The translations under genes were made by a program, and so were the position numbers. From an uncultured Candidatus Peribacteria bacterium (GTDB lineage: Bacteria > Patescibacteriota > Gracilibacteria > CAIRYL01): a DNA stretch of 64,000 nt. Below the pieces are notes generated by a model. The model saw only the letters and a program-made list of their open reading frames with translations. It was not told where the DNA came from and did no database searches. The number at the start of each line of letters is the position of its first letter. Within the stretch, counting starts at the first letter, position 1. Location of the stretch: NCBI GenBank assembly GCA_964509985.1, contig CAZDZQ010000010.1, positions 6,187 through 70,186 of the forward strand, in the 5' to 3' direction. Of this stretch, positions 1-64,000 are shown in pieces.

Positions 1-473
1 TCTTCTGGAATATAATATCCAAGTGTTTCTCTAATTTTATTTATTTTTTGAGATTTTATATGAATGGCAATTTCTTGTCTCAATCGTCCGTTTTTTATAA
101 AAATATGCAATGTTTTTTGCTGATGTGGAACATAGAAAATCCAAAATTTTTCAATATTTTGATACGGATAAAATTTATCTTTATATTGCATTCCAATATC
201 TGTAAATGCGGTATAAATATCTTGAGGTTCTTGATTGTGAGTAATAGTATAAATAAAACCAATCATTATAGATAGTAATACAACACTTAACGCATCAGTA
301 AAAATTCCAACAATAACACCGGAAATAACGCAAATACCCAAAATAATGAACCATAATTGACCTCTTTTTTGTTTTACAAATTCGGGAGTTGAAAATTCAT
401 ATAAGATTTTTCCTATATCAGAATATTTATTTTTATCATGTTTTTTATAGTCTGTGCTTTTAGTATTCATCAT
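1..473 (-). CDS. hypothetical membrane protein, 3' end cut by window edge
   Basis: Uninterrupted reverse-strand frame from ATGATG (473-468) to position 1. It is absent from the ORF track because no stop lies in the window. Translation: MMNTKSTDYKKHDKNKYSDIGKILYEFSTPEFVKQKRGQLWFIILGICVISGVIVGIFTDALSVVLLSIMIGFIYTITHNQ..., with two adjacent hydrophobic helices. The listed + ORF 48..275 is its antisense. Confidence 0.55.
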   Translation of the reverse strand, partial: MMNTKSTDYKKHDKNKYSDIGKILYEFSTPEFVKQKRGQLWFIILGICVISGVIVGIFTDALSVVLLSIMIGFIYTITHNQEPQDIYTAFTDIGMQYKDKFYPYQNIEKFWIFYVPHQQKTLHIFIKNGRLRQEIAIHIKSQKINKIRETLGYYIPE

Positions 474-549
474 CAAAAAAAATAAAAATAATTAAATATT
501 TCAGATAATTATATCAATTAAAAAATAGAATTGCAAGATATCTTATTTT

Positions 550-584
550 TTGATATAATTTTTTGATATAAAAAAATTGATATA
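550..584 (+). promoter_or_regulatory. promoter-like region with three TTGATATA repeats; the first forms an extended -10 (TGATATAAT)
   Basis: TTGATATA occurs at 550-557, 563-570 and 577-584, spaced 13-14 nt. TGATATAAT at 551-559 matches TGnTATAAT. The region lies ~60 nt upstream of the ATG at 622. Confidence 0.35.
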
Positions 585-621
585 TCAAACAAAATAATTA
601 TGTATTATTACAAGTAATTTT

Positions 622-1788
622 ATGACCGAAAAAACAACAAGCAATGGAAAAATAAAAAGAACAGTAAAAGATAAGCTATATTTTATTGTATTTGGAAAAT
701 ATCCTGAACAAAACGATGAAGAAGTTGAAGTTGAAGTTGAAGAAATAGAAGAAACAGAGAAAAAAGATTCAAAAAAAGATGAATCTTATTTTGATAAAGC
801 AAAATCATTTTTTAAAAAAAAATCTAAAGAAAAATTAAAAGAAGTGAAAAAAAATGCAAAAAAAGTAGTTTCTGAAAAATCTGGGAAAAAAGAAATAAAA
901 GAAATAAAAGAGAAAACAGAAGATGAAGAAAAGAGAGAAAAGAGAAAAGAAAAAGTGGTTAAAAAAGTAGATGAAATTAAAAAAGAAGTTAAAAAAGAGA
1001 AAAAATTAGAGGAGAATAAAGAGTCAGCATTTGATTCATTGAAAGGCTTAGCAATGGAAGAGGTGGATAGCGTAAAAACATTTTCTGAAACACGAACAAA
1101 AAATTTGGATAAACAAGATGAAATAAATCAAAAAAATCAAGAAAAGTTGTTTAAAGAAAAAACAAAAATGACTTTGTTGCAAGCTGAAAAAAAGGTAAAA
1201 AAATGGAATGAAAACGGAGAAACAAAAAAAGTAAAAGCAGGAGTAAAATTAATTTTGGAATATTTTCCAAATCATGAGTTTCGTAAAATAAATCTTTCAA
1301 AAAATAAAACTAAAAAAACAGATGAATTAGTGATGGATAAAAAAGGTGAAGTAACAAAAAAACATACAAAAAAAGTAAAATCATTATTTACTAAAATTGC
1401 ATCAAATCCATCTCATGGCTTTGATGTAAGTCCTGAATTTTTAGAACAAAATGGACTCCCTCAAGAAGCCGATGTAAATGATGATGAGCGTGTATTTGGG
1501 GCATTATCATATTTTCCGCTATTAAGTTTATTTGTTTTGGCAACACGAAAAGATTCTGCATTTGCGATGTATCATGCATGGCAAGGGTTCGCAATTCTTG
1601 CTATATTTTTAGTTTCTCTTCCTTTTTATTGGATTCTTACACTTATTCCAGGAGTTGGAATCTTATTTTTTCTTTTTTATATGGGATTATTTATAGTTTC
1701 AATGTATGCAGGATTTTTAGCATGGAGTGGGAGATATATTAATATACCTGTTATATCAAATTTTGGTATGAAATTAGCAGGTAAATAA
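622..1788 (+). CDS. membrane protein with a long Lys/Glu-rich N-terminal region and a DUF4870/Tic20-like C-terminal helix bundle
   Basis: 388-aa ORF. The C-terminus ERVFGALSYFPLLSLFVLATRKDSAFAMYHAWQGFAILAIFLVSLPFYWILTLIPGVG... resembles the DUF4870 family pattern. The N-terminal ~260 aa is charged low complexity. Confidence 0.5.
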   Translation: MTEKTTSNGKIKRTVKDKLYFIVFGKYPEQNDEEVEVEVEEIEETEKKDSKKDESYFDKAKSFFKKKSKEKLKEVKKNAKKVVSEKSGKKEIKEIKEKTEDEEKREKRKEKVVKKVDEIKKEVKKEKKLEENKESAFDSLKGLAMEEVDSVKTFSETRTKNLDKQDEINQKNQEKLFKEKTKMTLLQAEKKVKKWNENGETKKVKAGVKLILEYFPNHEFRKINLSKNKTKKTDELVMDKKGEVTKKHTKKVKSLFTKIASNPSHGFDVSPEFLEQNGLPQEADVNDDERVFGALSYFPLLSLFVLATRKDSAFAMYHAWQGFAILAIFLVSLPFYWILTLIPGVGILFFLFYMGLFIVSMYAGFLAWSGRYINIPVISNFGMKLAGK

Positions 1789-1795
1789 AAATTCA

Positions 1796-1819
1796 AAATT
1801 TTAATTAACATAAAAATAA
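1796..1819 (+). repeat. 24-nt intercistronic element, copy 1 (AAATTTTAATTAACATAAAAATAA)
   Basis: Identical 24-mer also at 4668-4691. Each copy ends 1-6 nt before the next gene's ATG. Confidence 0.6.
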
Positions 1820-1825
1820 TAAACA

Positions 1826-4660
1826 ATGAAAAAATTTAAACAAAAAATAGGACTTTCAATTGCAGCACTGGCGATATCAATTTCTGGGTCATTTACATAT
1901 TTTGAAAATAAAAATAAAAATTATCCAGATATTATTGCGATTACACTTCCTTTTGAAAAAGCAGAAATTAAAAATACTGCAGATTTTTTAAGTGATAAAA
2001 AAATAAATAATTATTCGGGAAATATTCCAAAAAATATTCAGCACGATTTAAATCGTATAGATTTTAATTTTTCTGAAATAGAAAGGGGAATATTAACAGC
2101 AAAAGTTGATACAGATTCTGTAGAAATGTTGAGTGAAATGATTCAAAATGAACAATTAACTTTAAATGATTTATATGAAGATATTTCTCCTATTTTTGGA
2201 GAAGCAGTAAAAAATAATGAAATAAATTGGAAATGGGACGGATACGCAATGGAATATACTTTTTTTGTAGCAGAAGGAGACGAATTATTTTGGAAAGCAT
2301 ATTTTTCTGATTCAACCGAAACAATGTTTTTTTATGAAATTTTTACAGATGTAGATTTTGTTGAGAAAAAAATAGATGAGAGTAATTTCCATAGTACTGC
2401 AAAAGAAAATGTAGATTTTAACAGCTTAGATAAACAAGAGAAATTTAATTATTTAGCACAAAAAACAACAAATCTTTATAGTAATAAAATTACAGAATTT
2501 TTTGAAACTAAAAATAGTGAAAATTTAAAAGAAAATAATATAGAATTAAATATATCTTCACCGGTAATGGGTGCAAATATTAATACGAACATAAATGTAA
2601 AACACGATTATAATACTGATAAAAAATCATTTACTGTAAATCTTGATGGAAAAGGATTTGGTGAATATATTGAAGGAGAAATAAATATTACAAAAATAAA
2701 AAATGATATTTTTGCAATTCTAAATAACTATGAATATAAGGGAAATGTATTATCACAAAAAGTTGGAATTAATGGATTTGGAGAAGTTGATGTAAATAAT
2801 AGTTTGTCTCAAATTCTAAACCAATGGGTGCAGTTAAATAATCCTGAAGCGTCTGAAATAATTGCACTGTTATTGAATGATAAAATTCAAGCAGATGTAT
2901 TTAATATTGCAAAAGATGTAGCAATTCTTGCAAAAGATTTACTGGTTACAACGGATATTTTTATTGTTGAAAAATATTTAGGAATAGATAATGATACAGG
3001 TTTTGAAGAATTTTATGTAAAATTTAATGAGAAATACACGCCATATTTAGAAATAATATTTTCAGAAAGCGAATTTGAAGATATAAAAAATATTGTTATA
3101 GACAATAATTTTGTAATGTCGTTTGATAAAAATAAGGCTGAATATTTTGAAATTGAGTTAGCAGATTTTGTAACACTGTATAAAAACCCTAAGCTAAAAA
3201 TTTCATATACTCAATCGGGGTTTGATTTGTATTCTCGAAATTTTAATTATGATGATAACGATGTGTATCATTTTCATTTAGATGTAAATAAACTTTTTGT
3301 AAAATATTTGGAAAAAAATATAGTAAATTTTAACTTTGAAAAAACTAAAAATATTTGGTCAGGAGAAATTACATCAGATTTACCAGAGTTTGAAAGTGCA
3401 AAAATTTTTATAGAAAATTTTAGATTTGATAAAAATTTATTTTCTGGAAGTGTAAAATTTGTTCAAGATGAAACTGAATTAGTTGAATTGAAAATTAAAT
3501 ATGAAACTTCATATCCAGAAAATTTAGAAATTATTGACCCATCAGAAAATCCAAAAAATAATATTAAATCTGTTGAAAAGCTTGTTGAAGATTTTACAAA
3601 AGAACCAGAAGCAATTATTTTAAATACAGAAGAAAATAAAAACACAAAAAATTACACAGGTTCACTCTATAAAGGAAATTATATTTGGGGAGGTGCTATG
3701 AATTTGGCATGGACTGATTTGAGTGAAAATATTATAAAAGAAGAAATTGATTTAGTGTTAGATTCTTCGGAAACAGAAGCAAAAAATTTACTTGAAAAAT
3801 TAAATAATCCTGTAATGATAAAATCAGATTTATTAGAAAAAAATTATTATATAAAAAGTGGATACGGACAAAAAACAGTAGACCAAATAAATAAAGAAAC
3901 AAAAGAAAAATTTCCAACAAAAAGTTTTGCAGATTTAGATCTAAAGCTTTCTGCTTTAGATATTATTTCATATGCGTATTTTCTGAAAGAAATTGAATAT
4001 AAAATTCCATTTAATATTAGTAAGTACGGTTTTTATTTCAAAAATTCTAAAAATAATTATGAAAAAGGAATGAAATCTTTTTATGCGAAAACAGAAGAAC
4101 AAAAAGAAAATATTCAAATTTTACAGTATGAAAACGATAAAAAATTCATTGTTTCTATTCAGCTAAAAGATAGAACGGATAATTTAATTCTTGCGAAAGG
4201 ATACGATATGAAAAATCCAGAAGAAGTGGTTGGAGAAATGCAAAAAATTTATAAAAATTTAGAGAGTAATAAAAATTCAAAAATTGAAACGTTACAAGAT
4301 GAAGACTCTTTTCAAATGCCATTTTTGCATGTAGACATGACTCGTGAATATAAAGAGTTTATAAATAAATATTTAAAAAATTTAAAATTTACAGATTATG
4401 CTATTGCAAAAATGTTTGAAAATATAAAATTTGATATAAATGAAAAAGGCGCAAGAGTAGAAAACGAAGCAGTAATAATTACAGAATTGGTCTCTGCTCC
4501 GCCAATGGATGATTTTAAAAATCAATATATACCAAAAAATATTATTTTAGATAATGATTTTTGGGTAATAATGAAACAAGCAAATTCATTAAATCCATAT
4601 TTTATTTTGGGTGTGCAAAATGATAAGCTGATGAAAGAGTTTGAAGAAAACAGTAAATAA
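1826..4660 (+). CDS. exported 944-aa protein with a C-terminal serpin-like domain
   Basis: N-terminal hydrophobic signal/anchor (IGLSIAALAISISGSF). The C-terminal ~330 aa shows serpin-like blocks: DEDSFQMPFLHVDMTREY, then KFDINEKGARVENEAVIITELVSAPP (hinge/RCL-like), then IILDNDFWVIMKQANSLNPYFILGVQN (compare FxxxxPFxFxI....ilFxGxvxxP). Confidence 0.55.
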   Translation: MKKFKQKIGLSIAALAISISGSFTYFENKNKNYPDIIAITLPFEKAEIKNTADFLSDKKINNYSGNIPKNIQHDLNRIDFNFSEIERGILTAKVDTDSVEMLSEMIQNEQLTLNDLYEDISPIFGEAVKNNEINWKWDGYAMEYTFFVAEGDELFWKAYFSDSTETMFFYEIFTDVDFVEKKIDESNFHSTAKENVDFNSLDKQEKFNYLAQKTTNLYSNKITEFFETKNSENLKENNIELNISSPVMGANINTNINVKHDYNTDKKSFTVNLDGKGFGEYIEGEINITKIKNDIFAILNNYEYKGNVLSQKVGINGFGEVDVNNSLSQILNQWVQLNNPEASEIIALLLNDKIQADVFNIAKDVAILAKDLLVTTDIFIVEKYLGIDNDTGFEEFYVKFNEKYTPYLEIIFSESEFEDIKNIVIDNNFVMSFDKNKAEYFEIELADFVTLYKNPKLKISYTQSGFDLYSRNFNYDDNDVYHFHLDVNKLFVKYLEKNIVNFNFEKTKNIWSGEITSDLPEFESAKIFIENFRFDKNLFSGSVKFVQDETELVELKIKYETSYPENLEIIDPSENPKNNIKSVEKLVEDFTKEPEAIILNTEENKNTKNYTGSLYKGNYIWGGAMNLAWTDLSENIIKEEIDLVLDSSETEAKNLLEKLNNPVMIKSDLLEKNYYIKSGYGQKTVDQINKETKEKFPTKSFADLDLKLSALDIISYAYFLKEIEYKIPFNISKYGFYFKNSKNNYEKGMKSFYAKTEEQKENIQILQYENDKKFIVSIQLKDRTDNLILAKGYDMKNPEEVVGEMQKIYKNLESNKNSKIETLQDEDSFQMPFLHVDMTREYKEFINKYLKNLKFTDYAIAKMFENIKFDINEKGARVENEAVIITELVSAPPMDDFKNQYIPKNIILDNDFWVIMKQANSLNPYFILGVQNDKLMKEFEENSK

Positions 4661-4667
4661 ATATTTT

Positions 4668-4691
4668 AAATTTTAATTAACATAAAAATAA
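4668..4691 (+). repeat. 24-nt intercistronic element, copy 2
   Basis: Exact repeat of 1796-1819. It ends 1 nt before the ATG at 4693. Confidence 0.6.
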
Positions 4692-4692
4692 A

Positions 4693-6360
4693 ATGATAGC
4701 TCCAAAAGCACTTAAATCAACAACTATTAAAACAAAGCAAAAGCTTATGTATTATTTAGGAGCATTCATTTTTATGTTTGTGTATACCGTTATGTCGTAT
4801 TCTATTGCGTTATTTATTATTGGAAAATTTCCAAATAATGAAAATGCAATATTTTTAGTAGGTATTATTTTGGCAATTGCAAATATCATAGGTTTATTTT
4901 TAAATGGAATTTGGCTTTATATGCAAAAAACATTAAAGTCGAAAACTTTACTTTTAATTTCTATTGCTGGGTTGTTGTTATCTGTCTTTATTTTTTTTGG
5001 AGGTTCTTTCTTTTTTAATTCTTTAAATGCACCTGCATTTGTTATTTTGGCAGTATTTATCTATGTTTGGGCTTTTGATATTTCGGATATTACAATGACA
5101 ACAATTATTTTGAATAATTCTACAAAAGAAACAGAAGGTGCTGAATTTTCACAAAAAAAAATTGCAGAAAGTATTGGAATGTTGGCAGGTATTGTTGTTG
5201 GAGGTTTGTTACTGCTGTTTGGAACAGCCACAACTCAGTTTTTTTTAGGAGTATTTTTGGTTGGAATATTTATATATTTTAAGCAAAATTTTGAAAATCA
5301 AAAAGATAAAGATGTTATTTTAGAATTTTCAGATAAAAATGGAATTGATTGGAAAGAGATTTTAAAAGAGATTGGAAATCCAGAAAAAATTAAAAAAAAA
5401 TTGCAAATTTCAATAGAAGAAAATCAAGAAAATAATAATAAAACAAATATAAAAGATATAAATGAAATCAAAAAAAAGACATTAGAAATCTCAAATAAAG
5501 TTTCGTCTAAAATAAAAGATGAATTAAAAGATTTATCAAAATCTGGAAGTAAATCTGCAAAAAAAATAGCAAAAACTAGTGGTAGATTTTTAAACGAAGC
5601 TCGTTTATTGTTATTAGATATTCTCGCAAAAGATAATGAAGTAAAAAGAGTGGTAGTTCCAAAACATGATTTTCATATTAAAGAAATTTTAACAGAAATT
5701 TCATCATCTTTTAGTGTATTGGGAAAAGCATTTTCTTTGAATACACGATATGCATTTTTTTGGTCGTGTGTAATGGTTATGTTTTTTAGTTTTTGGGATA
5801 CTATGGCTATTACATATCAACCTCTTTTTTTAGAAAGGTTTAGAGAAAGTTTAGATTTTTGGGTAGCGTTTATTATGCCAATATTTATTTTGCCAGTATT
5901 TATTTTACAAATGCCATTCGGAAAGCTTGCTGATAAATGGGGGACTCATATAATGATGATGATTGGATTATTTATTTCGGCTATTTCATTGATGATTATG
6001 GGGTCTTTAGATGCAATATTTGGAGGAAGCATTACTGTTTTGATATTAGCTGGTGTTTTTAATTCTATTGGATATACTGCTGCATTTTCTGCATCTCAGG
6101 TTCATTTTTCTGGAGAAGTGCGATATTATTTAGAAAAAAATAAACTTAAAATTAAAAATAGTTTATTGGCGGCGAGTTTGCGTTTATCTTTAAATATTGG
6201 AAATATTTTTGGGCAACTTTTTGGAGGATTAATTTTTTCTCTGCTCGGGTTTTTGACTGGATTTTTTCTGCTTGGTTTATTTTTATTAATATTATTTATT
6301 GCAACTCTATTCTTTATTAAGCATTTAAAAATTCCAGAATTATTAAAAAAACTTAAATAA
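4693..6360 (+). CDS. MFS-type transporter with an enlarged charged central loop
   Basis: 555-aa ORF with about 6+6 hydrophobic helices. They are split by a ~150-aa Lys/Glu/Asn-rich loop. GKLADKWG resembles MFS motif A. Confidence 0.5.
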   Translation: MIAPKALKSTTIKTKQKLMYYLGAFIFMFVYTVMSYSIALFIIGKFPNNENAIFLVGIILAIANIIGLFLNGIWLYMQKTLKSKTLLLISIAGLLLSVFIFFGGSFFFNSLNAPAFVILAVFIYVWAFDISDITMTTIILNNSTKETEGAEFSQKKIAESIGMLAGIVVGGLLLLFGTATTQFFLGVFLVGIFIYFKQNFENQKDKDVILEFSDKNGIDWKEILKEIGNPEKIKKKLQISIEENQENNNKTNIKDINEIKKKTLEISNKVSSKIKDELKDLSKSGSKSAKKIAKTSGRFLNEARLLLLDILAKDNEVKRVVVPKHDFHIKEILTEISSSFSVLGKAFSLNTRYAFFWSCVMVMFFSFWDTMAITYQPLFLERFRESLDFWVAFIMPIFILPVFILQMPFGKLADKWGTHIMMMIGLFISAISLMIMGSLDAIFGGSITVLILAGVFNSIGYTAAFSASQVHFSGEVRYYLEKNKLKIKNSLLAASLRLSLNIGNIFGQLFGGLIFSLLGFLTGFFLLGLFLLILFIATLFFIKHLKIPELLKKLK

Positions 6361-6405
6361 AAAAATATTTATAATATTATAACTTTACAATTTTACAAAA
6401 TTATT

Positions 6406-7026
6406 ATGTTCAAAATACAAAATATACAAAAAATCAAAAAAATTATTACTCTGATTTTTTTTACATCAGTTATAATATTTTCAGGATGTGAAAATAAAGA
6501 TGAGGCTATAAATCAAATAAATACTCAAGAAATAAATAATAAAATAAATAATAATATAAATTTACAAGATATTACTTCTGAATTACAAAAAAGATCTGCT
6601 TATTTTACTCTTGAAAAAATAGAAGAAAATAAAGTTTTATTGGTGTTGAACAATCCAAAAAATCAAAAAATTCAATCTTTTTCATCTGAAATAATTTTTC
6701 CGCCACATTTGGTTCAAGTTTCAAATTTAGAAAATTTATCAGAAGAAAATTTTGCTTTATTTATGAAATCAGATTGGAAAATTGATAATAAAATGGGTCA
6801 TATCAAAATAGCTTCTTCTCAAATGGGAACAGCTAAAGAGGTGCCAGAAACTATAAATTTAGCAACTTTTAAATTTGAAAATACAAAAAATAATACTTTT
6901 ATTTTTGATATAAATGAAAATATTTCAAATATATTTGTTATAAATTCTAAAAATAATTCTCAATCTACTTCTGAATTAAATAGTATTGTGAATAAAAAAT
7001 TATCAAAAGATTTAATTATTAGATAA
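6406..7026 (+). CDS. putative lipoprotein, possibly cohesin-like beta-sandwich
   Basis: Signal peptide with lipobox-like IIFSGC. The segment FSSEIIFPPHLVQVSNLENL...GHIKIASSQMG...INLATFKFENTKNNTFIFDI resembles cohesin-domain patterns. This is a weak call. Confidence 0.4.
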   Translation: MFKIQNIQKIKKIITLIFFTSVIIFSGCENKDEAINQINTQEINNKINNNINLQDITSELQKRSAYFTLEKIEENKVLLVLNNPKNQKIQSFSSEIIFPPHLVQVSNLENLSEENFALFMKSDWKIDNKMGHIKIASSQMGTAKEVPETINLATFKFENTKNNTFIFDINENISNIFVINSKNNSQSTSELNSIVNKKLSKDLIIR

Positions 7027-7115
7027 TTTATAAAATTTTTAGTAAAGTAATTATAGTAGTATAAAATTTTGATAAGATAAAATTAAACTATAAATAATTT
7101 TTTTTAATAATTAAT

Positions 7116-8093
7116 ATGAGTTACTCTACAGAAAAAATGTTAGAATTTACAAATCACGTATTGGGAGAAACAGAATTAAAAATAGCAAAAAGATTACATA
7201 AGGGAAAGGTTAGAGATACATATATAGTAGAAGAAAAAAGAGTTTTAGTTGCAACAGACCGACAAAGTGCATTTGATAGAATGCTTGCTGAAATACCATT
7301 TAAAGGGCAAGTTTTGAATAGGTGTGCAGCTTTTTGGTTTGAAAAAACAGCACATATTATTCCAAATCATGTAATTGCAATGCCAGATCCAAATGTATTA
7401 ATTGCAAAAACGGCAAAGGTTTTTCCTATTGAATTTGTAGTTCGTGATTATTTAGCAGGAACAACAGAAACTTCTATTTTAGTAAATTATAAAAATGGAA
7501 TTAGAGATTTTTGTGGTCATATTTTACCAGAAGGATTAAAAGAAAATGAACAGTTACCACACACAATTGTAACTCCAACAACAAAGCCAGAAGTTGGACA
7601 TGATGAAAGTATTTCTAGAGCAGAAATTATTGAAAAAGGAATTATGACTGCAGAAGATTTTGATTATGTAGAGAAAAAAACATTAGAAATTTTTAAATTT
7701 GCACAAAAACATTGTGCAAAAACAGGTCTTATTCTTGCTGATACAAAATATGAATTTGGAAAATTGCCAGATGGAACAATTATAATTTTAGATGAAATGA
7801 ATACTCCTGATAGTTCTAGATTTTGGGAAATAGAAAGCTATGAAGAATGTATTAAAAATGGATTACCTCCAAAAAGTTTTGATAAAGATGTGTTAAGACG
7901 ATGGTATAGTGATAGGTGTGATCCATACGCAGATGAAGAACTTCCAACAGCTCCACAAGAACTTATTGCTAAAATGTCGAATGCGTATCAAACAGCATAT
8001 GAAATGATTACAGGAGAAGAATTTATTCCTGAAACTTCTAAAAAAATTAATGAAAGAATTGATACTAACTTAGCTAAATATTTTATAAAATAA
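7116..8093 (+). CDS. purC: phosphoribosylaminoimidazole-succinocarboxamide (SAICAR) synthase
   Basis: KGKVRDTY...ATDRQSAFD...LILADTKYEFG... are characteristic long-form PurC motifs. 325 aa. Confidence 0.85.
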   Translation: MSYSTEKMLEFTNHVLGETELKIAKRLHKGKVRDTYIVEEKRVLVATDRQSAFDRMLAEIPFKGQVLNRCAAFWFEKTAHIIPNHVIAMPDPNVLIAKTAKVFPIEFVVRDYLAGTTETSILVNYKNGIRDFCGHILPEGLKENEQLPHTIVTPTTKPEVGHDESISRAEIIEKGIMTAEDFDYVEKKTLEIFKFAQKHCAKTGLILADTKYEFGKLPDGTIIILDEMNTPDSSRFWEIESYEECIKNGLPPKSFDKDVLRRWYSDRCDPYADEELPTAPQELIAKMSNAYQTAYEMITGEEFIPETSKKINERIDTNLAKYFIK

Positions 8094-8100
8094 TAAAAAC

Positions 8101-8310
8101 ATGAATAATAAAAATATGAATAAAACAAGGGTTGATGATTTGATAATTGAAATGATTCAACCTAAAATAATAGAAATTGAAACAAAGTTTTCAAAAGGGG
8201 AGGGCTTGACACAAGATGATATAAATACATTGATGTTAAAATCTCAATATAATCATATTAATCATTTAGACGATAAATTAAATGAAGTAACAGCAGATGT
8301 AGCAAGTTAA
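8101..8310 (+). CDS. small coiled-coil protein; the frame continues past its TAA to 8445 and there encodes a hydrophobic tail
   Basis: 69-aa ORF. Downstream of the TAA (8308-8310) the same frame reads KGKFDLLEIKIEKNIEKALNRNMIILVTVMVAFMTLSKIIDKFF*. Its stop is at 8443-8445. Confidence 0.4.
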   Translation: MNNKNMNKTRVDDLIIEMIQPKIIEIETKFSKGEGLTQDDINTLMLKSQYNHINHLDDKLNEVTADVAS

Positions 8311-8446
8311 AAAGGTAAATTTGATTTATTAGAGATTAAAATTGAAAAAAATATAGAAAAAGCATTAAATCGAAATATGATTATTTTGGTAACAGTTATG
8401 GTAGCATTTATGACTTTATCAAAAATTATTGATAAATTTTTCTAAT

Positions 8447-9559
8447 TTATTTCATTACACCTCCACCCAATAATAAATTATTATTGTAAAATACTGCAGA
8501 TTGACCAGATGTCAAGCTTCTTACAGGATTTGTAAATGTAAGTTTTGCCTCTGATTGATCTGTATTTGTATATTCAAAAAGAGCAGGCATGCTTTCTCCT
8601 CCATGGCGAATTTTTACAAAAATTTTAGAATTATTTTCAAGTGGATACATTGTCCAGCTTAAATTAAAAATTTCAACACTTTCAGAAAATAAATCTGTAT
8701 TATCTCCAATATATACAATGTTATTTTTAACATCAATTTTTATAACATATTTAGGGGTAAGCATTCCTCCTACTCGTGCGCGTTGACCTTTGGTAAAATG
8801 TAAAACTCCATTATGATTTCCTACTTTTTTTTGTGTATGAATATCAACAATATCTCCAGTAATAAATGCTTCTGGAATGTGTCGTTCTAAAAATGGTATA
8901 TGCGATTTTTCTGCATAAAAACAAACACCTTGAGACTCTCTTTTTTGTGCAAAGCTTTTAAAATTATTTTTATTTGCAATTTCTCTAATTTCATCTTTTG
9001 AATATGGAGCCATTGGAAAGAGTGCATGTTTTAACTTTTCTTGAGTAAGTGTGTATAAAAAATATGTTTGGTCTTTGTGTATATCTTTTCCTGCAGAAAT
9101 TTCCCATCTATTTTGTTCTGCATTAAATTCATTTTTAATATAATGTCCAGTTGCAACAGCATCGCAACCCAGCTCCTCCATTTTTTCTAAAAAATATCCA
9201 AATTTAATAGATCTATTACATTCAACGCAAGGGTTTGGGGTGATTCCATTTTTAAATCCATCTATAAAATGGTCTACAATGTCTCTTTTAAATCGTTCTC
9301 GAAAATCAAAAACATAAAATGGAATATCAAGCTGTTCTGCAACTGTTCGTGCAAGCATTAAATCTCGTAAGCTACAGCATTTATTTTCTGGTAAATTTTT
9401 TGTAGATTTTTCTGTTTTATCATCATGCCACAATTGAAAATGAACACCAATTACATTATATCCTTGTTGTTGTAATAAAAAAGCAGAAATTGTGGAATCA
9501 AGCCCACCAGATAAACCTACAAGAACTGTTTTGTTTGAATTATCTATTGTTTTTGTCAT
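8447..9559 (-). CDS. mnmA: tRNA-specific 2-thiouridylase
   Basis: VLVGLSGGLDSTISAFLL PP-loop, plus the NPCVECN and GHY blocks. 370 aa. Confidence 0.9.
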   Translation of the reverse strand: MTKTIDNSNKTVLVGLSGGLDSTISAFLLQQQGYNVIGVHFQLWHDDKTEKSTKNLPENKCCSLRDLMLARTVAEQLDIPFYVFDFRERFKRDIVDHFIDGFKNGITPNPCVECNRSIKFGYFLEKMEELGCDAVATGHYIKNEFNAEQNRWEISAGKDIHKDQTYFLYTLTQEKLKHALFPMAPYSKDEIREIANKNNFKSFAQKRESQGVCFYAEKSHIPFLERHIPEAFITGDIVDIHTQKKVGNHNGVLHFTKGQRARVGGMLTPKYVIKIDVKNNIVYIGDNTDLFSESVEIFNLSWTMYPLENNSKIFVKIRHGGESMPALFEYTNTDQSEAKLTFTNPVRSLTSGQSAVFYNNNLLLGGGVMK

Positions 9560-9580
9560 ACTATTTTTTTGAAAATTTTA

Positions 9581-9617
9581 TTATTTGAATTATTACATAA
9601 AAATTGATATTTTTATA
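9581..9617 (+). promoter_or_regulatory. promoter-like repeat, copy 1 (TTGAAT-17 nt-TATTTT)
   Basis: TTATTTGAATTATTACATAAAAATTGATATTTTTATA. Putative -35 TTGAAT at 9585-9590, 17-nt spacer, weak -10 TATTTT at 9608-9613. Near-identical copy at 10913-10949. Confidence 0.35.
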
Positions 9618-9706
9618 TGAAATTTAGATATCATGCTTGGTTTATGTCTTGAAAAACTTAAATCACCAAATTTTATAAAATTTAAGGATTTAATTCCCTG
9701 TATTTT

Positions 9707-10891
9707 ATGAAATTTAGGGAGTACAATATTTATAATGAAAATTTTTATTTTTTAAAATATTATATGTATCAGAGAATTCTTCAGGAGAATATAGAAAAAT
9801 GGTTTTTTTCTGGAAAAATTATTACTGTTTATGGACCTAGACAAGTAGGAAAAACTACACTTATTCAAAAAATTTTAGAAAAATATTCTGATACACATTT
9901 TATTTTATCTCTTAATGCAGATGAAGAAAGAGTGAGAAATGCATTTATTCCAAGTAGTTTTGAGGAGCTAAAAAATACTATTGGGAATCCTGATATTTTG
10001 TTTATAGATGAGGCACAAAGAATAAAAAATATAGGATTAGTTTTAAAAATAATTCATGATAATCTTCCTGATTTACAAATTATTATAACTGGATCAAGTA
10101 CGCTGTCTCTTGCAAACACTATTTCTGAACCTCTTACTGGACGAAATATTGAATTTCAATTATTTCCTCTCTCTCTTCAAGAGGTGAGTAATAATGCATT
10201 TGAGGCTTCTGGAAATATTTCTCAAATGATGTTGTGGGGGAGTTATCCAGATGTTTTTCAGTCAAATATTGATCAGAAAAAAATTCTTTTGCAAAATTTA
10301 ACAAATCAATATTTATATCAAGATATTCTGGAATATGGAAATATCAAAAAACCACATCTTTTAAAAAAATTATTGCAACTTTTGGCATTTCAAATTGGAT
10401 CAGAAGTTTCTCTTTCTGAATTAAGTAGCACTCTTGAAATCGATAAAAAAACAGTAGAAAAATACTTGGATTTATTAGAAAAATCTTTTGTTATTTTCCC
10501 AATTACTGCTTTTAGTAGGAATTTAAGAAGAGAAATTAGCCGTTCAAAAAAATATTTTTTCTATGATTTAGGAGTAAGAAATATGCTTATAGAAAATTTT
10601 CTAGATATTGATATTCGAAATGACAAAGGAGGACTTTTTGAAAATTTATATATCTTGGAAAGATTGAAATATAAGCGATATAATAATGATTTTGGGAGTT
10701 TATATTTCTGGAGAACTCATACAAATAAAGAAATTGATCTCATTGAAGAAAAAAACGGAAAAATTTTCGCAACAGAAATAAAATTTTCCAATAAAAAAAA
10801 TCCTGACTGTCCAAACGATTTTGTAAATGCATATCCAAATAGCTCTTATAAAATAGTAAATCCAGAAAATTTCTGGAATTCTTTAGTTTAG
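9707..10891 (+). CDS. AAA+ ATPase of the DUF4143 family
   Basis: Walker A GPRQVGKTTL and Walker B ILFIDEAQ. The C-terminal region is typical of DUF4143 proteins. The real start is probably the second ATG at 9764 (MYQRILQENIEKWF...). Confidence 0.7.
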   Translation: MKFREYNIYNENFYFLKYYMYQRILQENIEKWFFSGKIITVYGPRQVGKTTLIQKILEKYSDTHFILSLNADEERVRNAFIPSSFEELKNTIGNPDILFIDEAQRIKNIGLVLKIIHDNLPDLQIIITGSSTLSLANTISEPLTGRNIEFQLFPLSLQEVSNNAFEASGNISQMMLWGSYPDVFQSNIDQKKILLQNLTNQYLYQDILEYGNIKKPHLLKKLLQLLAFQIGSEVSLSELSSTLEIDKKTVEKYLDLLEKSFVIFPITAFSRNLRREISRSKKYFFYDLGVRNMLIENFLDIDIRNDKGGLFENLYILERLKYKRYNNDFGSLYFWRTHTNKEIDLIEEKNGKIFATEIKFSNKKNPDCPNDFVNAYPNSSYKIVNPENFWNSLV

Positions 10892-10912
10892 AATTTTTAT
10901 AAAACTAAAAAT

Positions 10913-10949
10913 TATTTGAATTATTACATGAAAATTGATATAATTATAC
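10913..10949 (+). promoter_or_regulatory. promoter-like repeat, copy 2 (TTGAAT-17 nt-TATAAT with TG extension)
   Basis: TTGAAT at 10916-10921, 17-nt spacer, TATAAT at 10939-10944 preceded by TGA (extended -10). It lies ~25 nt upstream of the ATG at 10971. Confidence 0.5.
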
Positions 10950-10970
10950 GAAATATATATTTTATTTTTT

Positions 10971-12563
10971 ATGAAATTAGAAGAATTATCAAAAGAGTTA
11001 TCAGAAGAAAAAAAATTTAAAGAAGAATTTGAAAATATGTATGGAAATTCTGAGCTAGGTGATTTGTCTGCACAAGAAAAAGAGCTAGCGTTAGAATATA
11101 AAAAAAAGAATGAAGAGTTAGAAAAAGACTTATCTATAGCGAAAGCAGTACTGCAAGAAGATTTTACTCCACAACTAAAGAACTTGGGATTATCTCTTAA
11201 AGATATTGTCAGTATTTATAGATTTTTTCGTACTAACAGTATTAAAAAATCATTTGTATTAGACTGGAAATTATCTACTCTTGTTGCTGAAAATAAAAAT
11301 TTAGTAAAATTAGTAAAAGAATTACAACAGATTATAATTCAAAAGAATATTGAAATATCACTTTTATATACAGAAAAAAATTATACTGATATATTACAAA
11401 GGAAATTAAAACAAGATCTTAAATTTTTAAAATATTTTTCAGAACAATTGCAAAATAAATTTGGAGAAAATATATTAACAGGATTACCTACCGAACAAAT
11501 TTTAAAAGAAAATTTAGAACAAATTTCAAAAAAAAATAGATCTTCTATAAAAGTTTGTTATATGGATCTTACAAGTTTTAAAAATGTAAATACTGTTATT
11601 CATTATGAAAATGCAGATAAAGTTTTAAAAATTTATGGTAAAGCATTGCAAGATTCAATTCCAAACTTTTTAAACAAAAATAAAAAAATAATACCGTATC
11701 ATCCACATGGAGATGAGTATGCACTTGTGTTTAAAAATTTAACAGAAAATGAAATAGTAGAATATACAAGAAAAGTAGAAGAAATAGCACAGAGTAAAAT
11801 TTTAAAATTAACAAAAGAACTGAAAGAACAAAAAGATGAAAATGGAAAATTAGTTTTTCCAAATCTTAAAGGAATTTATACAAATCTATCTTTTGGAGTT
11901 ACAAATTTTTTAGAAAAAGATACAATTGAAATATTATTGCTTCGTGCAAATAAATTATTAGATGGGGTGAAATATTTTCAAAAAGGAAATATTATTTTTG
12001 AAAATACTACTATTGATAATAATAATGATGATTATCATATACATTCAGGATTTACAAATTTAAATAAAAATGTAAAAAATAAAAATGTTGTAGAAAAAAC
12101 TAAAAAAGAAGTAGAAGAATACATAAATAAAGCAGAACAAAAGCAAGAAGAAGTTCAAAAAAAAGAAGAAGATAGAATACGAAAAGAAAAACAAGAAAAA
12201 CAAAAAGATACAGTACTATGGAAAAAAGATTATTCTCAATATAAAAATCTTCCACAAATTATAAAAAATAGTTTAGAAGAACATTTAATTTCTGCTAATT
12301 TTTCAGATGATTTAAAAAATTTACAAAAGCAAAATGCAAACAAAAATATTAAAGATATAATCTTTACAGTTGAAAAATATTTCGGTAGAAAATTAACAGT
12401 TATTCAAAAAAAGATAATAAAAATAGCAATAAAATTTTTACATAATTCGTTATATGAGATGATTGCAAAACGAGATTTTTTACTAAAGCATGGGTTTTCA
12501 AAAAAAGAAGTAAAAATTTTAATGCGAAGTGGATTGATGGGAATAACAGAAGAATTAAAATAA
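10971..12563 (+). CDS. coiled-coil protein with a divergent GGDEF-type (nucleotide cyclase fold) domain, signature HGDEY
   Basis: VCYMDLTSFKNVNTVIHYENADKVLKIYGKAL...PYHPHGDEYALVFKNL...LSFGVTNF...LLLRANKLLDGVKYFQKGNI aligns by eye to the GGDEF pattern DxDxFKxxND..GH..GD.vL...RxGGDEF...SxGxA...AD.ALY.AK..G. Confidence 0.6.
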   Translation: MKLEELSKELSEEKKFKEEFENMYGNSELGDLSAQEKELALEYKKKNEELEKDLSIAKAVLQEDFTPQLKNLGLSLKDIVSIYRFFRTNSIKKSFVLDWKLSTLVAENKNLVKLVKELQQIIIQKNIEISLLYTEKNYTDILQRKLKQDLKFLKYFSEQLQNKFGENILTGLPTEQILKENLEQISKKNRSSIKVCYMDLTSFKNVNTVIHYENADKVLKIYGKALQDSIPNFLNKNKKIIPYHPHGDEYALVFKNLTENEIVEYTRKVEEIAQSKILKLTKELKEQKDENGKLVFPNLKGIYTNLSFGVTNFLEKDTIEILLLRANKLLDGVKYFQKGNIIFENTTIDNNNDDYHIHSGFTNLNKNVKNKNVVEKTKKEVEEYINKAEQKQEEVQKKEEDRIRKEKQEKQKDTVLWKKDYSQYKNLPQIIKNSLEEHLISANFSDDLKNLQKQNANKNIKDIIFTVEKYFGRKLTVIQKKIIKIAIKFLHNSLYEMIAKRDFLLKHGFSKKEVKILMRSGLMGITEELK

Positions 12564-12634
12564 TTTTATTCTCATGATTTTATTTTAAATTTTTTGTATG
12601 ATGTATATATAAAAAATATTTTTAGATTTAAAAA

Positions 12635-13579
12635 ATGAGTATATCTCTTGAAAAATTAACAGCAAACGAAACATTTCCAGAAAATTTTGTATCGCATTAT
12701 TGGCAAAGTGATGCATGGAAAAAAGCAAAAGAAGACAATGGATGTAAAGCATTTTGGATAAAAAAAAATGATGCTAAAGTTTTAGTTATAGAACGAAAAG
12801 CACATTTTCTTAAATTTTGGGTAAAGCCTATGTGGGAATTACCGCGTGGACCAATTGGAAATGCAAATAATTTTGTAGAGCTGATAGAGGCTGTTTTTTT
12901 TGAAGCCAGAAAAAAAGAAAATAATGTGGGAATTGTACGAATTTATACACCGTTTGGAACAGAAAATTTTTGGAATAATAAATTATTTCAAAAATTTTTA
13001 GAAAAAAATATTAATAAAACAGCTCCAGAAATTTTTCCAACAAATACATTAATGATAAATTTAGAACAAGATGATGATGAAATTTTATCTCAAATGAAGC
13101 AAAAAGGACGATATAATATCAAGCTTGCACGAAAAAAAGGAGTAGTTATAGAAGAAGAAAAAAATGTTGAAAATTTTTGGAAATTAATGTGTGAAACCAG
13201 CAAACGAGATGGATTTCGGTCAAATAAAAAACATGTATATTCAGATTTATTAAAAAGTTTTAAAGATGATGCTGTGTTGTATACAGCAAAAGATGAAACT
13301 GGAGATGTGCTTGCGAGTGCTATTTTTACTATTGCTAAAGGAATGGCTATTTATAATTATGGAGCATCTACCAATAGAAAAAGGGGATTGATGGCTCCAT
13401 ATTTATTGCAATGGGCAGGAATGCAATGGGCAAAAAAGAAAGGGGCAAAAGTGTATGATTTTTTAGGGATTTCACCAGAAAACGAACCAAACCATTCATT
13501 GAATGGAGTGGCATCGTTTAAATTAAAATTTGGAGGAACTCGAGTTATTTGTGATAGTGGGTTAGATTTTACTATGTAG
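12635..13579 (+). CDS. FemAB-family peptidoglycan interpeptide-bridge aminoacyltransferase
   Basis: SQMKQKGRYNIKLARKKGV, YNYGASTNRKRGLMAPYLLQW and KLKFGG blocks are typical of FemX/FemAB proteins. 314 aa. Confidence 0.65.
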   Translation: MSISLEKLTANETFPENFVSHYWQSDAWKKAKEDNGCKAFWIKKNDAKVLVIERKAHFLKFWVKPMWELPRGPIGNANNFVELIEAVFFEARKKENNVGIVRIYTPFGTENFWNNKLFQKFLEKNINKTAPEIFPTNTLMINLEQDDDEILSQMKQKGRYNIKLARKKGVVIEEEKNVENFWKLMCETSKRDGFRSNKKHVYSDLLKSFKDDAVLYTAKDETGDVLASAIFTIAKGMAIYNYGASTNRKRGLMAPYLLQWAGMQWAKKKGAKVYDFLGISPENEPNHSLNGVASFKLKFGGTRVICDSGLDFTM

Positions 13580-13598
13580 GGTTATAATATTCAAATAA

Positions 13599-14885
13599 TT
13601 ATCGAATTTCTCCTTGAAAAGGGATATTTTCACCTGCTTGTGCAGAACGGTCTTCAATTCTTAATAATTCGTTATATTTTGCGATCCTATCACTTCTAGA
13701 CAATGAACCTGTTTTAATTTGTCCTGTTCCCAGTGCAACTGCCAAATGTGCAATAGTTGAATCTTCACTTTCTCCACTTCTATGAGACATAACACTTGTC
13801 CATCCTGCTTTGTGAGTCATGGCTACAGCATTAATTGTTTCTGTAAGCGTTCCAATTTGATTTGGTTTAATTAATACAGAATTTGATAATTTTTCATTAA
13901 TTCCCATTTCAATTCGTGTAGTGTTTGTTACAAATAAATCGTCTCCTACCAATTGCATTTTTTCTCCCAATTCTTTTTGTAATTCTGCAAATCCTGAAAA
14001 ATCATCTTCGTCAAATCCATCTTCTAAAGAAACAATTGGATATTTAGATTTTAAATCTGCGTAATATGCAACTAGTTCGCTAGCTGTAATTTCTTTGCTA
14101 TCCACTGTGTATAATTTTGTTTCTTTATTATAAAACTCAGAAGCGGCTGCATCCATTGCAATTTCGATTTTATCAGCATGTCCTGCTTGTTTCGCAGCTT
14201 CCAAAATCATTTCAATTGCTTCTTCATTTGTTGTAAGTCGTGGAGCAAATCCTCCTTCGTCTCCTACTGCAGTTACATAATTTTTTGCAGATAATAATTT
14301 TTTTAATGTGTGAAATGTTTCTGATCCAATTTGTAAACTTTCAGAAAATGATTTTGCACCAGTTGGAAAAATCATAAATTCTTGAATTTCTAATCCTGAA
14401 TCTGCATGACTTCCACCATTAATTACATTCATCATTGGAGTTGGCATTTTCATTTGTGGGTTTCCAGCTAAGTCATTTACATATTGATATAAAGCTTGTC
14501 CTTTTGAAATAGCCGCAGCTTTTGCAGTTGCCAAAGAAATTCCTAAAATAGCATTTGCTCCCAAATTTCCTTTTTGGTTTGTTCCGTCTGTCTTTATCAT
14601 CAATTCATCTAATGCTTTTTGATTAAATGCATCTTGACCGATAACAACATCAGCAAGTGTAGTGTTTACATTATTTACTGCTTTTAAAACACCTTTTCCA
14701 AGATATACAGATTTATCTCCATCTCGAAGTTCTACAGCTTCATGAATTCCTGTTGATGCTCCTGATGGTACAATTACTGTTCCAAATGAGTTATCAGAAA
14801 GAGTAACTTCAACTTCTACAGTTGGGTTTCCTCGTGAGTCTAAAACCTGCCGAGCGTACACTTTTGCAATAGTTACAGTAGACAT
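13599..14885 (-). CDS. eno: enolase (phosphopyruvate hydratase)
   Basis: ARQVLDSRGNPTVEVEV, SGASTGIHEA, IKPNQIGTLTET and SHRSGESEDSTIA are canonical enolase motifs. 428 aa. Confidence 0.95.
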   Translation of the reverse strand: MSTVTIAKVYARQVLDSRGNPTVEVEVTLSDNSFGTVIVPSGASTGIHEAVELRDGDKSVYLGKGVLKAVNNVNTTLADVVIGQDAFNQKALDELMIKTDGTNQKGNLGANAILGISLATAKAAAISKGQALYQYVNDLAGNPQMKMPTPMMNVINGGSHADSGLEIQEFMIFPTGAKSFSESLQIGSETFHTLKKLLSAKNYVTAVGDEGGFAPRLTTNEEAIEMILEAAKQAGHADKIEIAMDAAASEFYNKETKLYTVDSKEITASELVAYYADLKSKYPIVSLEDGFDEDDFSGFAELQKELGEKMQLVGDDLFVTNTTRIEMGINEKLSNSVLIKPNQIGTLTETINAVAMTHKAGWTSVMSHRSGESEDSTIAHLAVALGTGQIKTGSLSRSDRIAKYNELLRIEDRSAQAGENIPFQGEIR

Positions 14886-15004
14886 AATATTATGTAAAAA
14901 AAATTTAAAATATATAAATATATTTATGCATAGTATACTAAAAATTTAGATTAAAAATAAGAGAAAATTCATGATAGAGTATAAAAAAACTTTAACTTTG
15001 TAAT

Positions 15005-16402
15005 ATGCCAAATTCAAGACTTACAAGACAAACACTTTGTGATTATTTTAAAGATGGAGAAAAACCGAAAATTCAAAAAATTGGAATGGAAATAGAAAAA
15101 ATTGGGGTAAGATTTCCTGATGGTTCTGCCGTAATGTATAAAGGGAAAAATGGATTTTTGGCGATTTTAGGAAAAATGTATGAAGAATTGGGGTGGAAAA
15201 TAACAAAGAAAAATGGAAGCTATATTCATCAAATGAAAAGAGGAAATGCTATTTTAGACTTAGAATCTGATGGAAGAATAGAGCTTGCAGGGTCTCCGCA
15301 TACATCTCTTCATGATGTAGTTCGTGAATTTCGAATTCATCAACATGAAATGTCTGAGATTTCTGATGTATTTGGTGTTTCTTGGCTTGGTATTGGATAT
15401 AATCCAGTTGCATCAGATGTTGATTTAGATTTGTTGCATGATAATGGTGGGCGGCGAGATCAATTAATTATGTACAGAAAAGAACGATTAGAAAAAGAAA
15501 GTAATAAATATTCTGATGATTGGTCAAAAGGAACGGCAGGAATTCATGTAAGTTTAGACTATGCATCAGAAGAAGATTTTGGTAAAAAATCAAAAATTTT
15601 ATTTTTACTCGCCCCAATAATGCAGGCAATTTTTGCAAACTCTCCTTTTAAAAATGGAGAATTTTCAAAAAAAATAAATTACAGAATGTTTGTGACACAA
15701 AAAGGTATGGATACATATGCATTAAATAAAAAATTATTTTATTCAAAATTTACTTATAACGATTGGATAGATTTTATATATGAGAAACCTGCACTTTTCT
15801 TTGAAAGAAATATTGAAAAAAAAAAGTCTATTGAAAAAAAATGGATTTATCCACAAAAAACTTTTGGAGAATTTTTAGAATCTGGGCTTCAAATTGAAAA
15901 TAAAGAAGTATTGGATTTTCCAAATATTCAAGATTTTGAAATGCATATGAAGTCTATTTGGACAGATGTTAGAATGAGAAATACTCTTGAAATTAGAATT
16001 TTTGACTCTCTTCCTCCATCAATTGTTCCGTCGGTTCCTGCTTTTATAAAAGGGTTAATTTATGATGAAAAAAATTTAAATACTCTGTATGAAATGGTGA
16101 ATAATTGGAGTTTTGAAGAATTTGAAGAAATGAAAAAACAAATTCCACAAAATGGATTAAATACAATTTTTAGAAGTGAGAAAGTTTTAGATTTTGCAAA
16201 AACACTTTTGAATATGTCTGAAAATGGATTAAAACTAAATAGAATTGTAGATGTACGCGGAAACGATGAAAGTATATATTTAAAACCTATTAAGAAATTT
16301 ATTTTTATAGAAAATTGTTCACCTGCACATTGGTTAATAAAAAAATGGAAAGGGGATTGGGGAGGAAATTTTTTTCCAGTATTTGAATGGTGCAAGTATT
16401 AA
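15005..16402 (+). CDS. glutamate--cysteine ligase, family 2 (plant/proteobacterial type)
   Basis: GMEIEKIGV and LDLESDGRIELAGSPHTSLHDVVREF resemble the GTEHEKFGF and EPGGQ.ELSGAP blocks of GCS2 enzymes. 465 aa. Confidence 0.65.
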   Translation: MPNSRLTRQTLCDYFKDGEKPKIQKIGMEIEKIGVRFPDGSAVMYKGKNGFLAILGKMYEELGWKITKKNGSYIHQMKRGNAILDLESDGRIELAGSPHTSLHDVVREFRIHQHEMSEISDVFGVSWLGIGYNPVASDVDLDLLHDNGGRRDQLIMYRKERLEKESNKYSDDWSKGTAGIHVSLDYASEEDFGKKSKILFLLAPIMQAIFANSPFKNGEFSKKINYRMFVTQKGMDTYALNKKLFYSKFTYNDWIDFIYEKPALFFERNIEKKKSIEKKWIYPQKTFGEFLESGLQIENKEVLDFPNIQDFEMHMKSIWTDVRMRNTLEIRIFDSLPPSIVPSVPAFIKGLIYDEKNLNTLYEMVNNWSFEEFEEMKKQIPQNGLNTIFRSEKVLDFAKTLLNMSENGLKLNRIVDVRGNDESIYLKPIKKFIFIENCSPAHWLIKKWKGDWGGNFFPVFEWCKY

Positions 16403-16414
16403 GCGTAATAAATA

Positions 16415-17470
16415 TTAAAAATAATCATGTACGGCTTCTGAATATTGATTTATAAAAATCTTTTTCATCTCACTTAAATTATTTTGTTCATAAAATAATA
16501 ATGTAGCTTTTTTATAATCAATTTCTTCTATTGTTTTATATGAAAGTGGACAAGAATTATTGGCAATTAGTACGCTATTTGCGGTCATTCTAGCGGTTCT
16601 TTTATTTCCATCTTCAAATGCTTGAATATAAGAAATAAGTAGTAATAATAAAAAACTTTTTTCAAAAAAATTATTTTTTACATTTATCAGAATAATCATT
16701 TGTTCTAAAGCTTCTTCAATTTGAAATTGATTGTCTAATGGTTTGTAATCGGAGCCTGTAATACCTACTGGTGTTTTTCTTATATTTGCAGTGATTCCAA
16801 TTTCTTTTGTTAATATTTTGTGAATTTCTTCAATTTTTATTCGAGAAATTGTAGTGAAATATTGTTTATTATTCAGTACAAAATCAAAAACTTCTTTATG
16901 ATTTAATATCATTTTTGCTTCTTCTGCAGTTTTTCCATCGGTTGTTTTATGCTCTTTTATCAATCTTTCTGTTTCTAGTAATGAATATGTGTTTCCTTCT
17001 ATATATGAGGATTTCCACGCAAATTCAATAATAATCCGTTCGTATTCTTTTTGTTTTGAAATTTCTGAATTAAATTTTTGAAATTTTTTTTGAAATTTTT
17101 TGTGTAAATTTTGGAGTAATTCTTTTTCTTCTGGAAAAAAAATATCAGATTCAAGTTGAGAAAATATTGTAAAATTAAATTGTTTTTTTGCATTTCGTTT
17201 ATTGGCAGGATTTTGAAAATATTTATCTATATCCACTGTTTCTAATAATGAATACGAAAGATTTATTTTATATTTTGCAGATTTTGCTTTTCCTGTTTTT
17301 AATATATATTGAGATGTAATTAATTTTTGTAAATCTCGAATAATTGTTATTTGCGAAATTGTGTCATTTTCATTTGAAAAATATTGAATAATTTCATGTA
17401 ATGATAGATTTTTATTATCTAAGATTTTTAGAATTTTTTTTTGTCGAATTTCAGATTTTTTTATTTTCAT
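16415..17470 (-). CDS. Fic/Doc-family protein with N-terminal winged-helix region; catalytic His replaced by Gln
   Basis: Motif QAFEDGNKRTAR (16589-16624) versus the consensus HxFx(D/E)GN(G/K)RxxR. SSYIEGNTYS is an upstream Fic-family block. Confidence 0.7.
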   Translation of the reverse strand: MKIKKSEIRQKKILKILDNKNLSLHEIIQYFSNENDTISQITIIRDLQKLITSQYILKTGKAKSAKYKINLSYSLLETVDIDKYFQNPANKRNAKKQFNFTIFSQLESDIFFPEEKELLQNLHKKFQKKFQKFNSEISKQKEYERIIIEFAWKSSYIEGNTYSLLETERLIKEHKTTDGKTAEEAKMILNHKEVFDFVLNNKQYFTTISRIKIEEIHKILTKEIGITANIRKTPVGITGSDYKPLDNQFQIEEALEQMIILINVKNNFFEKSFLLLLLISYIQAFEDGNKRTARMTANSVLIANNSCPLSYKTIEEIDYKKATLLFYEQNNLSEMKKIFINQYSEAVHDYF

Positions 17471-17574
17471 ACTACCTAGAATATAATTATCATTTTTATA
17501 TCTTTATGTTATCATTTATTCTTTTTTTTTGCAAAAAAATGATAATAGAGGGGGTTTTTATGATAGTATAAAAA

Positions 17575-17816
17575 TTTATTTCTTTATTTCTTTATTTCTT
17601 TCATTTTTTTCAATATTTGTAATTTTGTAGCAAGTCGTCCGTGTAAAATATCATCAGATTCTAAAAAGTTATATTTTGTATTATTAATAATATTTGTAAT
17701 AAAATCATTATAAAATTGTTTTTGAGCAGTAAGATAAAATTAAATTGTTTTTTTGCATTTCATTTATTGGTAGGATTTTGCAAAAAAAATGATAACAGAG
17801 GTGTATTTTTATGATA
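17575..17816 (-). pseudogene. decayed partial duplicate of the neighbouring Fic/Doc gene plus its upstream region
   Basis: 17735-17780 is ~95% identical to 17169-17215 inside the Fic gene (the part encoding NAKKQFNF). 17778-17816 is ~85% identical to 17529-17566, upstream of the Fic gene. No intact ORF remains. Confidence 0.55.
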
Positions 17817-17821
17817 ATTAA

Positions 17822-20800
17822 TTATTTATTTAATAAATTCAATAATCCTTGAATTTCTTGAGGTAATTCATCTTTTCTTTCTGGCAATAAATTGTAAAAA
17901 TCTAACATTTCATTAGCTAATTTTATTCCCTTTGTTTTATCTTTATCTTCTAGATAATTATCATAAATATGGCTCATTATATTATTTAAAAGTCCAATAT
18001 TTGAATATGTTTGAAGTTGTATTATAAATTTTTGTAATGTTTTAAAATACTCAACAGAATTTTTATCATTTATAGATTTTAATTTATTAAATGTATTAAT
18101 AAATAATGAGGTTTGCTGATCAATCCATATAGAATCTTTTGTAATTATCTTATTTTTTAAATTTTCTATTTTTGCAGATAATAATTCTTTTTTAATGTAA
18201 TGTAATTTTTCAATATTAGCAGATTTTTTATTTTCAAGTTCTTCTTTCTTTTTAAATAATTGATTTTTAGACAAGTTTTTAAATTCAGATTTAATTTTTT
18301 CTTTTATTTCAGAAGAATATGAATTAAATATTTTTTCATGTGTATTTTTTTCTTCTTCCACTTCTGCAATTTCTTCTTTTATTTTTTTGTTCCAATAATT
18401 TAGATTTTTTTCATTTCTATGTAAATATCTATAAAATTTTCCATTAAATCCAGTATTAGTATCTGATAAATAATCAAAAGCATCGTCTCCCATAAATATA
18501 TTTCCGAAACTAATATCCCATAGAGAAGATCCTGATACTAAATCAGAAGCAGTTTTTGTAACTAATTTACCATCTTGATATGCTTCTGAATATTTTGATG
18601 AAATATTTTTTTCCATTTTTTCAATATAATCATCAATGTATTTACTTGCATCTTCTCCCCATATCAATGTTGCTATTGTGGCAGAAACTCCTCCTGCTAT
18701 ACCTCCAATAAGACCTCCCGTCCTTGATCCCGTAATTATTCCTGCACTAAATAATGCAATAATTGCGGATTCTTTTGTTACTGCAGAATATGGATTTTCT
18801 GCATCACTTATAAGTTGTAATGTGTATATAGTTCCTGCTACTCCTAAAATTTTTAAACTTTTTCCTACTACTTCTCTTGCTTTGGATTGTTTTTCTGGTG
18901 GTATTTTTTTGATTATGTCATTTACTTTTTTTAAAAATTTTGTAGTTTCATCCCTCAGTGGTTCAGTTGTTTCCCAAACCCACTTTGTTCCGTCCCAAAG
19001 TTTTTCAGTACTACCTGTTGTAAATTTAGTAGCTGCGGCTGTAGTTTTTAATTTTCTCCAATTTTTTTGTTTCTTTAAATCTGCATCAAGAGTTTCAATT
19101 TCTGTTGTAATTGTTTTAAGTTCTGTTTTTGCATCGCGGAATGCTTTTGTTGAATTTCTAAATCTTTTATTAATAATTTTTCTCTCTTTTTTTAAGTCAC
19201 TAATATCGTCGGTAAGAGTGTGCTTGTCTAATGTTAAATCGCCTATTTTTTCGAGTATAAGATCTCTCGATTCGGCTGTGGATGTTGCAAGGAGCCTTGC
19301 ATTTGCATTAATTATTTTTCGGTCAATTGTTGTAATTTGACCTGATTTACTTTTGATTTCAGCTGTAATTCGTTTACTTCCTTTTATAGACTTTGTTTTC
19401 GCTACATTCTTTTTACTTTTCAATGCTTTAACTTTGTCTGGTAGGGTTTTTTGTTTTTTTAGTGCTTTTTTTAATTTTTCTTCGCTTTCTTTTATTTCAA
19501 AGTCGGAAGCAATTCCTGCATTACGTTTTGCCGTTTCCCAGTCTGTTGCGTCTAATTCTGCTTGTTTGCTTATAATATTTGCTTCTGCAGTTTTTAAGTC
19601 TGATATAAGAGTGGTGTTGTGTTTGTTTAATTTTAGCTTTTCTTCAATAATAGCTTTTTCAATTTTCAGTTCTTTAAGTTTTTTTGTAATTTTGTAGTAG
19701 TCAGGTCTTGGGCTTTTATCTTTTAAATATTTTACTATTTGTTCTCTGTAGGTTATATTCATTCTTCTTTTTGTTACGGCTTTTACGCCTTCTCCATTTT
19801 TCCAAATTTCATTGGCTACAGATTTTAGGGTTGTTAAATTTCTAAATTTAGCAAGAGTTATATTTACTTTCTTATATGCTTTTAATTCTTTCTGAATAGC
19901 TTTCCATTCAGCTTTTAAATCGTCATTTTTTAAAAGTTCGTTAAGGGTTTCCATTTTTTTACCTGCTCCTGCAATAGGCTTGCTAGGGTCTAGTTTTGTG
20001 TTTAATGCGTTTCGTTTTGAATACATTGCCCTTGTTTCTTGTAACGTTTCTACTTTATCTAAAAAGATAAACAGTCTTTTTTCTGTTTTATCAAGAAACG
20101 GAACTTTTTTGTATCCCCATCTTTTTGCTTGCCTAAAATACCTTCCTGCAATTGCATTCGGATGTCGAGCCTGATGAAACGCTCTCCCTGTAGTTTTTAC
20201 AAGTGCATCACCTTTGTTTTCTATTATTGCACCAGCGTGTGCAGTTTTTACTACCCATTTTGGAATATTATAAAATAATCCTGCAGGAAATGTTGCGACT
20301 CGTGCAAGACTTCCTACAACTTTTAATACCTTTCCTGTTTTTTTTAATTTAGTCATACCTCCAGCTTTGTTTGCCGCAAGTTTTAATAAGCTATCGGCAC
20401 CTTTTGCTCCAGAAATAACAATAGCAGTGCTTGCAATTCCTCCAACTCCTTGTGTAAATTGCTCAACATCGAAGTCGAATGGATTTAACGCTCCAACTGT
20501 ATTCCATATATCCTCTGTTACGGTTGTCCACATCATGGCTCCTCCGAACCAAAATCCAAATTGTCCAGAGTCTAGTACCATTCCTACGGGGTTACTGTTA
20601 TCTTCGTAAATTGCATACATAATATCAATGAAAAATGCAGGATTTATCCATGGATCAGTAAACGATTCATATTTAACCAAAACCTCATACATTGGGCTTC
20701 CTTTTTTTATATCATCAGAAGAAAGCATTTGTCGTATAGAAAGATGAGCTGCTTTTTCAAAATGATTTTTTGCACCTTTTGCGAAAGATTCTAATGAATT

Positions 20801-22822
20801 TGTGTCTACAAAATCTTTATGCTCTAAAAAATCTTTATTTTCTATATCTGGTACAAATCCAATAGAAAATTCTACAGCGTTGTGGTCATGAGTAGCTTCT
20901 AAGTCTATAATAATTTCATTTCCATCTCTCTCGTAATAAAAGTCTCCATCAATTTTTTCTACAGCTTCTTCTAATCTATCATATAGATTTATTAATTCTT
21001 CAGTGTCGGTATTGTTTTTTATTTCTTCTGCAATTTCTAATACCTTTTGTACGTCGGGGGCATTTTTATCTCTATGTTTAGGAAGTATACTTAGTATATT
21101 GTTCATTCCTTGAATTTTTAGTATTTCTTTGTTTTTTGTAATTTGTGCAGATGTTTTTTCTACGGCTTTATTATGGTCTAATGGATCAAAAATCAAATCA
21201 TTAAAGGTATATAAAATAGTGTTATTTTTATCTTTTATAAAAAGTGAATATTTCCCATTAGTAGTGTTTGTAGGTCTTGTAATTATTTTACTTTCAACTG
21301 TATATCCTGCATTTTCTTGTGCAGTCATTGCAAGTCTATTGAATCTTACGTCTGAAAATTTGGTATCATGTCGCTTGTCTTTTTGTGCATTGTATTCATC
21401 AAGAAGTTTTTGTGCTTGTTTTTTAAATACTGAGTTTGTTTCGGTTGTAGTAATTTTTATTAGGGTTGTAAGGTGGTCTGTTGTTACAGGAGTATTTTTT
21501 GCTTCTATTCCAAATAGATTTGATTGCCTTATTATTTCATTATTTGTTACGTCGTCTATTAAATTAATCGTTCCGTCTTTTAGATCTTTTACTGCATTTC
21601 CTACAGCATTTTTCCCAGCATCTAAGAGGTTAAAATTAATACCTGTTTTTTCATGAATCCATTTTTGTGCAGATGCTGGTAAAAACAATCCAATAATTCC
21701 AAGAGTTGTAGTTCCTAGTAATCCACCACCTAGCCATTTCCATAATGATGAACTTCCTTCATCTGTACCAGATGTAGCACTTTTAGAGGTAAGTTTGTTT
21801 TTTGCTCCTTGTAATGCGGTACTTCCTGCCCACCATGCAGCTAATCCACCAAGCACATACTTACCTACTTCTATCGCCTTGTCGCTAGTACTATGATTTG
21901 AAGAACTTAAATATTTCCATGAATCTGAGCCTGTTTCTACTGCAATATCATAAGAATCTGAAAAAAAATGTTTTCCAGATTTCACAAGATCTCCTGTTTT
22001 AGAGTAGTCTAAGGCTATGTCAGTTACCGCTTTCGCTATAGTTCCAGCAACTAATGCTTTTCCTAGTGACCCTTTCCCAGATCCTTTTACTAAGGCGGTA
22101 GTTAAAAGTGCTGCTCCACCACCTACAATGTTTCCAATAGTACGGTTGCTGATTTTCTTAGTTTTTTCTGTGTTAGTTGTTGTAGTTTTTTCTGGTGTAG
22201 GAGGGTTTTTTTTAAAATGCTGAACACTTGTGTTTACCGTACTTGTAATTCTTTCTTTCCATTTTTTCTGTAAGATATCTGCAAAAGAGTTTTTTTCTGG
22301 ATTTTTAATCGCAAATATTTGTCCAAATAATTGAAGAATAGATCTAATATTTGTGTCTGTATTTTTTACTCCAGAGTGTTGTAATAAGTCAGCAGGATTA
22401 AGATGTTTTATATGTTCTGCATAGGATAAATTAGTTGGAGAATTTTTTTCATTTTTAAAATACTCATATTCAATCGCATCTCCTATTGCGAGTAAAGTTC
22501 CAAGTCCTAAGCTATTTGCAGTTTTTGTTATATTTAATTTGTCTGCATTTGTGTTTGGTGCTTTATTTGCCCATGAAAGATTTTTGCTTAATGCAAGTAT
22601 TTTGGCTGCACAAGAATTCCTTCCTATATCTTCTAAGTCTTTTTCTTGGCTTTCGGTTTTATTGTATCGACTTTCTATTAAATAATTTAAAGAGAGAGAT
22701 TCTAAGTTAGAAAAGCTTGTTTCTGCTATTTTATCTAAATCTGCTATTTTATCTAAATCTTTTACATCAAGTGTATCAGTAAGGCTGAGTTTTGGAATGT
22801 TGTCTAATTTTGTATTTGTCAT
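17822..22822 (-). CDS. 1666-aa protein of unknown function with five Gly-rich hydrophobic (glycine-zipper-like) segments and long basic coiled coils
   Basis: Single uninterrupted ORF with no N-terminal signal peptide. Hydrophobic Gly/Ala-rich segments include IVGGGAALLTTALVKGSGKGSLGKALVAGTIAKAV, LGGLAAWWAGSTAL, WLGGGLLGTTTLGIIGLFL, FGFWFGGAMMW...GVGGIASTAIVISGAKGA and GIITGSRTGGLIGGIAGGVSATIATLIWG. Lys-rich heptad-like stretches lie between them. Confidence 0.8.
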   Translation of the reverse strand: MTNTKLDNIPKLSLTDTLDVKDLDKIADLDKIAETSFSNLESLSLNYLIESRYNKTESQEKDLEDIGRNSCAAKILALSKNLSWANKAPNTNADKLNITKTANSLGLGTLLAIGDAIEYEYFKNEKNSPTNLSYAEHIKHLNPADLLQHSGVKNTDTNIRSILQLFGQIFAIKNPEKNSFADILQKKWKERITSTVNTSVQHFKKNPPTPEKTTTTNTEKTKKISNRTIGNIVGGGAALLTTALVKGSGKGSLGKALVAGTIAKAVTDIALDYSKTGDLVKSGKHFFSDSYDIAVETGSDSWKYLSSSNHSTSDKAIEVGKYVLGGLAAWWAGSTALQGAKNKLTSKSATSGTDEGSSSLWKWLGGGLLGTTTLGIIGLFLPASAQKWIHEKTGINFNLLDAGKNAVGNAVKDLKDGTINLIDDVTNNEIIRQSNLFGIEAKNTPVTTDHLTTLIKITTTETNSVFKKQAQKLLDEYNAQKDKRHDTKFSDVRFNRLAMTAQENAGYTVESKIITRPTNTTNGKYSLFIKDKNNTILYTFNDLIFDPLDHNKAVEKTSAQITKNKEILKIQGMNNILSILPKHRDKNAPDVQKVLEIAEEIKNNTDTEELINLYDRLEEAVEKIDGDFYYERDGNEIIIDLEATHDHNAVEFSIGFVPDIENKDFLEHKDFVDTNSLESFAKGAKNHFEKAAHLSIRQMLSSDDIKKGSPMYEVLVKYESFTDPWINPAFFIDIMYAIYEDNSNPVGMVLDSGQFGFWFGGAMMWTTVTEDIWNTVGALNPFDFDVEQFTQGVGGIASTAIVISGAKGADSLLKLAANKAGGMTKLKKTGKVLKVVGSLARVATFPAGLFYNIPKWVVKTAHAGAIIENKGDALVKTTGRAFHQARHPNAIAGRYFRQAKRWGYKKVPFLDKTEKRLFIFLDKVETLQETRAMYSKRNALNTKLDPSKPIAGAGKKMETLNELLKNDDLKAEWKAIQKELKAYKKVNITLAKFRNLTTLKSVANEIWKNGEGVKAVTKRRMNITYREQIVKYLKDKSPRPDYYKITKKLKELKIEKAIIEEKLKLNKHNTTLISDLKTAEANIISKQAELDATDWETAKRNAGIASDFEIKESEEKLKKALKKQKTLPDKVKALKSKKNVAKTKSIKGSKRITAEIKSKSGQITTIDRKIINANARLLATSTAESRDLILEKIGDLTLDKHTLTDDISDLKKERKIINKRFRNSTKAFRDAKTELKTITTEIETLDADLKKQKNWRKLKTTAAATKFTTGSTEKLWDGTKWVWETTEPLRDETTKFLKKVNDIIKKIPPEKQSKAREVVGKSLKILGVAGTIYTLQLISDAENPYSAVTKESAIIALFSAGIITGSRTGGLIGGIAGGVSATIATLIWGEDASKYIDDYIEKMEKNISSKYSEAYQDGKLVTKTASDLVSGSSLWDISFGNIFMGDDAFDYLSDTNTGFNGKFYRYLHRNEKNLNYWNKKIKEEIAEVEEEKNTHEKIFNSYSSEIKEKIKSEFKNLSKNQLFKKKEELENKKSANIEKLHYIKKELLSAKIENLKNKIITKDSIWIDQQTSLFINTFNKLKSINDKNSVEYFKTLQKFIIQLQTYSNIGLLNNIMSHIYDNYLEDKDKTKGIKLANEMLDFYNLLPERKDELPQEIQGLLNLLNK

Positions 22823-22976
22823 ATAAATAATTATAAATAGTTAATTTTTTTAACAAATTATACACTAATTTTTTATATACATACAGTTCAAATTCAATAT
22901 ATTATGTGTATTAAATTATGTTTTTTAGTATAATATTATGATATGTTTTTAAAATATAAAAAATTAGAGAAAAAAT

Positions 22977-25604
22977 ATGACATTGAAAAAATTGTTTAAA
23001 TTTCGGATTTTATTCATGATGCTTATATTTGCAGGTATTAGTGCTGTGCAAATGTTGGTAGATAATGTGGATTATAAAAGCTTTTTTGATTGGTTAATTT
23101 CAAATTTTCCAGATAGGCAAATGAGTATTGTGATAGATTTTTTTTGGATTTATTATTCTCTTACTATTGGTTTTGCGCTTATGCGAAAATGGTATCATGA
23201 GCGAAAAAGTAGAAATTTAGTTTATATAAAGGCAACAATGCCTCGGGCAGATTCTAAAGCAGATGAAGAAAAACGAACACATAAAGATTTTAAAGAGGTT
23301 ATGGGTGTAATGTCTCAGTTTTATAGATCTATGTATGAAATTTCAGATTTGAACTGGTGGCATTCTGTTATTTCTCGAATTTGGGATCATAATGAAATTT
23401 CGTGTGAATTGGTAATGATTAACCGTCAATTACAGTTTTATGTAGTGTGTGATGAATATTATCAATCTATAGTAGAAAAGCAATTAACAGCATTGTATTC
23501 TGCGGTAGAAGTGGAAACTTCACGAAAGGATTATCAGTTTAAAACGAAAGGATACTCAATGAATGGATATAATCTTTTTACAAAAAATGAAGATTACTAT
23601 CCTATTAAAATGATAAAAGAAATGGAGGAAGATCCGTTAAATGATATTACAAATGTTTTTTCAAAACTTTCACCAGATGAAACGGCAGCTATTCAAATTA
23701 TTATAAATCCAATTGGAGATGAGTGGCGACAAGAGGCCGAGAGAATTTCAACTCTTTTATTTAAAGAAAAAGAAGTGAATACATTTCCTAAATTTTTAGA
23801 TATTCCGGTTATTGGAATTATTTTTAGATTTATTGGGGCTTTATTTTCTGGCAGTACAGATATTTTAAAGTCTAAAAAAGAAGAATCTGGAGGAATTGTG
23901 AGAATGTTGCAACCAAAAGAAGAGGCGATTAAGAGAATGGGGTTGAAGTCTGGGCAAGAGCCGTTTATTACGCATATTAGAATTATGGTGTGTGCAAAAA
24001 CAGATAAACGTGTTGAAAGTTTACTTAACGATATTTTGGTTTCTTTTACTGTTTTTCGAGACACATATTCAAATTGGTTTGATTATAAAAGAATTTTTCC
24101 TGTTGATTCTATAAATGGTTGGTTGATGTTTCATGGTTTTAAAAGAAGGCTTGGTCAGGCTTATTTTGGAAAACCAAGTGTTTTGGTTCCAGATGAACTT
24201 TCAACTTTGTATCATATGCCAGATTCTAAATATAATAGATCTAGTACAATTCAATGGTTGAAGTATAAGAAATTGCAACCACCAAAAGATTTGCCAACAG
24301 AGGGGGTATTAATGGGATACAATACATATCGTGGTATTCCAACTCCTGTATATATTTCGGCTTATGACCGTTCTCGGCATATGTATGTTTTGGGGAAATC
24401 TGGTTCTGGTAAGTCTGTATTGCTTTCGTATATGGCACGACAAGATGCAAAAAATGGAACTGGTTTTGGAATTATTGATCCACATGGAGATTTAATTGAA
24501 GATATTTTGCGATATATTCCAAAAGAAAGAGCAAGAGATGTTGTAGTGTTTAATCCTGCAGATACAGAGCGACCAATGGGGTTAAATATATTGGAGGCAA
24601 AAACTCCAGAACAAAAGGATAGAGCTGCACTGGATGCCATGCAAATTTTTATTAAAATGTTTGGAAATGAAATTTTTGGTCCACGAATTCAACATTATTT
24701 TAGAAATGCGTGTTTAACATTAATGGACGATGAAGAAGAGGGGGCTACTATTTTGGATATTCCTCGAATGTTTATTGATGAAACTTTTCAAAAATATAAA
24801 GTTACAAAGTGTAAAAATACAGTGGTTCGTCAGTTTTGGGAGGGAGAAATTGCAAATACTGGGGATAGAGAAAAACAAGAGATGATTCCATATTTTACAT
24901 CAAAATTTGGTCCATTTATTTCAAATACTACTATTCGTAATATTATTGGTCAGCCAAAAAGTGCATTTAATGTTCGAGATGTGATGGATGAAGGAAAAAT
25001 TCTTTTAATTAATCTTTCAAAAGGTTTGATTGGAGATACAAATGCACAGCTTTTAGGGTTGATATTGGTAAATAAAGTTTCTATGGCAGCCATGAGTCGT
25101 GCTGATATTCCAGAAGAAGAGCGGGTTCCTTTCTTTTTATATGTGGATGAGTTTCAAAATTTTGCAACAGATGCATTTGGAGATATTTTGTCGGAAGCCC
25201 GAAAATATAAACTAGCACTTGTGATGGCGCATCAATATATTGCTCAGTTGAATGGTGGGGGAATGGGAGGAAAAGAAACAAAATTGAAAGAAGCTATTTT
25301 TGGTAATGTGGGAACAATGATTACATTTAAAATGGGGGCAGAAGATGCAGAATATTTTGAAAAAGAATATGCTCCAGTGCTTTCAAATCAGGATATTTTA
25401 TCTATTGCAAATTATAAAGCATATTTAAAACTTTCTATTGGAAATGCACCATCGCGTCCTTTTTCTATGGGGACTATTTGGGATCAAACAGGGTCGAACC
25501 AAAAAGTGGCGAATATATTAAAAGAATATTCTAGAACTCGATATGGTAGAAAATTAGAATTTGTAAATCAAGAAATTGAAGCGAGGTTAGGAATTGTGGA
25601 GTAG
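22977..25604 (+). CDS. membrane-anchored P-loop ATPase, type IV secretion coupling protein-like (VirD4/TraD/TraG; FtsK-HerA superfamily)
   Basis: Two N-terminal TM helices (ILFMMLIFAGISAVQML; FFWIYYSLTIGFALM). Walker A VLGKSGSGKS (about 24393-24416) is followed by IIDPHGDL. Walker B is FFLYVDEFQNF. The ARKYKLALVMAHQYIAQL block is typical of TraG-D_C/DUF87-type ATPases. Confidence 0.7.
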   Translation: MTLKKLFKFRILFMMLIFAGISAVQMLVDNVDYKSFFDWLISNFPDRQMSIVIDFFWIYYSLTIGFALMRKWYHERKSRNLVYIKATMPRADSKADEEKRTHKDFKEVMGVMSQFYRSMYEISDLNWWHSVISRIWDHNEISCELVMINRQLQFYVVCDEYYQSIVEKQLTALYSAVEVETSRKDYQFKTKGYSMNGYNLFTKNEDYYPIKMIKEMEEDPLNDITNVFSKLSPDETAAIQIIINPIGDEWRQEAERISTLLFKEKEVNTFPKFLDIPVIGIIFRFIGALFSGSTDILKSKKEESGGIVRMLQPKEEAIKRMGLKSGQEPFITHIRIMVCAKTDKRVESLLNDILVSFTVFRDTYSNWFDYKRIFPVDSINGWLMFHGFKRRLGQAYFGKPSVLVPDELSTLYHMPDSKYNRSSTIQWLKYKKLQPPKDLPTEGVLMGYNTYRGIPTPVYISAYDRSRHMYVLGKSGSGKSVLLSYMARQDAKNGTGFGIIDPHGDLIEDILRYIPKERARDVVVFNPADTERPMGLNILEAKTPEQKDRAALDAMQIFIKMFGNEIFGPRIQHYFRNACLTLMDDEEEGATILDIPRMFIDETFQKYKVTKCKNTVVRQFWEGEIANTGDREKQEMIPYFTSKFGPFISNTTIRNIIGQPKSAFNVRDVMDEGKILLINLSKGLIGDTNAQLLGLILVNKVSMAAMSRADIPEEERVPFFLYVDEFQNFATDAFGDILSEARKYKLALVMAHQYIAQLNGGGMGGKETKLKEAIFGNVGTMITFKMGAEDAEYFEKEYAPVLSNQDILSIANYKAYLKLSIGNAPSRPFSMGTIWDQTGSNQKVANILKEYSRTRYGRKLEFVNQEIEARLGIVE

Positions 25605-25685
25605 AAAAACACTTTATGTTATAAAATAAAAATAAGAATAAGTAATATAAAATTTTATTATTAAATAGTTATATTTAGAAGTGTT

Positions 25686-25694
25686 TGGTATAAT
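25686..25694 (+). promoter_or_regulatory. extended -10 promoter element (TGGTATAAT) upstream of the giant gene
   Basis: TGnTATAAT match ~70 nt upstream of the ATG at 25764. Confidence 0.35.
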
Positions 25695-25763
25695 TATATG
25701 ATTGTTTTGTATAAAATAATCAGCACTGTTTTAATAAAATACACACATTAACATATTTATATC

Positions 25764-28700
25764 ATGTTTTTTTTAAAAATTTTTTCAAATTTTTTTCAAT
25801 TTATATTTCAGCAATTAAAAGTTGTATGGTTTTTTATGTTTCATTTTTTTAGATTTAAGCCATTAGTATCTAGTGTTATTATAATTGCATTAATTTTGCC
25901 AATATTATTACCTTGGCAAAATATAATGGTTTCTTCGCAATATATAGAATCGGAGCATAGTTTGATAACTATTTTTGTAGATAAAAATTTGTATGATAAT
26001 GTTGAATTAAATAAAAAAATAACAAGATATGCACAAGATGTTCAATATTCATATTCTGATACAAAAGTTTCTATTATTCCAGTAAATAAAGAAAAAACAT
26101 CAGAAGAAATTTATAGAATTTTAGAAAAATATTATTTTGAAGGGCAAAAAATAGAAGATAATATTTTTTTTCTTACGGGAATAATTATTATAGGAGATGT
26201 TATTTTGCCAGATTTAAAATCTGAAGCTGGAAATATGCCATCTATTTTTCCGTATACTGATTTTGAAAAACCAGTTTTTATTTGGGATACAGAAGATAAA
26301 AAATGGATAGAAAATCCGAAAGTAAATACTCCAAGTGCAGAAATTTGGCATGGAATAATTCCAGGAACAAAAAGTCAATTATTTAAATTTTTTGATAAAA
26401 ATCATGTTATGCATGAAAAATTATATTCTGGTTCAGAAGAATTTAATGATGTAATTCGTGATGAAATTTTGTATTGGGATAGTACAACTGAGAAAACAGG
26501 AATGCAAAAAATGAATTTGCAACAATATGAAAAAGCGATGGATTTAATGGGTTATAGAAAAGAATTTAAATATTATACAAATTTTTTAAAATTTTTATAT
26601 TCAGATTTTTTAAATGAAAAGGATTTTGAAGATGATATTCCGGAAACTGTAAAATCTTTGTATCCAGACAATAGAGATATATTTTTAGAAAAAATAGATG
26701 ATGTAAAAGAAAAAATATCTGGAGATACTTTAAATAATATTCCAGATAGAAATGTTAAAGTATCCATAGAGAAATTACTTCCAACTTATGCAGAAGTTGT
26801 AAAGTCTTATGAAACAGATTCTCAAGAATTTATAAAAAATACGGGGAGATGGGATAATAAATCTGCAGATACTGTTCCAGAAATGATTTCTGTGATGGAT
26901 GAATATGTAGGAAATGAAATTAAAAAAATTAATGATACATTTAAAAATGTGAGTATTAATAATGTTAAACAATTAGACGGAGAAAAAGAAATTATTGTAA
27001 AAGAAAAAATAAATCATTGGACTTCAGAAAAACCTGTGAAGTATTGCGAAGAAGAGAGAACTCATCCACGATATAATTATATAAATGGATATTTGGCAGA
27101 ACCAACACCTGCTCCTATTGTAAATGGTGAGCGGTATTATGACTTGGATAATCCACCACAAATGATAGAGGATACAAAAGATTGTACGCTTTATCGAGGA
27201 GAAAAGGGGTCTCATGAATTGTATGGAAATAAGGATTTTTATACATGGTTAGATCAAAAAAAAGGAAAAATTCCTGATTCAACAGATGAATCGTATATTT
27301 ACTTACCAGATAGTTTGCCAAATGTTTCTTCAAAATTGGTAGAATACAATAAGCTGGATTCTATTGAATGGCTCGAGAAAGAGCGTGGAGATGCTGATGA
27401 AAAAGTAGGGGGATGTTATTTAGGATCTGAAGAAAATGATGATATATGTATTCCTATGGAAGCAACTATTCCTGTTCTTGCATGGGACGGAGGAGTTGAA
27501 AGAGCACCAAGGGAATATTTTCCGTATGGAGATAGAACTCTAGGTAAATTGGAAGAAGATGCAGAAATTTCTGCAATTTCTTGTAATAGAATGTCTTTTG
27601 CAGAAGAGAGATATGGAGTTGTTGGTTCTGATAATTTAGGGAATCCAATTTTCGGTTGTGTTCCATATTATGGAGTACATAAAGCTTATAACACAAAAAC
27701 GATTTCTTCGTATACATTGCATGACGATGCATCTTTAAATGATGAAAAATCATTAAATGAAGTAGTTGGACGATTGAAATCGAAGGCTATGGGTGTAAAT
27801 AAAAATTCTTTTCAAACTGTTTTAAATGGAAGATATGATGGAATTCAAGAGTCTGTAGATCAATATTTTCCAGATTTTTTTAGATTGCAATATAAAAAAA
27901 TGATACATTCTGCAGTTCTTACTCAGTATGAATTAAGTCGAATTGCATTTTGGAATAGCTTGCAACTATTAGGAGGAGGAGCTATTTATAATAGAACTTC
28001 TCAGTTGAAAAATTCCATGGGGATGATGGTTCAAGTTCCTGTTATTAAGGCACAAAGATTGGTAATGTTTGATGAAAAAACAAATACTTCTAAAACGAGT
28101 GAATCGTTTATTATGCCTGATAATTTGAATAAGAGGCCATTAGACTATGAATTACCTGCATATGAAACAATGTTGCAAGTTTTGGTAGATCCTGAGATTT
28201 GTTTTGATGAAGATAAATTTCGTGTAAAAATATTAAAACCTAAAATTACAGCATATGCAGAAGATTATTTTAAAATGCATTATGATTTGCCAGGTGGTGT
28301 AAGAAATTTATTAGCACAGCATATTTCAGGGTTAAATTATGCAAAAACATGGGAGTATGAGGTTGCTATGGATTTAATAGCAACAGTAGTTTATTCAAGG
28401 GGATATAATTCTTGTGCAATTCTAGACGAAGGACCAATTATGCGTGATATTCATTCTTTTGAATATAAAAAGAAAACAAATCCATCAGACTATTTTTTAA
28501 AAGATTTATTAACAGAACAAAATGTTGAAGTAGATCCTGATTTTAATAAATATAGATATTTGGCATTTCATAATGTTGGAAGTACATGGCAATGGGAACC
28601 GTTGGTAAAAGGTATTTTTAAAAAAAAATACTCTCCTGAAGAGCTTGATGAATTACAATCAGTAATTTCTTCAGAATTTTCTGAAGAAGTTTCTGAACAA

Positions 28701-31700
28701 TTACGAAAAAAATTGAGTGAATTGTTTGATACAACTCTTGCAGAAAGCGAGGTAATAAAAATATCTGATATTTTTCCTGAAGATATAATAGAGGAAAGAG
28801 ATAGTGATGCAAATAGAGATGGTTTGGGTGAATCTTTAAAAAATATTATAAATAAAATAATAAAAGAAATTGAAGGAGAGGTTTTGCAAAAAATTATCTT
28901 TGATATTATTGAAGAGTCTGGGAATGTAATATTGCCTGAATTTTCAAAAGAATTGCAAGAACAATTGCAAGAGCGTTTAATTGAAGAATTAGAATTAGCA
29001 TTCAATGAAAATTTTATAGAAAGAGTTTCTGCGTTAATTCCTTATCAAATTATTGATGATATTCATGGTGTTGATGTTCATGGGAATAAGATAACAGAGC
29101 AAAATGTTTTAGATGATGCTTCAATACTTGCATATAAGAAATTGATAAAATTAGAAACAAAAGTATTGAATGATAATCATTATACTTTGAATAATATGTT
29201 AATGAACGAATTTTCAGATTATGGTCGTTTAATAGTTAATGATTTATTAAATGGTGATGAAGGTGACAGTGAAGGTGAAGGTGATAGTGAAGAAGAAAGT
29301 CAGGCGCTAACAATAGCGGAAGTTTTTGAAATAATAAATAATTATGAAAAGAAAAAAATTTATAATTTTTTTAATGAAGAAAATAAAAATTTATTTAATT
29401 TTGAAGCTGCTGAAAAATATAAAATTCTTTTAATGGATACTGTTAGAAAAAATTTACTTAATAATTATGTTCGAAATATATCATTTAATTCACTTGAAGA
29501 TGATATATATAATATAATACAAGACATAACAATCGAAGTTCAAGGAAAATATCCGTCTCAAAGTATTCAAGAAATGGCTGATGAAATTCCAGAAAATTTA
29601 GGTGAAATGTATATCGAAACTCAAGAATTATTGCCAAGGTTAGATAGTAAATTTCATACATATTTACGAGTAAGTGGACGAACTTTTTTAGATGGAGAGA
29701 AATCAGCTCGTCCTAATGCAAATAGTCAATATCCTGCCGGTCAGGAAGCAAATGGAGTGTCATGGTTTAGAGATGATGACATGAAAAAATGGTCTATAGA
29801 TTTAAATAAAGGTACTGAAGACAGAAAAAGATATATTACTTCAAATGAATATTATAGAAAATTTCATAGGTATAAAAAAGGACATCCTAAAGATGAAGAT
29901 AGTGATGATTATGTTTATGAAGTAAATACTGTTAAAAAATTTAAAAAAAATATACCTGATGTAAATACATATCCAGAAGAAGTATTTTTTACAGATATAA
30001 AAAATCAATCAAAAGATGCATATGATTTAAAAGTGCGACAACAAGATTTAGTTTTTCATTGGCAAAACATGACAGCTCAAGAAAAACATGAAAAAATTCA
30101 ACAAATATTGTTAAGTAAAAATCAAAAATTGGTGCAACCTCTTCAAGAAAAAAATGAATATCTTTCCACTGGAGAATCAAAGCCATATGCATATGCACAT
30201 TGGCGTATAGAGGGAGATTCTGAGCCAGCATGGCTAGCGGAAAATGATCAAACTTCTCTTTTGTTGGGATTGCCTACTTCGGATTATGGTTCTGGAGCTT
30301 TTTCAAATTTTGAAAAAAATCCAGAAAAAATGCAGGCAATAGATAAAAATGGAGAAGAGCAAGATGAAGAATGTGGAGATATGGAAGGAGTTCCTTTGGA
30401 GGATTGGTTGGATGCTATCGATTGTTGGATGGAAAAAATGGGAAAATTGGATGAGTTAGAAACGACTTCTGCTTGTAATTTAAGTTTAGAAGAATTTAAG
30501 GCTTTGCAATCAGACGAAAAAGATACAAAAAATGCAGTTGAAAAAATTGAATTTACTCCAACTATTGAACCGTTTTTCGCAAAAGGAGAAAGTAAAATTT
30601 TATTATCGTTTAAAACAAAAGAAGATAAATTGGCATTTGGACATGATATTCGTTTTACTGTAACTCTTGAGAATGCAAAAATGAGAGATGTTATAAACGA
30701 TGTAGATTTAGAAAAAGAAGGAACTCAGCTTATTAATAGAACTGGAGAAGAGTGGATAGAAATTATTCCAGATGATAATGTTGAGAATGTAAAAATTACA
30801 GTAAAAATTGATGATGAAAATTTAGAAAAATCTGAAAATATTATTGGAAATAAAGAATTTGAAGTTTTACCACAAAATCTTGATGTATTTTATATTGAAG
30901 AAATTCAAAATACTGAAGTTTTAGGGGTAAAGGGGTATGAATTTAAAATTACATCTCCTGTAGATTTTATTCATTTTGACGAAGAAATAGTTTTATCTAT
31001 ATCTCCAGAAAAAGAAGGAATTTTGGGAACAAATACAGTTGAGTTAAATACTTCTTTTAAGGTGGGAGTAAGGACAGATGAAAGTGTTATACTTACCGCT
31101 TCTTTAAGAGGTTCAAAATCTGTATCTAAGATTTTATCAGGTGTTTCAGATATTTCTTCTACCGTAGGTGATATTCAATTACCCACACTTCCAAATATTA
31201 TAGATTTACATTCTCGTATAGAATTTGATGTCAGGTATTTAAATGAATTAGGAACAATTTTAGATTCTGAAATAGATGGAGAGTTACAATTGATAAAAAT
31301 ACCAGATGAAGAGCGAAAAAAATATAATGTAGAAATTTTAGATAACCAAAAAATACAAATAGAAACAAAAGGAGTTATTGGAGAAGTTACATTTACTCTT
31401 CAATATAAAAAAAATGGAGAAGTTTTAAGTAAAGAATTTTCTGTGTGGATTGGTGGAAAACATTCTGTGGAAGAATACGAAAAATTTAATTTTAATGCAT
31501 TATATGCCACTATTGTAGGACTTGAAAATTATGGAACAAATTTAAATAATCATTTTGCTACTAAAATATTGCATTCTTCAGATAATTTAAATGTTGTGAC
31601 TACTCAAATAATTGCACCAAAAGTAAAAAAACCTGTAGCGAGAATTTTTAATAATGGGACAATAGAAACGTATTCATCAGGATATAAAGCAAATCTTTTA

Positions 31701-34700
31701 AATATTTCACCTTTAAAAATAGGTTTGTATGATAAAAAAGAAAAAAGATATAAAGGAAAGTTTGATTTTGTAATAGAAAAATTTGAAGAAGAAAATTTGT
31801 ATTTACAGGCTCCTGTAAATGAAGAAAAAGGAATATTTTTTGAAAAATTATCTACTGCAAAAAGTATTTCAGCAGAGAAAAAAAATAAAAATATTTTTGT
31901 AAAACTTGATAATATTGATATTTTATCAATAAATAACTTAGGAAATATTGAAATTTTAGATAATAATTTTAGAGTTGAAATAGATGAAAAAGAAAAAGTT
32001 TTAGGTATATCATTGTTAATTCGTAAAAATGATACAAGTACAACATATGGTCGAATTACTTTAAGAGGTGGAAAATTAAAAAAATCATCTGAAAGTATTT
32101 GGGTTAAAAGTTTAAAAGATGAAGATGGATACGAAATTTTAGAAACAGATGCAAAATTAGTACCTTTATTTTCAACATATCAAACAAATTTTTCTAAAAA
32201 TATATTTAGTTCTGGATTTAAGGACGATGAAAAATATGTTTTAGAATATGCATCTGGTCTTACTGTTGGTGAGGCAACACAGTCTTCTGCAGATTTATTT
32301 TTAGTAAATTTGGGAGATCCATCTATTTCTATTCCACCTCCTGCAGATTCAACATCAAGTGATTTTGATAGAACAATTGGAAAAAGTGTTTTAAAAGAAA
32401 AAGGAGGAACTATTCAAAAAATACTTCCTTTTGATTTTGATGGAGACGGGAAAGTGGATATTGCTGAAATTTCATCAGAAGGATTTGTTCATATTTTGTT
32501 GAATACAGGAAATGCAAATGGTGATATGAAGCAATGGGGAAAAGCTGTGCGTATAGATTCTGATTATAGGTCAATTTCAAAACTTTCTATAAAAGAAGAT
32601 GCAGAAGATGTTTATGATGATTTAGTATATGTTGATAGATTTGGTAAATTTCATCATATAAAAAATAAAGAAGGTGTTTTAAGCATAGTAGATAATCCTG
32701 AATATTTTCCAAAAGAAATTTTGATTACATCTGAAATAGAAGATTTAAATAAAGATGGATTTAGTGATATTATTGGAATTACAGAAAATAATGAAATAAA
32801 AATTTGGTATGGAAATTCTAATTATTTTATATCAGATCCAGTAAATATTGATTCTTATGGTTTTGTAATTCCAAAAGCAAAAGTTTTAGCTAAATCAGTT
32901 TTGATAAATTTTAAAAATATTGAAAGTATTTCAGATTTTGTAGATGATATAAAACAAATTTCTTATATTTCAAAAATAAAATCAGTTCAAAATAAAGAAA
33001 ATAAATCAGTAGAAGATAATTTATCAGAATCTAGGGTATTAAAAGAATATGAAGATAGAGCTGTTTCTGAAATTATTTTAGGAGATATAAATTCAGCATT
33101 TTCTGCTGGAGTTTCAGAAAAGCCATTTGTAGAAGCACAAAAAATACGAAAATCATTAAGTGTTACAAAAATAATGATTGAAGATGAAAATACAAATAAA
33201 ACAGTGCATCATACTGTAGGAAAAAAATATATTACTCAAATAGAAATTACATCAAAAGATACAAAAGATATTACATTTAATATTGCAGATTTGTACGGAA
33301 ATTTAATGGAAATAGACCAATTTTCTGTGGTGTGTAAATATAAAGATGCATCTACAAATACTTGTGGTGAAGAATATGCAGGATTTACATTTCCTAATAT
33401 TTCTCGTGCAGTAATTTTTGAAAATATAGTATTAAAACCAAATCAGACAGTAGTCTTGAGTTATTATTCTTTTATTAAAAAATTACCAAAGTTAGGATTA
33501 AGTTTAGCTAATTTAAATAATGCTGATGATAATATTATAGATTTTATTGTAAAAAATCCTTCAGATAAATGGGCTTTTCAGTATGAAAGTGTTGGTGAAA
33601 AGTTATATAGTAAAAAATTACCAGATCCTCAGGATTTAAATGTAGATTTAGAACCTTCTCATGGAATAGATGTTTCACTGCTATCAGGTTTATTGGATCC
33701 CGTTGAAATTTCTGACGCTGATATAGATAAAATAATAAATACTGTAGAAAAAATAAATACAGTAGGTAATGGTGTTAATGTTAGTATGGGGATGCAAAAT
33801 GCAATGGCAGGTGCGGCAGGTATAGATGTTCTTACTCCTAAAGAGCAATTAGAAGAATATATTAAAAGCTTATTTCCTAAAGAAACAGATACAACTACAA
33901 GAGCGGTGGGTGAGATTGTTGAAAATTTTGTTGAAGATTTATTAGATTGGCAAAAAAATGGAAAATTTGATGATGATGGAAATTCAATAGAGTTTAATGT
34001 TGAAAATATTAATACAGATTTACAATCTGTAATGATGGGTGCGCGATTTGAAGCTGTAAAATCTGCATCTGGAATTGAAAAAGCGGTAGATAATTTGACC
34101 AATGATGATGATGGTGATGGTGTTCCAAATCAATGGGATGAAGATTTAGATAAAGCGATGACTGAATTGGAAACGGTGTTGGACGATTCTATAGATTTTT
34201 TGGCAAGTTGTAATGGTGGAGGATGTTTGGATATGCCTGTAAATTTTGCATTTTTAGTTCCTGGAGAGATGAATATTTCAGGAATGGTAAATCAAGTATA
34301 TACATCTATTGCAGGGCAAATTGGTAATGTTTTAAAAGACGATACTGTTTCATTGGCTGTGAATGGTGCAAAGCAAATGGCAATGGATGGAGTTGGAAAT
34401 TTTGAAGGTGATCAGCCTTTTGTTATGACTATTTTCAATTTTGGATCAGGGACATTTTGTGTATTGTATGCATGTTTTAGTTATTATCCAATTGTAAGTA
34501 TTCCTTTTGAAACAGGGTTTTCTAATTCTGAATTTAGATTTTATTTATCTCCAACAGTAACAGGTGGGCTTGGATTCGTAATTTGTACAGGAAGTGGAAA
34601 TTCTACATCAGATCCTGGTGGAAGTTGTTTTATTCAAGCTATAGAAGGAGATTTGGGAGATGTCTGTAATGATTTGGCTGCAAAAATTAATAATGCAATA

Positions 34701-37700
34701 CATAGTTCTCTTGGTGCAGGAAGTCGAGTTTTTGAAATTGATTCTCAGTATGTTGATGATTTATATGCAGAAGTTGGAGGAAGTGGAGATGGAACTATGA
34801 CAATAGGAGCATATAGTCTTGGAAATATTGATACCAGTATTCCATCATCTCAAAATACAAGAATTAATTCAGAAAATTATTTTGGGCGTTGGTTAAATAG
34901 GCAAATTGAAGAAATCACATCTATGTTTACAGTTCCTACTCTTACTATTTTGTATCCTGATATTTCTAATACTTTTTTTGGTGAAAATAATACTTCAATT
35001 ACTGCAGGTATGATACAAGAAGATGATTACAAAGATGCATCTAATGCTTTTTCAAATGATACATCAAACATTACATTTGAAAATCAATGGAATAATCAAG
35101 AAGACAAAGAAAAAAAACAAGATGAAGATAGAAGTGAAGGGGTTTTAGACTCTTCAGAGTCAGGTATAAATTCTGTATATGACTATATAACTCCGCAGGG
35201 TAAAAATAAAGAAGCGGTAAAATATTCAGCCAAATCTATAGATGATTTTTACAGAATCTTGGAAAGTGTTCCTATTATAAATATTAGAAGAGAGTCTATT
35301 GTTATTAAATATCCATCTCTTTCTCGAAAAGAATTATTAACAAAAATTCATGATTTAGATGTTTTTATAGAGGCTGCAAAAGAAGAACTTAATACATTTG
35401 AAGATTTAGTAGTGAATTGGCCTGCAGATAGAAAAGCAGAGCATCAACAAATTGTGAGAAAATGTAAAAGATTTATAAAAGATTTAGTTAAATTATTAGA
35501 TGCTTTAAATTTTTATAAAGACGAAGCAGGTGATTTAATTGCAGATTTTGATTCACAAATGAGTCGATATATTTATTCAATAGTTTGTTATTTAAATGCT
35601 ATTACAGATTTAACAGGTGGATGGTTAATGAAAAATAAAATTCGTTATGAAAAATGGTTAGAGTTTTATGACACTATTATAGAGTTAATGAAAATGTATA
35701 AAAAAATTCCAGAGATTTTAAATGGATATCAGGCTTCTTGTGAGCAATGTAGAGCAACAAATGCAGATTCTAGTGATAATATGGTGGGGTCGATTGGAAG
35801 TTTCTTTCCAGAACCTCCTATTATTCGATTTCCTCGTCTCCCTGATCTAGTATTAGATGTATCTCAAATTAATGCTGGAATTACAGTTTCGATTCCAGAA
35901 ATTACATTCAAAGCAGTTCCTTTAAAAATTCCTAATTTACCGAAGGTATTGTTACCAAATGTTCCAATTTTAGCTGTAAATTTAAAATTTCCAAAAGTTC
36001 CAAATTTACCAATTTTTGAATTACCAGTACTTCCAGAATTTCCAGATTTGAATATTCCCGTGTTACCAAATATTCCACCGCCACCAAAACTTCCAGATAT
36101 TCCATCAGAGCTTATGGATGTAATGGAGGTTATTGAAAAAGCATTATATTTATATTGTATTATTGTGAGACAGGGGATTTTCTTTCATGATGAAGATACT
36201 GCAATGTCTGTTGTAGAAACGCTTACAAATAGAAAAATAAATCCATTAAGTATGGACTTTATATCAAAAGATTTTCCAGATATAGTATTGCCGAGTATTT
36301 CTGAAATTGAAATTATAGCAGAGGTAAATTTGGAAAAAGATTTAGGTGCTATTTCAGATAAAGTTCAAGATTTTGCAGATGGTATAAATGATGCCACAAC
36401 AAACATGGTAAAAGACGCAAATCGTAATTTAAGTGATAATTATGATAAATATGGTGATCCTATAGATTTATCAGATAATAAATATGTGAAAAAAGTAGAG
36501 AGAGAGGTGGAAAATTTGCAAGAAAATATTAATAAAGAAATAGATGATAAATATAATAAAAATGTTGATAATTTAAATGATGATGTAAATGAAGGAATGA
36601 ATAATATTAATAAACATATTGAAAATCAGGAAAATAGAAATCAAGAAAATGTAAACACCGAAATAGATAGAGTAATAGATAAGGTAAAAAAAGATTTATC
36701 TTTTGAAAATTTAAATAATTCTGAAAAATTATTTAAAAAAATAATTGCAAAAGACATGCAAAACATGCAAAAAAATATAAAAAATATAAATAATCCAAAA
36801 AATTATATTTCTGTTTCTCAATTACGAAAAAAAATGGGATTACATAGCATGAAGAACATTGATATTTCTAAAAAAATAACTTCTGTTTCTCCTGTTTTAT
36901 CTAAATATCAAGATATGAATAAAGCTTTAATATCTATTCAAAAATATTATGAAAAACAAGAAACATTTTTAGCAGAAAAAAATATTCATTTTTTAGATAT
37001 GGTTGCTCAAAATATTTCAGATTTCCCAAAATCTAAAGTATATGCATGCGAAGGTGAAAATTGTTCAGATAACCAAATATCACCAATATCAGAAGAAGAT
37101 AAAAGAAATCCTACAAAAAATAATTCTCCACAAAAACAACCAGATGAAGGAATTTTTATTCAGTCAGAAACTGGAGCGGTTACAAAACTGACAGAGTATA
37201 CTGATGAAGTCACTCAAATTCATACATTTTTTAAGAATGATATGGATGGAGATGGATTGGAAGATATCGTTTATGCAACTTCAAATGAGATTTTTATTAA
37301 ATATGCAAATAATTTTAATAAAAATTATAGATTAAAATACTTAAAACAAGGTGTTTATGTTCCTGAAAATGGGGATCCAACATCTGTAGAAATTTTAAAT
37401 TTTGAAGAAATTTTACCAGAATTTTTATCTCCTAAAAATTTGGAAGTGTTTGGAGATGGAAAAAAACTTTCAGTTTCTGTGTTGCCAGAACCAAAAGAAT
37501 TAATTTCTGGAGTGTTGTATACGATTGATGATTCAATAACATTTGAACAAAGAAAAGGTGGGGATGTTCAAAAAATTAGAAAATATATATTTCAACTTAC
37601 AAAAGAAACATTTGATAAAATGTCTCAAAAATATTCTGGAATGATAGAACGAGATGTAGAATGGGAAAAAGAAGTTGGAGAAAATTTTATTGAAATCAAT

Positions 37701-40700
37701 AATCAAAAAATATTTTTAGAACCAAATTCTATAGTGCGAATAGATAAGTTTGATTATGGGCAACTTGAAACATTTATTCCAATAAATGATGTAAAATCAT
37801 TAAAAGCACGATGGATAACGAAAGATGGTAAATTAAGTAATTATGCAAATCATGATTTATTATTTAATACTCAAGCAAGCGATACTCATGCTCCGTTATT
37901 ATTAAGTAGAGATATATATGAAGAAAAATTAATGTATAAAAAAAATACAGTTTCATTAACTGGAGTGTTTGATTTAGAAAATGGAGATTCATCTGTATCT
38001 TGGGATACTGATAATGATGGGATTTATGAAACAACAGGGGATAGTTTTACTACAAAAATTCATGAAGAATTGTTTGAAAAAGAAAATGTTCCATTTAAAG
38101 TTACAGATACGCTTGGAAATGAAGCTATGGGAACTGCATATATAACATTTATATCTCCATATGTTAAAGTTGATAGTGCAACAGAAAATACTGTAAAAGG
38201 TCATGTAGAGCCTCGATATGCAAATGTTCCAGTTGTTTTATTAAGAGAACGATTTGGTGTTTTGAAAAAAATTAGAGATGTTGTAAAAACTAATGCTTTA
38301 GGAGAATATATTTTTGAACATTTAGATAATTCTGCTACGAATTTAGCAATTTTAAAAGATGAATCAGGAATAATTATTGGGGAAGTTGGCAAAGATGGAC
38401 AGCTTCATTCCTTGGAAAATGCACAAAATTATGAAATTAAATTATTGGAAGGAGATAAATATTTGCCACTACGGCAGGTTCTGGTTAATTCTGTAACGGG
38501 AAAGGTTGTTGCTACTCTTGTGTTAAAATCTAATAGTGAATATAGTGTAAAACTTTTACAAAATTTACAAAGTTTTACAGATGAAGTAGATAATAATAAT
38601 AATAAAAATAATATTTCAGAGTATAATAATTCTGTATTTATTACAGATAATAATGAAACTGATGATTTTGTATTTGGACAAATGCCACTGGATGCATCTG
38701 ATAATGCAGGTGGAGGTGTGATATTTTCAAAAATTGAAAATAAGCCAATGGTTATGGTATATCCAGATGGAAATATTAGATTTTTTCCAGAGTATAAAGA
38801 TAATTTATCTGTACGACAAAAAAATATTATTTATACAAATTCTGATGATGAGGAAATAACAAAAATTGTTGTTGAAATTTTAAATTCTGAATCAAAAATA
38901 TTTGAAGTTTTATTAGATATTCAAAAAACAAAAGTAAATATAGATTTTGATACGGTTGCAAGTGCGTCTGTGTTGGATTATGAAAATAATAATAAGCAAA
39001 ATGCAGAAAAATATAGTTTTATAAATATTCATAATTTTACAGCATCTGTAGATAATCTGATTCCAAATTCAAAAAATACATCATCAGAATTATTCAAAAA
39101 ATTTCCTTTTACGGATTTATCAGAGCAAAAAAATAAAAATATTTATAATGCTGTTAAAAATTTGTATGAAAAAAATATGATATCAGGATATGAAAATAAT
39201 AAATTTAAGCCAAATCAAAAAATAACAAGGGCTGAATTTGTTCATGAAGCTCTTGCTGTTACAAAATGTTTAGATTGTATAAATCCTTCAGATTTTGAAA
39301 AAAATAAATATTATAAGCCTTTTTCTTTTTCAGATATAGTTCCTCAATCGTGGTATGATTTTTGTATTTCAAAGGCAAAAGAAATTTCTATGATTAAAGG
39401 ATATAAAAATGGAGAATTTAGACCGAATCAAAATATTACTCGTGCAGAATCAGTCGCTATATTGTTACGGCAAGCTGATATTCCTTTAGAACAAACATTA
39501 AATACGGCAATTGCAAAAACAGAAAGTATTGGAGATTTGGATCCGTCTCAATGGTTTTATAAAGAAATGATAACCGGAATAAATTTAGGTTTGATAGATC
39601 CTGTTTTAGGATTTTCATTTCCAAATAAACAAATTACACGAGGAGAATTTGCGATTATGTCAGATAAAATATTTGTGTTGAGGGATTGTAGAGATGTTGA
39701 TAGTGATAATGATGGAATATTTGATTATTTAGAAGAGTATTATGGATCAAATGCTTTTGATAAAAACAGTATTCCTGAAAATATAGAAACATTAAAAAAT
39801 CCAAGAGATGAATTATTATCTCCTATTCCAGAAAATCAAAATAATCAAATTATTGATGATTTAACAGATAAAGAAAATAGTAATAATTTTGATAAAAATA
39901 TAGAGAATATAGATTCTGATGCTGATGGTATTCCAGATTATAAAGATATAGATTTTTCAGAATTTAAAGAAGATATAAATAATAATAATATTTCAGATAG
40001 ATTTGAAGAAGTACTGGGCTATGGAACTTTAGATATAAACAATAATGGTATTTTAGATTACTATGATTATTCACTTGTAAATCAATTGGATACTAATACT
40101 AATTTAAGTTTAACAGATAAGACTAGTACTAATTTGAGTTTAACAGATAAGACTAAGACTAATCTAAGTTTAACAGATAAGACTAGTACTAATTTAAGTT
40201 TAACAGATAAGACTAGTACTCGTGCTATTTTAGATTATTATGATTTAGTTTTAAATTTTTTAAATAATAAAAATAATAAAAATAATAATTTCACTTTATC
40301 TTTAACCGATAAAAATAATAACAATATTATTGATCAGCGTGAAGATTTGTATAATAAAGAAACTAGTAAAGATAGTGATAGTAAAGATAGTAAAAATAGA
40401 GATGATAGAGATAATAATAAAGAAATTTATCCAAATATAGATAAGATACCTCATTCTTTTCCAGAAGTTTTAACTGATTTATGTCCACTAGTTCCAGAGG
40501 ATTATGATAGAATAGACGATGCAGATGGATGTCCAGAATTGGAAAAAGCAGAAGATGTATTTGAAATGGATATTTCTACGTTATTTGTAAACAATACAGA
40601 CGAATGTAGTTTTGTAGATTATGCTGATGAGTTTAGAAATGGGGATATGATAAAAACTGTAATTTTATCACCAAATGAAAAATATTTATATAAAGAGAGC

Positions 40701-40736
40701 GATACAATAAAAATTTCAAAATCTATTGAGTATTAA
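25764..40736 (+). CDS. 4990-aa giant mosaic cell-surface protein
   Basis: Single uninterrupted ORF of 14,973 nt with an N-terminal hydrophobic anchor (~25860-25917). FG-GAP/VCBS-like motifs are FDFDGDGKVDIAE, DLNKDGFSDIIGI and NDMDGDGLEDIVYA. Asp-rich Ca-binding-like motifs are DDDGDGVPNQWDEDLD, DSDNDGIFDY and DSDADGIPDYKD. A PKD-like segment reads SWDTDNDG...FKVTDTLGNE. There are also a Pro-periodic spacer, three SLH motifs and tandem repeats. Confidence 0.85.
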   Translation: MFFLKIFSNFFQFIFQQLKVVWFFMFHFFRFKPLVSSVIIIALILPILLPWQNIMVSSQYIESEHSLITIFVDKNLYDNVELNKKITRYAQDVQYSYSDTKVSIIPVNKEKTSEEIYRILEKYYFEGQKIEDNIFFLTGIIIIGDVILPDLKSEAGNMPSIFPYTDFEKPVFIWDTEDKKWIENPKVNTPSAEIWHGIIPGTKSQLFKFFDKNHVMHEKLYSGSEEFNDVIRDEILYWDSTTEKTGMQKMNLQQYEKAMDLMGYRKEFKYYTNFLKFLYSDFLNEKDFEDDIPETVKSLYPDNRDIFLEKIDDVKEKISGDTLNNIPDRNVKVSIEKLLPTYAEVVKSYETDSQEFIKNTGRWDNKSADTVPEMISVMDEYVGNEIKKINDTFKNVSINNVKQLDGEKEIIVKEKINHWTSEKPVKYCEEERTHPRYNYINGYLAEPTPAPIVNGERYYDLDNPPQMIEDTKDCTLYRGEKGSHELYGNKDFYTWLDQKKGKIPDSTDESYIYLPDSLPNVSSKLVEYNKLDSIEWLEKERGDADEKVGGCYLGSEENDDICIPMEATIPVLAWDGGVERAPREYFPYGDRTLGKLEEDAEISAISCNRMSFAEERYGVVGSDNLGNPIFGCVPYYGVHKAYNTKTISSYTLHDDASLNDEKSLNEVVGRLKSKAMGVNKNSFQTVLNGRYDGIQESVDQYFPDFFRLQYKKMIHSAVLTQYELSRIAFWNSLQLLGGGAIYNRTSQLKNSMGMMVQVPVIKAQRLVMFDEKTNTSKTSESFIMPDNLNKRPLDYELPAYETMLQVLVDPEICFDEDKFRVKILKPKITAYAEDYFKMHYDLPGGVRNLLAQHISGLNYAKTWEYEVAMDLIATVVYSRGYNSCAILDEGPIMRDIHSFEYKKKTNPSDYFLKDLLTEQNVEVDPDFNKYRYLAFHNVGSTWQWEPLVKGIFKKKYSPEELDELQSVISSEFSEEVSEQLRKKLSELFDTTLAESEVIKISDIFPEDIIEERDSDANRDGLGESLKNIINKIIKEIEGEVLQKIIFDIIEESGNVILPEFSKELQEQLQERLIEELELAFNENFIERVSALIPYQIIDDIHGVDVHGNKITEQNVLDDASILAYKKLIKLETKVLNDNHYTLNNMLMNEFSDYGRLIVNDLLNGDEGDSEGEGDSEEESQALTIAEVFEIINNYEKKKIYNFFNEENKNLFNFEAAEKYKILLMDTVRKNLLNNYVRNISFNSLEDDIYNIIQDITIEVQGKYPSQSIQEMADEIPENLGEMYIETQELLPRLDSKFHTYLRVSGRTFLDGEKSARPNANSQYPAGQEANGVSWFRDDDMKKWSIDLNKGTEDRKRYITSNEYYRKFHRYKKGHPKDEDSDDYVYEVNTVKKFKKNIPDVNTYPEEVFFTDIKNQSKDAYDLKVRQQDLVFHWQNMTAQEKHEKIQQILLSKNQKLVQPLQEKNEYLSTGESKPYAYAHWRIEGDSEPAWLAENDQTSLLLGLPTSDYGSGAFSNFEKNPEKMQAIDKNGEEQDEECGDMEGVPLEDWLDAIDCWMEKMGKLDELETTSACNLSLEEFKALQSDEKDTKNAVEKIEFTPTIEPFFAKGESKILLSFKTKEDKLAFGHDIRFTVTLENAKMRDVINDVDLEKEGTQLINRTGEEWIEIIPDDNVENVKITVKIDDENLEKSENIIGNKEFEVLPQNLDVFYIEEIQNTEVLGVKGYEFKITSPVDFIHFDEEIVLSISPEKEGILGTNTVELNTSFKVGVRTDESVILTASLRGSKSVSKILSGVSDISSTVGDIQLPTLPNIIDLHSRIEFDVRYLNELGTILDSEIDGELQLIKIPDEERKKYNVEILDNQKIQIETKGVIGEVTFTLQYKKNGEVLSKEFSVWIGGKHSVEEYEKFNFNALYATIVGLENYGTNLNNHFATKILHSSDNLNVVTTQIIAPKVKKPVARIFNNGTIETYSSGYKANLLNISPLKIGLYDKKEKRYKGKFDFVIEKFEEENLYLQAPVNEEKGIFFEKLSTAKSISAEKKNKNIFVKLDNIDILSINNLGNIEILDNNFRVEIDEKEKVLGISLLIRKNDTSTTYGRITLRGGKLKKSSESIWVKSLKDEDGYEILETDAKLVPLFSTYQTNFSKNIFSSGFKDDEKYVLEYASGLTVGEATQSSADLFLVNLGDPSISIPPPADSTSSDFDRTIGKSVLKEKGGTIQKILPFDFDGDGKVDIAEISSEGFVHILLNTGNANGDMKQWGKAVRIDSDYRSISKLSIKEDAEDVYDDLVYVDRFGKFHHIKNKEGVLSIVDNPEYFPKEILITSEIEDLNKDGFSDIIGITENNEIKIWYGNSNYFISDPVNIDSYGFVIPKAKVLAKSVLINFKNIESISDFVDDIKQISYISKIKSVQNKENKSVEDNLSESRVLKEYEDRAVSEIILGDINSAFSAGVSEKPFVEAQKIRKSLSVTKIMIEDENTNKTVHHTVGKKYITQIEITSKDTKDITFNIADLYGNLMEIDQFSVVCKYKDASTNTCGEEYAGFTFPNISRAVIFENIVLKPNQTVVLSYYSFIKKLPKLGLSLANLNNADDNIIDFIVKNPSDKWAFQYESVGEKLYSKKLPDPQDLNVDLEPSHGIDVSLLSGLLDPVEISDADIDKIINTVEKINTVGNGVNVSMGMQNAMAGAAGIDVLTPKEQLEEYIKSLFPKETDTTTRAVGEIVENFVEDLLDWQKNGKFDDDGNSIEFNVENINTDLQSVMMGARFEAVKSASGIEKAVDNLTNDDDGDGVPNQWDEDLDKAMTELETVLDDSIDFLASCNGGGCLDMPVNFAFLVPGEMNISGMVNQVYTSIAGQIGNVLKDDTVSLAVNGAKQMAMDGVGNFEGDQPFVMTIFNFGSGTFCVLYACFSYYPIVSIPFETGFSNSEFRFYLSPTVTGGLGFVICTGSGNSTSDPGGSCFIQAIEGDLGDVCNDLAAKINNAIHSSLGAGSRVFEIDSQYVDDLYAEVGGSGDGTMTIGAYSLGNIDTSIPSSQNTRINSENYFGRWLNRQIEEITSMFTVPTLTILYPDISNTFFGENNTSITAGMIQEDDYKDASNAFSNDTSNITFENQWNNQEDKEKKQDEDRSEGVLDSSESGINSVYDYITPQGKNKEAVKYSAKSIDDFYRILESVPIINIRRESIVIKYPSLSRKELLTKIHDLDVFIEAAKEELNTFEDLVVNWPADRKAEHQQIVRKCKRFIKDLVKLLDALNFYKDEAGDLIADFDSQMSRYIYSIVCYLNAITDLTGGWLMKNKIRYEKWLEFYDTIIELMKMYKKIPEILNGYQASCEQCRATNADSSDNMVGSIGSFFPEPPIIRFPRLPDLVLDVSQINAGITVSIPEITFKAVPLKIPNLPKVLLPNVPILAVNLKFPKVPNLPIFELPVLPEFPDLNIPVLPNIPPPPKLPDIPSELMDVMEVIEKALYLYCIIVRQGIFFHDEDTAMSVVETLTNRKINPLSMDFISKDFPDIVLPSISEIEIIAEVNLEKDLGAISDKVQDFADGINDATTNMVKDANRNLSDNYDKYGDPIDLSDNKYVKKVEREVENLQENINKEIDDKYNKNVDNLNDDVNEGMNNINKHIENQENRNQENVNTEIDRVIDKVKKDLSFENLNNSEKLFKKIIAKDMQNMQKNIKNINNPKNYISVSQLRKKMGLHSMKNIDISKKITSVSPVLSKYQDMNKALISIQKYYEKQETFLAEKNIHFLDMVAQNISDFPKSKVYACEGENCSDNQISPISEEDKRNPTKNNSPQKQPDEGIFIQSETGAVTKLTEYTDEVTQIHTFFKNDMDGDGLEDIVYATSNEIFIKYANNFNKNYRLKYLKQGVYVPENGDPTSVEILNFEEILPEFLSPKNLEVFGDGKKLSVSVLPEPKELISGVLYTIDDSITFEQRKGGDVQKIRKYIFQLTKETFDKMSQKYSGMIERDVEWEKEVGENFIEINNQKIFLEPNSIVRIDKFDYGQLETFIPINDVKSLKARWITKDGKLSNYANHDLLFNTQASDTHAPLLLSRDIYEEKLMYKKNTVSLTGVFDLENGDSSVSWDTDNDGIYETTGDSFTTKIHEELFEKENVPFKVTDTLGNEAMGTAYITFISPYVKVDSATENTVKGHVEPRYANVPVVLLRERFGVLKKIRDVVKTNALGEYIFEHLDNSATNLAILKDESGIIIGEVGKDGQLHSLENAQNYEIKLLEGDKYLPLRQVLVNSVTGKVVATLVLKSNSEYSVKLLQNLQSFTDEVDNNNNKNNISEYNNSVFITDNNETDDFVFGQMPLDASDNAGGGVIFSKIENKPMVMVYPDGNIRFFPEYKDNLSVRQKNIIYTNSDDEEITKIVVEILNSESKIFEVLLDIQKTKVNIDFDTVASASVLDYENNNKQNAEKYSFINIHNFTASVDNLIPNSKNTSSELFKKFPFTDLSEQKNKNIYNAVKNLYEKNMISGYENNKFKPNQKITRAEFVHEALAVTKCLDCINPSDFEKNKYYKPFSFSDIVPQSWYDFCISKAKEISMIKGYKNGEFRPNQNITRAESVAILLRQADIPLEQTLNTAIAKTESIGDLDPSQWFYKEMITGINLGLIDPVLGFSFPNKQITRGEFAIMSDKIFVLRDCRDVDSDNDGIFDYLEEYYGSNAFDKNSIPENIETLKNPRDELLSPIPENQNNQIIDDLTDKENSNNFDKNIENIDSDADGIPDYKDIDFSEFKEDINNNNISDRFEEVLGYGTLDINNNGILDYYDYSLVNQLDTNTNLSLTDKTSTNLSLTDKTKTNLSLTDKTSTNLSLTDKTSTRAILDYYDLVLNFLNNKNNKNNNFTLSLTDKNNNNIIDQREDLYNKETSKDSDSKDSKNRDDRDNNKEIYPNIDKIPHSFPEVLTDLCPLVPEDYDRIDDADGCPELEKAEDVFEMDISTLFVNNTDECSFVDYADEFRNGDMIKTVILSPNEKYLYKESDTIKISKSIEY
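39104..39680 (+). other. three SLH (S-layer homology) motifs inside the giant protein
   Basis: FTDL...NMISGYENNKFKPNQKITRAEFVHEAL; FSDI...MIKGYKNGEFRPNQNITRAESVAILL; ...FPNKQITRGEFAIMSDK. Confidence 0.7.
40098..40217 (+). repeat. 4 x 30-nt in-frame tandem repeat encoding TNLSLTDKT(S/K)
   Basis: Units at 40098-40127, 40128-40157, 40158-40187 and 40188-40217. Differences are TTA/TTG/CTA (all Leu) and AGT/AAG (Ser/Lys). A degenerate extra copy (FTLSLTDKNNNN) lies near 40283-40315. Confidence 0.9.
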
Positions 40737-40827
40737 TACTGAATACTGTAAATTATTTTAGACTCAAATGATCGGCTTCTCAAAAAAAAATTTTGCGATC
40801 GGGTTATTTATTATTTATTTTATACAT

Positions 40828-41253
40828 ATGGCTAAAGAGCTAAAACAACTGGTAAAACTACAAATACCAGCAGGAAAAGCAAATCCAGCACCTCCGATTG
40901 GTACGGTTCTAGGGCCGACTGGGGTAAACATGCAAGACTTTTGTTCTCAATTTAATGATAAAACAAAAGCAGATATGGGAATGATTATTCCTTGTGAAAT
41001 TTCAATTTATACAGATCGATCGTTCTCGTTTATTTTAAAATCTCCTCCAGCTTCGTTTTTAATTAAACAAGTTCTAAATCTTAAATCTGGATCGGCAGCT
41101 CCTCATAAAGATAAGGTTGCAACAATTACAAAAGCTCAGCTTGAAGAAATTGTTAAAACAAAAATGGCTGATTTATCTGCAAATGATATTGAAGCAGGAG
41201 TGAAAATTATTGCTGGAACTGCTCGTTCAATGGGAGTTACTGTAGAAGGTTAA
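40828..41253 (+). CDS. rplK: 50S ribosomal protein L11
   Basis: MAKELKQLVKLQIPAGKANPAPPIGTVLGPTGVNMQDFC... is canonical L11. The track ORF starts at 40768, but conserved sequence begins at the ATG at 40828. Confidence 0.9.
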   Translation: MAKELKQLVKLQIPAGKANPAPPIGTVLGPTGVNMQDFCSQFNDKTKADMGMIIPCEISIYTDRSFSFILKSPPASFLIKQVLNLKSGSAAPHKDKVATITKAQLEEIVKTKMADLSANDIEAGVKIIAGTARSMGVTVEG

Positions 41254-41330
41254 TCTTCAAAAAATTATACAATGGGAGCTATATTAAATTTTTTTATAGC
41301 GTTTGAACCAATTATTTAACTAAAATTATT

Positions 41331-42026
41331 ATGGCACAAGGAAAAAAATATTTAGCGGCACTTGAAAAATGTGGATCTGTAGAAGTTACTCATTCATTAA
41401 AAGATGCAGTTGCATTAATTAAAGGATTGGATACTTCAAAATTTGATGAAACAATGGAAATCCATGTTAAAACAGGATGTGATCCTAAACATGCAGATCA
41501 AATTGTGAGATCTACGATTATTCTTCCAAATGGAACTGGGAAATCGGTATCTGTTGCTGTTTTTACAGATGAAGAAGATAAAGCAGCAGAAGCAAAAAAA
41601 GCTGGAGCTGATATTATTGGTTCAGATGATTTAATTGCTGAAGTTACAAAAGGAAATATCAATTTTGATATAGCTCTTGCAACTCCTGCATATATGCGAA
41701 ATCTTGCAAAGGTAGCACGAGTTCTTGGACCAAAAGGACTTATGCCTTCTCCAAAAGCAGGAACAGTTACTGCAAATGTTGGACAAGCAGTTGAAGAATT
41801 GAAAAAAGGTAAAATAGAATTTAAAACTGATAAAACAGGAATTGTTCATTCTATTTTTGGAAAAAAATCTTTTTCTGCAGAAAATTTAGAAGCAAATCTT
41901 ACAGCATTAATTAATGCTATTAAAGAAGCTCGACCAACTGGTGTAAAAGGAACATATATTCAAAAAATAACGGTTACTTCGACAATGGCACCTAGTGTTA
42001 CATTAGATTTATCTGAAGTTTTATAA
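41331..42026 (+). CDS. rplA: 50S ribosomal protein L1
   Basis: MAQGKKY...FDETMEIHVKTGCDPKHADQIVRSTIILPNGTGK...LGPKGLMPSPKAGTVT is canonical L1. Confidence 0.9.
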   Translation: MAQGKKYLAALEKCGSVEVTHSLKDAVALIKGLDTSKFDETMEIHVKTGCDPKHADQIVRSTIILPNGTGKSVSVAVFTDEEDKAAEAKKAGADIIGSDDLIAEVTKGNINFDIALATPAYMRNLAKVARVLGPKGLMPSPKAGTVTANVGQAVEELKKGKIEFKTDKTGIVHSIFGKKSFSAENLEANLTALINAIKEARPTGVKGTYIQKITVTSTMAPSVTLDLSEVL

Positions 42027-42058
42027 AAAAATAAAACATAAAGATTTAGATATTAAAA

Positions 42059-42096
42059 AAAATAAATAGCTTGAGCAATCAGGCTATTTATTTTAT
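42059..42096 (+). terminator. intrinsic terminator after rplA
   Basis: ~16-bp stem AAAATAAATAGCTTGA / TCAGGCTATTTATTTT closed by a GCAA tetraloop (42075-42078). It runs into a T-tract. Confidence 0.6.
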
Positions 42097-42126
42097 ACTT
42101 TAGTAAATATTATTAAATAACAACTT

Positions 42127-44307
42127 ATGAATAAATTGAAAAATAAATTAATTACAACAACCCTTATTTCTAGCGTATGTGTATCGGTAACACTTGCAGG
42201 AGGAGCAAATATCTTTGATGATGTTTCTGGAAATCATCAGTATGCTGATGCTATAAATTGGGTATATAATAAAAATATTGCAAAAGGATATGTTGTAAAA
42301 GGATTAAGTGTAAATGACCGAACTCATTACAAACCAGAAAATACAATAACTCGTGCGGAATTTGTAAAAATGTTGTTGGTTTCAAAATATGCACGATGGG
42401 CTATTGATGCAAATGGAAATACAGATTTTTCTGATGTGTATGGAAATGAATGGTTCGCAGAGCTTGTAGATTTTGCAACAGAAAAAGGTGTTATTAAAGG
42501 ATATAATGATGGAACATTTCGTCCAAATGATAAAATTAATTTTGCAGAAGCTAGTAAAATTATTGCATTGTTGCATTTGTCAAAAGATGTAAATTCTCAA
42601 ACACAAGGCGAGTGGTGGGAAAAATATAAAGATGCATTTGAAAAAAATAATGTTTCTGTTTATTCACCAGAGCATTTAATTACTCGTGGAGAAATGGCAG
42701 ATTTTTTGTTTGATATTTATGGTGAATCGAGTTTGAATTTTTGGGATATACCTAAAAATTTTACAAATCTAGAAAAAGAGCTTTTGTCTATTTTAATAAA
42801 ACTAGATCATACATATGAAGATTCTGAAAAAGAAGTAAATTTTATAAAAAAAATAAACACTATTAATGGTAAGGATTTATATATAGTAGCATTGCAACAT
42901 GAACTTGCAGGTTATGAATTTGCATATTTTTATCATTCAGAAGGTGGAAAAATAGAAATTGTTGGGTCTGAAAATGGAACATCAAATATTCACACGGAGG
43001 GCTATGGTGATTTCGATTCTAAAAGCTATATTTCAAAAAATAATATAACTTTTGGTGAAACACTTCCTGCTCAATATAAAGTTTCAGAAAATTTAGAAAT
43101 ATCAGGATTGAAAATAGATAAAGAAACATATATACCATTTCAAAATAATGATAAATTTGAAATTAATCCATATTTGTTAAAAACAGATATATTTACAAAT
43201 GATGGAAAAGAAATTTTTACAGATACTTCGAACGCGTTAATTATTAGGACAGATGATTTAGTTTCTCATAAATATTCATTGAAAGTTCCATTTTTAGAGG
43301 ATAATCAAATTGCAGATATTTCTTGGTCAAATAATGTGAATTCTGGAAAATATGACGAAGACTACAGAAAAGGATATACATATCAAGACCAAGGAGGATG
43401 TGGAAGAAAAAATTATGCAAGTGTTGTGTATGAAGATGTAAAAGTTGGTGTATATATTAAAGATATACAAAATGGAGGGTATAAAATTCAAGAAAATTAT
43501 TTTGATATTTATATTAAAAATTCAGATTTAAAAGAATCTGGGATTGGAAAAAATGGAGAGATTATTTTAGAATTTAAAGATAAAAATCATGTTTTTTTGA
43601 AAGATTTATATGAAAATAAATATTTTGATTATGATGATAGAATTTCATATGAAGAATTTTTAGCAGTTCATCCTGTATTTTTCTGGAGAGATAATTTAGG
43701 TAGATTGATAAAATTTGAAGGAAATAAATTTATTCCTCAAGCAGAGTGTGGAAAACCAGTTGTTTATTTATATCCAGAACAAGAAACGCAGGTTCATGTT
43801 TCAGTTGCTCCAGAGGGTGGATTTTCTGTAACTATTCCAGAACATGGAAAAAATGGTTGGGATGTAATAGCACAACCAAATGGAGATTTAACAGAAATTA
43901 AAACAGGGGATTCGTACCCATATTTATTTTGGGAAGGGCAAGGAGATATTTATGAAAGTCCAAAAAAAGGATGGGTAATTCCAAAATCTCAAGCAGATAT
44001 TTTTGTTGCAGGAAAGCTTACTCAATTTGGATTTAATACTCAAGAAATAACAGATTTTCTTGAATTTTGGTCACCTCGAATGCAAGCGGAAACACAGGAT
44101 TATTTATTTGTATCATTTTGGGGAACTCAATATATGAATAAAATAGCTCCAATTTCAATTTCACCACAACCAGATTCTATTTTACGAGTTTTGATGGATT
44201 ATAAAGCAGTGCCAGAGTTTTATGAAACAACAGCACCAAGAATTAGAAAATTTAAGAGAACAGGTTTTGTTGTTACAGAATGGGGAGGAACGCTAGAAAG
44301 AAAATAA
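42127..44307 (+). CDS. secreted SLH-domain protein with a large uncharacterised C-terminal domain
   Basis: Signal peptide (LITTTLISSVCVSVTLAGG). SLH motifs are FDDVSGNHQYADAINWVYNKNIAKGY...ITRAEFVKMLL, FSDV...GVIKGYNDGTFRPNDKINFAEASKIIAL and ...ITRGEMADFLF. Confidence 0.65.
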   Translation: MNKLKNKLITTTLISSVCVSVTLAGGANIFDDVSGNHQYADAINWVYNKNIAKGYVVKGLSVNDRTHYKPENTITRAEFVKMLLVSKYARWAIDANGNTDFSDVYGNEWFAELVDFATEKGVIKGYNDGTFRPNDKINFAEASKIIALLHLSKDVNSQTQGEWWEKYKDAFEKNNVSVYSPEHLITRGEMADFLFDIYGESSLNFWDIPKNFTNLEKELLSILIKLDHTYEDSEKEVNFIKKINTINGKDLYIVALQHELAGYEFAYFYHSEGGKIEIVGSENGTSNIHTEGYGDFDSKSYISKNNITFGETLPAQYKVSENLEISGLKIDKETYIPFQNNDKFEINPYLLKTDIFTNDGKEIFTDTSNALIIRTDDLVSHKYSLKVPFLEDNQIADISWSNNVNSGKYDEDYRKGYTYQDQGGCGRKNYASVVYEDVKVGVYIKDIQNGGYKIQENYFDIYIKNSDLKESGIGKNGEIILEFKDKNHVFLKDLYENKYFDYDDRISYEEFLAVHPVFFWRDNLGRLIKFEGNKFIPQAECGKPVVYLYPEQETQVHVSVAPEGGFSVTIPEHGKNGWDVIAQPNGDLTEIKTGDSYPYLFWEGQGDIYESPKKGWVIPKSQADIFVAGKLTQFGFNTQEITDFLEFWSPRMQAETQDYLFVSFWGTQYMNKIAPISISPQPDSILRVLMDYKAVPEFYETTAPRIRKFKRTGFVVTEWGGTLERK

Positions 44308-44324
44308 AACTATTAGTAGTTATA

Positions 44325-44352
44325 AAAAATAGAGCCATATGGCTCTATTTTA
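44325..44352. terminator. bidirectional terminator hairpin between convergent genes
   Basis: AAAAATAGAGCC-ATAT-GGCTCTATTTTATT. GC-containing stem AGAGCC/GGCTCT flanked by A and T runs. Confidence 0.6.
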
Positions 44353-44359
44353 TTATCTC

Positions 44360-45361
44360 TTATATTTTTACACTTTTTTTTCCTTCTCTTTGAATTTCTA
44401 AAACTTCTACAAATTCAATATTTTTATCTTTTCGTGTTTTATCTTGTAAAACTATATATTTTTTCTTTTGAAATGTAATATATTCGCCAATGTCTATTAC
44501 TTCTTTTGTAAAATGTATAATTCTTTTACTGATATATTTTTCTAATAATGCAGTGTGAATTTCAGGGTGAAAATCAAAATTTAATTCAATAAGTTTAACT
44601 CGTTTTTCATATTTATCAAAATAAAAAACTCCAGGCCATGAATAAAAAGCTGTATATTTTTTTGATAATTCTGTTTTTGAAATAGTTTTTAAATCTATTT
44701 CTCCATCTGATTTTTGAAATTTTCCACAAAAGGTTGCTTGTTTTTGGTTTTGTGCAATAGGGTAAAAATTATAAAAATTAGTAATAAGCTCTCGGAGTTT
44801 TGCTTTTCCAATATTAGTCATTTCTTTTAAAATTTCTAAGTAGTTTTTATTATATTTTAAAAGCTTTCCATTAGAATTTATACTTTGCAAATTACATTTT
44901 TCTTGAATATAAATATCTCCAGCATCCATAGCTTCGACCAGAGAAAATATAGAAATTCCTGATTCTTTATCTCCATTTAAAAGTGCTGATTGAACAGGGG
45001 ATGCGCCTCTATATTTAGGCAAAAGAGAGAAATGTAAATTGAATGTTCCAGAATTTGGAATATCAATTACTTCTTGTGGAATGAGTGTACCATAGGCAAC
45101 AATTATAAAAAAATCAGCACATAAAACTTGTAGATCTGCTATTACATTTTTATCAAATTTTTCTGGTGTAAATACGGGAATCTTATTATTTTTTGCCAAT
45201 TTTTTTACAGGTGATGCAGTTAATATTTTCTTTCTTCCAATATGTCTATCTGGGTTTGTAACAACTCCAACCACTTCAATTTCATGGCTACATTCTTCTA
45301 AAAAATATGATAATACATCTGCTGAATGGTCTGGTGTTCCGAAAAATACAATTTTTTTCAT
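44360..45361 (-). CDS. fmt: methionyl-tRNA formyltransferase
   Basis: MKKIVFFGTPDHSA...NLHFSLLPKYRGASPVQSALLNGDKESGISI are canonical Fmt blocks. 333 aa. Confidence 0.85.
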   Translation of the reverse strand: MKKIVFFGTPDHSADVLSYFLEECSHEIEVVGVVTNPDRHIGRKKILTASPVKKLAKNNKIPVFTPEKFDKNVIADLQVLCADFFIIVAYGTLIPQEVIDIPNSGTFNLHFSLLPKYRGASPVQSALLNGDKESGISIFSLVEAMDAGDIYIQEKCNLQSINSNGKLLKYNKNYLEILKEMTNIGKAKLRELITNFYNFYPIAQNQKQATFCGKFQKSDGEIDLKTISKTELSKKYTAFYSWPGVFYFDKYEKRVKLIELNFDFHPEIHTALLEKYISKRIIHFTKEVIDIGEYITFQKKKYIVLQDKTRKDKNIEFVEVLEIQREGKKSVKI

Positions 45362-45373
45362 AATATTTATTGA

Positions 45374-46798
45374 TTAATAATTGTCTGACAAATCATTTTG
45401 AAACAAAATAGTATCACCTTTTTTCAAAACATTTATAAGGTCTGCGTGTGCTTGGTCTACTGTATCATATTCTATAATTTTAATATTGTTTTTAATATTC
45501 AAATTTAAATTAATATTATTTTTGATAATTTTAGTATTTTGATTTTTAATCAATAATAAAACATCTACATAACTTGGATATATTGAGGCTAAGTTTTCAT
45601 GAATTTTTTTTGTATCTTTTCCAAGTTCTACAATTCCAGGAGTTAAAACTATTTTTCTACCAGATGCTCTATCTAGTGTTTTTAAAGCGGATATAAATCC
45701 ATCAAAATTTCCATTATAGCTATCGTCAATAACAGTTACTCCTGTTTGTTTATTTTTTAAAATTTCTAGTCTATGTGGAACATGATTCAAATTTTTAATA
45801 CCTTTTTGTATATTTTCTGCTGATAAATTTAAAATTTCTGTAAGTTTTAAGCAAAAATAAATTGATGAAATTATGTGGTTTGCAATCAGTTTTGTTTCGC
45901 ATTTTATATATTTATTCTTATATTTATATTCAAAGCTGATACCAGAAAATTCTGGTAAATAATTTATATTTTTTATATTTTCAGAGTTTTCATAATTATT
46001 TATATCCATACTTATTATTTCTTGTTTATTTTTCTGTTTATTAAAAATATCTAAATAATTTGTAATATTTTTATCTGAAATGTTTACAAATGCTTTTTGT
46101 GTAGTAGCTGTTACAATTTCAAATTTTGCTTTTTTTATATTTCCATGGCTTCCAAATCGTTCTAAATGCTGGTTTCCAATTGCTGTTAAAAATGAATAAT
46201 TTGGTTGGATAAAATTGCAAATGCTTTCAATTTCGCCAATATGAAAAGCACCCATTTCCAAAAGCAAAATATCAGATTTTTCAAGATCTTTTTTATTTTT
46301 TAGTAAATAATTTGCAATTCCTAAATCTGTATTAATGTTTCCAGGCACAAGAAATATATTATATTTTTCTTGTAAAAGTGAATATAAAACTGTTTTTATT
46401 GTTGTTTTTCCGTATGAACCTGTGATTCCTATTTTTAAAAATTCAGAATTTTTATTATTAATTTTATTTATTAAATTTTTTGCTTGTTTTAAAATATTAT
46501 TTTTTTTATATAAAACCAATGGAGATATTAATATATCTGCAATTAATATATAAAAAGGAATGAGAACAAATTCTGCAAAGCAATAAATTATTTTTTCAGC
46601 ATAATTAAAAGTAAAATAAATACTAAAAATAAAAAGTAATAATGCAAATGTCATTATTATTTTAGCCCGTAATGTCCAATCAATTTTTCCTCTTTTTGAC
46701 AAACTAAACCAATTTAAGTGAGAGTATACAAATTGTATAAATCTTAGTTTGTCATAATGTTCAGATTGATAGATGTATAAAAGCTGTGAAAAAATCAT
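45374..46798 (-). CDS. Mur ligase family protein (MurF-like) with a hydrophobic N-terminal extension
   Basis: GITGSYGKTTIKT P-loop, plus LLLEMGAFHIGEI, DDSYNGN and LVLTPGIVELG-type blocks. The first ~100 aa contain 2-3 hydrophobic helices. The start codon overlaps the fbp stop by 1 nt (TAATG). Confidence 0.6.
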   Translation of the reverse strand: MIFSQLLYIYQSEHYDKLRFIQFVYSHLNWFSLSKRGKIDWTLRAKIIMTFALLLFIFSIYFTFNYAEKIIYCFAEFVLIPFYILIADILISPLVLYKKNNILKQAKNLINKINNKNSEFLKIGITGSYGKTTIKTVLYSLLQEKYNIFLVPGNINTDLGIANYLLKNKKDLEKSDILLLEMGAFHIGEIESICNFIQPNYSFLTAIGNQHLERFGSHGNIKKAKFEIVTATTQKAFVNISDKNITNYLDIFNKQKNKQEIISMDINNYENSENIKNINYLPEFSGISFEYKYKNKYIKCETKLIANHIISSIYFCLKLTEILNLSAENIQKGIKNLNHVPHRLEILKNKQTGVTVIDDSYNGNFDGFISALKTLDRASGRKIVLTPGIVELGKDTKKIHENLASIYPSYVDVLLLIKNQNTKIIKNNINLNLNIKNNIKIIEYDTVDQAHADLINVLKKGDTILFQNDLSDNY

Positions 46799-47730
46799 TA
46801 TTTTTTATTTAAAATTTCTACAACTTTTGCCACACTTTTAGAACTTCCCAATAATATTGATGTTCTTTGGTGTAATTCTTCAATTTTAATATCAGAAATA
46901 TTCTTGCCAAATTCGTCTACGGCTGCAGCATTTGCATTATTCATTATGTATGCCATGGGTGCACATTCATATAATAGTCGCAATTTTCCTTTTGGATATG
47001 CAGAATGACTTGGGTATGTAAAAATCCCAGATTCTTTGCATAAAATTGAATTGATGTCTGGAACCATACCTCCTGCATATCGTAAAGTTTTTTTCTTTTC
47101 TAAAAAATAGTCTAAGACTTCTTTGTATTCTGGTCGCTCTGTAGATGCTCGTAAATTTCCCATTGCAAATATTTTGGCATTGTCGTTTACCGCAATATTT
47201 TCTTTTGAAAGATGATATTCTCCAATTTCAGAAAGAGTAAATTCATGAGTTTTTCCTGCAAAAGAAAGCATTGCAGTGGTTCGAGGTCCATATTGAATAT
47301 ATCCTGCAGCAACTAAATCATTTCCAGATTTGCCTAAAAATCCATTTCCTTCCCAAATTCCAAAAATTGTTCCAACACATCCATTTGTGTCTAATAAAGA
47401 AGAACCGTCTAAAGGGTCAAATGCGACAGAATAAAATCCCTTATCACCATTTATGCTTACTTCATTTTCTTGTTCTTCTGAAGCAAAAGACGCAACTAAT
47501 TCTGATTCTGATAAAATTTTACAAAATATTTGATCACATTTTATATCTAATGCCAGTTGTTCTTCTCCTTGTATATTTACCTCTCCGCTTTTTCCAGTTT
47601 CTTCTGTTCTGATAGCATGTTCTGCGTATTTACTCGCTCGCATAATTTCTACAATTACTCGTTGTAAATTTGATGGGATATTATTGTTATTTTTATTGCT
47701 TTCAAATAAAAAATTGTGAAGAGATTGCAT
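46798..47730 (-). CDS. fbp: fructose-1,6-bisphosphatase, class 1
   Basis: ASEEQE, AFDPLDGSS, YGPRT, LRYAGGMVPDINSIL and LRLLYECAPMAYI are class I FBPase motifs. Confidence 0.85.
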   Translation of the reverse strand: MQSLHNFLFESNKNNNNIPSNLQRVIVEIMRASKYAEHAIRTEETGKSGEVNIQGEEQLALDIKCDQIFCKILSESELVASFASEEQENEVSINGDKGFYSVAFDPLDGSSLLDTNGCVGTIFGIWEGNGFLGKSGNDLVAAGYIQYGPRTTAMLSFAGKTHEFTLSEIGEYHLSKENIAVNDNAKIFAMGNLRASTERPEYKEVLDYFLEKKKTLRYAGGMVPDINSILCKESGIFTYPSHSAYPKGKLRLLYECAPMAYIMNNANAAAVDEFGKNISDIKIEELHQRTSILLGSSKSVAKVVEILNKK

Positions 47731-47795
47731 GATATATTTTGTTAAAAAAATGTTATAAATATAGTTTATTTTTAGTTATTTGGTCATTAAATAGT

Positions 47796-50700
47796 CTAGT
47801 TTTCTAAAACGCTAATTTTTTCTTTTATTTCTTCATATTGTGCTTTTGTTTGTGCCACTAAATGATCTGGTGCGTTATCCATATATTTTTTATTTGCTAT
47901 TCTTTTTTCTAAATTTTGTAGCATTTTATACGCTGATTCTAATTCTTTTTCTTTTCGTTCTTTTTCTTTTTCCATGTCTAACATTCCAGCTAAAGGAAGA
48001 AAAATTTCTGTTCCGTCAATAATATCACTAACACATTCTTCGCTTGGTTTTTCGTCTTCTGATGTAATGAATGTAAGAGTCTCAAGTCTGGCAAGAGAAG
48101 AAATTGTATTTGCTGTATTTTGTAATTCTTGTAAAATTTCAGAATTTTTTACAAATAATACTGCTTTTATTTTTTTTACAGGATCCACTTTTGATGCAGA
48201 ACGCAATGATCTAATTTTTGCTGTTACATTTTTAAATATTTCAAATTTTTCTTCTGCAGATATATCAATTTTTTCTGTATTGATTTCTGGAAAATCTTCA
48301 AGTGCAAGCAATGTTGTATTTCCAAATTCTGACCAAATTTGTTCTGTTACAAATGGAATATATGGGTGTAAAAGTTTTAAAAGTGTTGTTAAAACTTCTT
48401 GAAGAGTTCTTCCAATCGTTTTACTTTCTGTAGATTTTGCTGATTCAATTGCCCAGTCTGCAAGTTCGTTCCATGTAAAATCATAAAGTTTTTGTCCTAC
48501 TTCTCCATATTTATGATTTTCTATTCCTGTTCGCACTTCTTCTATTAGTTTTTGAGTTTTAGATAAAATCCATTTTTCTGGCAGAGAAATATTTTCTGTT
48601 TTATTATTATTTTCGTTATTTTCTAAGCTTTTAATATATCGAGAAACATTCCATAATTTATTTGCAAAATTTCTAAATCCTTCAATTTTTTTCTCTCCTA
48701 AATTTACCTGATTCCCCGGTGTTGTCCCTATAATTAAAGACATTCTTACTGCATCTGTTCCAAATTTTTCAATCATATCTAATGGATCAATTCCATTTCC
48801 TTTAGATTTACTCATTTTTTTTCCGTGTTCGTCACACACCAATCCGTGTAAATATACATCTGAAAAAGGATTTTTCCCTGTTGTAAATTTAGAAAACATA
48901 ATCATTCTTGCTACCCAGAAAAATAAAATATCATGTCCTGTTTCTAGAACTGAGGTTGGGAAAAATTTTTCAAAATCTGGAGTTTTATCAGGCCAACCAA
49001 GGGTTGAAAATGGCCATAATGCAGAAGAAAACCAAGTATCTAAAGTGTCTTCATCTTGACGCAGTTTTATTTTCCGATTTGTTTTTTCTTGAATATTTTC
49101 AAAGAATTTGTTAAAATCCTTATAGAGAGGAGTTTGACGACTGGGAAATCCCACCACCAGCCTCTTCGCATCTTTTCGAAGTTGCGAGGTAATGCACGAA
49201 GGAGCAGTGGGTCCTTCTAAACTCCTTTTTTTATGATATCTTTGTTTTGAAACAAGAGATTCTAAATACCGTTCGCTGTTTGTCAAAAAGAAATACGAAA
49301 CTATTTCATTTTGTTCTTTTTTTGAATCCAAAACAATTACTACAGATTGCTCATCATGAGGTGCATGAGCGATTAGATATCTTTCATTTTTTTCTGAATT
49401 TTCATAAATTTCTGTTGCATGTTCCAAAAAGTATGGAAGTAAATAAAAATCAGAATTTTCTATTTCATTGTGTCCTAAAAATTTAGGAATCCATCCTTTC
49501 ATTTTTGCATAAATAAATTCAGAAATTTGTACAGTTGGTGTAGAAATTTCTAGAGCTTCTTGCATTTCTGGAGAAAGTTTTCCTACTTCAAAAAATTTAT
49601 TTTTATCATATAATTTTTCTTGTTTTTCTAAATTTAATAAATTTTCTATATTTTTAAAATATTCAGAATAATCTGTTTTTTCAGAATTTTTTTCATATAC
49701 AACAGGTTTCACCATTAATAACGATTCTTTTATTTCACAATTATCCATTTTCCATCGCTTCCAATGTTCAACAATTGTTTCTTTTGTTGCTCCATTTTTT
49801 ACAGCAAAAATAAAGCTGGTAAGTGCAGCATGTCCTACTATTAAAATTTCACCACCTGTTTCAACTTCTGCAATTTTTTCCCAGAATTTTTTTGCAATAA
49901 TTACATATTTTTCTATAGCTTCAAGCCCTTCTTCTGCTTGAATTGTTTCAAGTGCTGTTTTCGTTTTTAAAATAGATTTTGGTTGTCCTTCATATTTTCC
50001 AGCATGAAATTCTTTTAAAATATCCCACACTTCAATATTTTCAGAATTATAACCAAATTCTTCACATGCTATTTTTGCTGTTTGAAAAGCTCTATCAAAA
50101 GAAGAAGAAATTACTTTTGTAATATTAATTTCATTATTTTCTGTTTGTTTTTTCAGTTTTAACCCAAGTTCTTTTGCTTGTTGTTTTCCTTTTTCGGTTA
50201 AAGGCGAGTCTCCACAAATAATTTGATTTACATTATTTTCACTTTCTCCGTGTCGAGTAAATAATAATTTTTGTTCTTTAGCAACATGTTGATTGTTGTC
50301 TTTGTCATACCAAATTGGAATTTGATGCCCCCACCAAATTTGTCGAGAAATACACCAATCTTGTAAATTATCTATCCATTGATCATAAATTTTATTAAAT
50401 CGGTTTGGAACTAAATTTACTAAATCTGAATTTTTATCATAGTCTCCTCTGTTTATTGCTTGAGAAGTTAGTTCTTTTAAAGTAGTTTTTATAGATTTTG
50501 TTGTTGCATTTTTTACAGCTCCAACTCCATCTATCCAATCAAATTTTTTATTTACATCAATAAACCATTGAGGTGAAATCATTGGCTCAATAACGCAACC
50601 AGTTCTATAACATAGTGGCACATTATGTACGTAATCTTTTTCTAGTCCTACAATTAAATTTTTTGCAAGCATAAGTTTTACGGCTCGTTTTCGTGCAATT

Positions 50701-51806
50701 TTCACTTCAACGCCTTCTAATTCTCCTGCAATTTTTGTCATTTTACCTTCAAAATCAATTTTTTCTGTGTAATAATTTTTTAATTTTTCAGGATATTTTT
50801 TTGCCAGTAAATAATCATCTGCAGAATGACACACTGAAATTGTCATAGCTCCAGTTCCTTTATTTATATCAATTACTTCGTCGTCGCATAATACAAAGAA
50901 ATCTCTTTTTCCAGAATATGTTTCATCTGAAAATTTTTCACCTTCAAATTCTTGACCTTGATGAACAGAAATTTTTTCCCATGTTCCTTCTCCTAATTCA
51001 TTAAAGATTTTTGTTCGTCTTTCAATATCATCAAATAATACTTCTGAAAATATAAATTCTTCAGAAATATTTTCTGAATTTGTAAATTTAGCTTTTACAT
51101 AATTTTCTGTAGGATGCAAAACAAGAGGGGAGTTCGCACATTTTGTTTCGGCACGTACAGTACCCATTACAAATTTTCCACATTTTATATAACAAAATGT
51201 ATCTGTTTGGTCTTCATATTCTAACTCATCGTCTGATAAAACAGATTGAGCACCAGTAGACCAGTTAATCATTCGGTATCCTCTTACAATTAAATTGTGT
51301 GAATATAAATCTGAAAAGATTTTTTGAACAGCATTACTCATTCCTAAATCCATGGTAAATCGTTCTCGAGAAAAATCGCAAGTTGCTCCCATTTTAGATA
51401 CTTGTCCAGTGATAGTGGCATGTGTTTTTTCTGTATGTTCAAAACATTTTTCTAAAAATTCTGGACGTGTAAATTCTTCACGAGACGAAACTCCTAAATT
51501 TTTTAAAACTACAGTTTCTGTTGCAATTGCTGCATGATCAGTTCCAGGTGTCCACAATGAAGGAGTTCCATTCATTCGGTTATATCTGGTCATGATATCT
51601 TGAATTACCAGCATCATGGCATGTCCCAAATGAAGTTGTCCTGTTACATTTGGCGGTGGAATTGGCACACAAAAAGTTTTATCCGAAGTTTTCTTTTCAG
51701 ATTTTTTTACTAAATTTTCTTTTGTTTCTGGCTGAGAAATATTTGCAGTATCCCATGCTTTTAAAATATTGGATTCATATTTTTTTGGTTCGTATGCTGT
51801 ATTCAT
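47796..51806 (-). CDS. valS: valine--tRNA ligase with a ~400-aa internal insertion containing a histidine-phosphatase (PGAM-like) domain
   Basis: HIGH region PPPNVTGQLHLGHAM. WCISRQIWWGHQIPIWY. DEDTLDTWFSSALWPFSTLGWP. KMSKS. C-terminal coiled coil. The insert between the WWGH and DTWFSS blocks begins LLFTRHGESENN. Confidence 0.9.
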   Translation of the reverse strand: MNTAYEPKKYESNILKAWDTANISQPETKENLVKKSEKKTSDKTFCVPIPPPNVTGQLHLGHAMMLVIQDIMTRYNRMNGTPSLWTPGTDHAAIATETVVLKNLGVSSREEFTRPEFLEKCFEHTEKTHATITGQVSKMGATCDFSRERFTMDLGMSNAVQKIFSDLYSHNLIVRGYRMINWSTGAQSVLSDDELEYEDQTDTFCYIKCGKFVMGTVRAETKCANSPLVLHPTENYVKAKFTNSENISEEFIFSEVLFDDIERRTKIFNELGEGTWEKISVHQGQEFEGEKFSDETYSGKRDFFVLCDDEVIDINKGTGAMTISVCHSADDYLLAKKYPEKLKNYYTEKIDFEGKMTKIAGELEGVEVKIARKRAVKLMLAKNLIVGLEKDYVHNVPLCYRTGCVIEPMISPQWFIDVNKKFDWIDGVGAVKNATTKSIKTTLKELTSQAINRGDYDKNSDLVNLVPNRFNKIYDQWIDNLQDWCISRQIWWGHQIPIWYDKDNNQHVAKEQKLLFTRHGESENNVNQIICGDSPLTEKGKQQAKELGLKLKKQTENNEINITKVISSSFDRAFQTAKIACEEFGYNSENIEVWDILKEFHAGKYEGQPKSILKTKTALETIQAEEGLEAIEKYVIIAKKFWEKIAEVETGGEILIVGHAALTSFIFAVKNGATKETIVEHWKRWKMDNCEIKESLLMVKPVVYEKNSEKTDYSEYFKNIENLLNLEKQEKLYDKNKFFEVGKLSPEMQEALEISTPTVQISEFIYAKMKGWIPKFLGHNEIENSDFYLLPYFLEHATEIYENSEKNERYLIAHAPHDEQSVVIVLDSKKEQNEIVSYFFLTNSERYLESLVSKQRYHKKRSLEGPTAPSCITSQLRKDAKRLVVGFPSRQTPLYKDFNKFFENIQEKTNRKIKLRQDEDTLDTWFSSALWPFSTLGWPDKTPDFEKFFPTSVLETGHDILFFWVARMIMFSKFTTGKNPFSDVYLHGLVCDEHGKKMSKSKGNGIDPLDMIEKFGTDAVRMSLIIGTTPGNQVNLGEKKIEGFRNFANKLWNVSRYIKSLENNENNNKTENISLPEKWILSKTQKLIEEVRTGIENHKYGEVGQKLYDFTWNELADWAIESAKSTESKTIGRTLQEVLTTLLKLLHPYIPFVTEQIWSEFGNTTLLALEDFPEINTEKIDISAEEKFEIFKNVTAKIRSLRSASKVDPVKKIKAVLFVKNSEILQELQNTANTISSLARLETLTFITSEDEKPSEECVSDIIDGTEIFLPLAGMLDMEKEKERKEKELESAYKMLQNLEKRIANKKYMDNAPDHLVAQTKAQYEEIKEKISVLEN

Positions 51807-51846
51807 AATAAATTATTTTTTAAGATTTTATGTATAAGAATCATAA

Positions 51847-52296
51847 CATAAAGATAAATTTGAGAAAATTATATTTTTATTATTGAAGAAAATTGAACAA
51901 AAATGTGAAGAAGATTCTGCTTTTGAGCAAGAAATACAAAATATACATATACAAAATATACAAAATAATAATAGTTATACAAACAATGGAAATGATTTAA
52001 TAGAAAGTACTATTACGGGAAATCTGACAATTAATAATAAATGAGCTACTGAAACAGCTCACAATAAAACAACTTCACAAAATGAAATATTCGTTGGGCG
52101 AAAAGAAGAGTTAGAAAAAATGTCTAAAATGTTGAAAAGTAATCGAAATTTATTACTTATAAATAGTATTGGTGGAATTGGAAAAACAGCTCTTGCGAGA
52201 GAGTATTTTCATATTGAAAATGAAAAATTTGCAGATGTTTCTTTTGATAGTGTTGGTATAAAAATTATATTTGTATTGCCAAAAAAAGAGGAATAA
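51847..52296 (+). pseudogene. remnant of a STAND/NB-ARC-type P-loop NTPase gene (no ATG start, in-frame TGA, truncated just after Walker A)
   Basis: Frame reads ...ITGNLTINNK[TGA 52042-52044]ATETAHNKTTSQNEIFVGRKEELEKMSKMLKSNRNLLLINSIGGIGKTALAREYF...LPKKEE*. FVGR.EEL...GxGGxGKT is the usual N-terminus of STAND ATPases. Confidence 0.5.
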
Positions 52297-52301
52297 TAAA
52301 T

Positions 52302-52391
52302 GGATATAAGGATAAAATATTTAAACCAAATAATTTTATTACACGAGAAGAATTTTCGAAAATTGTAGTTATATTTTTGGGGGAAAAGTAA
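52302..52391 (+). pseudogene. isolated SLH-motif fragment
   Basis: In another frame: GYKDKIFKPNNFITREEFSKIVVIFLGEK*. This matches the SLH core GYxDxxFxPNxxITRxEF seen in 25764..40736 and 42127..44307. No start codon and no upstream ORF. Confidence 0.45.
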
Positions 52392-52514
52392 TAATTTTTG
52401 AGAAATTATTTTGATACTTATGTTATTTACAAATTTTAAATTAGGAAATGTATTGGTGAAATGTTACCTTTTTTATATAAAAAATGAACAAATTACTATT
52501 TAGAATTTAAATTA

Positions 52515-53951
52515 ATGAGTAAAAAATTAACGTTACCAGAATTACTATTACCAGCAGGAAGTAAAGATAAAGCATTAACAGTATTTCGATATGGAGCTGA
52601 TGCTGTTTATGTTGGGGTTCCAATGTTTTCACTTCGTACACGAGAAAATAATGTTACAGATGAAGATATTATAGAGGTTTTAAATTTTGCACGAAAAGAT
52701 AAAAATAATATAAAAAAAGTATATGTTACTTTAAATGGATTTCCACATGAATTTGCAATTGAACAAATAAAAAAACATTTAGCTTTTCTAGAAGAAATTA
52801 AGCCTGATGGAATTATTTTTGCAGATTTAGGAGTTTTATCATTAGCGAGAGAATATGCTCCAAGTGTGCCAAAACATTTATCAGTACAAACCAGTACGGT
52901 AAATATTCCTGCTATGAAAATGTGGATGGAAATGGGTGTAGAGCGTGTTATTCTTGCACGAGAAATGGCAATTAGAGAAGTTGCAAAAATTCATAAAGCC
53001 TTGCCAGATTTAGAGTTAGAATATTTTATCCACGGAGCCGTGTGCATGGCATATTCAGGGAGATGTTTGCTTTCAAATTTTACAGGTGGGCGAGATGCAA
53101 ACCGTGGAGCGTGTAACCATACATGTCGGTGGAATTATAGAGTTTTTGATGAAGATGGACGAATTGTAAATGTTAGTGATCATGAAGAGCATAAAAATAA
53201 TAGCATCGATAAAAAATCTGAGTGTGAAAATAAAGAAGATATGTTAAAAAATGCAAAATCAATTAGAGATTTTGAAAAATTAAATTATTGGGAAGAAGAA
53301 GAAAGAAAAGGTGAAATTATCCCTGTAGAAGAAGATTTTCATGGAACTCATATAATGTCTTCTAAAGATATGTGTATGATTGAAGATATGCAAAAAATTG
53401 CAGAAGCTGGAGTGTGTTCGTTGAAAGTGGAAGGGCGAAATAAAACAGCATATTACGCAGCAACAATAGCAAGAGCATATAGAAAAGCGTTGGATAATTA
53501 CGCAGCAGGAATTGAAGTAGATGAAAACTTATGGGATGAGATTAATGCTACTGCTAACCGAGGATTTTTTCCTGGATTTTTAAATGGAAAGCCTCGAAAA
53601 GGCTCTGTTAAGTTTGATGCAAATTCAAGTAAAGCAAATAAAGAATTTGCAGGAAGGGTTGTTTCTTGGAAAGATGGAAGATTAGAACTTATTGTCAAAA
53701 ATAAAATTGAAGCAGGTGCAAAATTAGAAGTTGTTATGCCAAATATGGATGATGATTTTATTCTTATTGCAAAAGATATGAAATTTGGAGAAAAATCTGT
53801 TGATGTTGTGCATGGTGGAAATATTAACAAAACAGTTACAATAGACTGTCCTCAGAAAATTGAAGAAGGAATTTTTATTCGTCAAGAAGCACACAATCCT
53901 GGTATAAAAAAAACTCCTGCTGAAATTGCAGCAGAAAGTTATAAAGCGTAA
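52515..53951 (+). CDS. peptidase U32 family protein (YegQ/TrhP-like)
   Basis: ELLLPAGSKDKALTVFRYGADAVYVG, GIIFADLG, FIHGAVCMAYSGRCLLSN and CNHTCRWNY are the characteristic U32 blocks. Confidence 0.8.
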   Translation: MSKKLTLPELLLPAGSKDKALTVFRYGADAVYVGVPMFSLRTRENNVTDEDIIEVLNFARKDKNNIKKVYVTLNGFPHEFAIEQIKKHLAFLEEIKPDGIIFADLGVLSLAREYAPSVPKHLSVQTSTVNIPAMKMWMEMGVERVILAREMAIREVAKIHKALPDLELEYFIHGAVCMAYSGRCLLSNFTGGRDANRGACNHTCRWNYRVFDEDGRIVNVSDHEEHKNNSIDKKSECENKEDMLKNAKSIRDFEKLNYWEEEERKGEIIPVEEDFHGTHIMSSKDMCMIEDMQKIAEAGVCSLKVEGRNKTAYYAATIARAYRKALDNYAAGIEVDENLWDEINATANRGFFPGFLNGKPRKGSVKFDANSSKANKEFAGRVVSWKDGRLELIVKNKIEAGAKLEVVMPNMDDDFILIAKDMKFGEKSVDVVHGGNINKTVTIDCPQKIEEGIFIRQEAHNPGIKKTPAEIAAESYKA

Positions 53952-53965
53952 TATTATATTTATAA

Positions 53966-54958
53966 ATGCAAAAATATAAAATATTAAAAGATGTATTGGA
54001 TTTTGCAAAAAATAAATTGTATAAGTTTGATATAGAAACTCCAAACTTGGATATTGCGATACTTGCATCTGAGGCTTTTGGATTATCAAAAATACAACTT
54101 GTTACAAAAGAGTATGTAAGTTTTGAAAAATTAAATATTTCGGATAATCAAATTCAGGATTTTTTATATTTTATAGGGTTACGATGTAAAAAAAATAGTA
54201 TTTCTGAGATTTTAGGAATTAAAAATTTTTATGGATTGGATTTTATTATTACAAAAGATGTTTTAACCCCTCGTCCAGAAACTGAAATTTTAGTAGAAAA
54301 TTTTACAAATTATATTTTAGAATATCTTGATAAAAAAACAGATGAAAAAGTAGATAACATTAATAAAAAAATTAAAATAATAGATATTGGTACAGGCTCT
54401 GGATGTATTGCAGTGAGTGTTGCAAAAATTCTAGAAAAAAAAATAATAAAAAAAAATTATGCTTTAGAAATTATTGCATGTGATATTTCTGAAAAAGCAC
54501 TAAGTATTGCAAAAAAAAATATAGAAAAACATGAAGTATCACATATTATAAAAACTCAAAAATCTGATTTGCTTAAAAATATTATAAAAAATGATAAAAA
54601 ATTTTTAGAAAATAGTTTTATTATTACAAATCTTCCTTATATTCCAGAAGAAGATCAGAAAATAATGAGTGAAGAAGTCTTGAGTGGAGATCCAAATTTA
54701 GCTCTTTTTTCTGGAAAAACAGGTACTGATTTATATAAAAAATTATTTGAAAACTTATTTAAGCAATCTTCAAATTTCTTTGAAATAAATTCATGCTTTT
54801 TTGAGTTTGATTCTGGTGTTCTTTCTGTTGAGAATAACACAGGAAAAAACTATCAAAAAGATTATTATAAAAAATTATTAAATAATAATAATAATATTAA
54901 TATTGACTTTTTTTCTGATTATGCAGATTGTGAACGATTTGGTAAAATCTTATTTTAA
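53966..54958 (+). CDS. prmC: release-factor glutamine N5-methyltransferase (HemK/PrmC-like)
   Basis: VLTPRPETEILVE, IDIGTGSGCIAVSVA and the ITNLPYI (NPPY-type) motif. Confidence 0.7.
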   Translation: MQKYKILKDVLDFAKNKLYKFDIETPNLDIAILASEAFGLSKIQLVTKEYVSFEKLNISDNQIQDFLYFIGLRCKKNSISEILGIKNFYGLDFIITKDVLTPRPETEILVENFTNYILEYLDKKTDEKVDNINKKIKIIDIGTGSGCIAVSVAKILEKKIIKKNYALEIIACDISEKALSIAKKNIEKHEVSHIIKTQKSDLLKNIIKNDKKFLENSFIITNLPYIPEEDQKIMSEEVLSGDPNLALFSGKTGTDLYKKLFENLFKQSSNFFEINSCFFEFDSGVLSVENNTGKNYQKDYYKKLLNNNNNINIDFFSDYADCERFGKILF

Positions 54959-54980
54959 ATTTAAAAAAAGTAAATTAAAT

Positions 54981-55015
54981 AAAAAAACTAGAAATAATTA
55001 TTTCTAGTTTTTTTT
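54981..55015. terminator. bidirectional terminator between prmC and rpmA
   Basis: AAAAAAA-CTAGAAATA-AT-TATTTCTAG-TTTTTTTT. Perfect inverted repeat flanked by A and T runs. Confidence 0.65.
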
Positions 55016-55030
55016 ATAGGTCTGGATTTA

Positions 55031-55315
55031 TTATGCTTCAGTTGGAACAACTCGAACAAATCTATCTTTGAATACTCGACCATCAAATTTAGTTTGTTTT
55101 TTTTGATAGTATTCAACTTTTCCTTCTGTAAGTGCAAAAAGCGTAAAATCTTTTCCAGTTCCTACATTCGCTCCTGCAAAATATTTATTTCCTTGTTGTC
55201 GAATAATGATATTTCCAGCAATAACTGCTTCACCTCCAAATTTCTTTACACCTCGTCGTTTACTATTACTGTCACGACCATTACTGGTAGACCCCCCTGC
55301 TTTCTTATGTGCCAT
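55031..55315 (-). CDS. rpmA: 50S ribosomal protein L27
   Basis: [29 protein letters not shown]...[15 protein letters not shown] is canonical L27. Confidence 0.9.
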
Positions 55316-55361
55316 ATTGTTTTATTAAATAATACTGAAAAGTTTTTATAAAAAAATTAAC

Positions 55362-55418
55362 AAGAAAAAAATGATGTGTCCACTGCATTGTCTCTCAAAT
55401 GCGACTCGTGTTTACATC
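55362..55418 (-). promoter_or_regulatory. terminator-like stem-loop plus U-run in the rpmA 5' leader (candidate r-protein leader/attenuator)
   Basis: Minus strand: GATGTaaaCACgagtcGCATTtgagagacAATGCaGTGgacACATC followed by ATTTTTTTC. It is unusually GC-rich for an intergenic region here and lies ~50 nt upstream of the rpmA ATG. Confidence 0.35.
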
Positions 55419-55603
55419 GTGTTATTTCTTATTTTCTTTATAACAAAACAAGTTTTGCAAATTCTATTGATAAAGTCAATTTTATTTGATACATTTTTTA
55501 TAGAATAAGTGAAAAGCATCGGATTTTATATTAAGATGCTCTCGCAAAAAGTAAGAGATATCTTATTTTTTATTTATATTCAAATATTATTTAATACATA
55601 TCT

Positions 55604-56731
55604 ATGGTAGACCCTAAACAATTTTTATCTGCAATTAAAAAAATTGCATCAGAAAAAAGTATTGACGAAGAGGTAGTTTTAGAAGCAGTTAAAAGTGCAT
55701 TTGTAGCTGCATATAAACGAGATTTTGGTTCTAAAGATTTAGAAGTAAAAGTTGAGTTAGATGAAAATTCTCCAGAATTAGCAAAAATTTATGTTTTGAA
55801 AGAAGTAGTTGATGATGGAGATGTTCTTGATGAAAATCTTGAAATTGATGAAACTTCAGCCAAAAAACATGATGATGAGGCAGAGGTTGGAGATGAATTA
55901 TATATTGAATGTACTCCTGATGGGTATGGTAGAATTGCAGCACAAAGTGCAAAACAAGTGATTTTACAAAAGATTCAAGAAGCAAGTCGAAAATCTTTAT
56001 TTGAAAAATTTAAAGACAAAGAGGGAGAAGTTGTAATTGCAAGTATAAATAGAGTGGAAGGAAATCATATTTTTGTTGATACGGAGGGAACAACTGTGAT
56101 GCTTGCTGAAAAACATCGAATTAAAAGAGAGCGATATTTCCCAGGAAAACGACTATGGTTGTATGTAGATCGGGTTGGATTATCAGCTAAAGGTCCGCAA
56201 ATTATTTTGTCTAGAACTCATAAAGCCTTGGTAAAACATATTATGGAAGTAGAAATTCCTGAAATTGCTACAGGAGAGGTTGAAATTAAAGCTGTTGCAC
56301 GAGATGCAGGTTTTCGATCAAAAATTGCAGTTTTTTCTGAAGATGAAAATGTTGACCCAGTTGGAGCATGTATTGGTCAAAGAGGTGCAAGAATTCAGCC
56401 AGTTATGGAAGAGCTTGCAGGGGAAAGGGTAGATGTTATTGAATGGAGTGCAGACCCAATTCAATTATTAACAAGAGCGTTGCAACCTGCAAAAATTGGA
56501 AAAATGTTTATTGTAAACGATGAAGATTTTAAAGATGAAGAATCTGGAAAATTTGTAAAAAAACGAGTTGCTGTTTTTGTAGAAGAAGAAGATAGAGCTA
56601 TGGCAATTGGGAAAAAAGGGCAAAATATTCGTCTTGCTACAGATTTAACAGGTTTTGAAATCGATATGTATAATTTAGATGAATATGATGCATTCATGAA
56701 ACAATTTGAAAAAATGCAAGAAGAATTATAG
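55604..56731 (+). CDS. nusA: transcription termination/antitermination factor NusA
   Basis: N-terminal domain, then an S1-like segment (GEVVIASINRVEGNHIFVD). The KH segments include RSKIAVFSEDENVDPVGACIGQRGARIQPVMEEL and AIGKKGQNIRLATDLTG. Confidence 0.9.
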   Translation: MVDPKQFLSAIKKIASEKSIDEEVVLEAVKSAFVAAYKRDFGSKDLEVKVELDENSPELAKIYVLKEVVDDGDVLDENLEIDETSAKKHDDEAEVGDELYIECTPDGYGRIAAQSAKQVILQKIQEASRKSLFEKFKDKEGEVVIASINRVEGNHIFVDTEGTTVMLAEKHRIKRERYFPGKRLWLYVDRVGLSAKGPQIILSRTHKALVKHIMEVEIPEIATGEVEIKAVARDAGFRSKIAVFSEDENVDPVGACIGQRGARIQPVMEELAGERVDVIEWSADPIQLLTRALQPAKIGKMFIVNDEDFKDEESGKFVKKRVAVFVEEEDRAMAIGKKGQNIRLATDLTGFEIDMYNLDEYDAFMKQFEKMQEEL

Positions 56732-56751
56732 GTTTATAAATTTACAAAAAA

Positions 56752-57516
56752 ATGTTAAAAGTAAAAAATTTAAAAGCATCAGTTTCAGATGATTCTGAAA
56801 AAAAAATGGATATTTTAAGAGGAATTGATTTTGATGTAAAAGCAGGGGAGTTTCATCTTATTTTAGGAGTAAATGGAAGTGGGAAATCTACATTTGGAAA
56901 AGTTTTATTGGGATCATCTCAATATAAACAAACATCTGGAAGTATAGAATTTTTTGGAGAAGAAATTTCTGAAAAACCAACATTTGAACGAGCTCAAATG
57001 GGGTTGTTTTTGTCTCATCAGTCTCCTCCTGCGTTGGAAGGGATTTCTGCAAAAGAAATTTTAAGAGCTGCAGACAAGCAAAGTGAAGATAAAAGAACTT
57101 TATTTCGTTTTAAAAAAGCATTAAAGGAAAGTTTAGATGCTTCAGGCTTGTCTCATGATTTTATTGAACGAGATTTAAATGTTGGTGCGAGTGGAGGGGA
57201 GCGAAAAAAAATGGAAATTGCGTCTTTGTTAACATTGGGTGCTCGGCTTGCTTTTCTCGATGAAATTGATTCGGGGTTAGATGTAGATGCTTTACGAATG
57301 GTTTCTGAGGGGGTTAATAAATTTTTTGAAAATAAAGAAAATGCAGTAATTTTAGTTTCTCATTCGGAAACTATTTTGAAATATGTTTCACCTACCCATG
57401 TTCATGTGTTTTGTGGTGGAAAAATTGTAGCTTCTGGGGGAATGGAAATTGCAGAAAAAATTCATAAAGACGGGTATGCAAGTGTGCAAGATTGTAAGAA
57501 TTGCATAAGTCAGTAA
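56752..57516 (+). CDS. sufC: Fe-S cluster assembly ATPase SufC
   Basis: LKVKNLKASV...ILRGIDFDVKAGEFHLILGVNGSGKST...LSHQSPPALEGIS...NVGASGGERKKMEI...LAFLDEIDSGLDVDAL. Confidence 0.8.
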   Translation: MLKVKNLKASVSDDSEKKMDILRGIDFDVKAGEFHLILGVNGSGKSTFGKVLLGSSQYKQTSGSIEFFGEEISEKPTFERAQMGLFLSHQSPPALEGISAKEILRAADKQSEDKRTLFRFKKALKESLDASGLSHDFIERDLNVGASGGERKKMEIASLLTLGARLAFLDEIDSGLDVDALRMVSEGVNKFFENKENAVILVSHSETILKYVSPTHVHVFCGGKIVASGGMEIAEKIHKDGYASVQDCKNCISQ

Positions 57517-57540
57517 TATCGTATTTTTGAATTCTTATAA

Positions 57541-57584
57541 AAAGAAATAGAGAATAAAATTTGAATTTTATTCTCTATTTCTTT
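57541..57584. terminator. bidirectional terminator, 20-bp perfect stem
   Basis: AAAGAAATAGAGAATAAAAT-TTGA-ATTTTATTCTCTATTTCTTT. It sits between convergent sufC and rnj. Confidence 0.7.
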
Positions 57585-57602
57585 TTATTGTTCTTTTTTT
57601 CT

Positions 57603-59717
57603 TTAGTTTAGTGTAACTAGCACTTGAATTACGGGTTCTCTTGCAATTTCTCGTAAAATTTCTAATTTTACTTCATATGCAATATCTTCTGTTATAATTT
57701 TTTCTGTAAGTTTTTCTGCTCCAAATTTTTGATGAAGTTTTGCAAATTTTGTTTTAACTGTATCAATAATTACGCCATTTACATTTTTATTTTCTAAAAA
57801 TCCTTCTGAGTATAATTTAGGAGAAATTTTTAATTGTTTTGTTTCTTTGCTTAATTCTAAAAGAATTGTAACCATTCCTCCTGCTGCAAGTGCAATTCTT
57901 TCATGAACTTGCTGTTCTTTTATATCCGCATGAGATTTACCGTCTACAAAAATAAGTTGTTGTTCTAATTTTTCTTTTGCTCTTCGTGCAATACCGCCTC
58001 TTATTTCTGTAATTCCACCATTTTCTAGCATTATTACATTTTTTTCTTCGTATCCGAGTTCTTTGATTGCAAGTTCTCTGTGTCCGATTCTCATGAAATA
58101 TTCTCCATGGATTGGTACAACATATTTTGATTTTAACAAAGTGTGCATCATTGTGATATCTCCTCGAAATCCGTGACCAGATGCATGAATATCAATATCT
58201 GTTTTTGTTTGAACTGTTGCTCCTTTTCTATAAATTGCATCAATTACAGAATATAGTCCTCTTTCATTTCCCGGAATTGGAGATGATGAAAATACTATGA
58301 CATCTTGAGATGAAATTTTAATATGGGGGTGTTCATCTCTAGAAATTCTAGAAAGTGCAGCAAATGGTTCTCCTTGAGATCCAGTTGTTAAAATTAAAAC
58401 TTCTTCAGGTCTATAATCGTCCACAGATTTGCCTAATTTTCGAATGGCAGATCTTGGAACTGTTATAATATTTAAGTCATGGGCAATTCGAACATTGTCA
58501 TTCATAGACCGTCCTCCTAAGAATATTTTTCGTCCATGTTTTACTGCCGCTGTAATGATAGCTTGAAGTCGTCCTATTGAGCTTGCAAATGTAGCCATAA
58601 TAATTCTTTTTTCAGAATAATCTTGAAAAAGCTGGTCAATGTTATTTGCAATAGTTTTTTCAGATGGACAATATCCTTCTCTAAGTGCATTTGTAGAATC
58701 TGCAAATGTTAAATCTACTCCTTCTTTTGCAAGTTGTGTCATTTTTGCATAATCACAATGCATACCATCAACTGGAGTAAAATCAAATTTGAAATCTCCG
58801 GTGTGAACCATAGATCCTGCTTCAGTTTTTACAAAAATACCTGTAGCATCTGGGATAGAGTGGCTTACTCTAAAATAATCAATTGTAAATTTTCCAAGTT
58901 GAAATCGAACATCTTCTCTATCTGGATTGATAGTTACAATTTTTACTTTATCTTTTAGGTCATGTTCTTCTAGTCGTTTTTCAATTAATGCTTTGGTAAG
59001 TCCTGTTGCATAAATTGTTGGAAATCCTAAATCTTCAATATAATGATGAATTCCTCCAATATGATCTAAATGACCATGTGTGATAAGAATACCTTTTATT
59101 TGATCTTTTCTTTCTAGTAAATATGACAAATCTGGAACAAGATAGTCTACTCCAGGCATATTTTCTTCTGGAAATTGAAGTCCAATATCTATTAATAAAA
59201 GTTCTTTTTCAAATTCTATAGCCATAGAATTTTTCCCAACTTCGTTTAATCCTCCAAGCGGAATAATTCGCATAGGGTTTCCTTTTGGTAATTTTTCATA
59301 CATTGGGAATTGAACAGATGATGTTTGTCTGTGAATATTTCCAAGCATTGGTCGAGGTCTTTGTTGTCTGCTTGCTGGGTATGTAGCTCCAGATTTTCGA
59401 GTAACGGGTTTTGATGGAGTGGTTGCTTTTTTTCTTTCATATTTCAATCGTCCAACATTTATTTCGGGCTTTCCATTTTTATCATAAGATGTAGAGTTTT
59501 TGTGATTTTTATTGTTTTTATTATATGTTTTTTTTGCCTGAAATTTCTTGTTAGAAGGTTTGTTTACTGCTCTTTTTTCTCCTTTAGGAACTCCTCCAAA
59601 TTTAGATGCAGGAGATGCTTCTGCTGTAGTTGTTTTCGTTGTAGAGGTTGTTGTAGAAGGTGTAGAATTGTCATTTCCTTTTGTTATTTTATTTATCCAT
59701 CCGCTTAGTTTATCCAT
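57603..59717 (-). CDS. rnj: ribonuclease J with a ~140-aa Ser/Thr/Lys/Pro-rich N-terminal extension
   Basis: The metallo-beta-lactamase motif ITHGHLDHIGG, the beta-CASP region and the HASGH block are typical of RNase J. 704 aa. Confidence 0.85.
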   Translation of the reverse strand: MDKLSGWINKITKGNDNSTPSTTTSTTKTTTAEASPASKFGGVPKGEKRAVNKPSNKKFQAKKTYNKNNKNHKNSTSYDKNGKPEINVGRLKYERKKATTPSKPVTRKSGATYPASRQQRPRPMLGNIHRQTSSVQFPMYEKLPKGNPMRIIPLGGLNEVGKNSMAIEFEKELLLIDIGLQFPEENMPGVDYLVPDLSYLLERKDQIKGILITHGHLDHIGGIHHYIEDLGFPTIYATGLTKALIEKRLEEHDLKDKVKIVTINPDREDVRFQLGKFTIDYFRVSHSIPDATGIFVKTEAGSMVHTGDFKFDFTPVDGMHCDYAKMTQLAKEGVDLTFADSTNALREGYCPSEKTIANNIDQLFQDYSEKRIIMATFASSIGRLQAIITAAVKHGRKIFLGGRSMNDNVRIAHDLNIITVPRSAIRKLGKSVDDYRPEEVLILTTGSQGEPFAALSRISRDEHPHIKISSQDVIVFSSSPIPGNERGLYSVIDAIYRKGATVQTKTDIDIHASGHGFRGDITMMHTLLKSKYVVPIHGEYFMRIGHRELAIKELGYEEKNVIMLENGGITEIRGGIARRAKEKLEQQLIFVDGKSHADIKEQQVHERIALAAGGMVTILLELSKETKQLKISPKLYSEGFLENKNVNGVIIDTVKTKFAKLHQKFGAEKLTEKIITEDIAYEVKLEILREIAREPVIQVLVTLN

Positions 59718-60104
59718 AGTTTGTAATAATAGTTATAATGTTATAAATTATTCTTTAAAAAATTTTAATTTTTATAAAATATATAAAATAGTAAACATAA
59801 TAATATTTCTTTGTAGATAATTATTATCTGTAAAGAGAATTTTCTTATGTAAAATTACTACTTCTAGTTAATGTATTTATATTAAATAGATATTATGATA
59901 ATTTAAAATTTCCTATATTTTTCTTATTTTATATTATTTATTCTCAAATATCGTGCGTATTTTTTTCTTGTATTATTTATCTGAGAATAAATAGAATAAT
60001 CTTTATATCTTAATTATTTCATATATAAAGATTAAAAACTATAGAAATTTTGTATTTTAATCAAAAGTTGTTTGATTTTTTGCAAAAAATATAGTGCATA
60101 TATA

Positions 60105-60668
60105 TTATAGGGTATCCCAAATTTCACTCATTAAAGAGTATGAAAATTGTTTTCCTGCTAAATATGTAAAAAGTTTTTGTTTAATAATATTTTGTATTTC
60201 TTGTTGAGATAAATTTATTTCAACAGAATATATATACTTTTTTTCGAGTTTTTCAAGCTTTTGCAAAAATAAAAAATTGCACATTTTTTTTTCATCTTGA
60301 TATGAAATATTTTTTTCACACATTTCAGTTGCAAGATCTGTTGATATTTTTTTTTGAATAAGTTCCTGAATAATCATATATTTCCCACGAGGCATTGCTT
60401 CTTTTCTCCATCTAATAAAATTTTCACAAAATCTGTAATCATCTAAGTACTTTTGAGATTTTAATAAATTAATAATTTCTTGTATTTTTTCTAATATTTC
60501 TTCTTTTTGTTCTTCTGTGTCTGATAAATAAATATTTTTTGTAAATTTTTTATTTTTTGTTATAAATTTTTCTTGCAGTTTTTCTTGTAATTTTTTTTCA
60601 GGAATGTCTGCACTGCTCAATTTTGCAAGTGCAAATGCATATATTTTTTGAGAAGTATTATCAAGCAT
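60105..60668 (-). CDS. recX: RecX-like regulatory protein
   Basis: The three-helix-repeat pattern with YLDDYRFCENFIRWRK resembles the RecX block (y.dD.rfa..f...r). Confidence 0.45.
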   Translation of the reverse strand: MLDNTSQKIYAFALAKLSSADIPEKKLQEKLQEKFITKNKKFTKNIYLSDTEEQKEEILEKIQEIINLLKSQKYLDDYRFCENFIRWRKEAMPRGKYMIIQELIQKKISTDLATEMCEKNISYQDEKKMCNFLFLQKLEKLEKKYIYSVEINLSQQEIQNIIKQKLFTYLAGKQFSYSLMSEIWDTL

Positions 60669-60682
60669 TTTTACAATATGAA

Positions 60683-61081
60683 TTAAATATTTTGTTGTTG
60701 CACATGAATTTCTTTTTCATCTACTTTTTTTGTTTTTGGAATAATTATTTGTAGTATTCCGTTGTGTTCGCTGGCTTTAATATTTGCGGATTCTACAATT
60801 TCTGGAAGAACAATACTTCTTGAAAATTTCCCCCAATGGCACTCTTCTATAAAATATTTTTTAGCATGATAGTGTTTTATATTATCTGGTAATTCTCGTA
60901 TTCCAGAAATAGTTAATACATCTTTTGAAAGTTGTATTTTAATTTGTTCTATGCTAATTCCAGCAAGGGGAATAAGTACAAAAATTGTATTGTCTGCTTC
61001 AAAAATATCCATTGATAATTCTACCTCTTCTTCTGAAAGAGTATGATTTTGTTTAATTCCATCAATTTTTATTTCATTCAT
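60683..61081 (-). CDS. Hsp20/alpha-crystallin small heat-shock protein
   Basis: DIFEADNTIFVLIPLAGISIEQIKIQLSKDVLTISG...GKFSRSIVLPEIVESANIKASEHNGILQIIIPK. The track ORF begins at a TTG at 61123. The ATG at 61081 lies 4 nt after the upstream gene's stop and is the more likely start. Confidence 0.8.
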   Translation of the reverse strand: MNEIKIDGIKQNHTLSEEEVELSMDIFEADNTIFVLIPLAGISIEQIKIQLSKDVLTISGIRELPDNIKHYHAKKYFIEECHWGKFSRSIVLPEIVESANIKASEHNGILQIIIPKTKKVDEKEIHVQQQNI

Positions 61082-61085
61082 GTTT

Positions 61086-62078
61086 TTATTGGTGAGAATG
61101 TAAATATTCTGATTGTAAATCAAAATGAGTTAAAATTATAGCATTTGGAAAATTTTTTTTAATTTTTTCTTCTATAATATCAGATTTCTTATGTGCTGTT
61201 AATAATAAAGTGTCGTCTGGAAATTCCAAATGAATATTGATGTGGTATTCGCTTCCAGAGCGTCGAGTTTGTAAATCGTGCCAGCCTAATATTGTTTTAT
61301 TATCTTCTGTTATTTCTTTGTTTAATATTTGTTTAATTTTTTCTATAATATCACATGATAATTTTTTATCTGTTAAAACATCAAAGCTTGAAAATAACAA
61401 ATCTTTGATATCCCATATAAGCCATAATGCAATAAAAATTCCAACAAGGCTATCAACCCAAATAATTTCAAAATAATATGAAAAAATTAGTCCAACAAGA
61501 ACTCCTGAATTCATTAATCCATCAGCAAAAAAATGAGAATGTTCAGCTTCCAAAACAAGAGATTTAGATTTTTTAGCTTGCTTTTTCATATAATATGAAA
61601 GAATAAGGGGGGTAATTATAGATATTATTACGATTATAATTCCTAATTCTTGATATTCTTGATAGGTTTGAAGTTGATTTATATTATTTTTAGAAATATC
61701 TTCTGTATAAAAAAATTCTGAAAGAATATTTAAAACAGAGTATATAAGTAAAATACTTGAAATAATGATAATAAATAAGCTCTGCAATAAGCCAGAAAAT
61801 GCTTCAAATTTACCGTGCCCAAAAGGGTATTTAAAATCTGCAGGCTTACTTGATATATTTAAAATAACTCTATTGATTGAGGTAGAAACAGCATCCATAA
61901 AACTATCAATACTGGATGCAAGCAGGGCAGGAGACCCAATTAAAAAACCTATTAAAGATTTTGCAATTACTAAAAAAATAGAAATTATCAGGCTAAAAAA
62001 TAAAAATTTTTTATTTTCAGAATGATGAATATTTGCATGATTATGAGTATTTATATGGTTATGATTGTGCGTGTGCAT
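61086..62078 (-). CDS. cation diffusion facilitator (CDF) family metal efflux transporter with a His-rich N-terminus
   Basis: MHTHNHNHINTHNHANIHHSE. Six hydrophobic helices. SIDSFMDAVS and HFFADGLMN are CDF metal-site blocks. The C-terminal cytoplasmic domain contains LQTRRSGSEYHINIHLE. Confidence 0.8.
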   Translation of the reverse strand: MHTHNHNHINTHNHANIHHSENKKFLFFSLIISIFLVIAKSLIGFLIGSPALLASSIDSFMDAVSTSINRVILNISSKPADFKYPFGHGKFEAFSGLLQSLFIIIISSILLIYSVLNILSEFFYTEDISKNNINQLQTYQEYQELGIIIVIISIITPLILSYYMKKQAKKSKSLVLEAEHSHFFADGLMNSGVLVGLIFSYYFEIIWVDSLVGIFIALWLIWDIKDLLFSSFDVLTDKKLSCDIIEKIKQILNKEITEDNKTILGWHDLQTRRSGSEYHINIHLEFPDDTLLLTAHKKSDIIEEKIKKNFPNAIILTHFDLQSEYLHSHQ

Positions 62079-62098
62079 ATTTGTACAAATTATTTAGA

Positions 62099-62872
62099 TT
62101 ATTCTGATAAAACTTTTTCCATTATTTCGTTACTAATGTCAGCATTTGAATGAACAGCTATGATATCATCATGGTCTTCTAATGCTTCGATAAGTGTGAA
62201 TATTTTTTTTGCATGTTCTGCAGTTTCTACTTTTACCATATTTTCAGCAACCATAGAAACTTTTGCAGATGCGTTATATCCTTCTTTATTAAATAATTCT
62301 TGAAGTTTATATACATCTTTTGAGTCGCAGATAATTTCAATATCATTAGTATTATTTGTGTTATCTTCTTTAATTATAACATCTTCTGCATCGTTTTCTA
62401 TTGCTAGAATTTCTACGTCTTCAGTATTTTTTGTATTTTCAAGTGTTATTTCAAGAACTCCTTTTCTATGAAACATCCATGCTACACTTCCATTTTCTCC
62501 TAAATTTCCACCATTTTTTGAAAAAGCAACTCGAACTCCTGTTACTATTCGGTTTCTATTATCGCTTAATGTTTCAACAAGCATGGCAATTCCGTCTGGT
62601 CCATATCCTTCAAAAGTAGCTTCAACAAGTGCAGCAGCAGATTTGTCTTCTCCTGTCCCTTTTTTTATAGCTCTTTCAATATTTTTATTTGGAGTATTTT
62701 CTTTTTTTGCATTTTCAATTGCAAGTCGTAAAGCAGGATTACTTTCTGGGTCTCCGCCACTTCGTGCAGCAATTGTTATTAAGTTTGCATGTTTTGTAAA
62801 AATTTTTCCTCGAGCTGCATCATTTGCTCCTTTTTTGTGTCGAATTGAGTGCCATTTTGAATGTCCAGACAT
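62099..62872 (-). CDS. YebC/PmpR-family DNA-binding regulator
   Basis: MSGHSKWHSIRHKKGANDAARGKIFTK is the canonical YebC N-terminus. 257 aa. Confidence 0.85.
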   Translation of the reverse strand: MSGHSKWHSIRHKKGANDAARGKIFTKHANLITIAARSGGDPESNPALRLAIENAKKENTPNKNIERAIKKGTGEDKSAAALVEATFEGYGPDGIAMLVETLSDNRNRIVTGVRVAFSKNGGNLGENGSVAWMFHRKGVLEITLENTKNTEDVEILAIENDAEDVIIKEDNTNNTNDIEIICDSKDVYKLQELFNKEGYNASAKVSMVAENMVKVETAEHAKKIFTLIEALEDHDDIIAVHSNADISNEIMEKVLSE

Positions 62873-63130
62873 AATTTTTTATATTAAAATATTTTGTAAA
62901 TTTATTTTATCATGAAGTTTAATTTCTTGTTAGTTTTTTTATATATATTTGTAATATTTAGAACTAAATTTTTTATTAATAATTATTAAACTTAAAATAG
63001 TTTATATGATTTTTTTATGATAAAATTTATATAAGAAAATAATACTATTAAATTTATTTCCACACGACACGAATAGACTCTGGAATATTGGAATATAAAG
63101 CAAAAAAATTTTAGGACTATAATATTTATA

Positions 63131-64000
63131 TATGAAATTTAGAATCTACCAAAAATTAATATTGTTAATTATTGATATAATTGCGTTATATATAAGCTTT
63201 ATTTTTGCATACTTAGTAAGGTTGGGAACTTTTCTGCATTCTAAGTTTTTATTTGAACCATATATTCAAATGGCAAGTTTTATGATATTTATTTGGATAT
63301 TTCTTCTGATTTTATCAGGAAGATACTCGGTTAAAGAAAAAAATTTATTTAATGAGTTTAAAATTATTTTTTTAACTTCTCTTTCTTCTAGTGCATTATT
63401 TCCATTGTTATTTTACTTTAAACAAGATTTATTTTTTTCGAGGGGGATTATTATTCTTCTTTTTTTATTCTCTGTATTCTTTTTATTTTCGATATCTTTT
63501 GCATATAAAAAATATACTGAGTATTTTGCTTCTCGGAATATTGGAATTTCACGAATGCTTGTAATTGGAGCTGGAAAAAATGCAGAAAAAATTATTACAA
63601 ATTTGTTAAAAGTAAATTCTATTCATAAGCCTGTTGCTATATTAACCCCGTATGGATCAAAAAAAAAAGAAATATTAGGAATTAGAATTTTTGGAAAACT
63701 TGACTCATTAGAAAGAATTTTTATACAAGAGAATATTCAAGAGTTATTTTTATGTGAGGCAATCGAACATTCAGAAAATCTTGCTTCGTTTTGTCAAAAC
63801 AAAGGTGTCGTTTTACGAACTTCTCTAGAAACAATAGGTATAAATCATTCACAAATTGAAACAGATATCATTGGAAATACAACATTTTTAACACTTCAGC
63901 AGTCTTCCCTTTTTGGGTGGGGACAGTTTTTAAAACGATTATTTGATATTATAATTTCTAGTTGTATTTTAATATTTTCATCGCCATATATAGTTTATTT
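63131..64000 (+). CDS. polyprenyl-phosphate glycosyl-1-phosphate transferase (WbaP/bacterial sugar transferase family), 3' end cut by window
   Basis: Open frame from the ATG at 63131 to the window end (290 codons, no stop, so not in the ORF track). There are four N-terminal TM helices, then a Rossmann-like VIGAGKNAEKI segment. The frame ends with the start of the sugar-transferase domain, FLKRLFDIIISSCILIFSSP. Confidence 0.65.

Follow-up and report, generated by a model that had tools for sequence, protein, structure and literature searches.

Bacteria of the CPR (Patescibacteria) presumably spend their lives fixed to other cells, and few of the molecules that they use for attachment are known. 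Giant membrane and surface proteins of Vampirococcus, a related predator, the largest being a hypothetical protein of 4163 aa, have been proposed to serve in host attachment (PMC8080830), and large extracellular proteins annotated with FG-GAP repeats have been reported from Peribacteria along with S-layer genes (PMC4736985). The giant protein described here is encoded within a window of 64,000 nucleotides from an uncultured Candidatus Peribacteria bacterium. With these giants from CPR bacteria of the Gracilibacteria/Absconditabacteria/Peregrinibacteria type, including the 4163-aa VAMP_16_20 of Vampirococcus lugosii (PMC8080830) and those of Peribacteria (PMC4736985), it shares size class, lineage, a predicted extracellular location, FG-GAP or integrin-type repeats, and an attachment function that has been proposed. 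It differs in the addition of an acidic insert of ~500 aa, an SLH triplet, and a C-terminal module, with VAMP_16_20 likened to it by description.

Gram-positive exoproteins with C-terminal SLH modules and the surface protein Sap (3pyw, 6bt4) likewise combine three SLH modules bearing TRAE motifs with a signal-peptide-like N-terminus, but the giant protein is at least 10 times larger, comes from a CPR host, has no enzyme, cohesin, or lattice domain, and continues for ~350 residues past its SLH triplet, including a conserved terminal domain. Like LapA/RTX adhesins, SiiE, Embp, and Giant1-5 of Apilactobacillus kunkeei (PMC12863079), it runs to thousands of residues, is predicted to be extracellular with calcium-binding loops, and would be a long fibre whose N-terminus forms a head domain of its own. 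Unlike these, it contains neither RTX nonapeptides (GGxGxD) nor an LPXTG motif with a hydrophobic tail that could serve as a sortase anchor, carries a putative Sec signal, not one for type I secretion, and consists mostly of unique, family-specific sequence in place of long arrays of a single module. The FG-GAP beta-propellers of integrin alpha and VCBS proteins resemble it in the family-conserved DxDxDG loops, with FG-GAP_3 found in 9 of 11 members; the giant protein's own score lies under the Pfam cut-off, and it is likened to them by its loop motifs.

The giant ORF occupies 25764..40736 on the plus strand, as do all features given below, and ends in a TAA codon within these coordinates. At the base composition of the window, a stop-free run of 4990 codons has a chance of ~1e-200. 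The ORF is collinear with 23 giant homologues (P0002, 41% identical over nearly the full length, and 22 further proteins), and ~120 full-length relatives align to it, which bears out the intact 4990-aa reading frame of an earlier note on this DNA. A homologue at locus L004 is in two pieces, the sole cause of which is a frameshift at an 11-nt tandem repeat, and each half is collinear with the single-ORF relative P0003; the giant gene is therefore one real, unbroken unit. The tandem repeats also mentioned in that note correspond to 4.3 copies of 30 bp at 40092..40220 (90% matches, score 223), which encode T(S/K)TNLSLTDK.

An exhaustive profile search with the core returned 603 clusters at 50% identity, 352 of them at E<=1e-30, nearly all with proteins of 3000-6000 aa. 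The giant protein has the N-terminal alpha/beta domain, the FG-GAP block, the Cys/Gly-rich module, and, at ~65% of its length, the LP-repeat core of this group, and by these marks it is a member of a large uncharacterised family from tiny symbiotic bacteria of the Gracilibacteria type of CPR. Its closest named relative comes from a Candidatus Gracilibacteria MAG, and one family fragment is likewise named. Word-indexed homology searches with the core (A1) and N-terminal (A2) alignments recovered nothing but family fragments, with no annotated relative among them, a cluster look-up of the family gave no names, and a scan of a genome collection with the single protein as query gave no match; a further scan of this kind had the contig of P0002 as its sole match.

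Of ligand-binding or adhesin domains, SLH is the only one that passes a curated threshold in the giant protein. Three tandem SLH modules at aa 4448-4640 (39105..39683) score 73.2 bits against a cut-off of 20.8 (Pfam PF00395) and match Sap of B. anthracis, whose SLH domain likewise has three repeats, at E=6.9e-10 (6bt4), the alignment to Sap 6bt4 and 3pyw covering all three repeats (aa 4463-4630). Each module has its own TRAE-type motif, namely ITRAEF (aa 4488), ITRAES (aa 4559), and ITRGEF (aa 4625), in agreement with the three SLH motifs noted earlier at 39104-39680. The triplet near the C-terminus is, by homology, a cell-wall tether. Because the same triplet occurs 80-345 aa from the C-terminus in 52 of 118 full-length members, being absent from the other 66, a signal peptide paired with C-terminal SLH modules is a conserved design. 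More than one protein of the organism uses SLH tethering, since a second SLH protein (726 aa; 42127..44307), which has a signal peptide and carries its SLH modules at the N-terminus (Pfam SLH, 74 bits), is encoded 1.4 kb downstream of the giant gene. Among the ORFs of the window there is no match to PS_pyruv_trans that would indicate csaB, the SCWP pyruvyl transferase.

Past the triplet, a motif search located three more Asp/Asn-rich motifs resembling calcium loops, at aa 4646, 4717, and 4757 (39699..40073), which are lineage-specific and kept in 1-3 of 24 relatives. Dockerin-like EF-hand repeats were considered for aa 4646-4775 and rejected, there being no Pfam Dockerin match and a resemblance at the level of motifs. 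The chain closes with a conserved end domain of ~95 aa (aa 4896-4990; 40449..40733), marked by DDADGCPE and ECSFxDY..GD and placed by jackhmmer 0-10 residues from the C-terminus in ~70 family members; a profile search with it (A9) against the PDB found nothing significant. The DDADGCPE motif that had been likened to an OmpA linker is thus present and part of a conserved domain, but the giant protein has no Pfam match to the OmpA C-terminal domain.

At the opposite end, the sole strongly hydrophobic segment lies at aa 31-51, with hydropathy peaking at 2.41 over aa 31-49 (Kyte-Doolittle, window 19); it coincides with the hydrophobic segment reported earlier at 25860-25917, and the same scan found no further TM-grade segment in the giant protein. 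Alignments to homologues start at query aa 25-31, which suggests that the true start is at 25836, and Met25 is the probable first residue, followed by a putative Sec-type signal peptide (25836..25934). From Met25, the layout comprises the positively charged n-region MFHFFRFK, the h-region PLVSSVIIIALILPILLPW, and the 7-residue c-region QNIMVSS, where V-S-S|Q satisfies the (-3,-1) rule for small residues at an SPase I site and predicts a cut before Q58. More than 40 relatives, SLH-bearing ones included, have canonical ..FA| or AxA| sites where this position aligns, and these signal peptidase I sites lie 6-12 residues before the first conserved strand. The hydrophobic stretch most likely serves as a cleaved signal for export and not as a further anchor, and residues 25-57 would be removed.

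The earlier note had instead favoured an uncleaved signal-anchor in the membrane acting together with SLH modules on the wall, by which both ends would be pinned; ~4400 residues would then loop out. Such an arrangement could draw on the h-region, which at ~19 strongly hydrophobic residues could span a membrane, on the V-S-S|Q site, which is weaker than the AxA sites of the relatives, and on relatives without SLH, which have no other recognisable anchor and would be kept on the cell by N-terminal retention. Yet the aligned position is a textbook cleavage site in all those relatives, the giant protein's own site and short c-region conform to the rule, and characterised proteins with C-terminal SLH triplets generally have cleaved signal peptides; double anchoring is probably wrong and was given a low probability. 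In other respects the protein fits a known pattern of giant surface proteins tethered to the wall. The note's own fallback, a cleaved signal leading to a wall-tethered fibre, fits the evidence and is the better reading. Far less probable still, indeed very hard to sustain, is the view that the tether belongs to the organism's S-layer lattice subunit. A triplet like that of classical S-layer proteins such as Sap is what recommends it, but known lattice subunits are several times smaller than the ~560 kDa of this protein, the triplet here is C-terminal and stands behind 4400 residues of heterogeneous modules, most full-length members (66 of 118) are without SLH, and the smaller nearby protein with N-terminal SLH modules is a better candidate.

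Much of the chain that a C-terminal tether would hold outside the cell is conserved. The stretch of ~2100 aa that had been described as free of recognisable motifs turns out to be family-conserved at aa 58-500 and 1200-2130, with a lineage-specific acidic insert at aa ~650-1200. It begins with an alpha/beta domain (aa 58-225; 25935..26438) defined by AlphaFold2 and by the invariant columns Y89, E121, P149, P163, Y164, D166, F167, E193, W195, H196, and F210; in the N-terminal block as a whole, pLDDT reaches ~85-95 in the first ~165 residues only. Foldseek found nothing significant for this domain in the PDB (best E=0.05, with integrin I-like and flavodoxin-like folds at the top), and its profile (A2) gave nothing beyond chance-level or generic matches to PDB sequences. 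A resemblance of the domain to the non-catalytic half of gingipain-type (C25) peptidases was considered and rejected; Pfam and Foldseek both gave no match of this kind, and the sequence downstream lacks a conserved Cys/His dyad.

The rest of the N-terminal block (aa 226-500; 26439..27263) is conserved and is modelled by AlphaFold2 as helical at low confidence. The acidic insert that comes later (27711..29363) is coiled-coil-like, has an occupancy of 0.1-0.4 in the family alignment, and holds GDEGDSEGEGDSEEE at ~29258-29292, where acidic runs had been noted; aa 979-1271 are missing even in P0002, the closest relative. A moderately conserved middle without known domains (aa ~1200-2139; 29364..32180) follows, with W1433, K1441, W1548, and C1554 invariant or nearly so.

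FG-GAP/VCBS-like repeats with DxDxDG loops come next (aa 2140-2360; 32181..32843). Pfam FG-GAP_3 reaches 20.8 bits at aa 2224-2259, under its cut-off of 26.9, and in the same region it is matched by 9 of the 11 full-length relatives scanned, with E=2.8e-7 at best, while D2224, D2228, D2232, D2278, D2286, D2327, D2331, and D2335 are kept without exception, or almost so, across the family. An isolated FG-GAP-like repeat, DMDGDGLEDIVY (37233..37307; Pfam FG-GAP, aa 3826-3842, E=0.14), has its motif retained in 13 of 24 relatives. The FG-GAP/VCBS-like repeats had been put in the right places, and the relatives speak for them, although the giant protein itself scores below the Pfam cut-off. Asp-rich loops were likewise found where they had been reported (aa 2781, 4646, and 4717) and also at aa 4757; the first of these, DDDGDGVPNQWDEDLD (34101..34151), has a conserved DxDxDGxxDxxD motif kept in 19 of 24 relatives, so that an Asp-rich loop resembling thrombospondin type 3 is indeed there, but without a Pfam TSP_3 match. 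Overall, 9 [DN]x[DN]x[DN]G motifs were seen against 1.1 +/- 1.0 expected from 2000 shuffles. The FG-GAP-type and Asp-rich loops would be expected to bind calcium.

The core of the protein gave no match to a known domain. A Cys/Gly/Pro-rich module (aa 2808-3140; 34185..35183) has no Pfam or PDB match and is defined by the invariant columns C2821, P2825, N2827, A2829, P2833, R2925, P2930, T2931, T2933, C2941, C2955, and C2968, with an AlphaFold2 pLDDT below 50. The helical bundle behind it (35181..35783), modelled at pLDDT 70-85 over aa ~3172-3317, ends in an invariant CxxC (C3326, C3329) and matched generic helical proteins only in a PDB profile search. The most conserved stretch of the whole family (aa 3345-3445; 35796..36098) is an 'LP' repeat rich in proline, with PPPPKLP at its end, which retains 39-45% identity to distant relatives and has more than 20 invariant Pro and Leu columns; a further conserved segment (36099..36443) follows, with C3465, E3477, R3490, and D3498 invariant. 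For the core at aa 2808-3545, AlphaFold2 (12 sequences) gave a mean pLDDT of 47.7, and Foldseek matches of the model are meaningless; Pfam gave no match, the PDB profile search (A1) gave chance-level or generic ones, and scans of the giant protein against NCBIfam and PHROGs assigned no family.

Between the core and the SLH triplet lie beta-rich, probably Ig-like modules (37866..38543), in the region where a PKD-like segment and a carboxypeptidase-regulatory-like segment had been proposed. The family profile of aa 4035-4260 (A5) matches an Ig-like domain from a Lap adhesin only weakly (E=0.007 to 6xi3, aa ~4090-4145), and P4132, R4161, and R4163 are conserved. Pfam has no match to PKD, CarboxypepD_reg, TSP_3, or OmpA-type domains at E<=1 in the giant protein or at E<=0.1 in 11 relatives, so these calls are resemblances of motif. 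Across the domain HMMs, SLH passes, FG-GAP stays sub-threshold, and PKD, TSP_3, and CarboxypepD_reg fail.

Taken as a whole, these features are best explained by a giant surface protein that is exported by Sec, held on the wall by its SLH modules, and projected as a fibre for cell contact, an account that is on balance probable. The organism would be a small-genome, low-GC member of the Gracilibacteria class (Patescibacteria/CPR). Translation would most likely begin at Met25, residues 25-57 would be cut off as a signal peptide, and the mature chain of ~4930 residues, which is very probably extracellular, would be held non-covalently on the wall by the triplet near its C-terminus; the ligand of such triplets is pyruvylated secondary cell-wall polymer. 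The remaining chain may then point outward as a long modular fibre composed of FG-GAP-type calcium repeats, Asp-rich calcium loops, the LP repeat, which is invariant and rich in proline, and Ig-like modules. Its likely distal head, at the far end, would be the conserved alpha/beta domain of the N-terminus. Its most likely job would be contact with, or attachment to, another cell, either host or prey. Such an adhesive role, which the earlier note had also proposed, is plausible, given that the FG-GAP-type calcium loops are conserved and given what has been published on giant surface proteins of the CPR, but HMM searches do not bear out the PKD segment that had been named in its favour.

The neighbourhood of the gene raises the question of whether such a contact fibre works with a secretion apparatus. 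A gene for a VirD4/TraG-like type IV coupling ATPase of 875 aa (22977..25604; Pfam T4SS-DNA_transf 8e-11, TrwB_AAD_bind 1e-10, TraG-D_C 3e-5; phrog_5156 1e-85) is on the same strand, 160 nt upstream of the giant gene, and no terminator-like hairpin was found between 22977 and 44307. PrgB is a wall-anchored adhesin of Gram-positive conjugation systems, and the giant protein could by analogy serve a T4SS-like apparatus as its contact fibre or surface adhesin, with the ATPase as partner. Locus L002 has a homologue of the ATPase (40% identical, 4 kb off) and two T4SS_pilin-like genes within at most 9 kb, and L007 and L009 have small T4SS_pilin-like genes, by weak matches, within 10 kb. This partnership nevertheless seems unlikely. 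The ATPase homologue is missing from L001 and L003-L006, the genes called in L007-L009 include neither DUF8128 nor a T4SS-type ATPase, the pilin matches are weak or faint, the window contains no recognised homologue of VirB4 or VirB6, and the other neighbours are unrelated housekeeping genes that vary by locus. No neighbour was conserved family-wide among the loci compared, which included L001-L009; four unnamed downstream genes are common to L001 and L004 and absent from the window. A promoter scan gave fewer sites than shuffles and a terminator scan about as many, Rfam had no match, and no tRNAs were found.

In a further reading, the core or the N-terminal domain would be an enzyme or toxin that might act, for example, on the envelope of a host or prey, and the protein would primarily be a surface-held effector instead of an adhesin. 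The N-terminal domain does have invariant acidic and His residues (E121, D166, E193, H196), a link between giant genes and the degradation of cell walls has been drawn for predatory bacteria (bioRxiv 10.1101/2023.11.21.568195), and there are predators among the relatives of this lineage (PMC8080830). Against this, Pfam, NCBIfam, PHROGs, PDB sequence search, and Foldseek reveal no catalytic family, and the one peptidase resemblance that had been considered (gingipain, C25) went unsupported, with no conserved Cys/His dyad after it; an effector of this kind is considered distinctly unlikely, slightly more so than the T4SS partnership. A projecting, wall-held contact fibre remains the preferred reading for the giant protein.

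How the family stays on the cell may differ between lineages. Nearly all of the 52 SLH-bearing full-length members come from standard-code genomes, and UGA-recoded members are almost always without SLH; since 41 of the latter have neither SLH nor a TM or LPXTG anchor, SLH is not required for the family to work, and its proteins might be released from the cell. The split suggests a differing envelope architecture in sister lineages. A broader and speculative extension, to which only a small probability is assigned, would see the ~4300-residue backbone as a conserved cell-contact organelle of Gracilibacteria-class CPR, with its core of Cys/Gly/Pro-rich module, CxxC bundle, and LP repeat forming a new structural module at the host interface, possibly together with nearby T4SS-like genes, and with a lineage-dependent hold on the cell, by SLH in standard-code members and by another mechanism in UGA-recoded ones. 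As a clean case at full length, the giant gene stands for a very large, widespread, and unnamed family, the core of which has no Pfam coverage and of which no member has been characterised, and its SLH tail offers a testable handle on how the protein stays on the cell. If the family does provide host-contact fibres, it would be a natural target for the study of host range in uncultivated bacteria.

The giant protein is encoded on the + strand at 25764-40736 by 4990 codons ending in TAA, a stop-free run with a chance probability of ~1e-200 at the base composition of the window (G+C ~27%). It lies among ordinary chromosomal genes, including rplK, rplA, valS, a Mur ligase, enolase, nusA, and RNase J. 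The valyl-tRNA synthetase (47796-51806, - strand, 1336 aa) carries a His_Phos_1 histidine-phosphatase domain at aa 514-692, situated between parts of its catalytic domain. The standard code applies in the window and in the nearest relatives. The 30 long ORFs of the window end in TAA (25) or TAG (5) and never in TGA, which is also absent in frame from the giant ORF. This could be a small-sample effect, or it could mark a genome that avoids UGA or leaves it unassigned, as an intermediate step of codon reassignment; UGA is read as Gly in sister lineages of the giant-protein family. In one related locus (L004, GCA_029260985.1), the giant gene is present as two pieces of 3307 and 1000 aa, separated by a +1 frameshift in an 11-nt x3 tandem repeat (gtcccacaacg) at 19860-19930, a site that was misassembled or is prone to slippage. 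In another relative, P0003, one ORF aligns collinearly with both pieces, so the fused form found in the window is the normal state of the gene.

The three SLH motifs described in the earlier note are well supported. SLH is the only Pfam family above its own threshold in the giant protein (73.2 bits, cut-off 20.8), the region matches the SLH domain of B. anthracis Sap, itself made of three repeats (E=6.9e-10), and it contains the motifs ITRAEF, ITRAES, and ITRGEF. Asp-rich loops were also borne out, with nine [DN]x[DN]x[DN]G motifs against 1.1 +/- 1.0 expected, a number reached in none of 2000 shuffles, and the proposed tandem repeats include a real 30-bp x 4.3 array at 40092-40220. The FG-GAP/VCBS-like repeats fared less evenly: family alignment shows an FG-GAP block with invariant Asp residues at aa 2140-2360, but Pfam FG-GAP_3 scored 20.8 bits, below its 26.9 threshold, and FG-GAP matched aa 3826-3842 at E=0.14. 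PKD-like, CarboxypepD_reg-like, TSP_3-like, and OmpA-like segments had also been named, and none of these calls found HMM support in the giant protein or in 11 full-length relatives. NCBIfam and PHROGs scans of the giant protein returned no match, and the family profile of aa 4035-4260 matched solely, and weakly, a Lap-adhesin Ig-like domain (E=0.007).

In a hydropathy scan, the sole strongly hydrophobic segment was aa 31-51, with no other segment of transmembrane grade. Because alignments with homologues begin at residues 25-31, the true start is likely Met25 (25836). From there, the sequence has the layout of a signal peptide, with an n-region MFHFFRFK, an h-region PLVSSVIIIALILPILLPW, and a c-region QNIMVSS followed by Q58, and it satisfies the (-3,-1) rule. 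More than 40 relatives, SLH-bearing ones among them, have a canonical cleavage site at the aligned position (for example, ..VFSA↓A, ..KIFA↓S, ..TVSA↓A, and ..VAQA↓A), each 6-12 residues upstream of the first conserved strand. The rule and the aligned sites together favor a cleaved signal peptide over an uncleaved anchor. The hydrophobic segment proposed earlier is thus present, but its role as a permanent anchor is doubtful, and the idea that the protein is held at both ends, by an N-terminal signal-anchor in the membrane and by SLH modules in the wall, is probably wrong and was judged unlikely.

A word-indexed database yielded 23 giant homologues of 3307-5730 aa, all collinear with the giant protein. 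In their alignment, a conserved block (aa 58-500) is followed by a lineage-specific acidic region (aa ~650-1200), a moderately conserved region (aa 1200-2130), and, beyond the FG-GAP block, a conserved DxDxDGxPD loop at aa 2780. The core (aa 2808-3545) then comprises a Cys/Gly/Pro-rich module (aa 2808-3140), a helical bundle with an invariant CxxC at its end (aa 3140-3340), and an almost invariant proline-rich LP repeat with the highest conservation of all (aa 3345-3445), after which beta-rich modules continue to ~aa 4400. When the core profile was run exhaustively with HMMER, it recovered 603 clusters at 50% identity, 352 of them at E<=1e-30; the proteins almost always measure 3000-6000 aa, with the core about two thirds along their length. 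The only named relatives are proteins from 'Candidatus Gracilibacteria' MAGs annotated as hypothetical. For the N-terminal block, AlphaFold2 predicted a confident alpha/beta domain at aa ~58-225 (pLDDT 85-95), with low confidence downstream, and Foldseek found no significant match to this N-terminal model in the PDB. The core was modeled poorly (mean pLDDT 47.7; 70-85 for the helical bundle alone), fold searches with that model gave uninformative matches, and profile searches of the core and the N-terminal domain against PDB sequences were negative.

The SLH triplet occurs in 52 of the 118 full-length family members examined, always 80-345 residues before the C-terminus. The genomes of many relatives are UGA-recoded: their loci are untranslatable with the standard code, and their database translations contain 3-7% Trp where other relatives show Gly. 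Normal Trp content, indicating the standard code, is found in 51 of the 52 SLH-bearing members, and SLH is missing from 41 of 42 high-Trp members, so the mode of surface retention seems, from these sequences, to track genetic-code lineage. The giant protein ends in a further conserved domain (aa 4896-4990; 40449-40733) of ~60-95 aa, kept 0-10 residues from the C-terminus in ~70 family members, with the consensus ..G.Y....C.F.DY.AD...GD.. and no relative in the PDB. The DDADGCPE motif once likened to an OmpA linker falls within this domain. Some members with the terminal domain show no SLH match, and its fixed position is reminiscent of sorting or secretion domains.

A VirD4/TraG-like coupling ATPase (22977-25604, +) lies 160 nt upstream of the giant gene on the same strand and matches PHROG 5156, of unknown function, end to end (E=1e-85). 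Divergent from it is a 1666-aa protein (17822-22822, -) whose hydrophobic stretches are rich in Gly and whose long coiled-coil-like regions are rich in Lys/Glu; it has no family match except a sub-threshold Ig-like one. Downstream, rplK starts 32 nt past the giant-gene stop, followed by rplA and a second SLH protein (42127-44307, +; 726 aa) with a signal peptide and N-terminal SLH modules. The sole terminator-like hairpin on this strand (44326-44351, 11-bp stem) follows this gene and ends the run of + strand genes starting at 22977. No csaB was found in the 64-kb window. The giant protein might be an adhesin associated with a T4SS, as a 40% identical ATPase homologue, labelled DUF8128, and two T4SS_pilin-like genes lie near the giant gene in a Gracilibacteria-type contig (L002). 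However, L002 is the only one of nine related loci with the ATPase homologue nearby, pilin-like matches in L007 and L009 are weak, and the remaining neighbors are unrelated housekeeping genes, making the link possible but weak and this role quite unlikely. Two standard-code relatives (L001, 21649-26519; L004, 22935-27856) have four unnamed genes directly 3' of the giant gene (about 261, 261, 620-642, and 406-477 aa; 26-31% identity between the loci), which lack Pfam matches and have no counterpart in the window.

The evidence best supports a wall-tethered fibre: the protein would be exported by Sec, its signal peptide removed, and the SLH triplet near the C-terminus would tether it to the wall, with a long, heterogeneous, calcium-binding chain projecting with its conserved head domain. 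Sequence evidence supports export, tethering, and family membership, and we infer that the signal peptide is cleaved, how the fibre is oriented, that it binds calcium, and that it acts in adhesion. That the protein is an enzyme or toxin held at the surface is improbable, and that it is an S-layer subunit is highly improbable. A role in cell-cell attachment would fit proposals made for Vampirococcus, a related predator with giant surface proteins, the largest a 4163-aa hypothetical protein (PMC8080830). It would also fit Peribacteria, in which large extracellular proteins carry FG-GAP annotations (PMC4736985). Giant wall-tethered surface proteins in CPR bacteria are already a known kind of object, and the protein described here typifies a large, undescribed family. 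The lead therefore belongs to the family and is not special to this gene; what merits attention in the family is a conserved core without a recognised fold, a C-terminal domain, and a nearly perfect separation of SLH-bearing, standard-code members from recoded members without SLH.

Follow-up and report, generated by a model that had tools for sequence, protein, structure and literature searches.

A histidine-phosphatase domain and a PBECR/MuF-C-like module share one hairpin loop of an intact valyl-tRNA synthetase from a CPR bacterium

The cores of aminoacyl-tRNA synthetases are among the most conserved protein architectures known. The closest described counterpart of the enzyme reported here is an isoleucyl-tRNA synthetase (IleRS) of an SR1 bacterium, which Kantor et al. 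(2013, mBio, PMC3812714) noted in one sentence to be split by phosphoglycerate-mutase domains; it also has a Nudix domain. That remark, made without analysis of catalytic residues, distribution or function, is the sole mention found in the literature, in which we encountered no paper on a valyl-tRNA synthetase (ValRS) case or on the function of such inserts. One IleRS of this kind carries the JGI automatic annotation ‘isoleucyl-tRNA synthetase/phosphohistidine phosphatase SixA’. A whole enzyme domain lodged within a class Ia synthetase has a curated precedent in ileS_w_GNAT (NCBIfam NF040702), in which both the inserted fold and the host enzyme differ from those described here; the present ValRS has no GNAT. 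The bifunctional RNase H/acid phosphatase of the Rv2228c type (NF005567) likewise joins a histidine phosphatase to a nucleic-acid enzyme, but by terminal fusion to a different partner rather than by internal insertion; its model matches our domain with E=2.6e-10 and 40 bits against a cut-off of 326.

Here, whole catalytic domains are found inside the Rossmann fold of ValRS and IleRS throughout a clade, in a few reused loops and with their active sites kept. The ValRS that we analysed is encoded in the window, by which we mean the whole 64-kb stretch of DNA under study. Like the SR1 IleRS (PMC3812714), it carries a phosphoglycerate-mutase-type histidine phosphatase in frame in a class Ia synthetase, in a related CPR lineage. 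The two differ in the host enzyme, in the insertion sites (B, C and D in IleRS, A and B in ValRS) and in what accompanies the phosphatase, which is Nudix with no PBECR-like module in the SR1 protein and a PBECR-like module in the window. A sequence-only reading of this DNA had called the arrangement undescribed. This is too strong, because the phosphatase family PF00300 is present in dozens of public ValRS and ~100 IleRS of the same clade, and because the JGI annotation and the Kantor remark exist; it holds for the literature that we searched on ValRS and on function. The gene and its principal motifs are as follows.

47796..51806, minus strand: valS ORF, 1336 aa plus stop; complete class Ia valine–tRNA ligase with two inserted modules
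51621..51632, minus strand: HIGH motif (HLGH, aa 59–62); H59, G61 and H62 invariant in a 48-sequence alignment
50490..50540, minus strand: hot spot A, between SPQWF and WCISRQ; spacing 73 aa versus 56 aa in canonical enzymes
50307..50357, minus strand: WCISRQIWWGHQIPIWY block, aa 484–500; upstream anchor of hot spot B
48990..49064, minus strand: downstream anchor of hot spot B (25 aa, aa 915–939), from block mapping and alignment; without its first residue, aa 916–939 at 48990–49061
48804..48818, minus strand: KMSKS motif, aa 997–1001; K997, S999 and K1000 invariant in the same alignment

The window valS is a working gene of a Gracilibacteria/Peregrinibacteria-type CPR bacterium using genetic code 11. 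The ORF listing shows no stop over the 1336 codons, and both signature motifs are intact, as the sequence-only reading had said. The protein scores 842.7 bits with the NCBIfam valine–tRNA ligase equivalog NF004349 (cut-off 704) and 737.7 bits with TIGR00422 (cut-off 612.1), and Pfam recognizes tRNA-synt_1 in two stretches, Anticodon_1 at aa 1077–1215 and Val_tRNA-synt_C at aa 1277–1334. Residues T216, R218, E220 and T221 of the CP1 editing region do not vary across the 48-sequence alignment. An AF2 model of aa 1–1196 has a pLDDT of 83, and its core superimposes on ValRS 1GAX with a TM score of 0.74. This valS copy shows no decay, with motifs intact and a core dN/dS of 0.15. The neighbours are housekeeping genes (fmt, a mur ligase, fbp, nusA, RNase J and L1); an identical protein with the same gene neighbours lies on a Logan assembly contig from run SRR8542060, and P0006, a protein of other origin that is 61% identical, has the same ValRS architecture. 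We take it that the ValRS would be translated as one 1336-aa polypeptide.

Two other ways of reading the gene were discarded. The alternative code of BD1-5 and SR1, with UGA as Gly, is rejected for the window because its ORFs are long and dense under code 11. An intein is ruled out, since the Pfam scan shows no Hint or intein family and splice-junction residues are missing: the insert junctions read …EQK/LLFTRHG and …NRKIK/LRQDED, and no nucleophile is conserved at the insert boundaries among relatives.

The foreign sequence lies in hot spot B. From WCISRQ to DTWFS the window ValRS measures 436 aa, as against 38–52 aa in ~45 canonical relatives and ~49 aa in Thermus thermophilus ValRS (1GAX), in agreement with the earlier statement that characterized enzymes have a few tens of residues there. 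That reading put the flanking conserved blocks near 50309–50338 and 49021–49064; they map to 50307–50357 and 48990–49061. The proposed ~400-aa insertion is right in size (~414 aa at a position where relatives have 38–52) but wrong as a single event. The insert is two separate modules, a phosphatase domain and then a ~212-aa lineage-specific module; they are independent, and relatives 81–82% identical to the window ValRS do not have the second. In these relatives (L001, L002, P0003), MIPPQGHQNMRQDED stands where the window has MVKP–(~212 aa)–LRQDED.

T. thermophilus ValRS (PDB 1GAX/1IVS), which matches the catalytic-core segment of the window enzyme at 228 bits, shares with it HIGH, KMSKS, the CP1 editing domain, the anticodon-binding domain and the C-terminal coiled coil. 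Mapped on 1GAX, the insertion point falls at residues ~417–445, the place of a CxxC…CxxC zinc knuckle of ~29 residues between WY and LKRDED, whereas the window loop has no cysteines and ~400 extra residues, modelled as two folded domains. Both foreign domains thus sit in the Rossmann-fold hairpin loop between WCISRQ and DTWF, replacing the T. thermophilus zinc knuckle. Hot spot A shows only a small expansion in the window ValRS; in relatives it holds a phosphatase domain, the second module or DUF559. The residues of the first module that matter for the argument are these.

49731..50267, minus strand: Module 1, histidine phosphatase (PF00300, His_Phos_1, branch 1), aa 514–692
50247..50255, minus strand: RHG motif, with R518, nucleophile H519 and G520; codons CGA CAC GGA
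50091..50093, minus strand: second catalytic Arg, R572, in SSSFDRAFQTA; kept in 83 of 87 ValRS copies
50010..50012, minus strand: E599 (LKEFHAGKYEG), Glu and putative proton donor; kept in 61 of 87 copies, the others having G, A or S
49830..49832, minus strand: H659, the distal catalytic His (LIVGHAAL); kept in 74 of 87 copies and replaced by Asn in 10

Judged by its sequence, Module 1 belongs to the histidine-phosphatase superfamily and has the full catalytic set. The His_Phos_1 scan that had been proposed gave a strong match (90.7 bits against a cut-off of 21.7, E=1.2e-25, profile positions 1–176 of 194), so that, with NF004349 above its cut-off, the picture of an intact ValRS holding an in-frame histidine phosphatase is borne out. 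Because the PF00300 match spans aa 514–692, the domain is ~180 aa long and not ~155 aa as first thought. The RHG codons, read at 50255–50247, are exactly those given before, and R518, H519, R572, E599 and H659 are all present, in keeping with the residues then named. Across the 87 ValRS-borne copies the RHG residues are kept in 84 (R), 85 (H) and 83 (G); the Glu and/or the distal His is missing from 20–30% of copies. Each ValRS and IleRS site group keeps the family signature independently. The domain is modelled by AF2 with a pLDDT above 90. Its identity to the nearest relatives is 70%, compared with 83–89% for the core, and its dN/dS against L001 and L002 is 0.26–0.35 (overall range 0.12–0.35; core 0.15), ratios which indicate that it is under purifying selection.

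Assignment to a subfamily is less clear-cut. The fold shares RHG…R…E…H and a compact ~180-aa size with the branch-1 phosphatases PhoE (1EBB/1H2E), the PFKFB2 bisphosphatase domain (5HTK), TIGAR (3E9C) and short archaeal-type dPGM, and its best branch-1 sequence matches range from E=4e-07 to E=5e-16. Unlike these, it is a hairpin insertion in another enzyme rather than a free-standing protein or a terminal fusion, and it passes no subfamily cut-off. With NCBIfam models the window ValRS scores 59.1 bits for dPGM_arch (NF038349; cut-off 225, E=5e-16), 48.1 for ribazole_cobC (cut-off 162.9), 33.7 for pgm_1 (TIGR01258; cut-off 81.7), 30.7 for sixA (cut-off 74.5, E=2.4e-7) and 27.6 for PspA (cut-off 350), which places it outside dPGM, CobC, SixA and PspA as curated. 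Being slightly acidic (−1.7 per 100 aa), the phosphatase domains show no sign of an RNA-binding surface.

The survey of related enzymes suggested by the sequence-only reading found PF00300 in ~70 of the 120 closest ValRS, in one to three copies at two hot spots, and independent assemblies show the same architecture. ValRS hot spot B is occupied by one, two or three copies, with further copies at hot spot A. Among IleRS close to one IleRS that itself carries a GNAT (P0122), ~108 of 120 have PF00300, at sites B, C and D and in up to three copies per protein; over both enzymes, copies per protein reach three to four, and several large contigs, paired across the two enzymes by identical length alone, appear to carry the domain in both ValRS and IleRS. 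All named relatives bearing it are Gracilibacteria/Peregrinibacteria-type CPR bacteria. Because the same design is widespread in the ValRS and IleRS of one clade, it is a feature of the lineage rather than an isolated case. The phosphatase insertion sites are scattered over ValRS A and B and IleRS B, C and D. The insertions share no evident geometry with respect to the tRNA 3′ end, an observation that counts against a role at tRNA ends, and the confinement of phosphatase inserts to ValRS and IleRS among the proteins examined counts against a general role in tRNA repair.

The nearest neighbour of a given copy almost always comes from the same site of the same enzyme and never from the same protein, so that recent tandem duplication is ruled out as the source of multiple copies. 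On a rough core tree of 91 leaves, ~16 presence/absence changes of the domain are counted, and decayed remnants occur, for example in P0007 and P0081; given this patchy presence and these remnants, the domain is dispensable. We read the phosphatase insertion as probably old, since copies group by site, and as mostly vertically inherited and selected, though repeatedly lost.

Other domains share these loops. In sister IleRS the same hot spots hold HAD phosphatase, P-loop kinase (AAA_33/AAA_18, zeta-like), GNAT and alpha/beta hydrolase domains, with GNAT (P0122 and others) in the same loops as the phosphatase and the second module; DUF559 endonuclease and IS200-like Y1 transposase domains are also found in frame in relatives' synthetases. 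The inserted repertoire of HAD, kinase, GNAT, hydrolase and Nudix domains presumably resembles the toolkits of RNA-end healing and nucleotide detoxification. The second module of the window ValRS, here called MODX, maps as follows.

49065..49706, minus strand: Module 2 (MODX), aa ~701–914; divergent PBECR/MuF-C-like (BECR-fold), directly after the phosphatase domain
49470..49505, minus strand: most conserved MODX positions, A767 and K768 (core helix, YAKMKGW) and G778 and H779 (GHNEI)

The sequence-only reading had recognized no motif in the remaining ~240 aa; family matches and Foldseek comparisons now mark them as PBECR/MuF-C-like. An exhaustive representative search returned 24 MODX relatives among 1.84 billion representatives, in frame in ValRS, IleRS, ArgRS, a TGT-like fragment and other proteins, mostly tRNA enzymes. 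In the 29-sequence MODX alignment (A2), A767 and K768 are invariant and G778 and H779 are at least 90% conserved. Pfam matches among the 29 members were to MuF_C in seven (best E=6.8e-5), PBECR2 in five and PBECR3 in three (best E=8e-6), all under the gathering scores, while the window copy itself has no Pfam match at E≤0.05 and none to PBECR or MuF_C at E≤0.1. Its AF2 model (pLDDT 84.5) has a helix at MODX residues 69–76 and strands at 105–109, 115–120, 127–135 and 138–147, and Foldseek against BFVD matched it to MuF-C-domain and polyvalent proteins with E=8e-6 to 6e-4. The PBECR/MuF-C core consists of an N-terminal helix and, after it, four to five strands (Iyer et al., 2017, PMC5512222). 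Like these domains of phage and plasmid polyvalent proteins (PMC5512222), MODX has the helix followed by four strands, and their conserved strand-4 Ser/Thr is present in it as NEIV(T/S)xF, the window copy having Ser (S837) and most members Thr. It departs from them in the helix, where an invariant Ala-Lys (YAKxxGW) replaces the active-site His or Arg, a conserved His (GH, ≥90%) lying ~8 residues beyond the helix; in its extra conserved N- and C-terminal helices; and in its setting, inside cellular tRNA enzymes rather than virion proteins.

Other searches with MODX gave nothing firm: in the PDB, Foldseek found nothing at E≤0.001, with weak RelE/BrnT-like toxins far down, and a sequence-profile search with the MODX alignment returned a chance match alone (E=0.84); no member of the 29 matched PHROGs, and tblastn against 50,697 phage genomes found no match. 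Repeats around the module are short AT-rich matches only, and a 25-nt direct repeat, 76% identical, near its two ends (49077–49101 and 49671–49695) is probably due to chance. We conclude that MODX is a sporadic PBECR/MuF-C-like module that moves in frame between surface loops of tRNA-handling enzymes.

Several explanations of the phosphatase insert were weighed. An assembly chimera or a decaying second valS is effectively refuted: the view is of 64 kb, so that another valS could lie elsewhere in the genome, and an SR1 genome has an extra, fragmented valS (Kantor et al., 2013, PMC3812714), but the identical ORF with the same neighbours on the Logan contig, the recurrence in many independent assemblies, the open frame with all ValRS motifs and invariant residues intact, the equivalog score, the core dN/dS and the housekeeping surroundings all tell against it. 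That the insert is a neutral passenger or spacer, tolerated in CPR surface loops and kept because clean deletion is rare, so that catalysis is irrelevant, would fit the many lineages that have lost the domain or keep decayed pieces, the mobile-element domains (DUF559, Y1 transposase) in the same synthetases, and the faster evolution of the phosphatase relative to the core. We hold this to be very unlikely, given that Arg-His-Gly and the second Arg persist in 95–98% of ValRS copies whose cores are only 42–60% identical, that dN/dS is 0.12–0.35 and that each site group has kept the whole family signature independently. An ordinary small-molecule enzyme might instead have settled in a permissive loop of a gene that is essential and constitutively expressed, in a streamlined genome, and act uncoupled from aminoacylation, candidates being short archaeal-type dPGM, phosphoserine phosphatase and sugar-phosphate phosphatase. 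Its best subfamily matches are to small-molecule enzymes (dPGM_arch, CobC, PhoE, PFKFB2 bisphosphatase, TIGAR), the phosphatase domains are not basic and the insertion sites share no geometry; moreover, because the window encodes enolase and FBPase but no other phosphoglycerate mutase was found within its 64 kb, a purely metabolic role is conceivable. We nonetheless think it unlikely: the subfamily scores fall far under the curated cut-offs, three to four copies per protein in both ValRS and IleRS of apparently the same genomes, each site with its own conserved group, are more than one metabolic step would need, the inserts were seen, among the proteins examined, in these two enzymes only, and non-homologous phosphatases, kinases and transferases occupy the same loops of sister proteins.

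It is quite improbable, in our estimate, that the phosphatase, with the GNAT, hydrolase and kinase domains of sister proteins, guards the synthetase itself, either by undoing an inhibitory phosphorylation that HipA/HipT-like kinase toxins would place on the KMSKS region or by destroying phosphate-containing aminoacyl-adenylate mimics. MccE/RimL-type GNATs detoxify processed microcin C, and the histidine-phosphatase superfamily includes the protein phosphatases SixA, PGAM5 and Sts-1. Hot spots B and C lie 20–80 residues upstream of KMSKS and site D ~76 residues downstream, which would suit such a role, as would the co-occurrence of GNAT, alpha/beta hydrolase, kinase and HAD domains, all classic resistance-enzyme families, and a patchy gain and loss of the kind expected of a conflict-driven trait. 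The SixA match, however, lies well under its cut-off, no PADLOC defence model matches the whole insert, and neither a kinase toxin nor an inhibitor of this sort is known to us for ValRS or CPR bacteria.

The explanation that we prefer, with a probability of about 0.4, is that this is an intact two-module ValRS in which the phosphatase acts as a tethered phosphomonoesterase on tRNA ends or nucleotides. It draws on the retention of RHG and the second Arg in 95–98% of the 87 ValRS copies and of the distal His in 85%, which suggests that the domain is catalytically active while attached to the synthetase. Because its presence is patchy, the phosphatase would be an accessory function and not part of aminoacylation chemistry. 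The substrate could be a phosphorylated ribose end, either at the acceptor end of tRNA or in nucleotides set free at the enzyme, a guess that we regard as doubtful; the group removed might be a 2′/3′-phosphate or a pyrophosphate. As a built-in end-healing or anti-toxin function, the domain would keep tRNA chargeable, and MODX may add RNA binding or cleavage. On the side of this tethered phosphomonoesterase, MODX is akin to predicted RNase domains and its hosts are mostly tRNA enzymes. Against it stand the acidic character of the phosphatase domains, their patchy presence with decayed remnants, and the loss of Glu and/or the distal His from 20–30% of copies.

On a broader view, which we rate as unlikely, class Ia synthetases (ValRS and IleRS, and ArgRS for MODX) of the Gracilibacteria/Peregrinibacteria/SR1 branch might act as platforms for catalytic guard domains whose assortment varies, among them histidine phosphatase, HAD, Nudix, P-loop kinase, GNAT, hydrolase and PBECR-like RNase domains. 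Their joint task would be to mend or shield the acceptor end of tRNA, or the synthetase, in the face of phage or competitor toxins, placing defence or repair within the translation machinery. In this scheme MODX would be a mobile domain cassette of a new kind, moving in frame with its boundary helices fixed, and would spread from one tRNA-binding enzyme's gene to another with no protein splicing involved.

Should the target of the phosphatase be tRNA ends, nucleotides or the synthetase, the domain would be a new accessory function alongside editing, with a bearing on how genome-reduced episymbiotic bacteria handle RNA damage or toxins. Even if the inserts are metabolic passengers, the hot spots mark class Ia loops that tolerate insertions of 200–600 aa, an aid to protein engineering, and the PBECR-like cassette, whose boundaries are fixed, is a candidate for a domain that moves in frame. 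The architecture also accounts for the NCBI label ‘class I tRNA ligase family protein’ on many such proteins.

The ValRS of the window, in which two modules lie between the WCISRQ and DTWF blocks, has the following features:

47796-51806, minus strand: valS, a single open reading frame (ORF) of 1336 codons (ORF listing)
aa 59-62 of valS, minus strand: HLGH motif (motif mapping)
aa 484-500, 50307-50357, minus strand: WCISRQIWWGHQIPIWY block (motif mapping)
50255-50247, minus strand: RHG codons CGA CAC GGA (read from the sequence)
aa 514-692 of valS, minus strand: His_Phos_1 (PF00300; Pfam, E=1.2e-25)
aa 916-939, 48990-49061, minus strand: downstream, DTWF-side block (motif mapping)
aa 997-1001 of valS, minus strand: KMSKS motif (motif mapping)

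The RHG codons lie exactly where the sequence-only reading had put them, and the single ORF, with HLGH and KMSKS both present, bears out the uninterrupted frame and intact HIGH and KMSKS motifs that it had claimed. The conserved blocks that it named on either side of the insert exist, although its coordinates for them were slightly off. Its motif-level assignment of a PGAM-like phosphatase was correct, as the PF00300 match confirms, but the domain spans about 180 aa rather than ~155. The spacing from WCISRQ to DTWFS is 436 residues, as compared with 38-52 in canonical relatives; the ~400-aa excess that had been reported is therefore present, but it comprises two modules, the phosphatase domain and a second module, MODX (aa ~701-914), rather than a single unit.

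The window ValRS scored 842.7 bits against the valine--tRNA ligase equivalog model NF004349 (cut-off 704) and 737.7 bits against TIGR00422 (cut-off 612), and contains the Pfam domains tRNA-synt_1, Anticodon_1 and Val_tRNA-synt_C. An AF2 model of aa 1-1196 had a pLDDT of 83, with the phosphatase domain above 90, and its ValRS core matched the Thermus thermophilus enzyme (1GAX) with a TM of 0.74; in the latter, a CxxC...CxxC zinc knuckle (residues ~417-445) is found at the stretch where the window protein carries its insertion. A Logan contig of run SRR8542060 encodes an identical ValRS protein among the same genes (peptidase U32, FBPase, Mur ligase and fmt). The genes around valS are ordinary housekeeping genes, and, read under code 11, the window has long, densely packed ORFs. 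In GTDB the nearest genomes (81-82% identity) are a pair of MAGs that bear the label ‘uncultured Candidatus Gracilibacteria’, and further named hits are from Candidatus Peregrinibacteria or Gracilibacteria. The insert is real and not an artefact.

The insertion recurs in related ValRS: 70 of the best 120 matches carry the phosphatase, with 87 domains between them. Two hot spots accept it, site A between SPQWF and WCISRQ (canonical spacing 56 aa) and site B, that of the window. Most proteins have a single copy at site B (spacing 213-242 aa), while others have two in tandem (e.g. P0013, P0016, P0024, P0039 and P0068) or three (P0015); a site A copy is present in P0002, P0038, P0083 and P0112, among others. 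Seeding a search with the IleRS P0122 recovered PF00300 in ~108 of the best 120 IleRS matches, with up to three copies per protein, located at site B, at site C (immediately following D.WF.SG) and at site D (~76 aa past KMSKS). Several large contigs (e.g. of 962,416, 768,182 and 743,733 bp) appear to have the domain in their ValRS as well as their IleRS, the two genes being paired by equal contig size only. On these sequences the phosphatase module is a clade-wide feature and not a singular oddity, and the window ValRS, with its additional PBECR-like cassette, exemplifies an architecture widespread in class Ia synthetases of the CPR.

Among the 87 ValRS copies, the Arg, His and Gly of RHG are retained in 84, 85 and 83, respectively, the second Arg in 83, the distal His in 74 and the Glu in 61; the complete RHG-R-E-H set is found in 41 of 56 single site B copies. 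The superfamily signature holds at the >=80% level in every host and site group (ValRS B and A; IleRS B, C and D). In comparisons of the window with its relatives L001 and L002 and of these with each other, dN/dS was 0.12-0.35 in the phosphatase domain as against 0.15 in the core, and identity to the nearest relatives was 70% and 83-89%, respectively. These comparisons indicate an inserted domain with complete catalytic residues that is under purifying selection.

When 215 phosphatase copies were compared all against all, the nearest neighbour was at the same site of the same enzyme for 69 of 74 ValRS-B, 61 of 62 IleRS-D, 46 of 48 IleRS-B and 17 of 20 IleRS-C copies, so that each site behaves as an orthologous group. 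The nearest neighbour was never within the same protein, which rules out recent duplication as the origin of the multi-copy proteins. In a rough neighbour-joining tree built from the ValRS core (91 leaves), presence at site B requires ~16 changes, and P0007 retains a remnant from which the RHG half is gone; on this reconstruction losses of the domain have been numerous. Taken together, the phosphatase domains seem to be under selection, of old standing and inherited mainly by vertical descent, yet dispensable.

The window domain matched no histidine-phosphatase subfamily model, the best models being far under their cut-offs (dPGM_arch, 59 vs 225; CobC, 48 vs 163; SixA, 31 vs 74.5). The nearest solved structures by sequence (E ~1e-6) are the PFKFB2 bisphosphatase domain, PhoE and TIGAR. 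The domain is compact, with a slight acidic charge across the groups (net -1.7 per 100 aa).

The second module appears to have a different history. The ValRS proteins of L001, L002 and P0003, 81-82% identical to that of the window, have the phosphatase domain and lack MODX, which identifies MODX as a separate unit; their junction reads ‘...ESL(V/L)MIPP(Q/A)GH(Q/E)...’, where the window has ‘...ESLLMVKP’ followed by ~212 aa and then the downstream block. MODX would thus be either a separate, more recent acquisition or a module lost from these relatives.

MODX has few relatives, with only 24 recovered when 1.84 billion representatives were searched exhaustively. In other ValRS it lies at site A or B, either alone, before or after the phosphatase domain, and IleRS P0122 combines GNAT, MODX and phosphatase domains. 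It also occurs in or after the N-terminal domain of several ArgRS (P0123-P0126 and P0131, with two copies in P0123), behind a TGT-like N-terminal fragment in the short protein P0129, inside a type IIG restriction-modification enzyme (P0132), in a glycosyltransferase and in some small standalone proteins. Its boundaries are kept across hosts, from (F/Y)L(E/K/Q)NIE to ...(E)SQE, around the core motifs YAK(I)RGW, GH.E, LP and NEIV(T/S).F. The recurrence of a cassette with the same boundaries in ArgRS, a TGT-like fragment and a restriction-modification enzyme suggests an in-frame mobile domain. An imperfect 25-nt direct repeat (76% identical; 49077-49101 and 49671-49695), encoding ..EKNSEKTD.. and ..ENIQEKTN..., lies near both ends of the window copy; it is probably due to chance in AT-rich DNA, though placed where a target duplication would be.

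The sequence-only reading had seen no recognisable motif in this stretch, whereas family-level comparison relates it to PBECR/MuF-C domains. Among 29 MODX members, seven matched MuF_C, five PBECR2 and three PBECR3, all under gathering scores (best E-values 7e-5 to 8e-6); the window copy itself had no Pfam match. A confident AF2 model from the family alignment (pLDDT 84.5, pTM 0.82) has a helix and then four strands, with N- and C-terminal helices on either side. Foldseek of this model against BFVD retrieved phage ‘MuF C-terminal domain’ and polyvalent proteins (E=8e-6 to 6e-4), while nothing significant was found in the PDB, and MODX had no PHROGs, PADLOC or phage-genome match. By the definition of PBECR/MuF-C domains in Iyer et al. 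2017 (PMC5512222), the fold and the strand-4 Ser/Thr agree, but the helix carries an invariant Lys where His is usual. On average, family members carry a basic charge (+3.2 per 100 aa); the window copy does not. MODX is a sporadic module and, as judged from alignment and model, a PBECR/MuF-C-like domain.

The same loops of sister IleRS also accommodate other whole enzyme domains, indicating that the class Ia synthetases of this clade have a few loops able to take up an entire domain. In IleRS, site C holds two HAD stretches (P0197, a sister protein), a serine hydrolase (P0211) or GNAT, for which a dedicated NCBIfam model of GNAT-containing IleRS exists (NF040702), and P-loop kinases (AAA_33/AAA_18, zeta type) lie at site C or D (P0175, P0230 and P0232). 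Domains of mobile elements, an IS200-like Y1 transposase (P0230) and a DUF559 endonuclease (P0232), are in frame in the CP1 editing-domain region of IleRS; DUF559 is also found in ValRS, in the editing-domain region of P0098 and at hot spot A of P0023. The histidine phosphatase is by far the commonest insert and, because of its site-specific groups, probably the oldest. Hot spot A of the window ValRS (50490-50540, minus strand; aa ~423-439) has small expansions (spacing 73 vs 56 aa) and contains DWIDGVGAV, resembling the N-terminal flank of site A inserts (DWQEGVGAV in P0002, for instance), and may represent either a linker or the scar left by a lost insert.

Since the window ValRS has no intein features, we infer that it is made as one chain. 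Its phosphatase is presumably active and, because the domain is repeatedly lost, accessory. Our leading, tentative proposal (probability roughly 0.25-0.3) is that it strips phosphate from the ribose ends of tRNA, or from those of nucleotides that arise or bind at the synthetase, and would provide a tethered end-healing or anti-toxin activity to which MODX may add RNA binding or cleavage. The companion domains (HAD, Nudix, P-loop kinase and BECR-like RNase), the tRNA enzymes that host MODX, and the patchy, conflict-like gain and loss speak for this. Against it, the phosphatase domains are not basic, their insertion sites are scattered, and they were observed in ValRS and IleRS only.

A metabolic passenger is possible but less probable. 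The window contains two genes relevant to it:

13599-14885, minus strand: enolase (window gene annotation)
46798-47730, minus strand: class-1 fructose-1,6-bisphosphatase, directly downstream of valS

No histidine-phosphatase or PGM-like sequence besides that inside valS occurs within the 64 kb, so that a metabolic role is formally possible; the existence of so many copies speaks against one. Protection of the synthetase itself from kinase toxins or adenylate-mimic inhibitors seems to us unlikely, a neutral passenger more doubtful again, and an artefact or pseudogene scarcely credible.

The architecture is widespread, essentially unstudied and was first glimpsed in 2013, when a passage in Kantor et al. 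2013 (PMC3812714) described phosphoglycerate-mutase domains, with Nudix, splitting an SR1 IleRS; the earlier description of such a phosphatase as undescribed was thus too strong. Full-text literature searches turned up no account of the insertion in ValRS, of the hot spots, of active-site conservation, of the PBECR-like cassette or of function. One IleRS has been auto-annotated by JGI as ‘isoleucyl-tRNA synthetase/phosphohistidine phosphatase SixA’. The biology is experimentally tractable and the sequences are already public.

Elsewhere in the window, a single 4990-aa ORF (25764-40736, plus strand) has just one Pfam match, an S-layer homology (SLH) domain close to its C-terminus, and its product is probably a giant surface protein; another SLH protein is encoded at 42127-44307. 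In region 17822-25604, a 1666-aa ORF (minus strand) with no Pfam match lies beside an 875-aa one that immediately precedes the giant ORF and whose product has an ATPase domain like that of type IV secretion coupling proteins (VirD4/TrwB-like). A Fic/DOC-family protein (16415-17470, minus strand) and an AAA_14/DUF4143 ATPase (9707-10891, plus strand) belong to families with frequent ties to toxin or defence functions.
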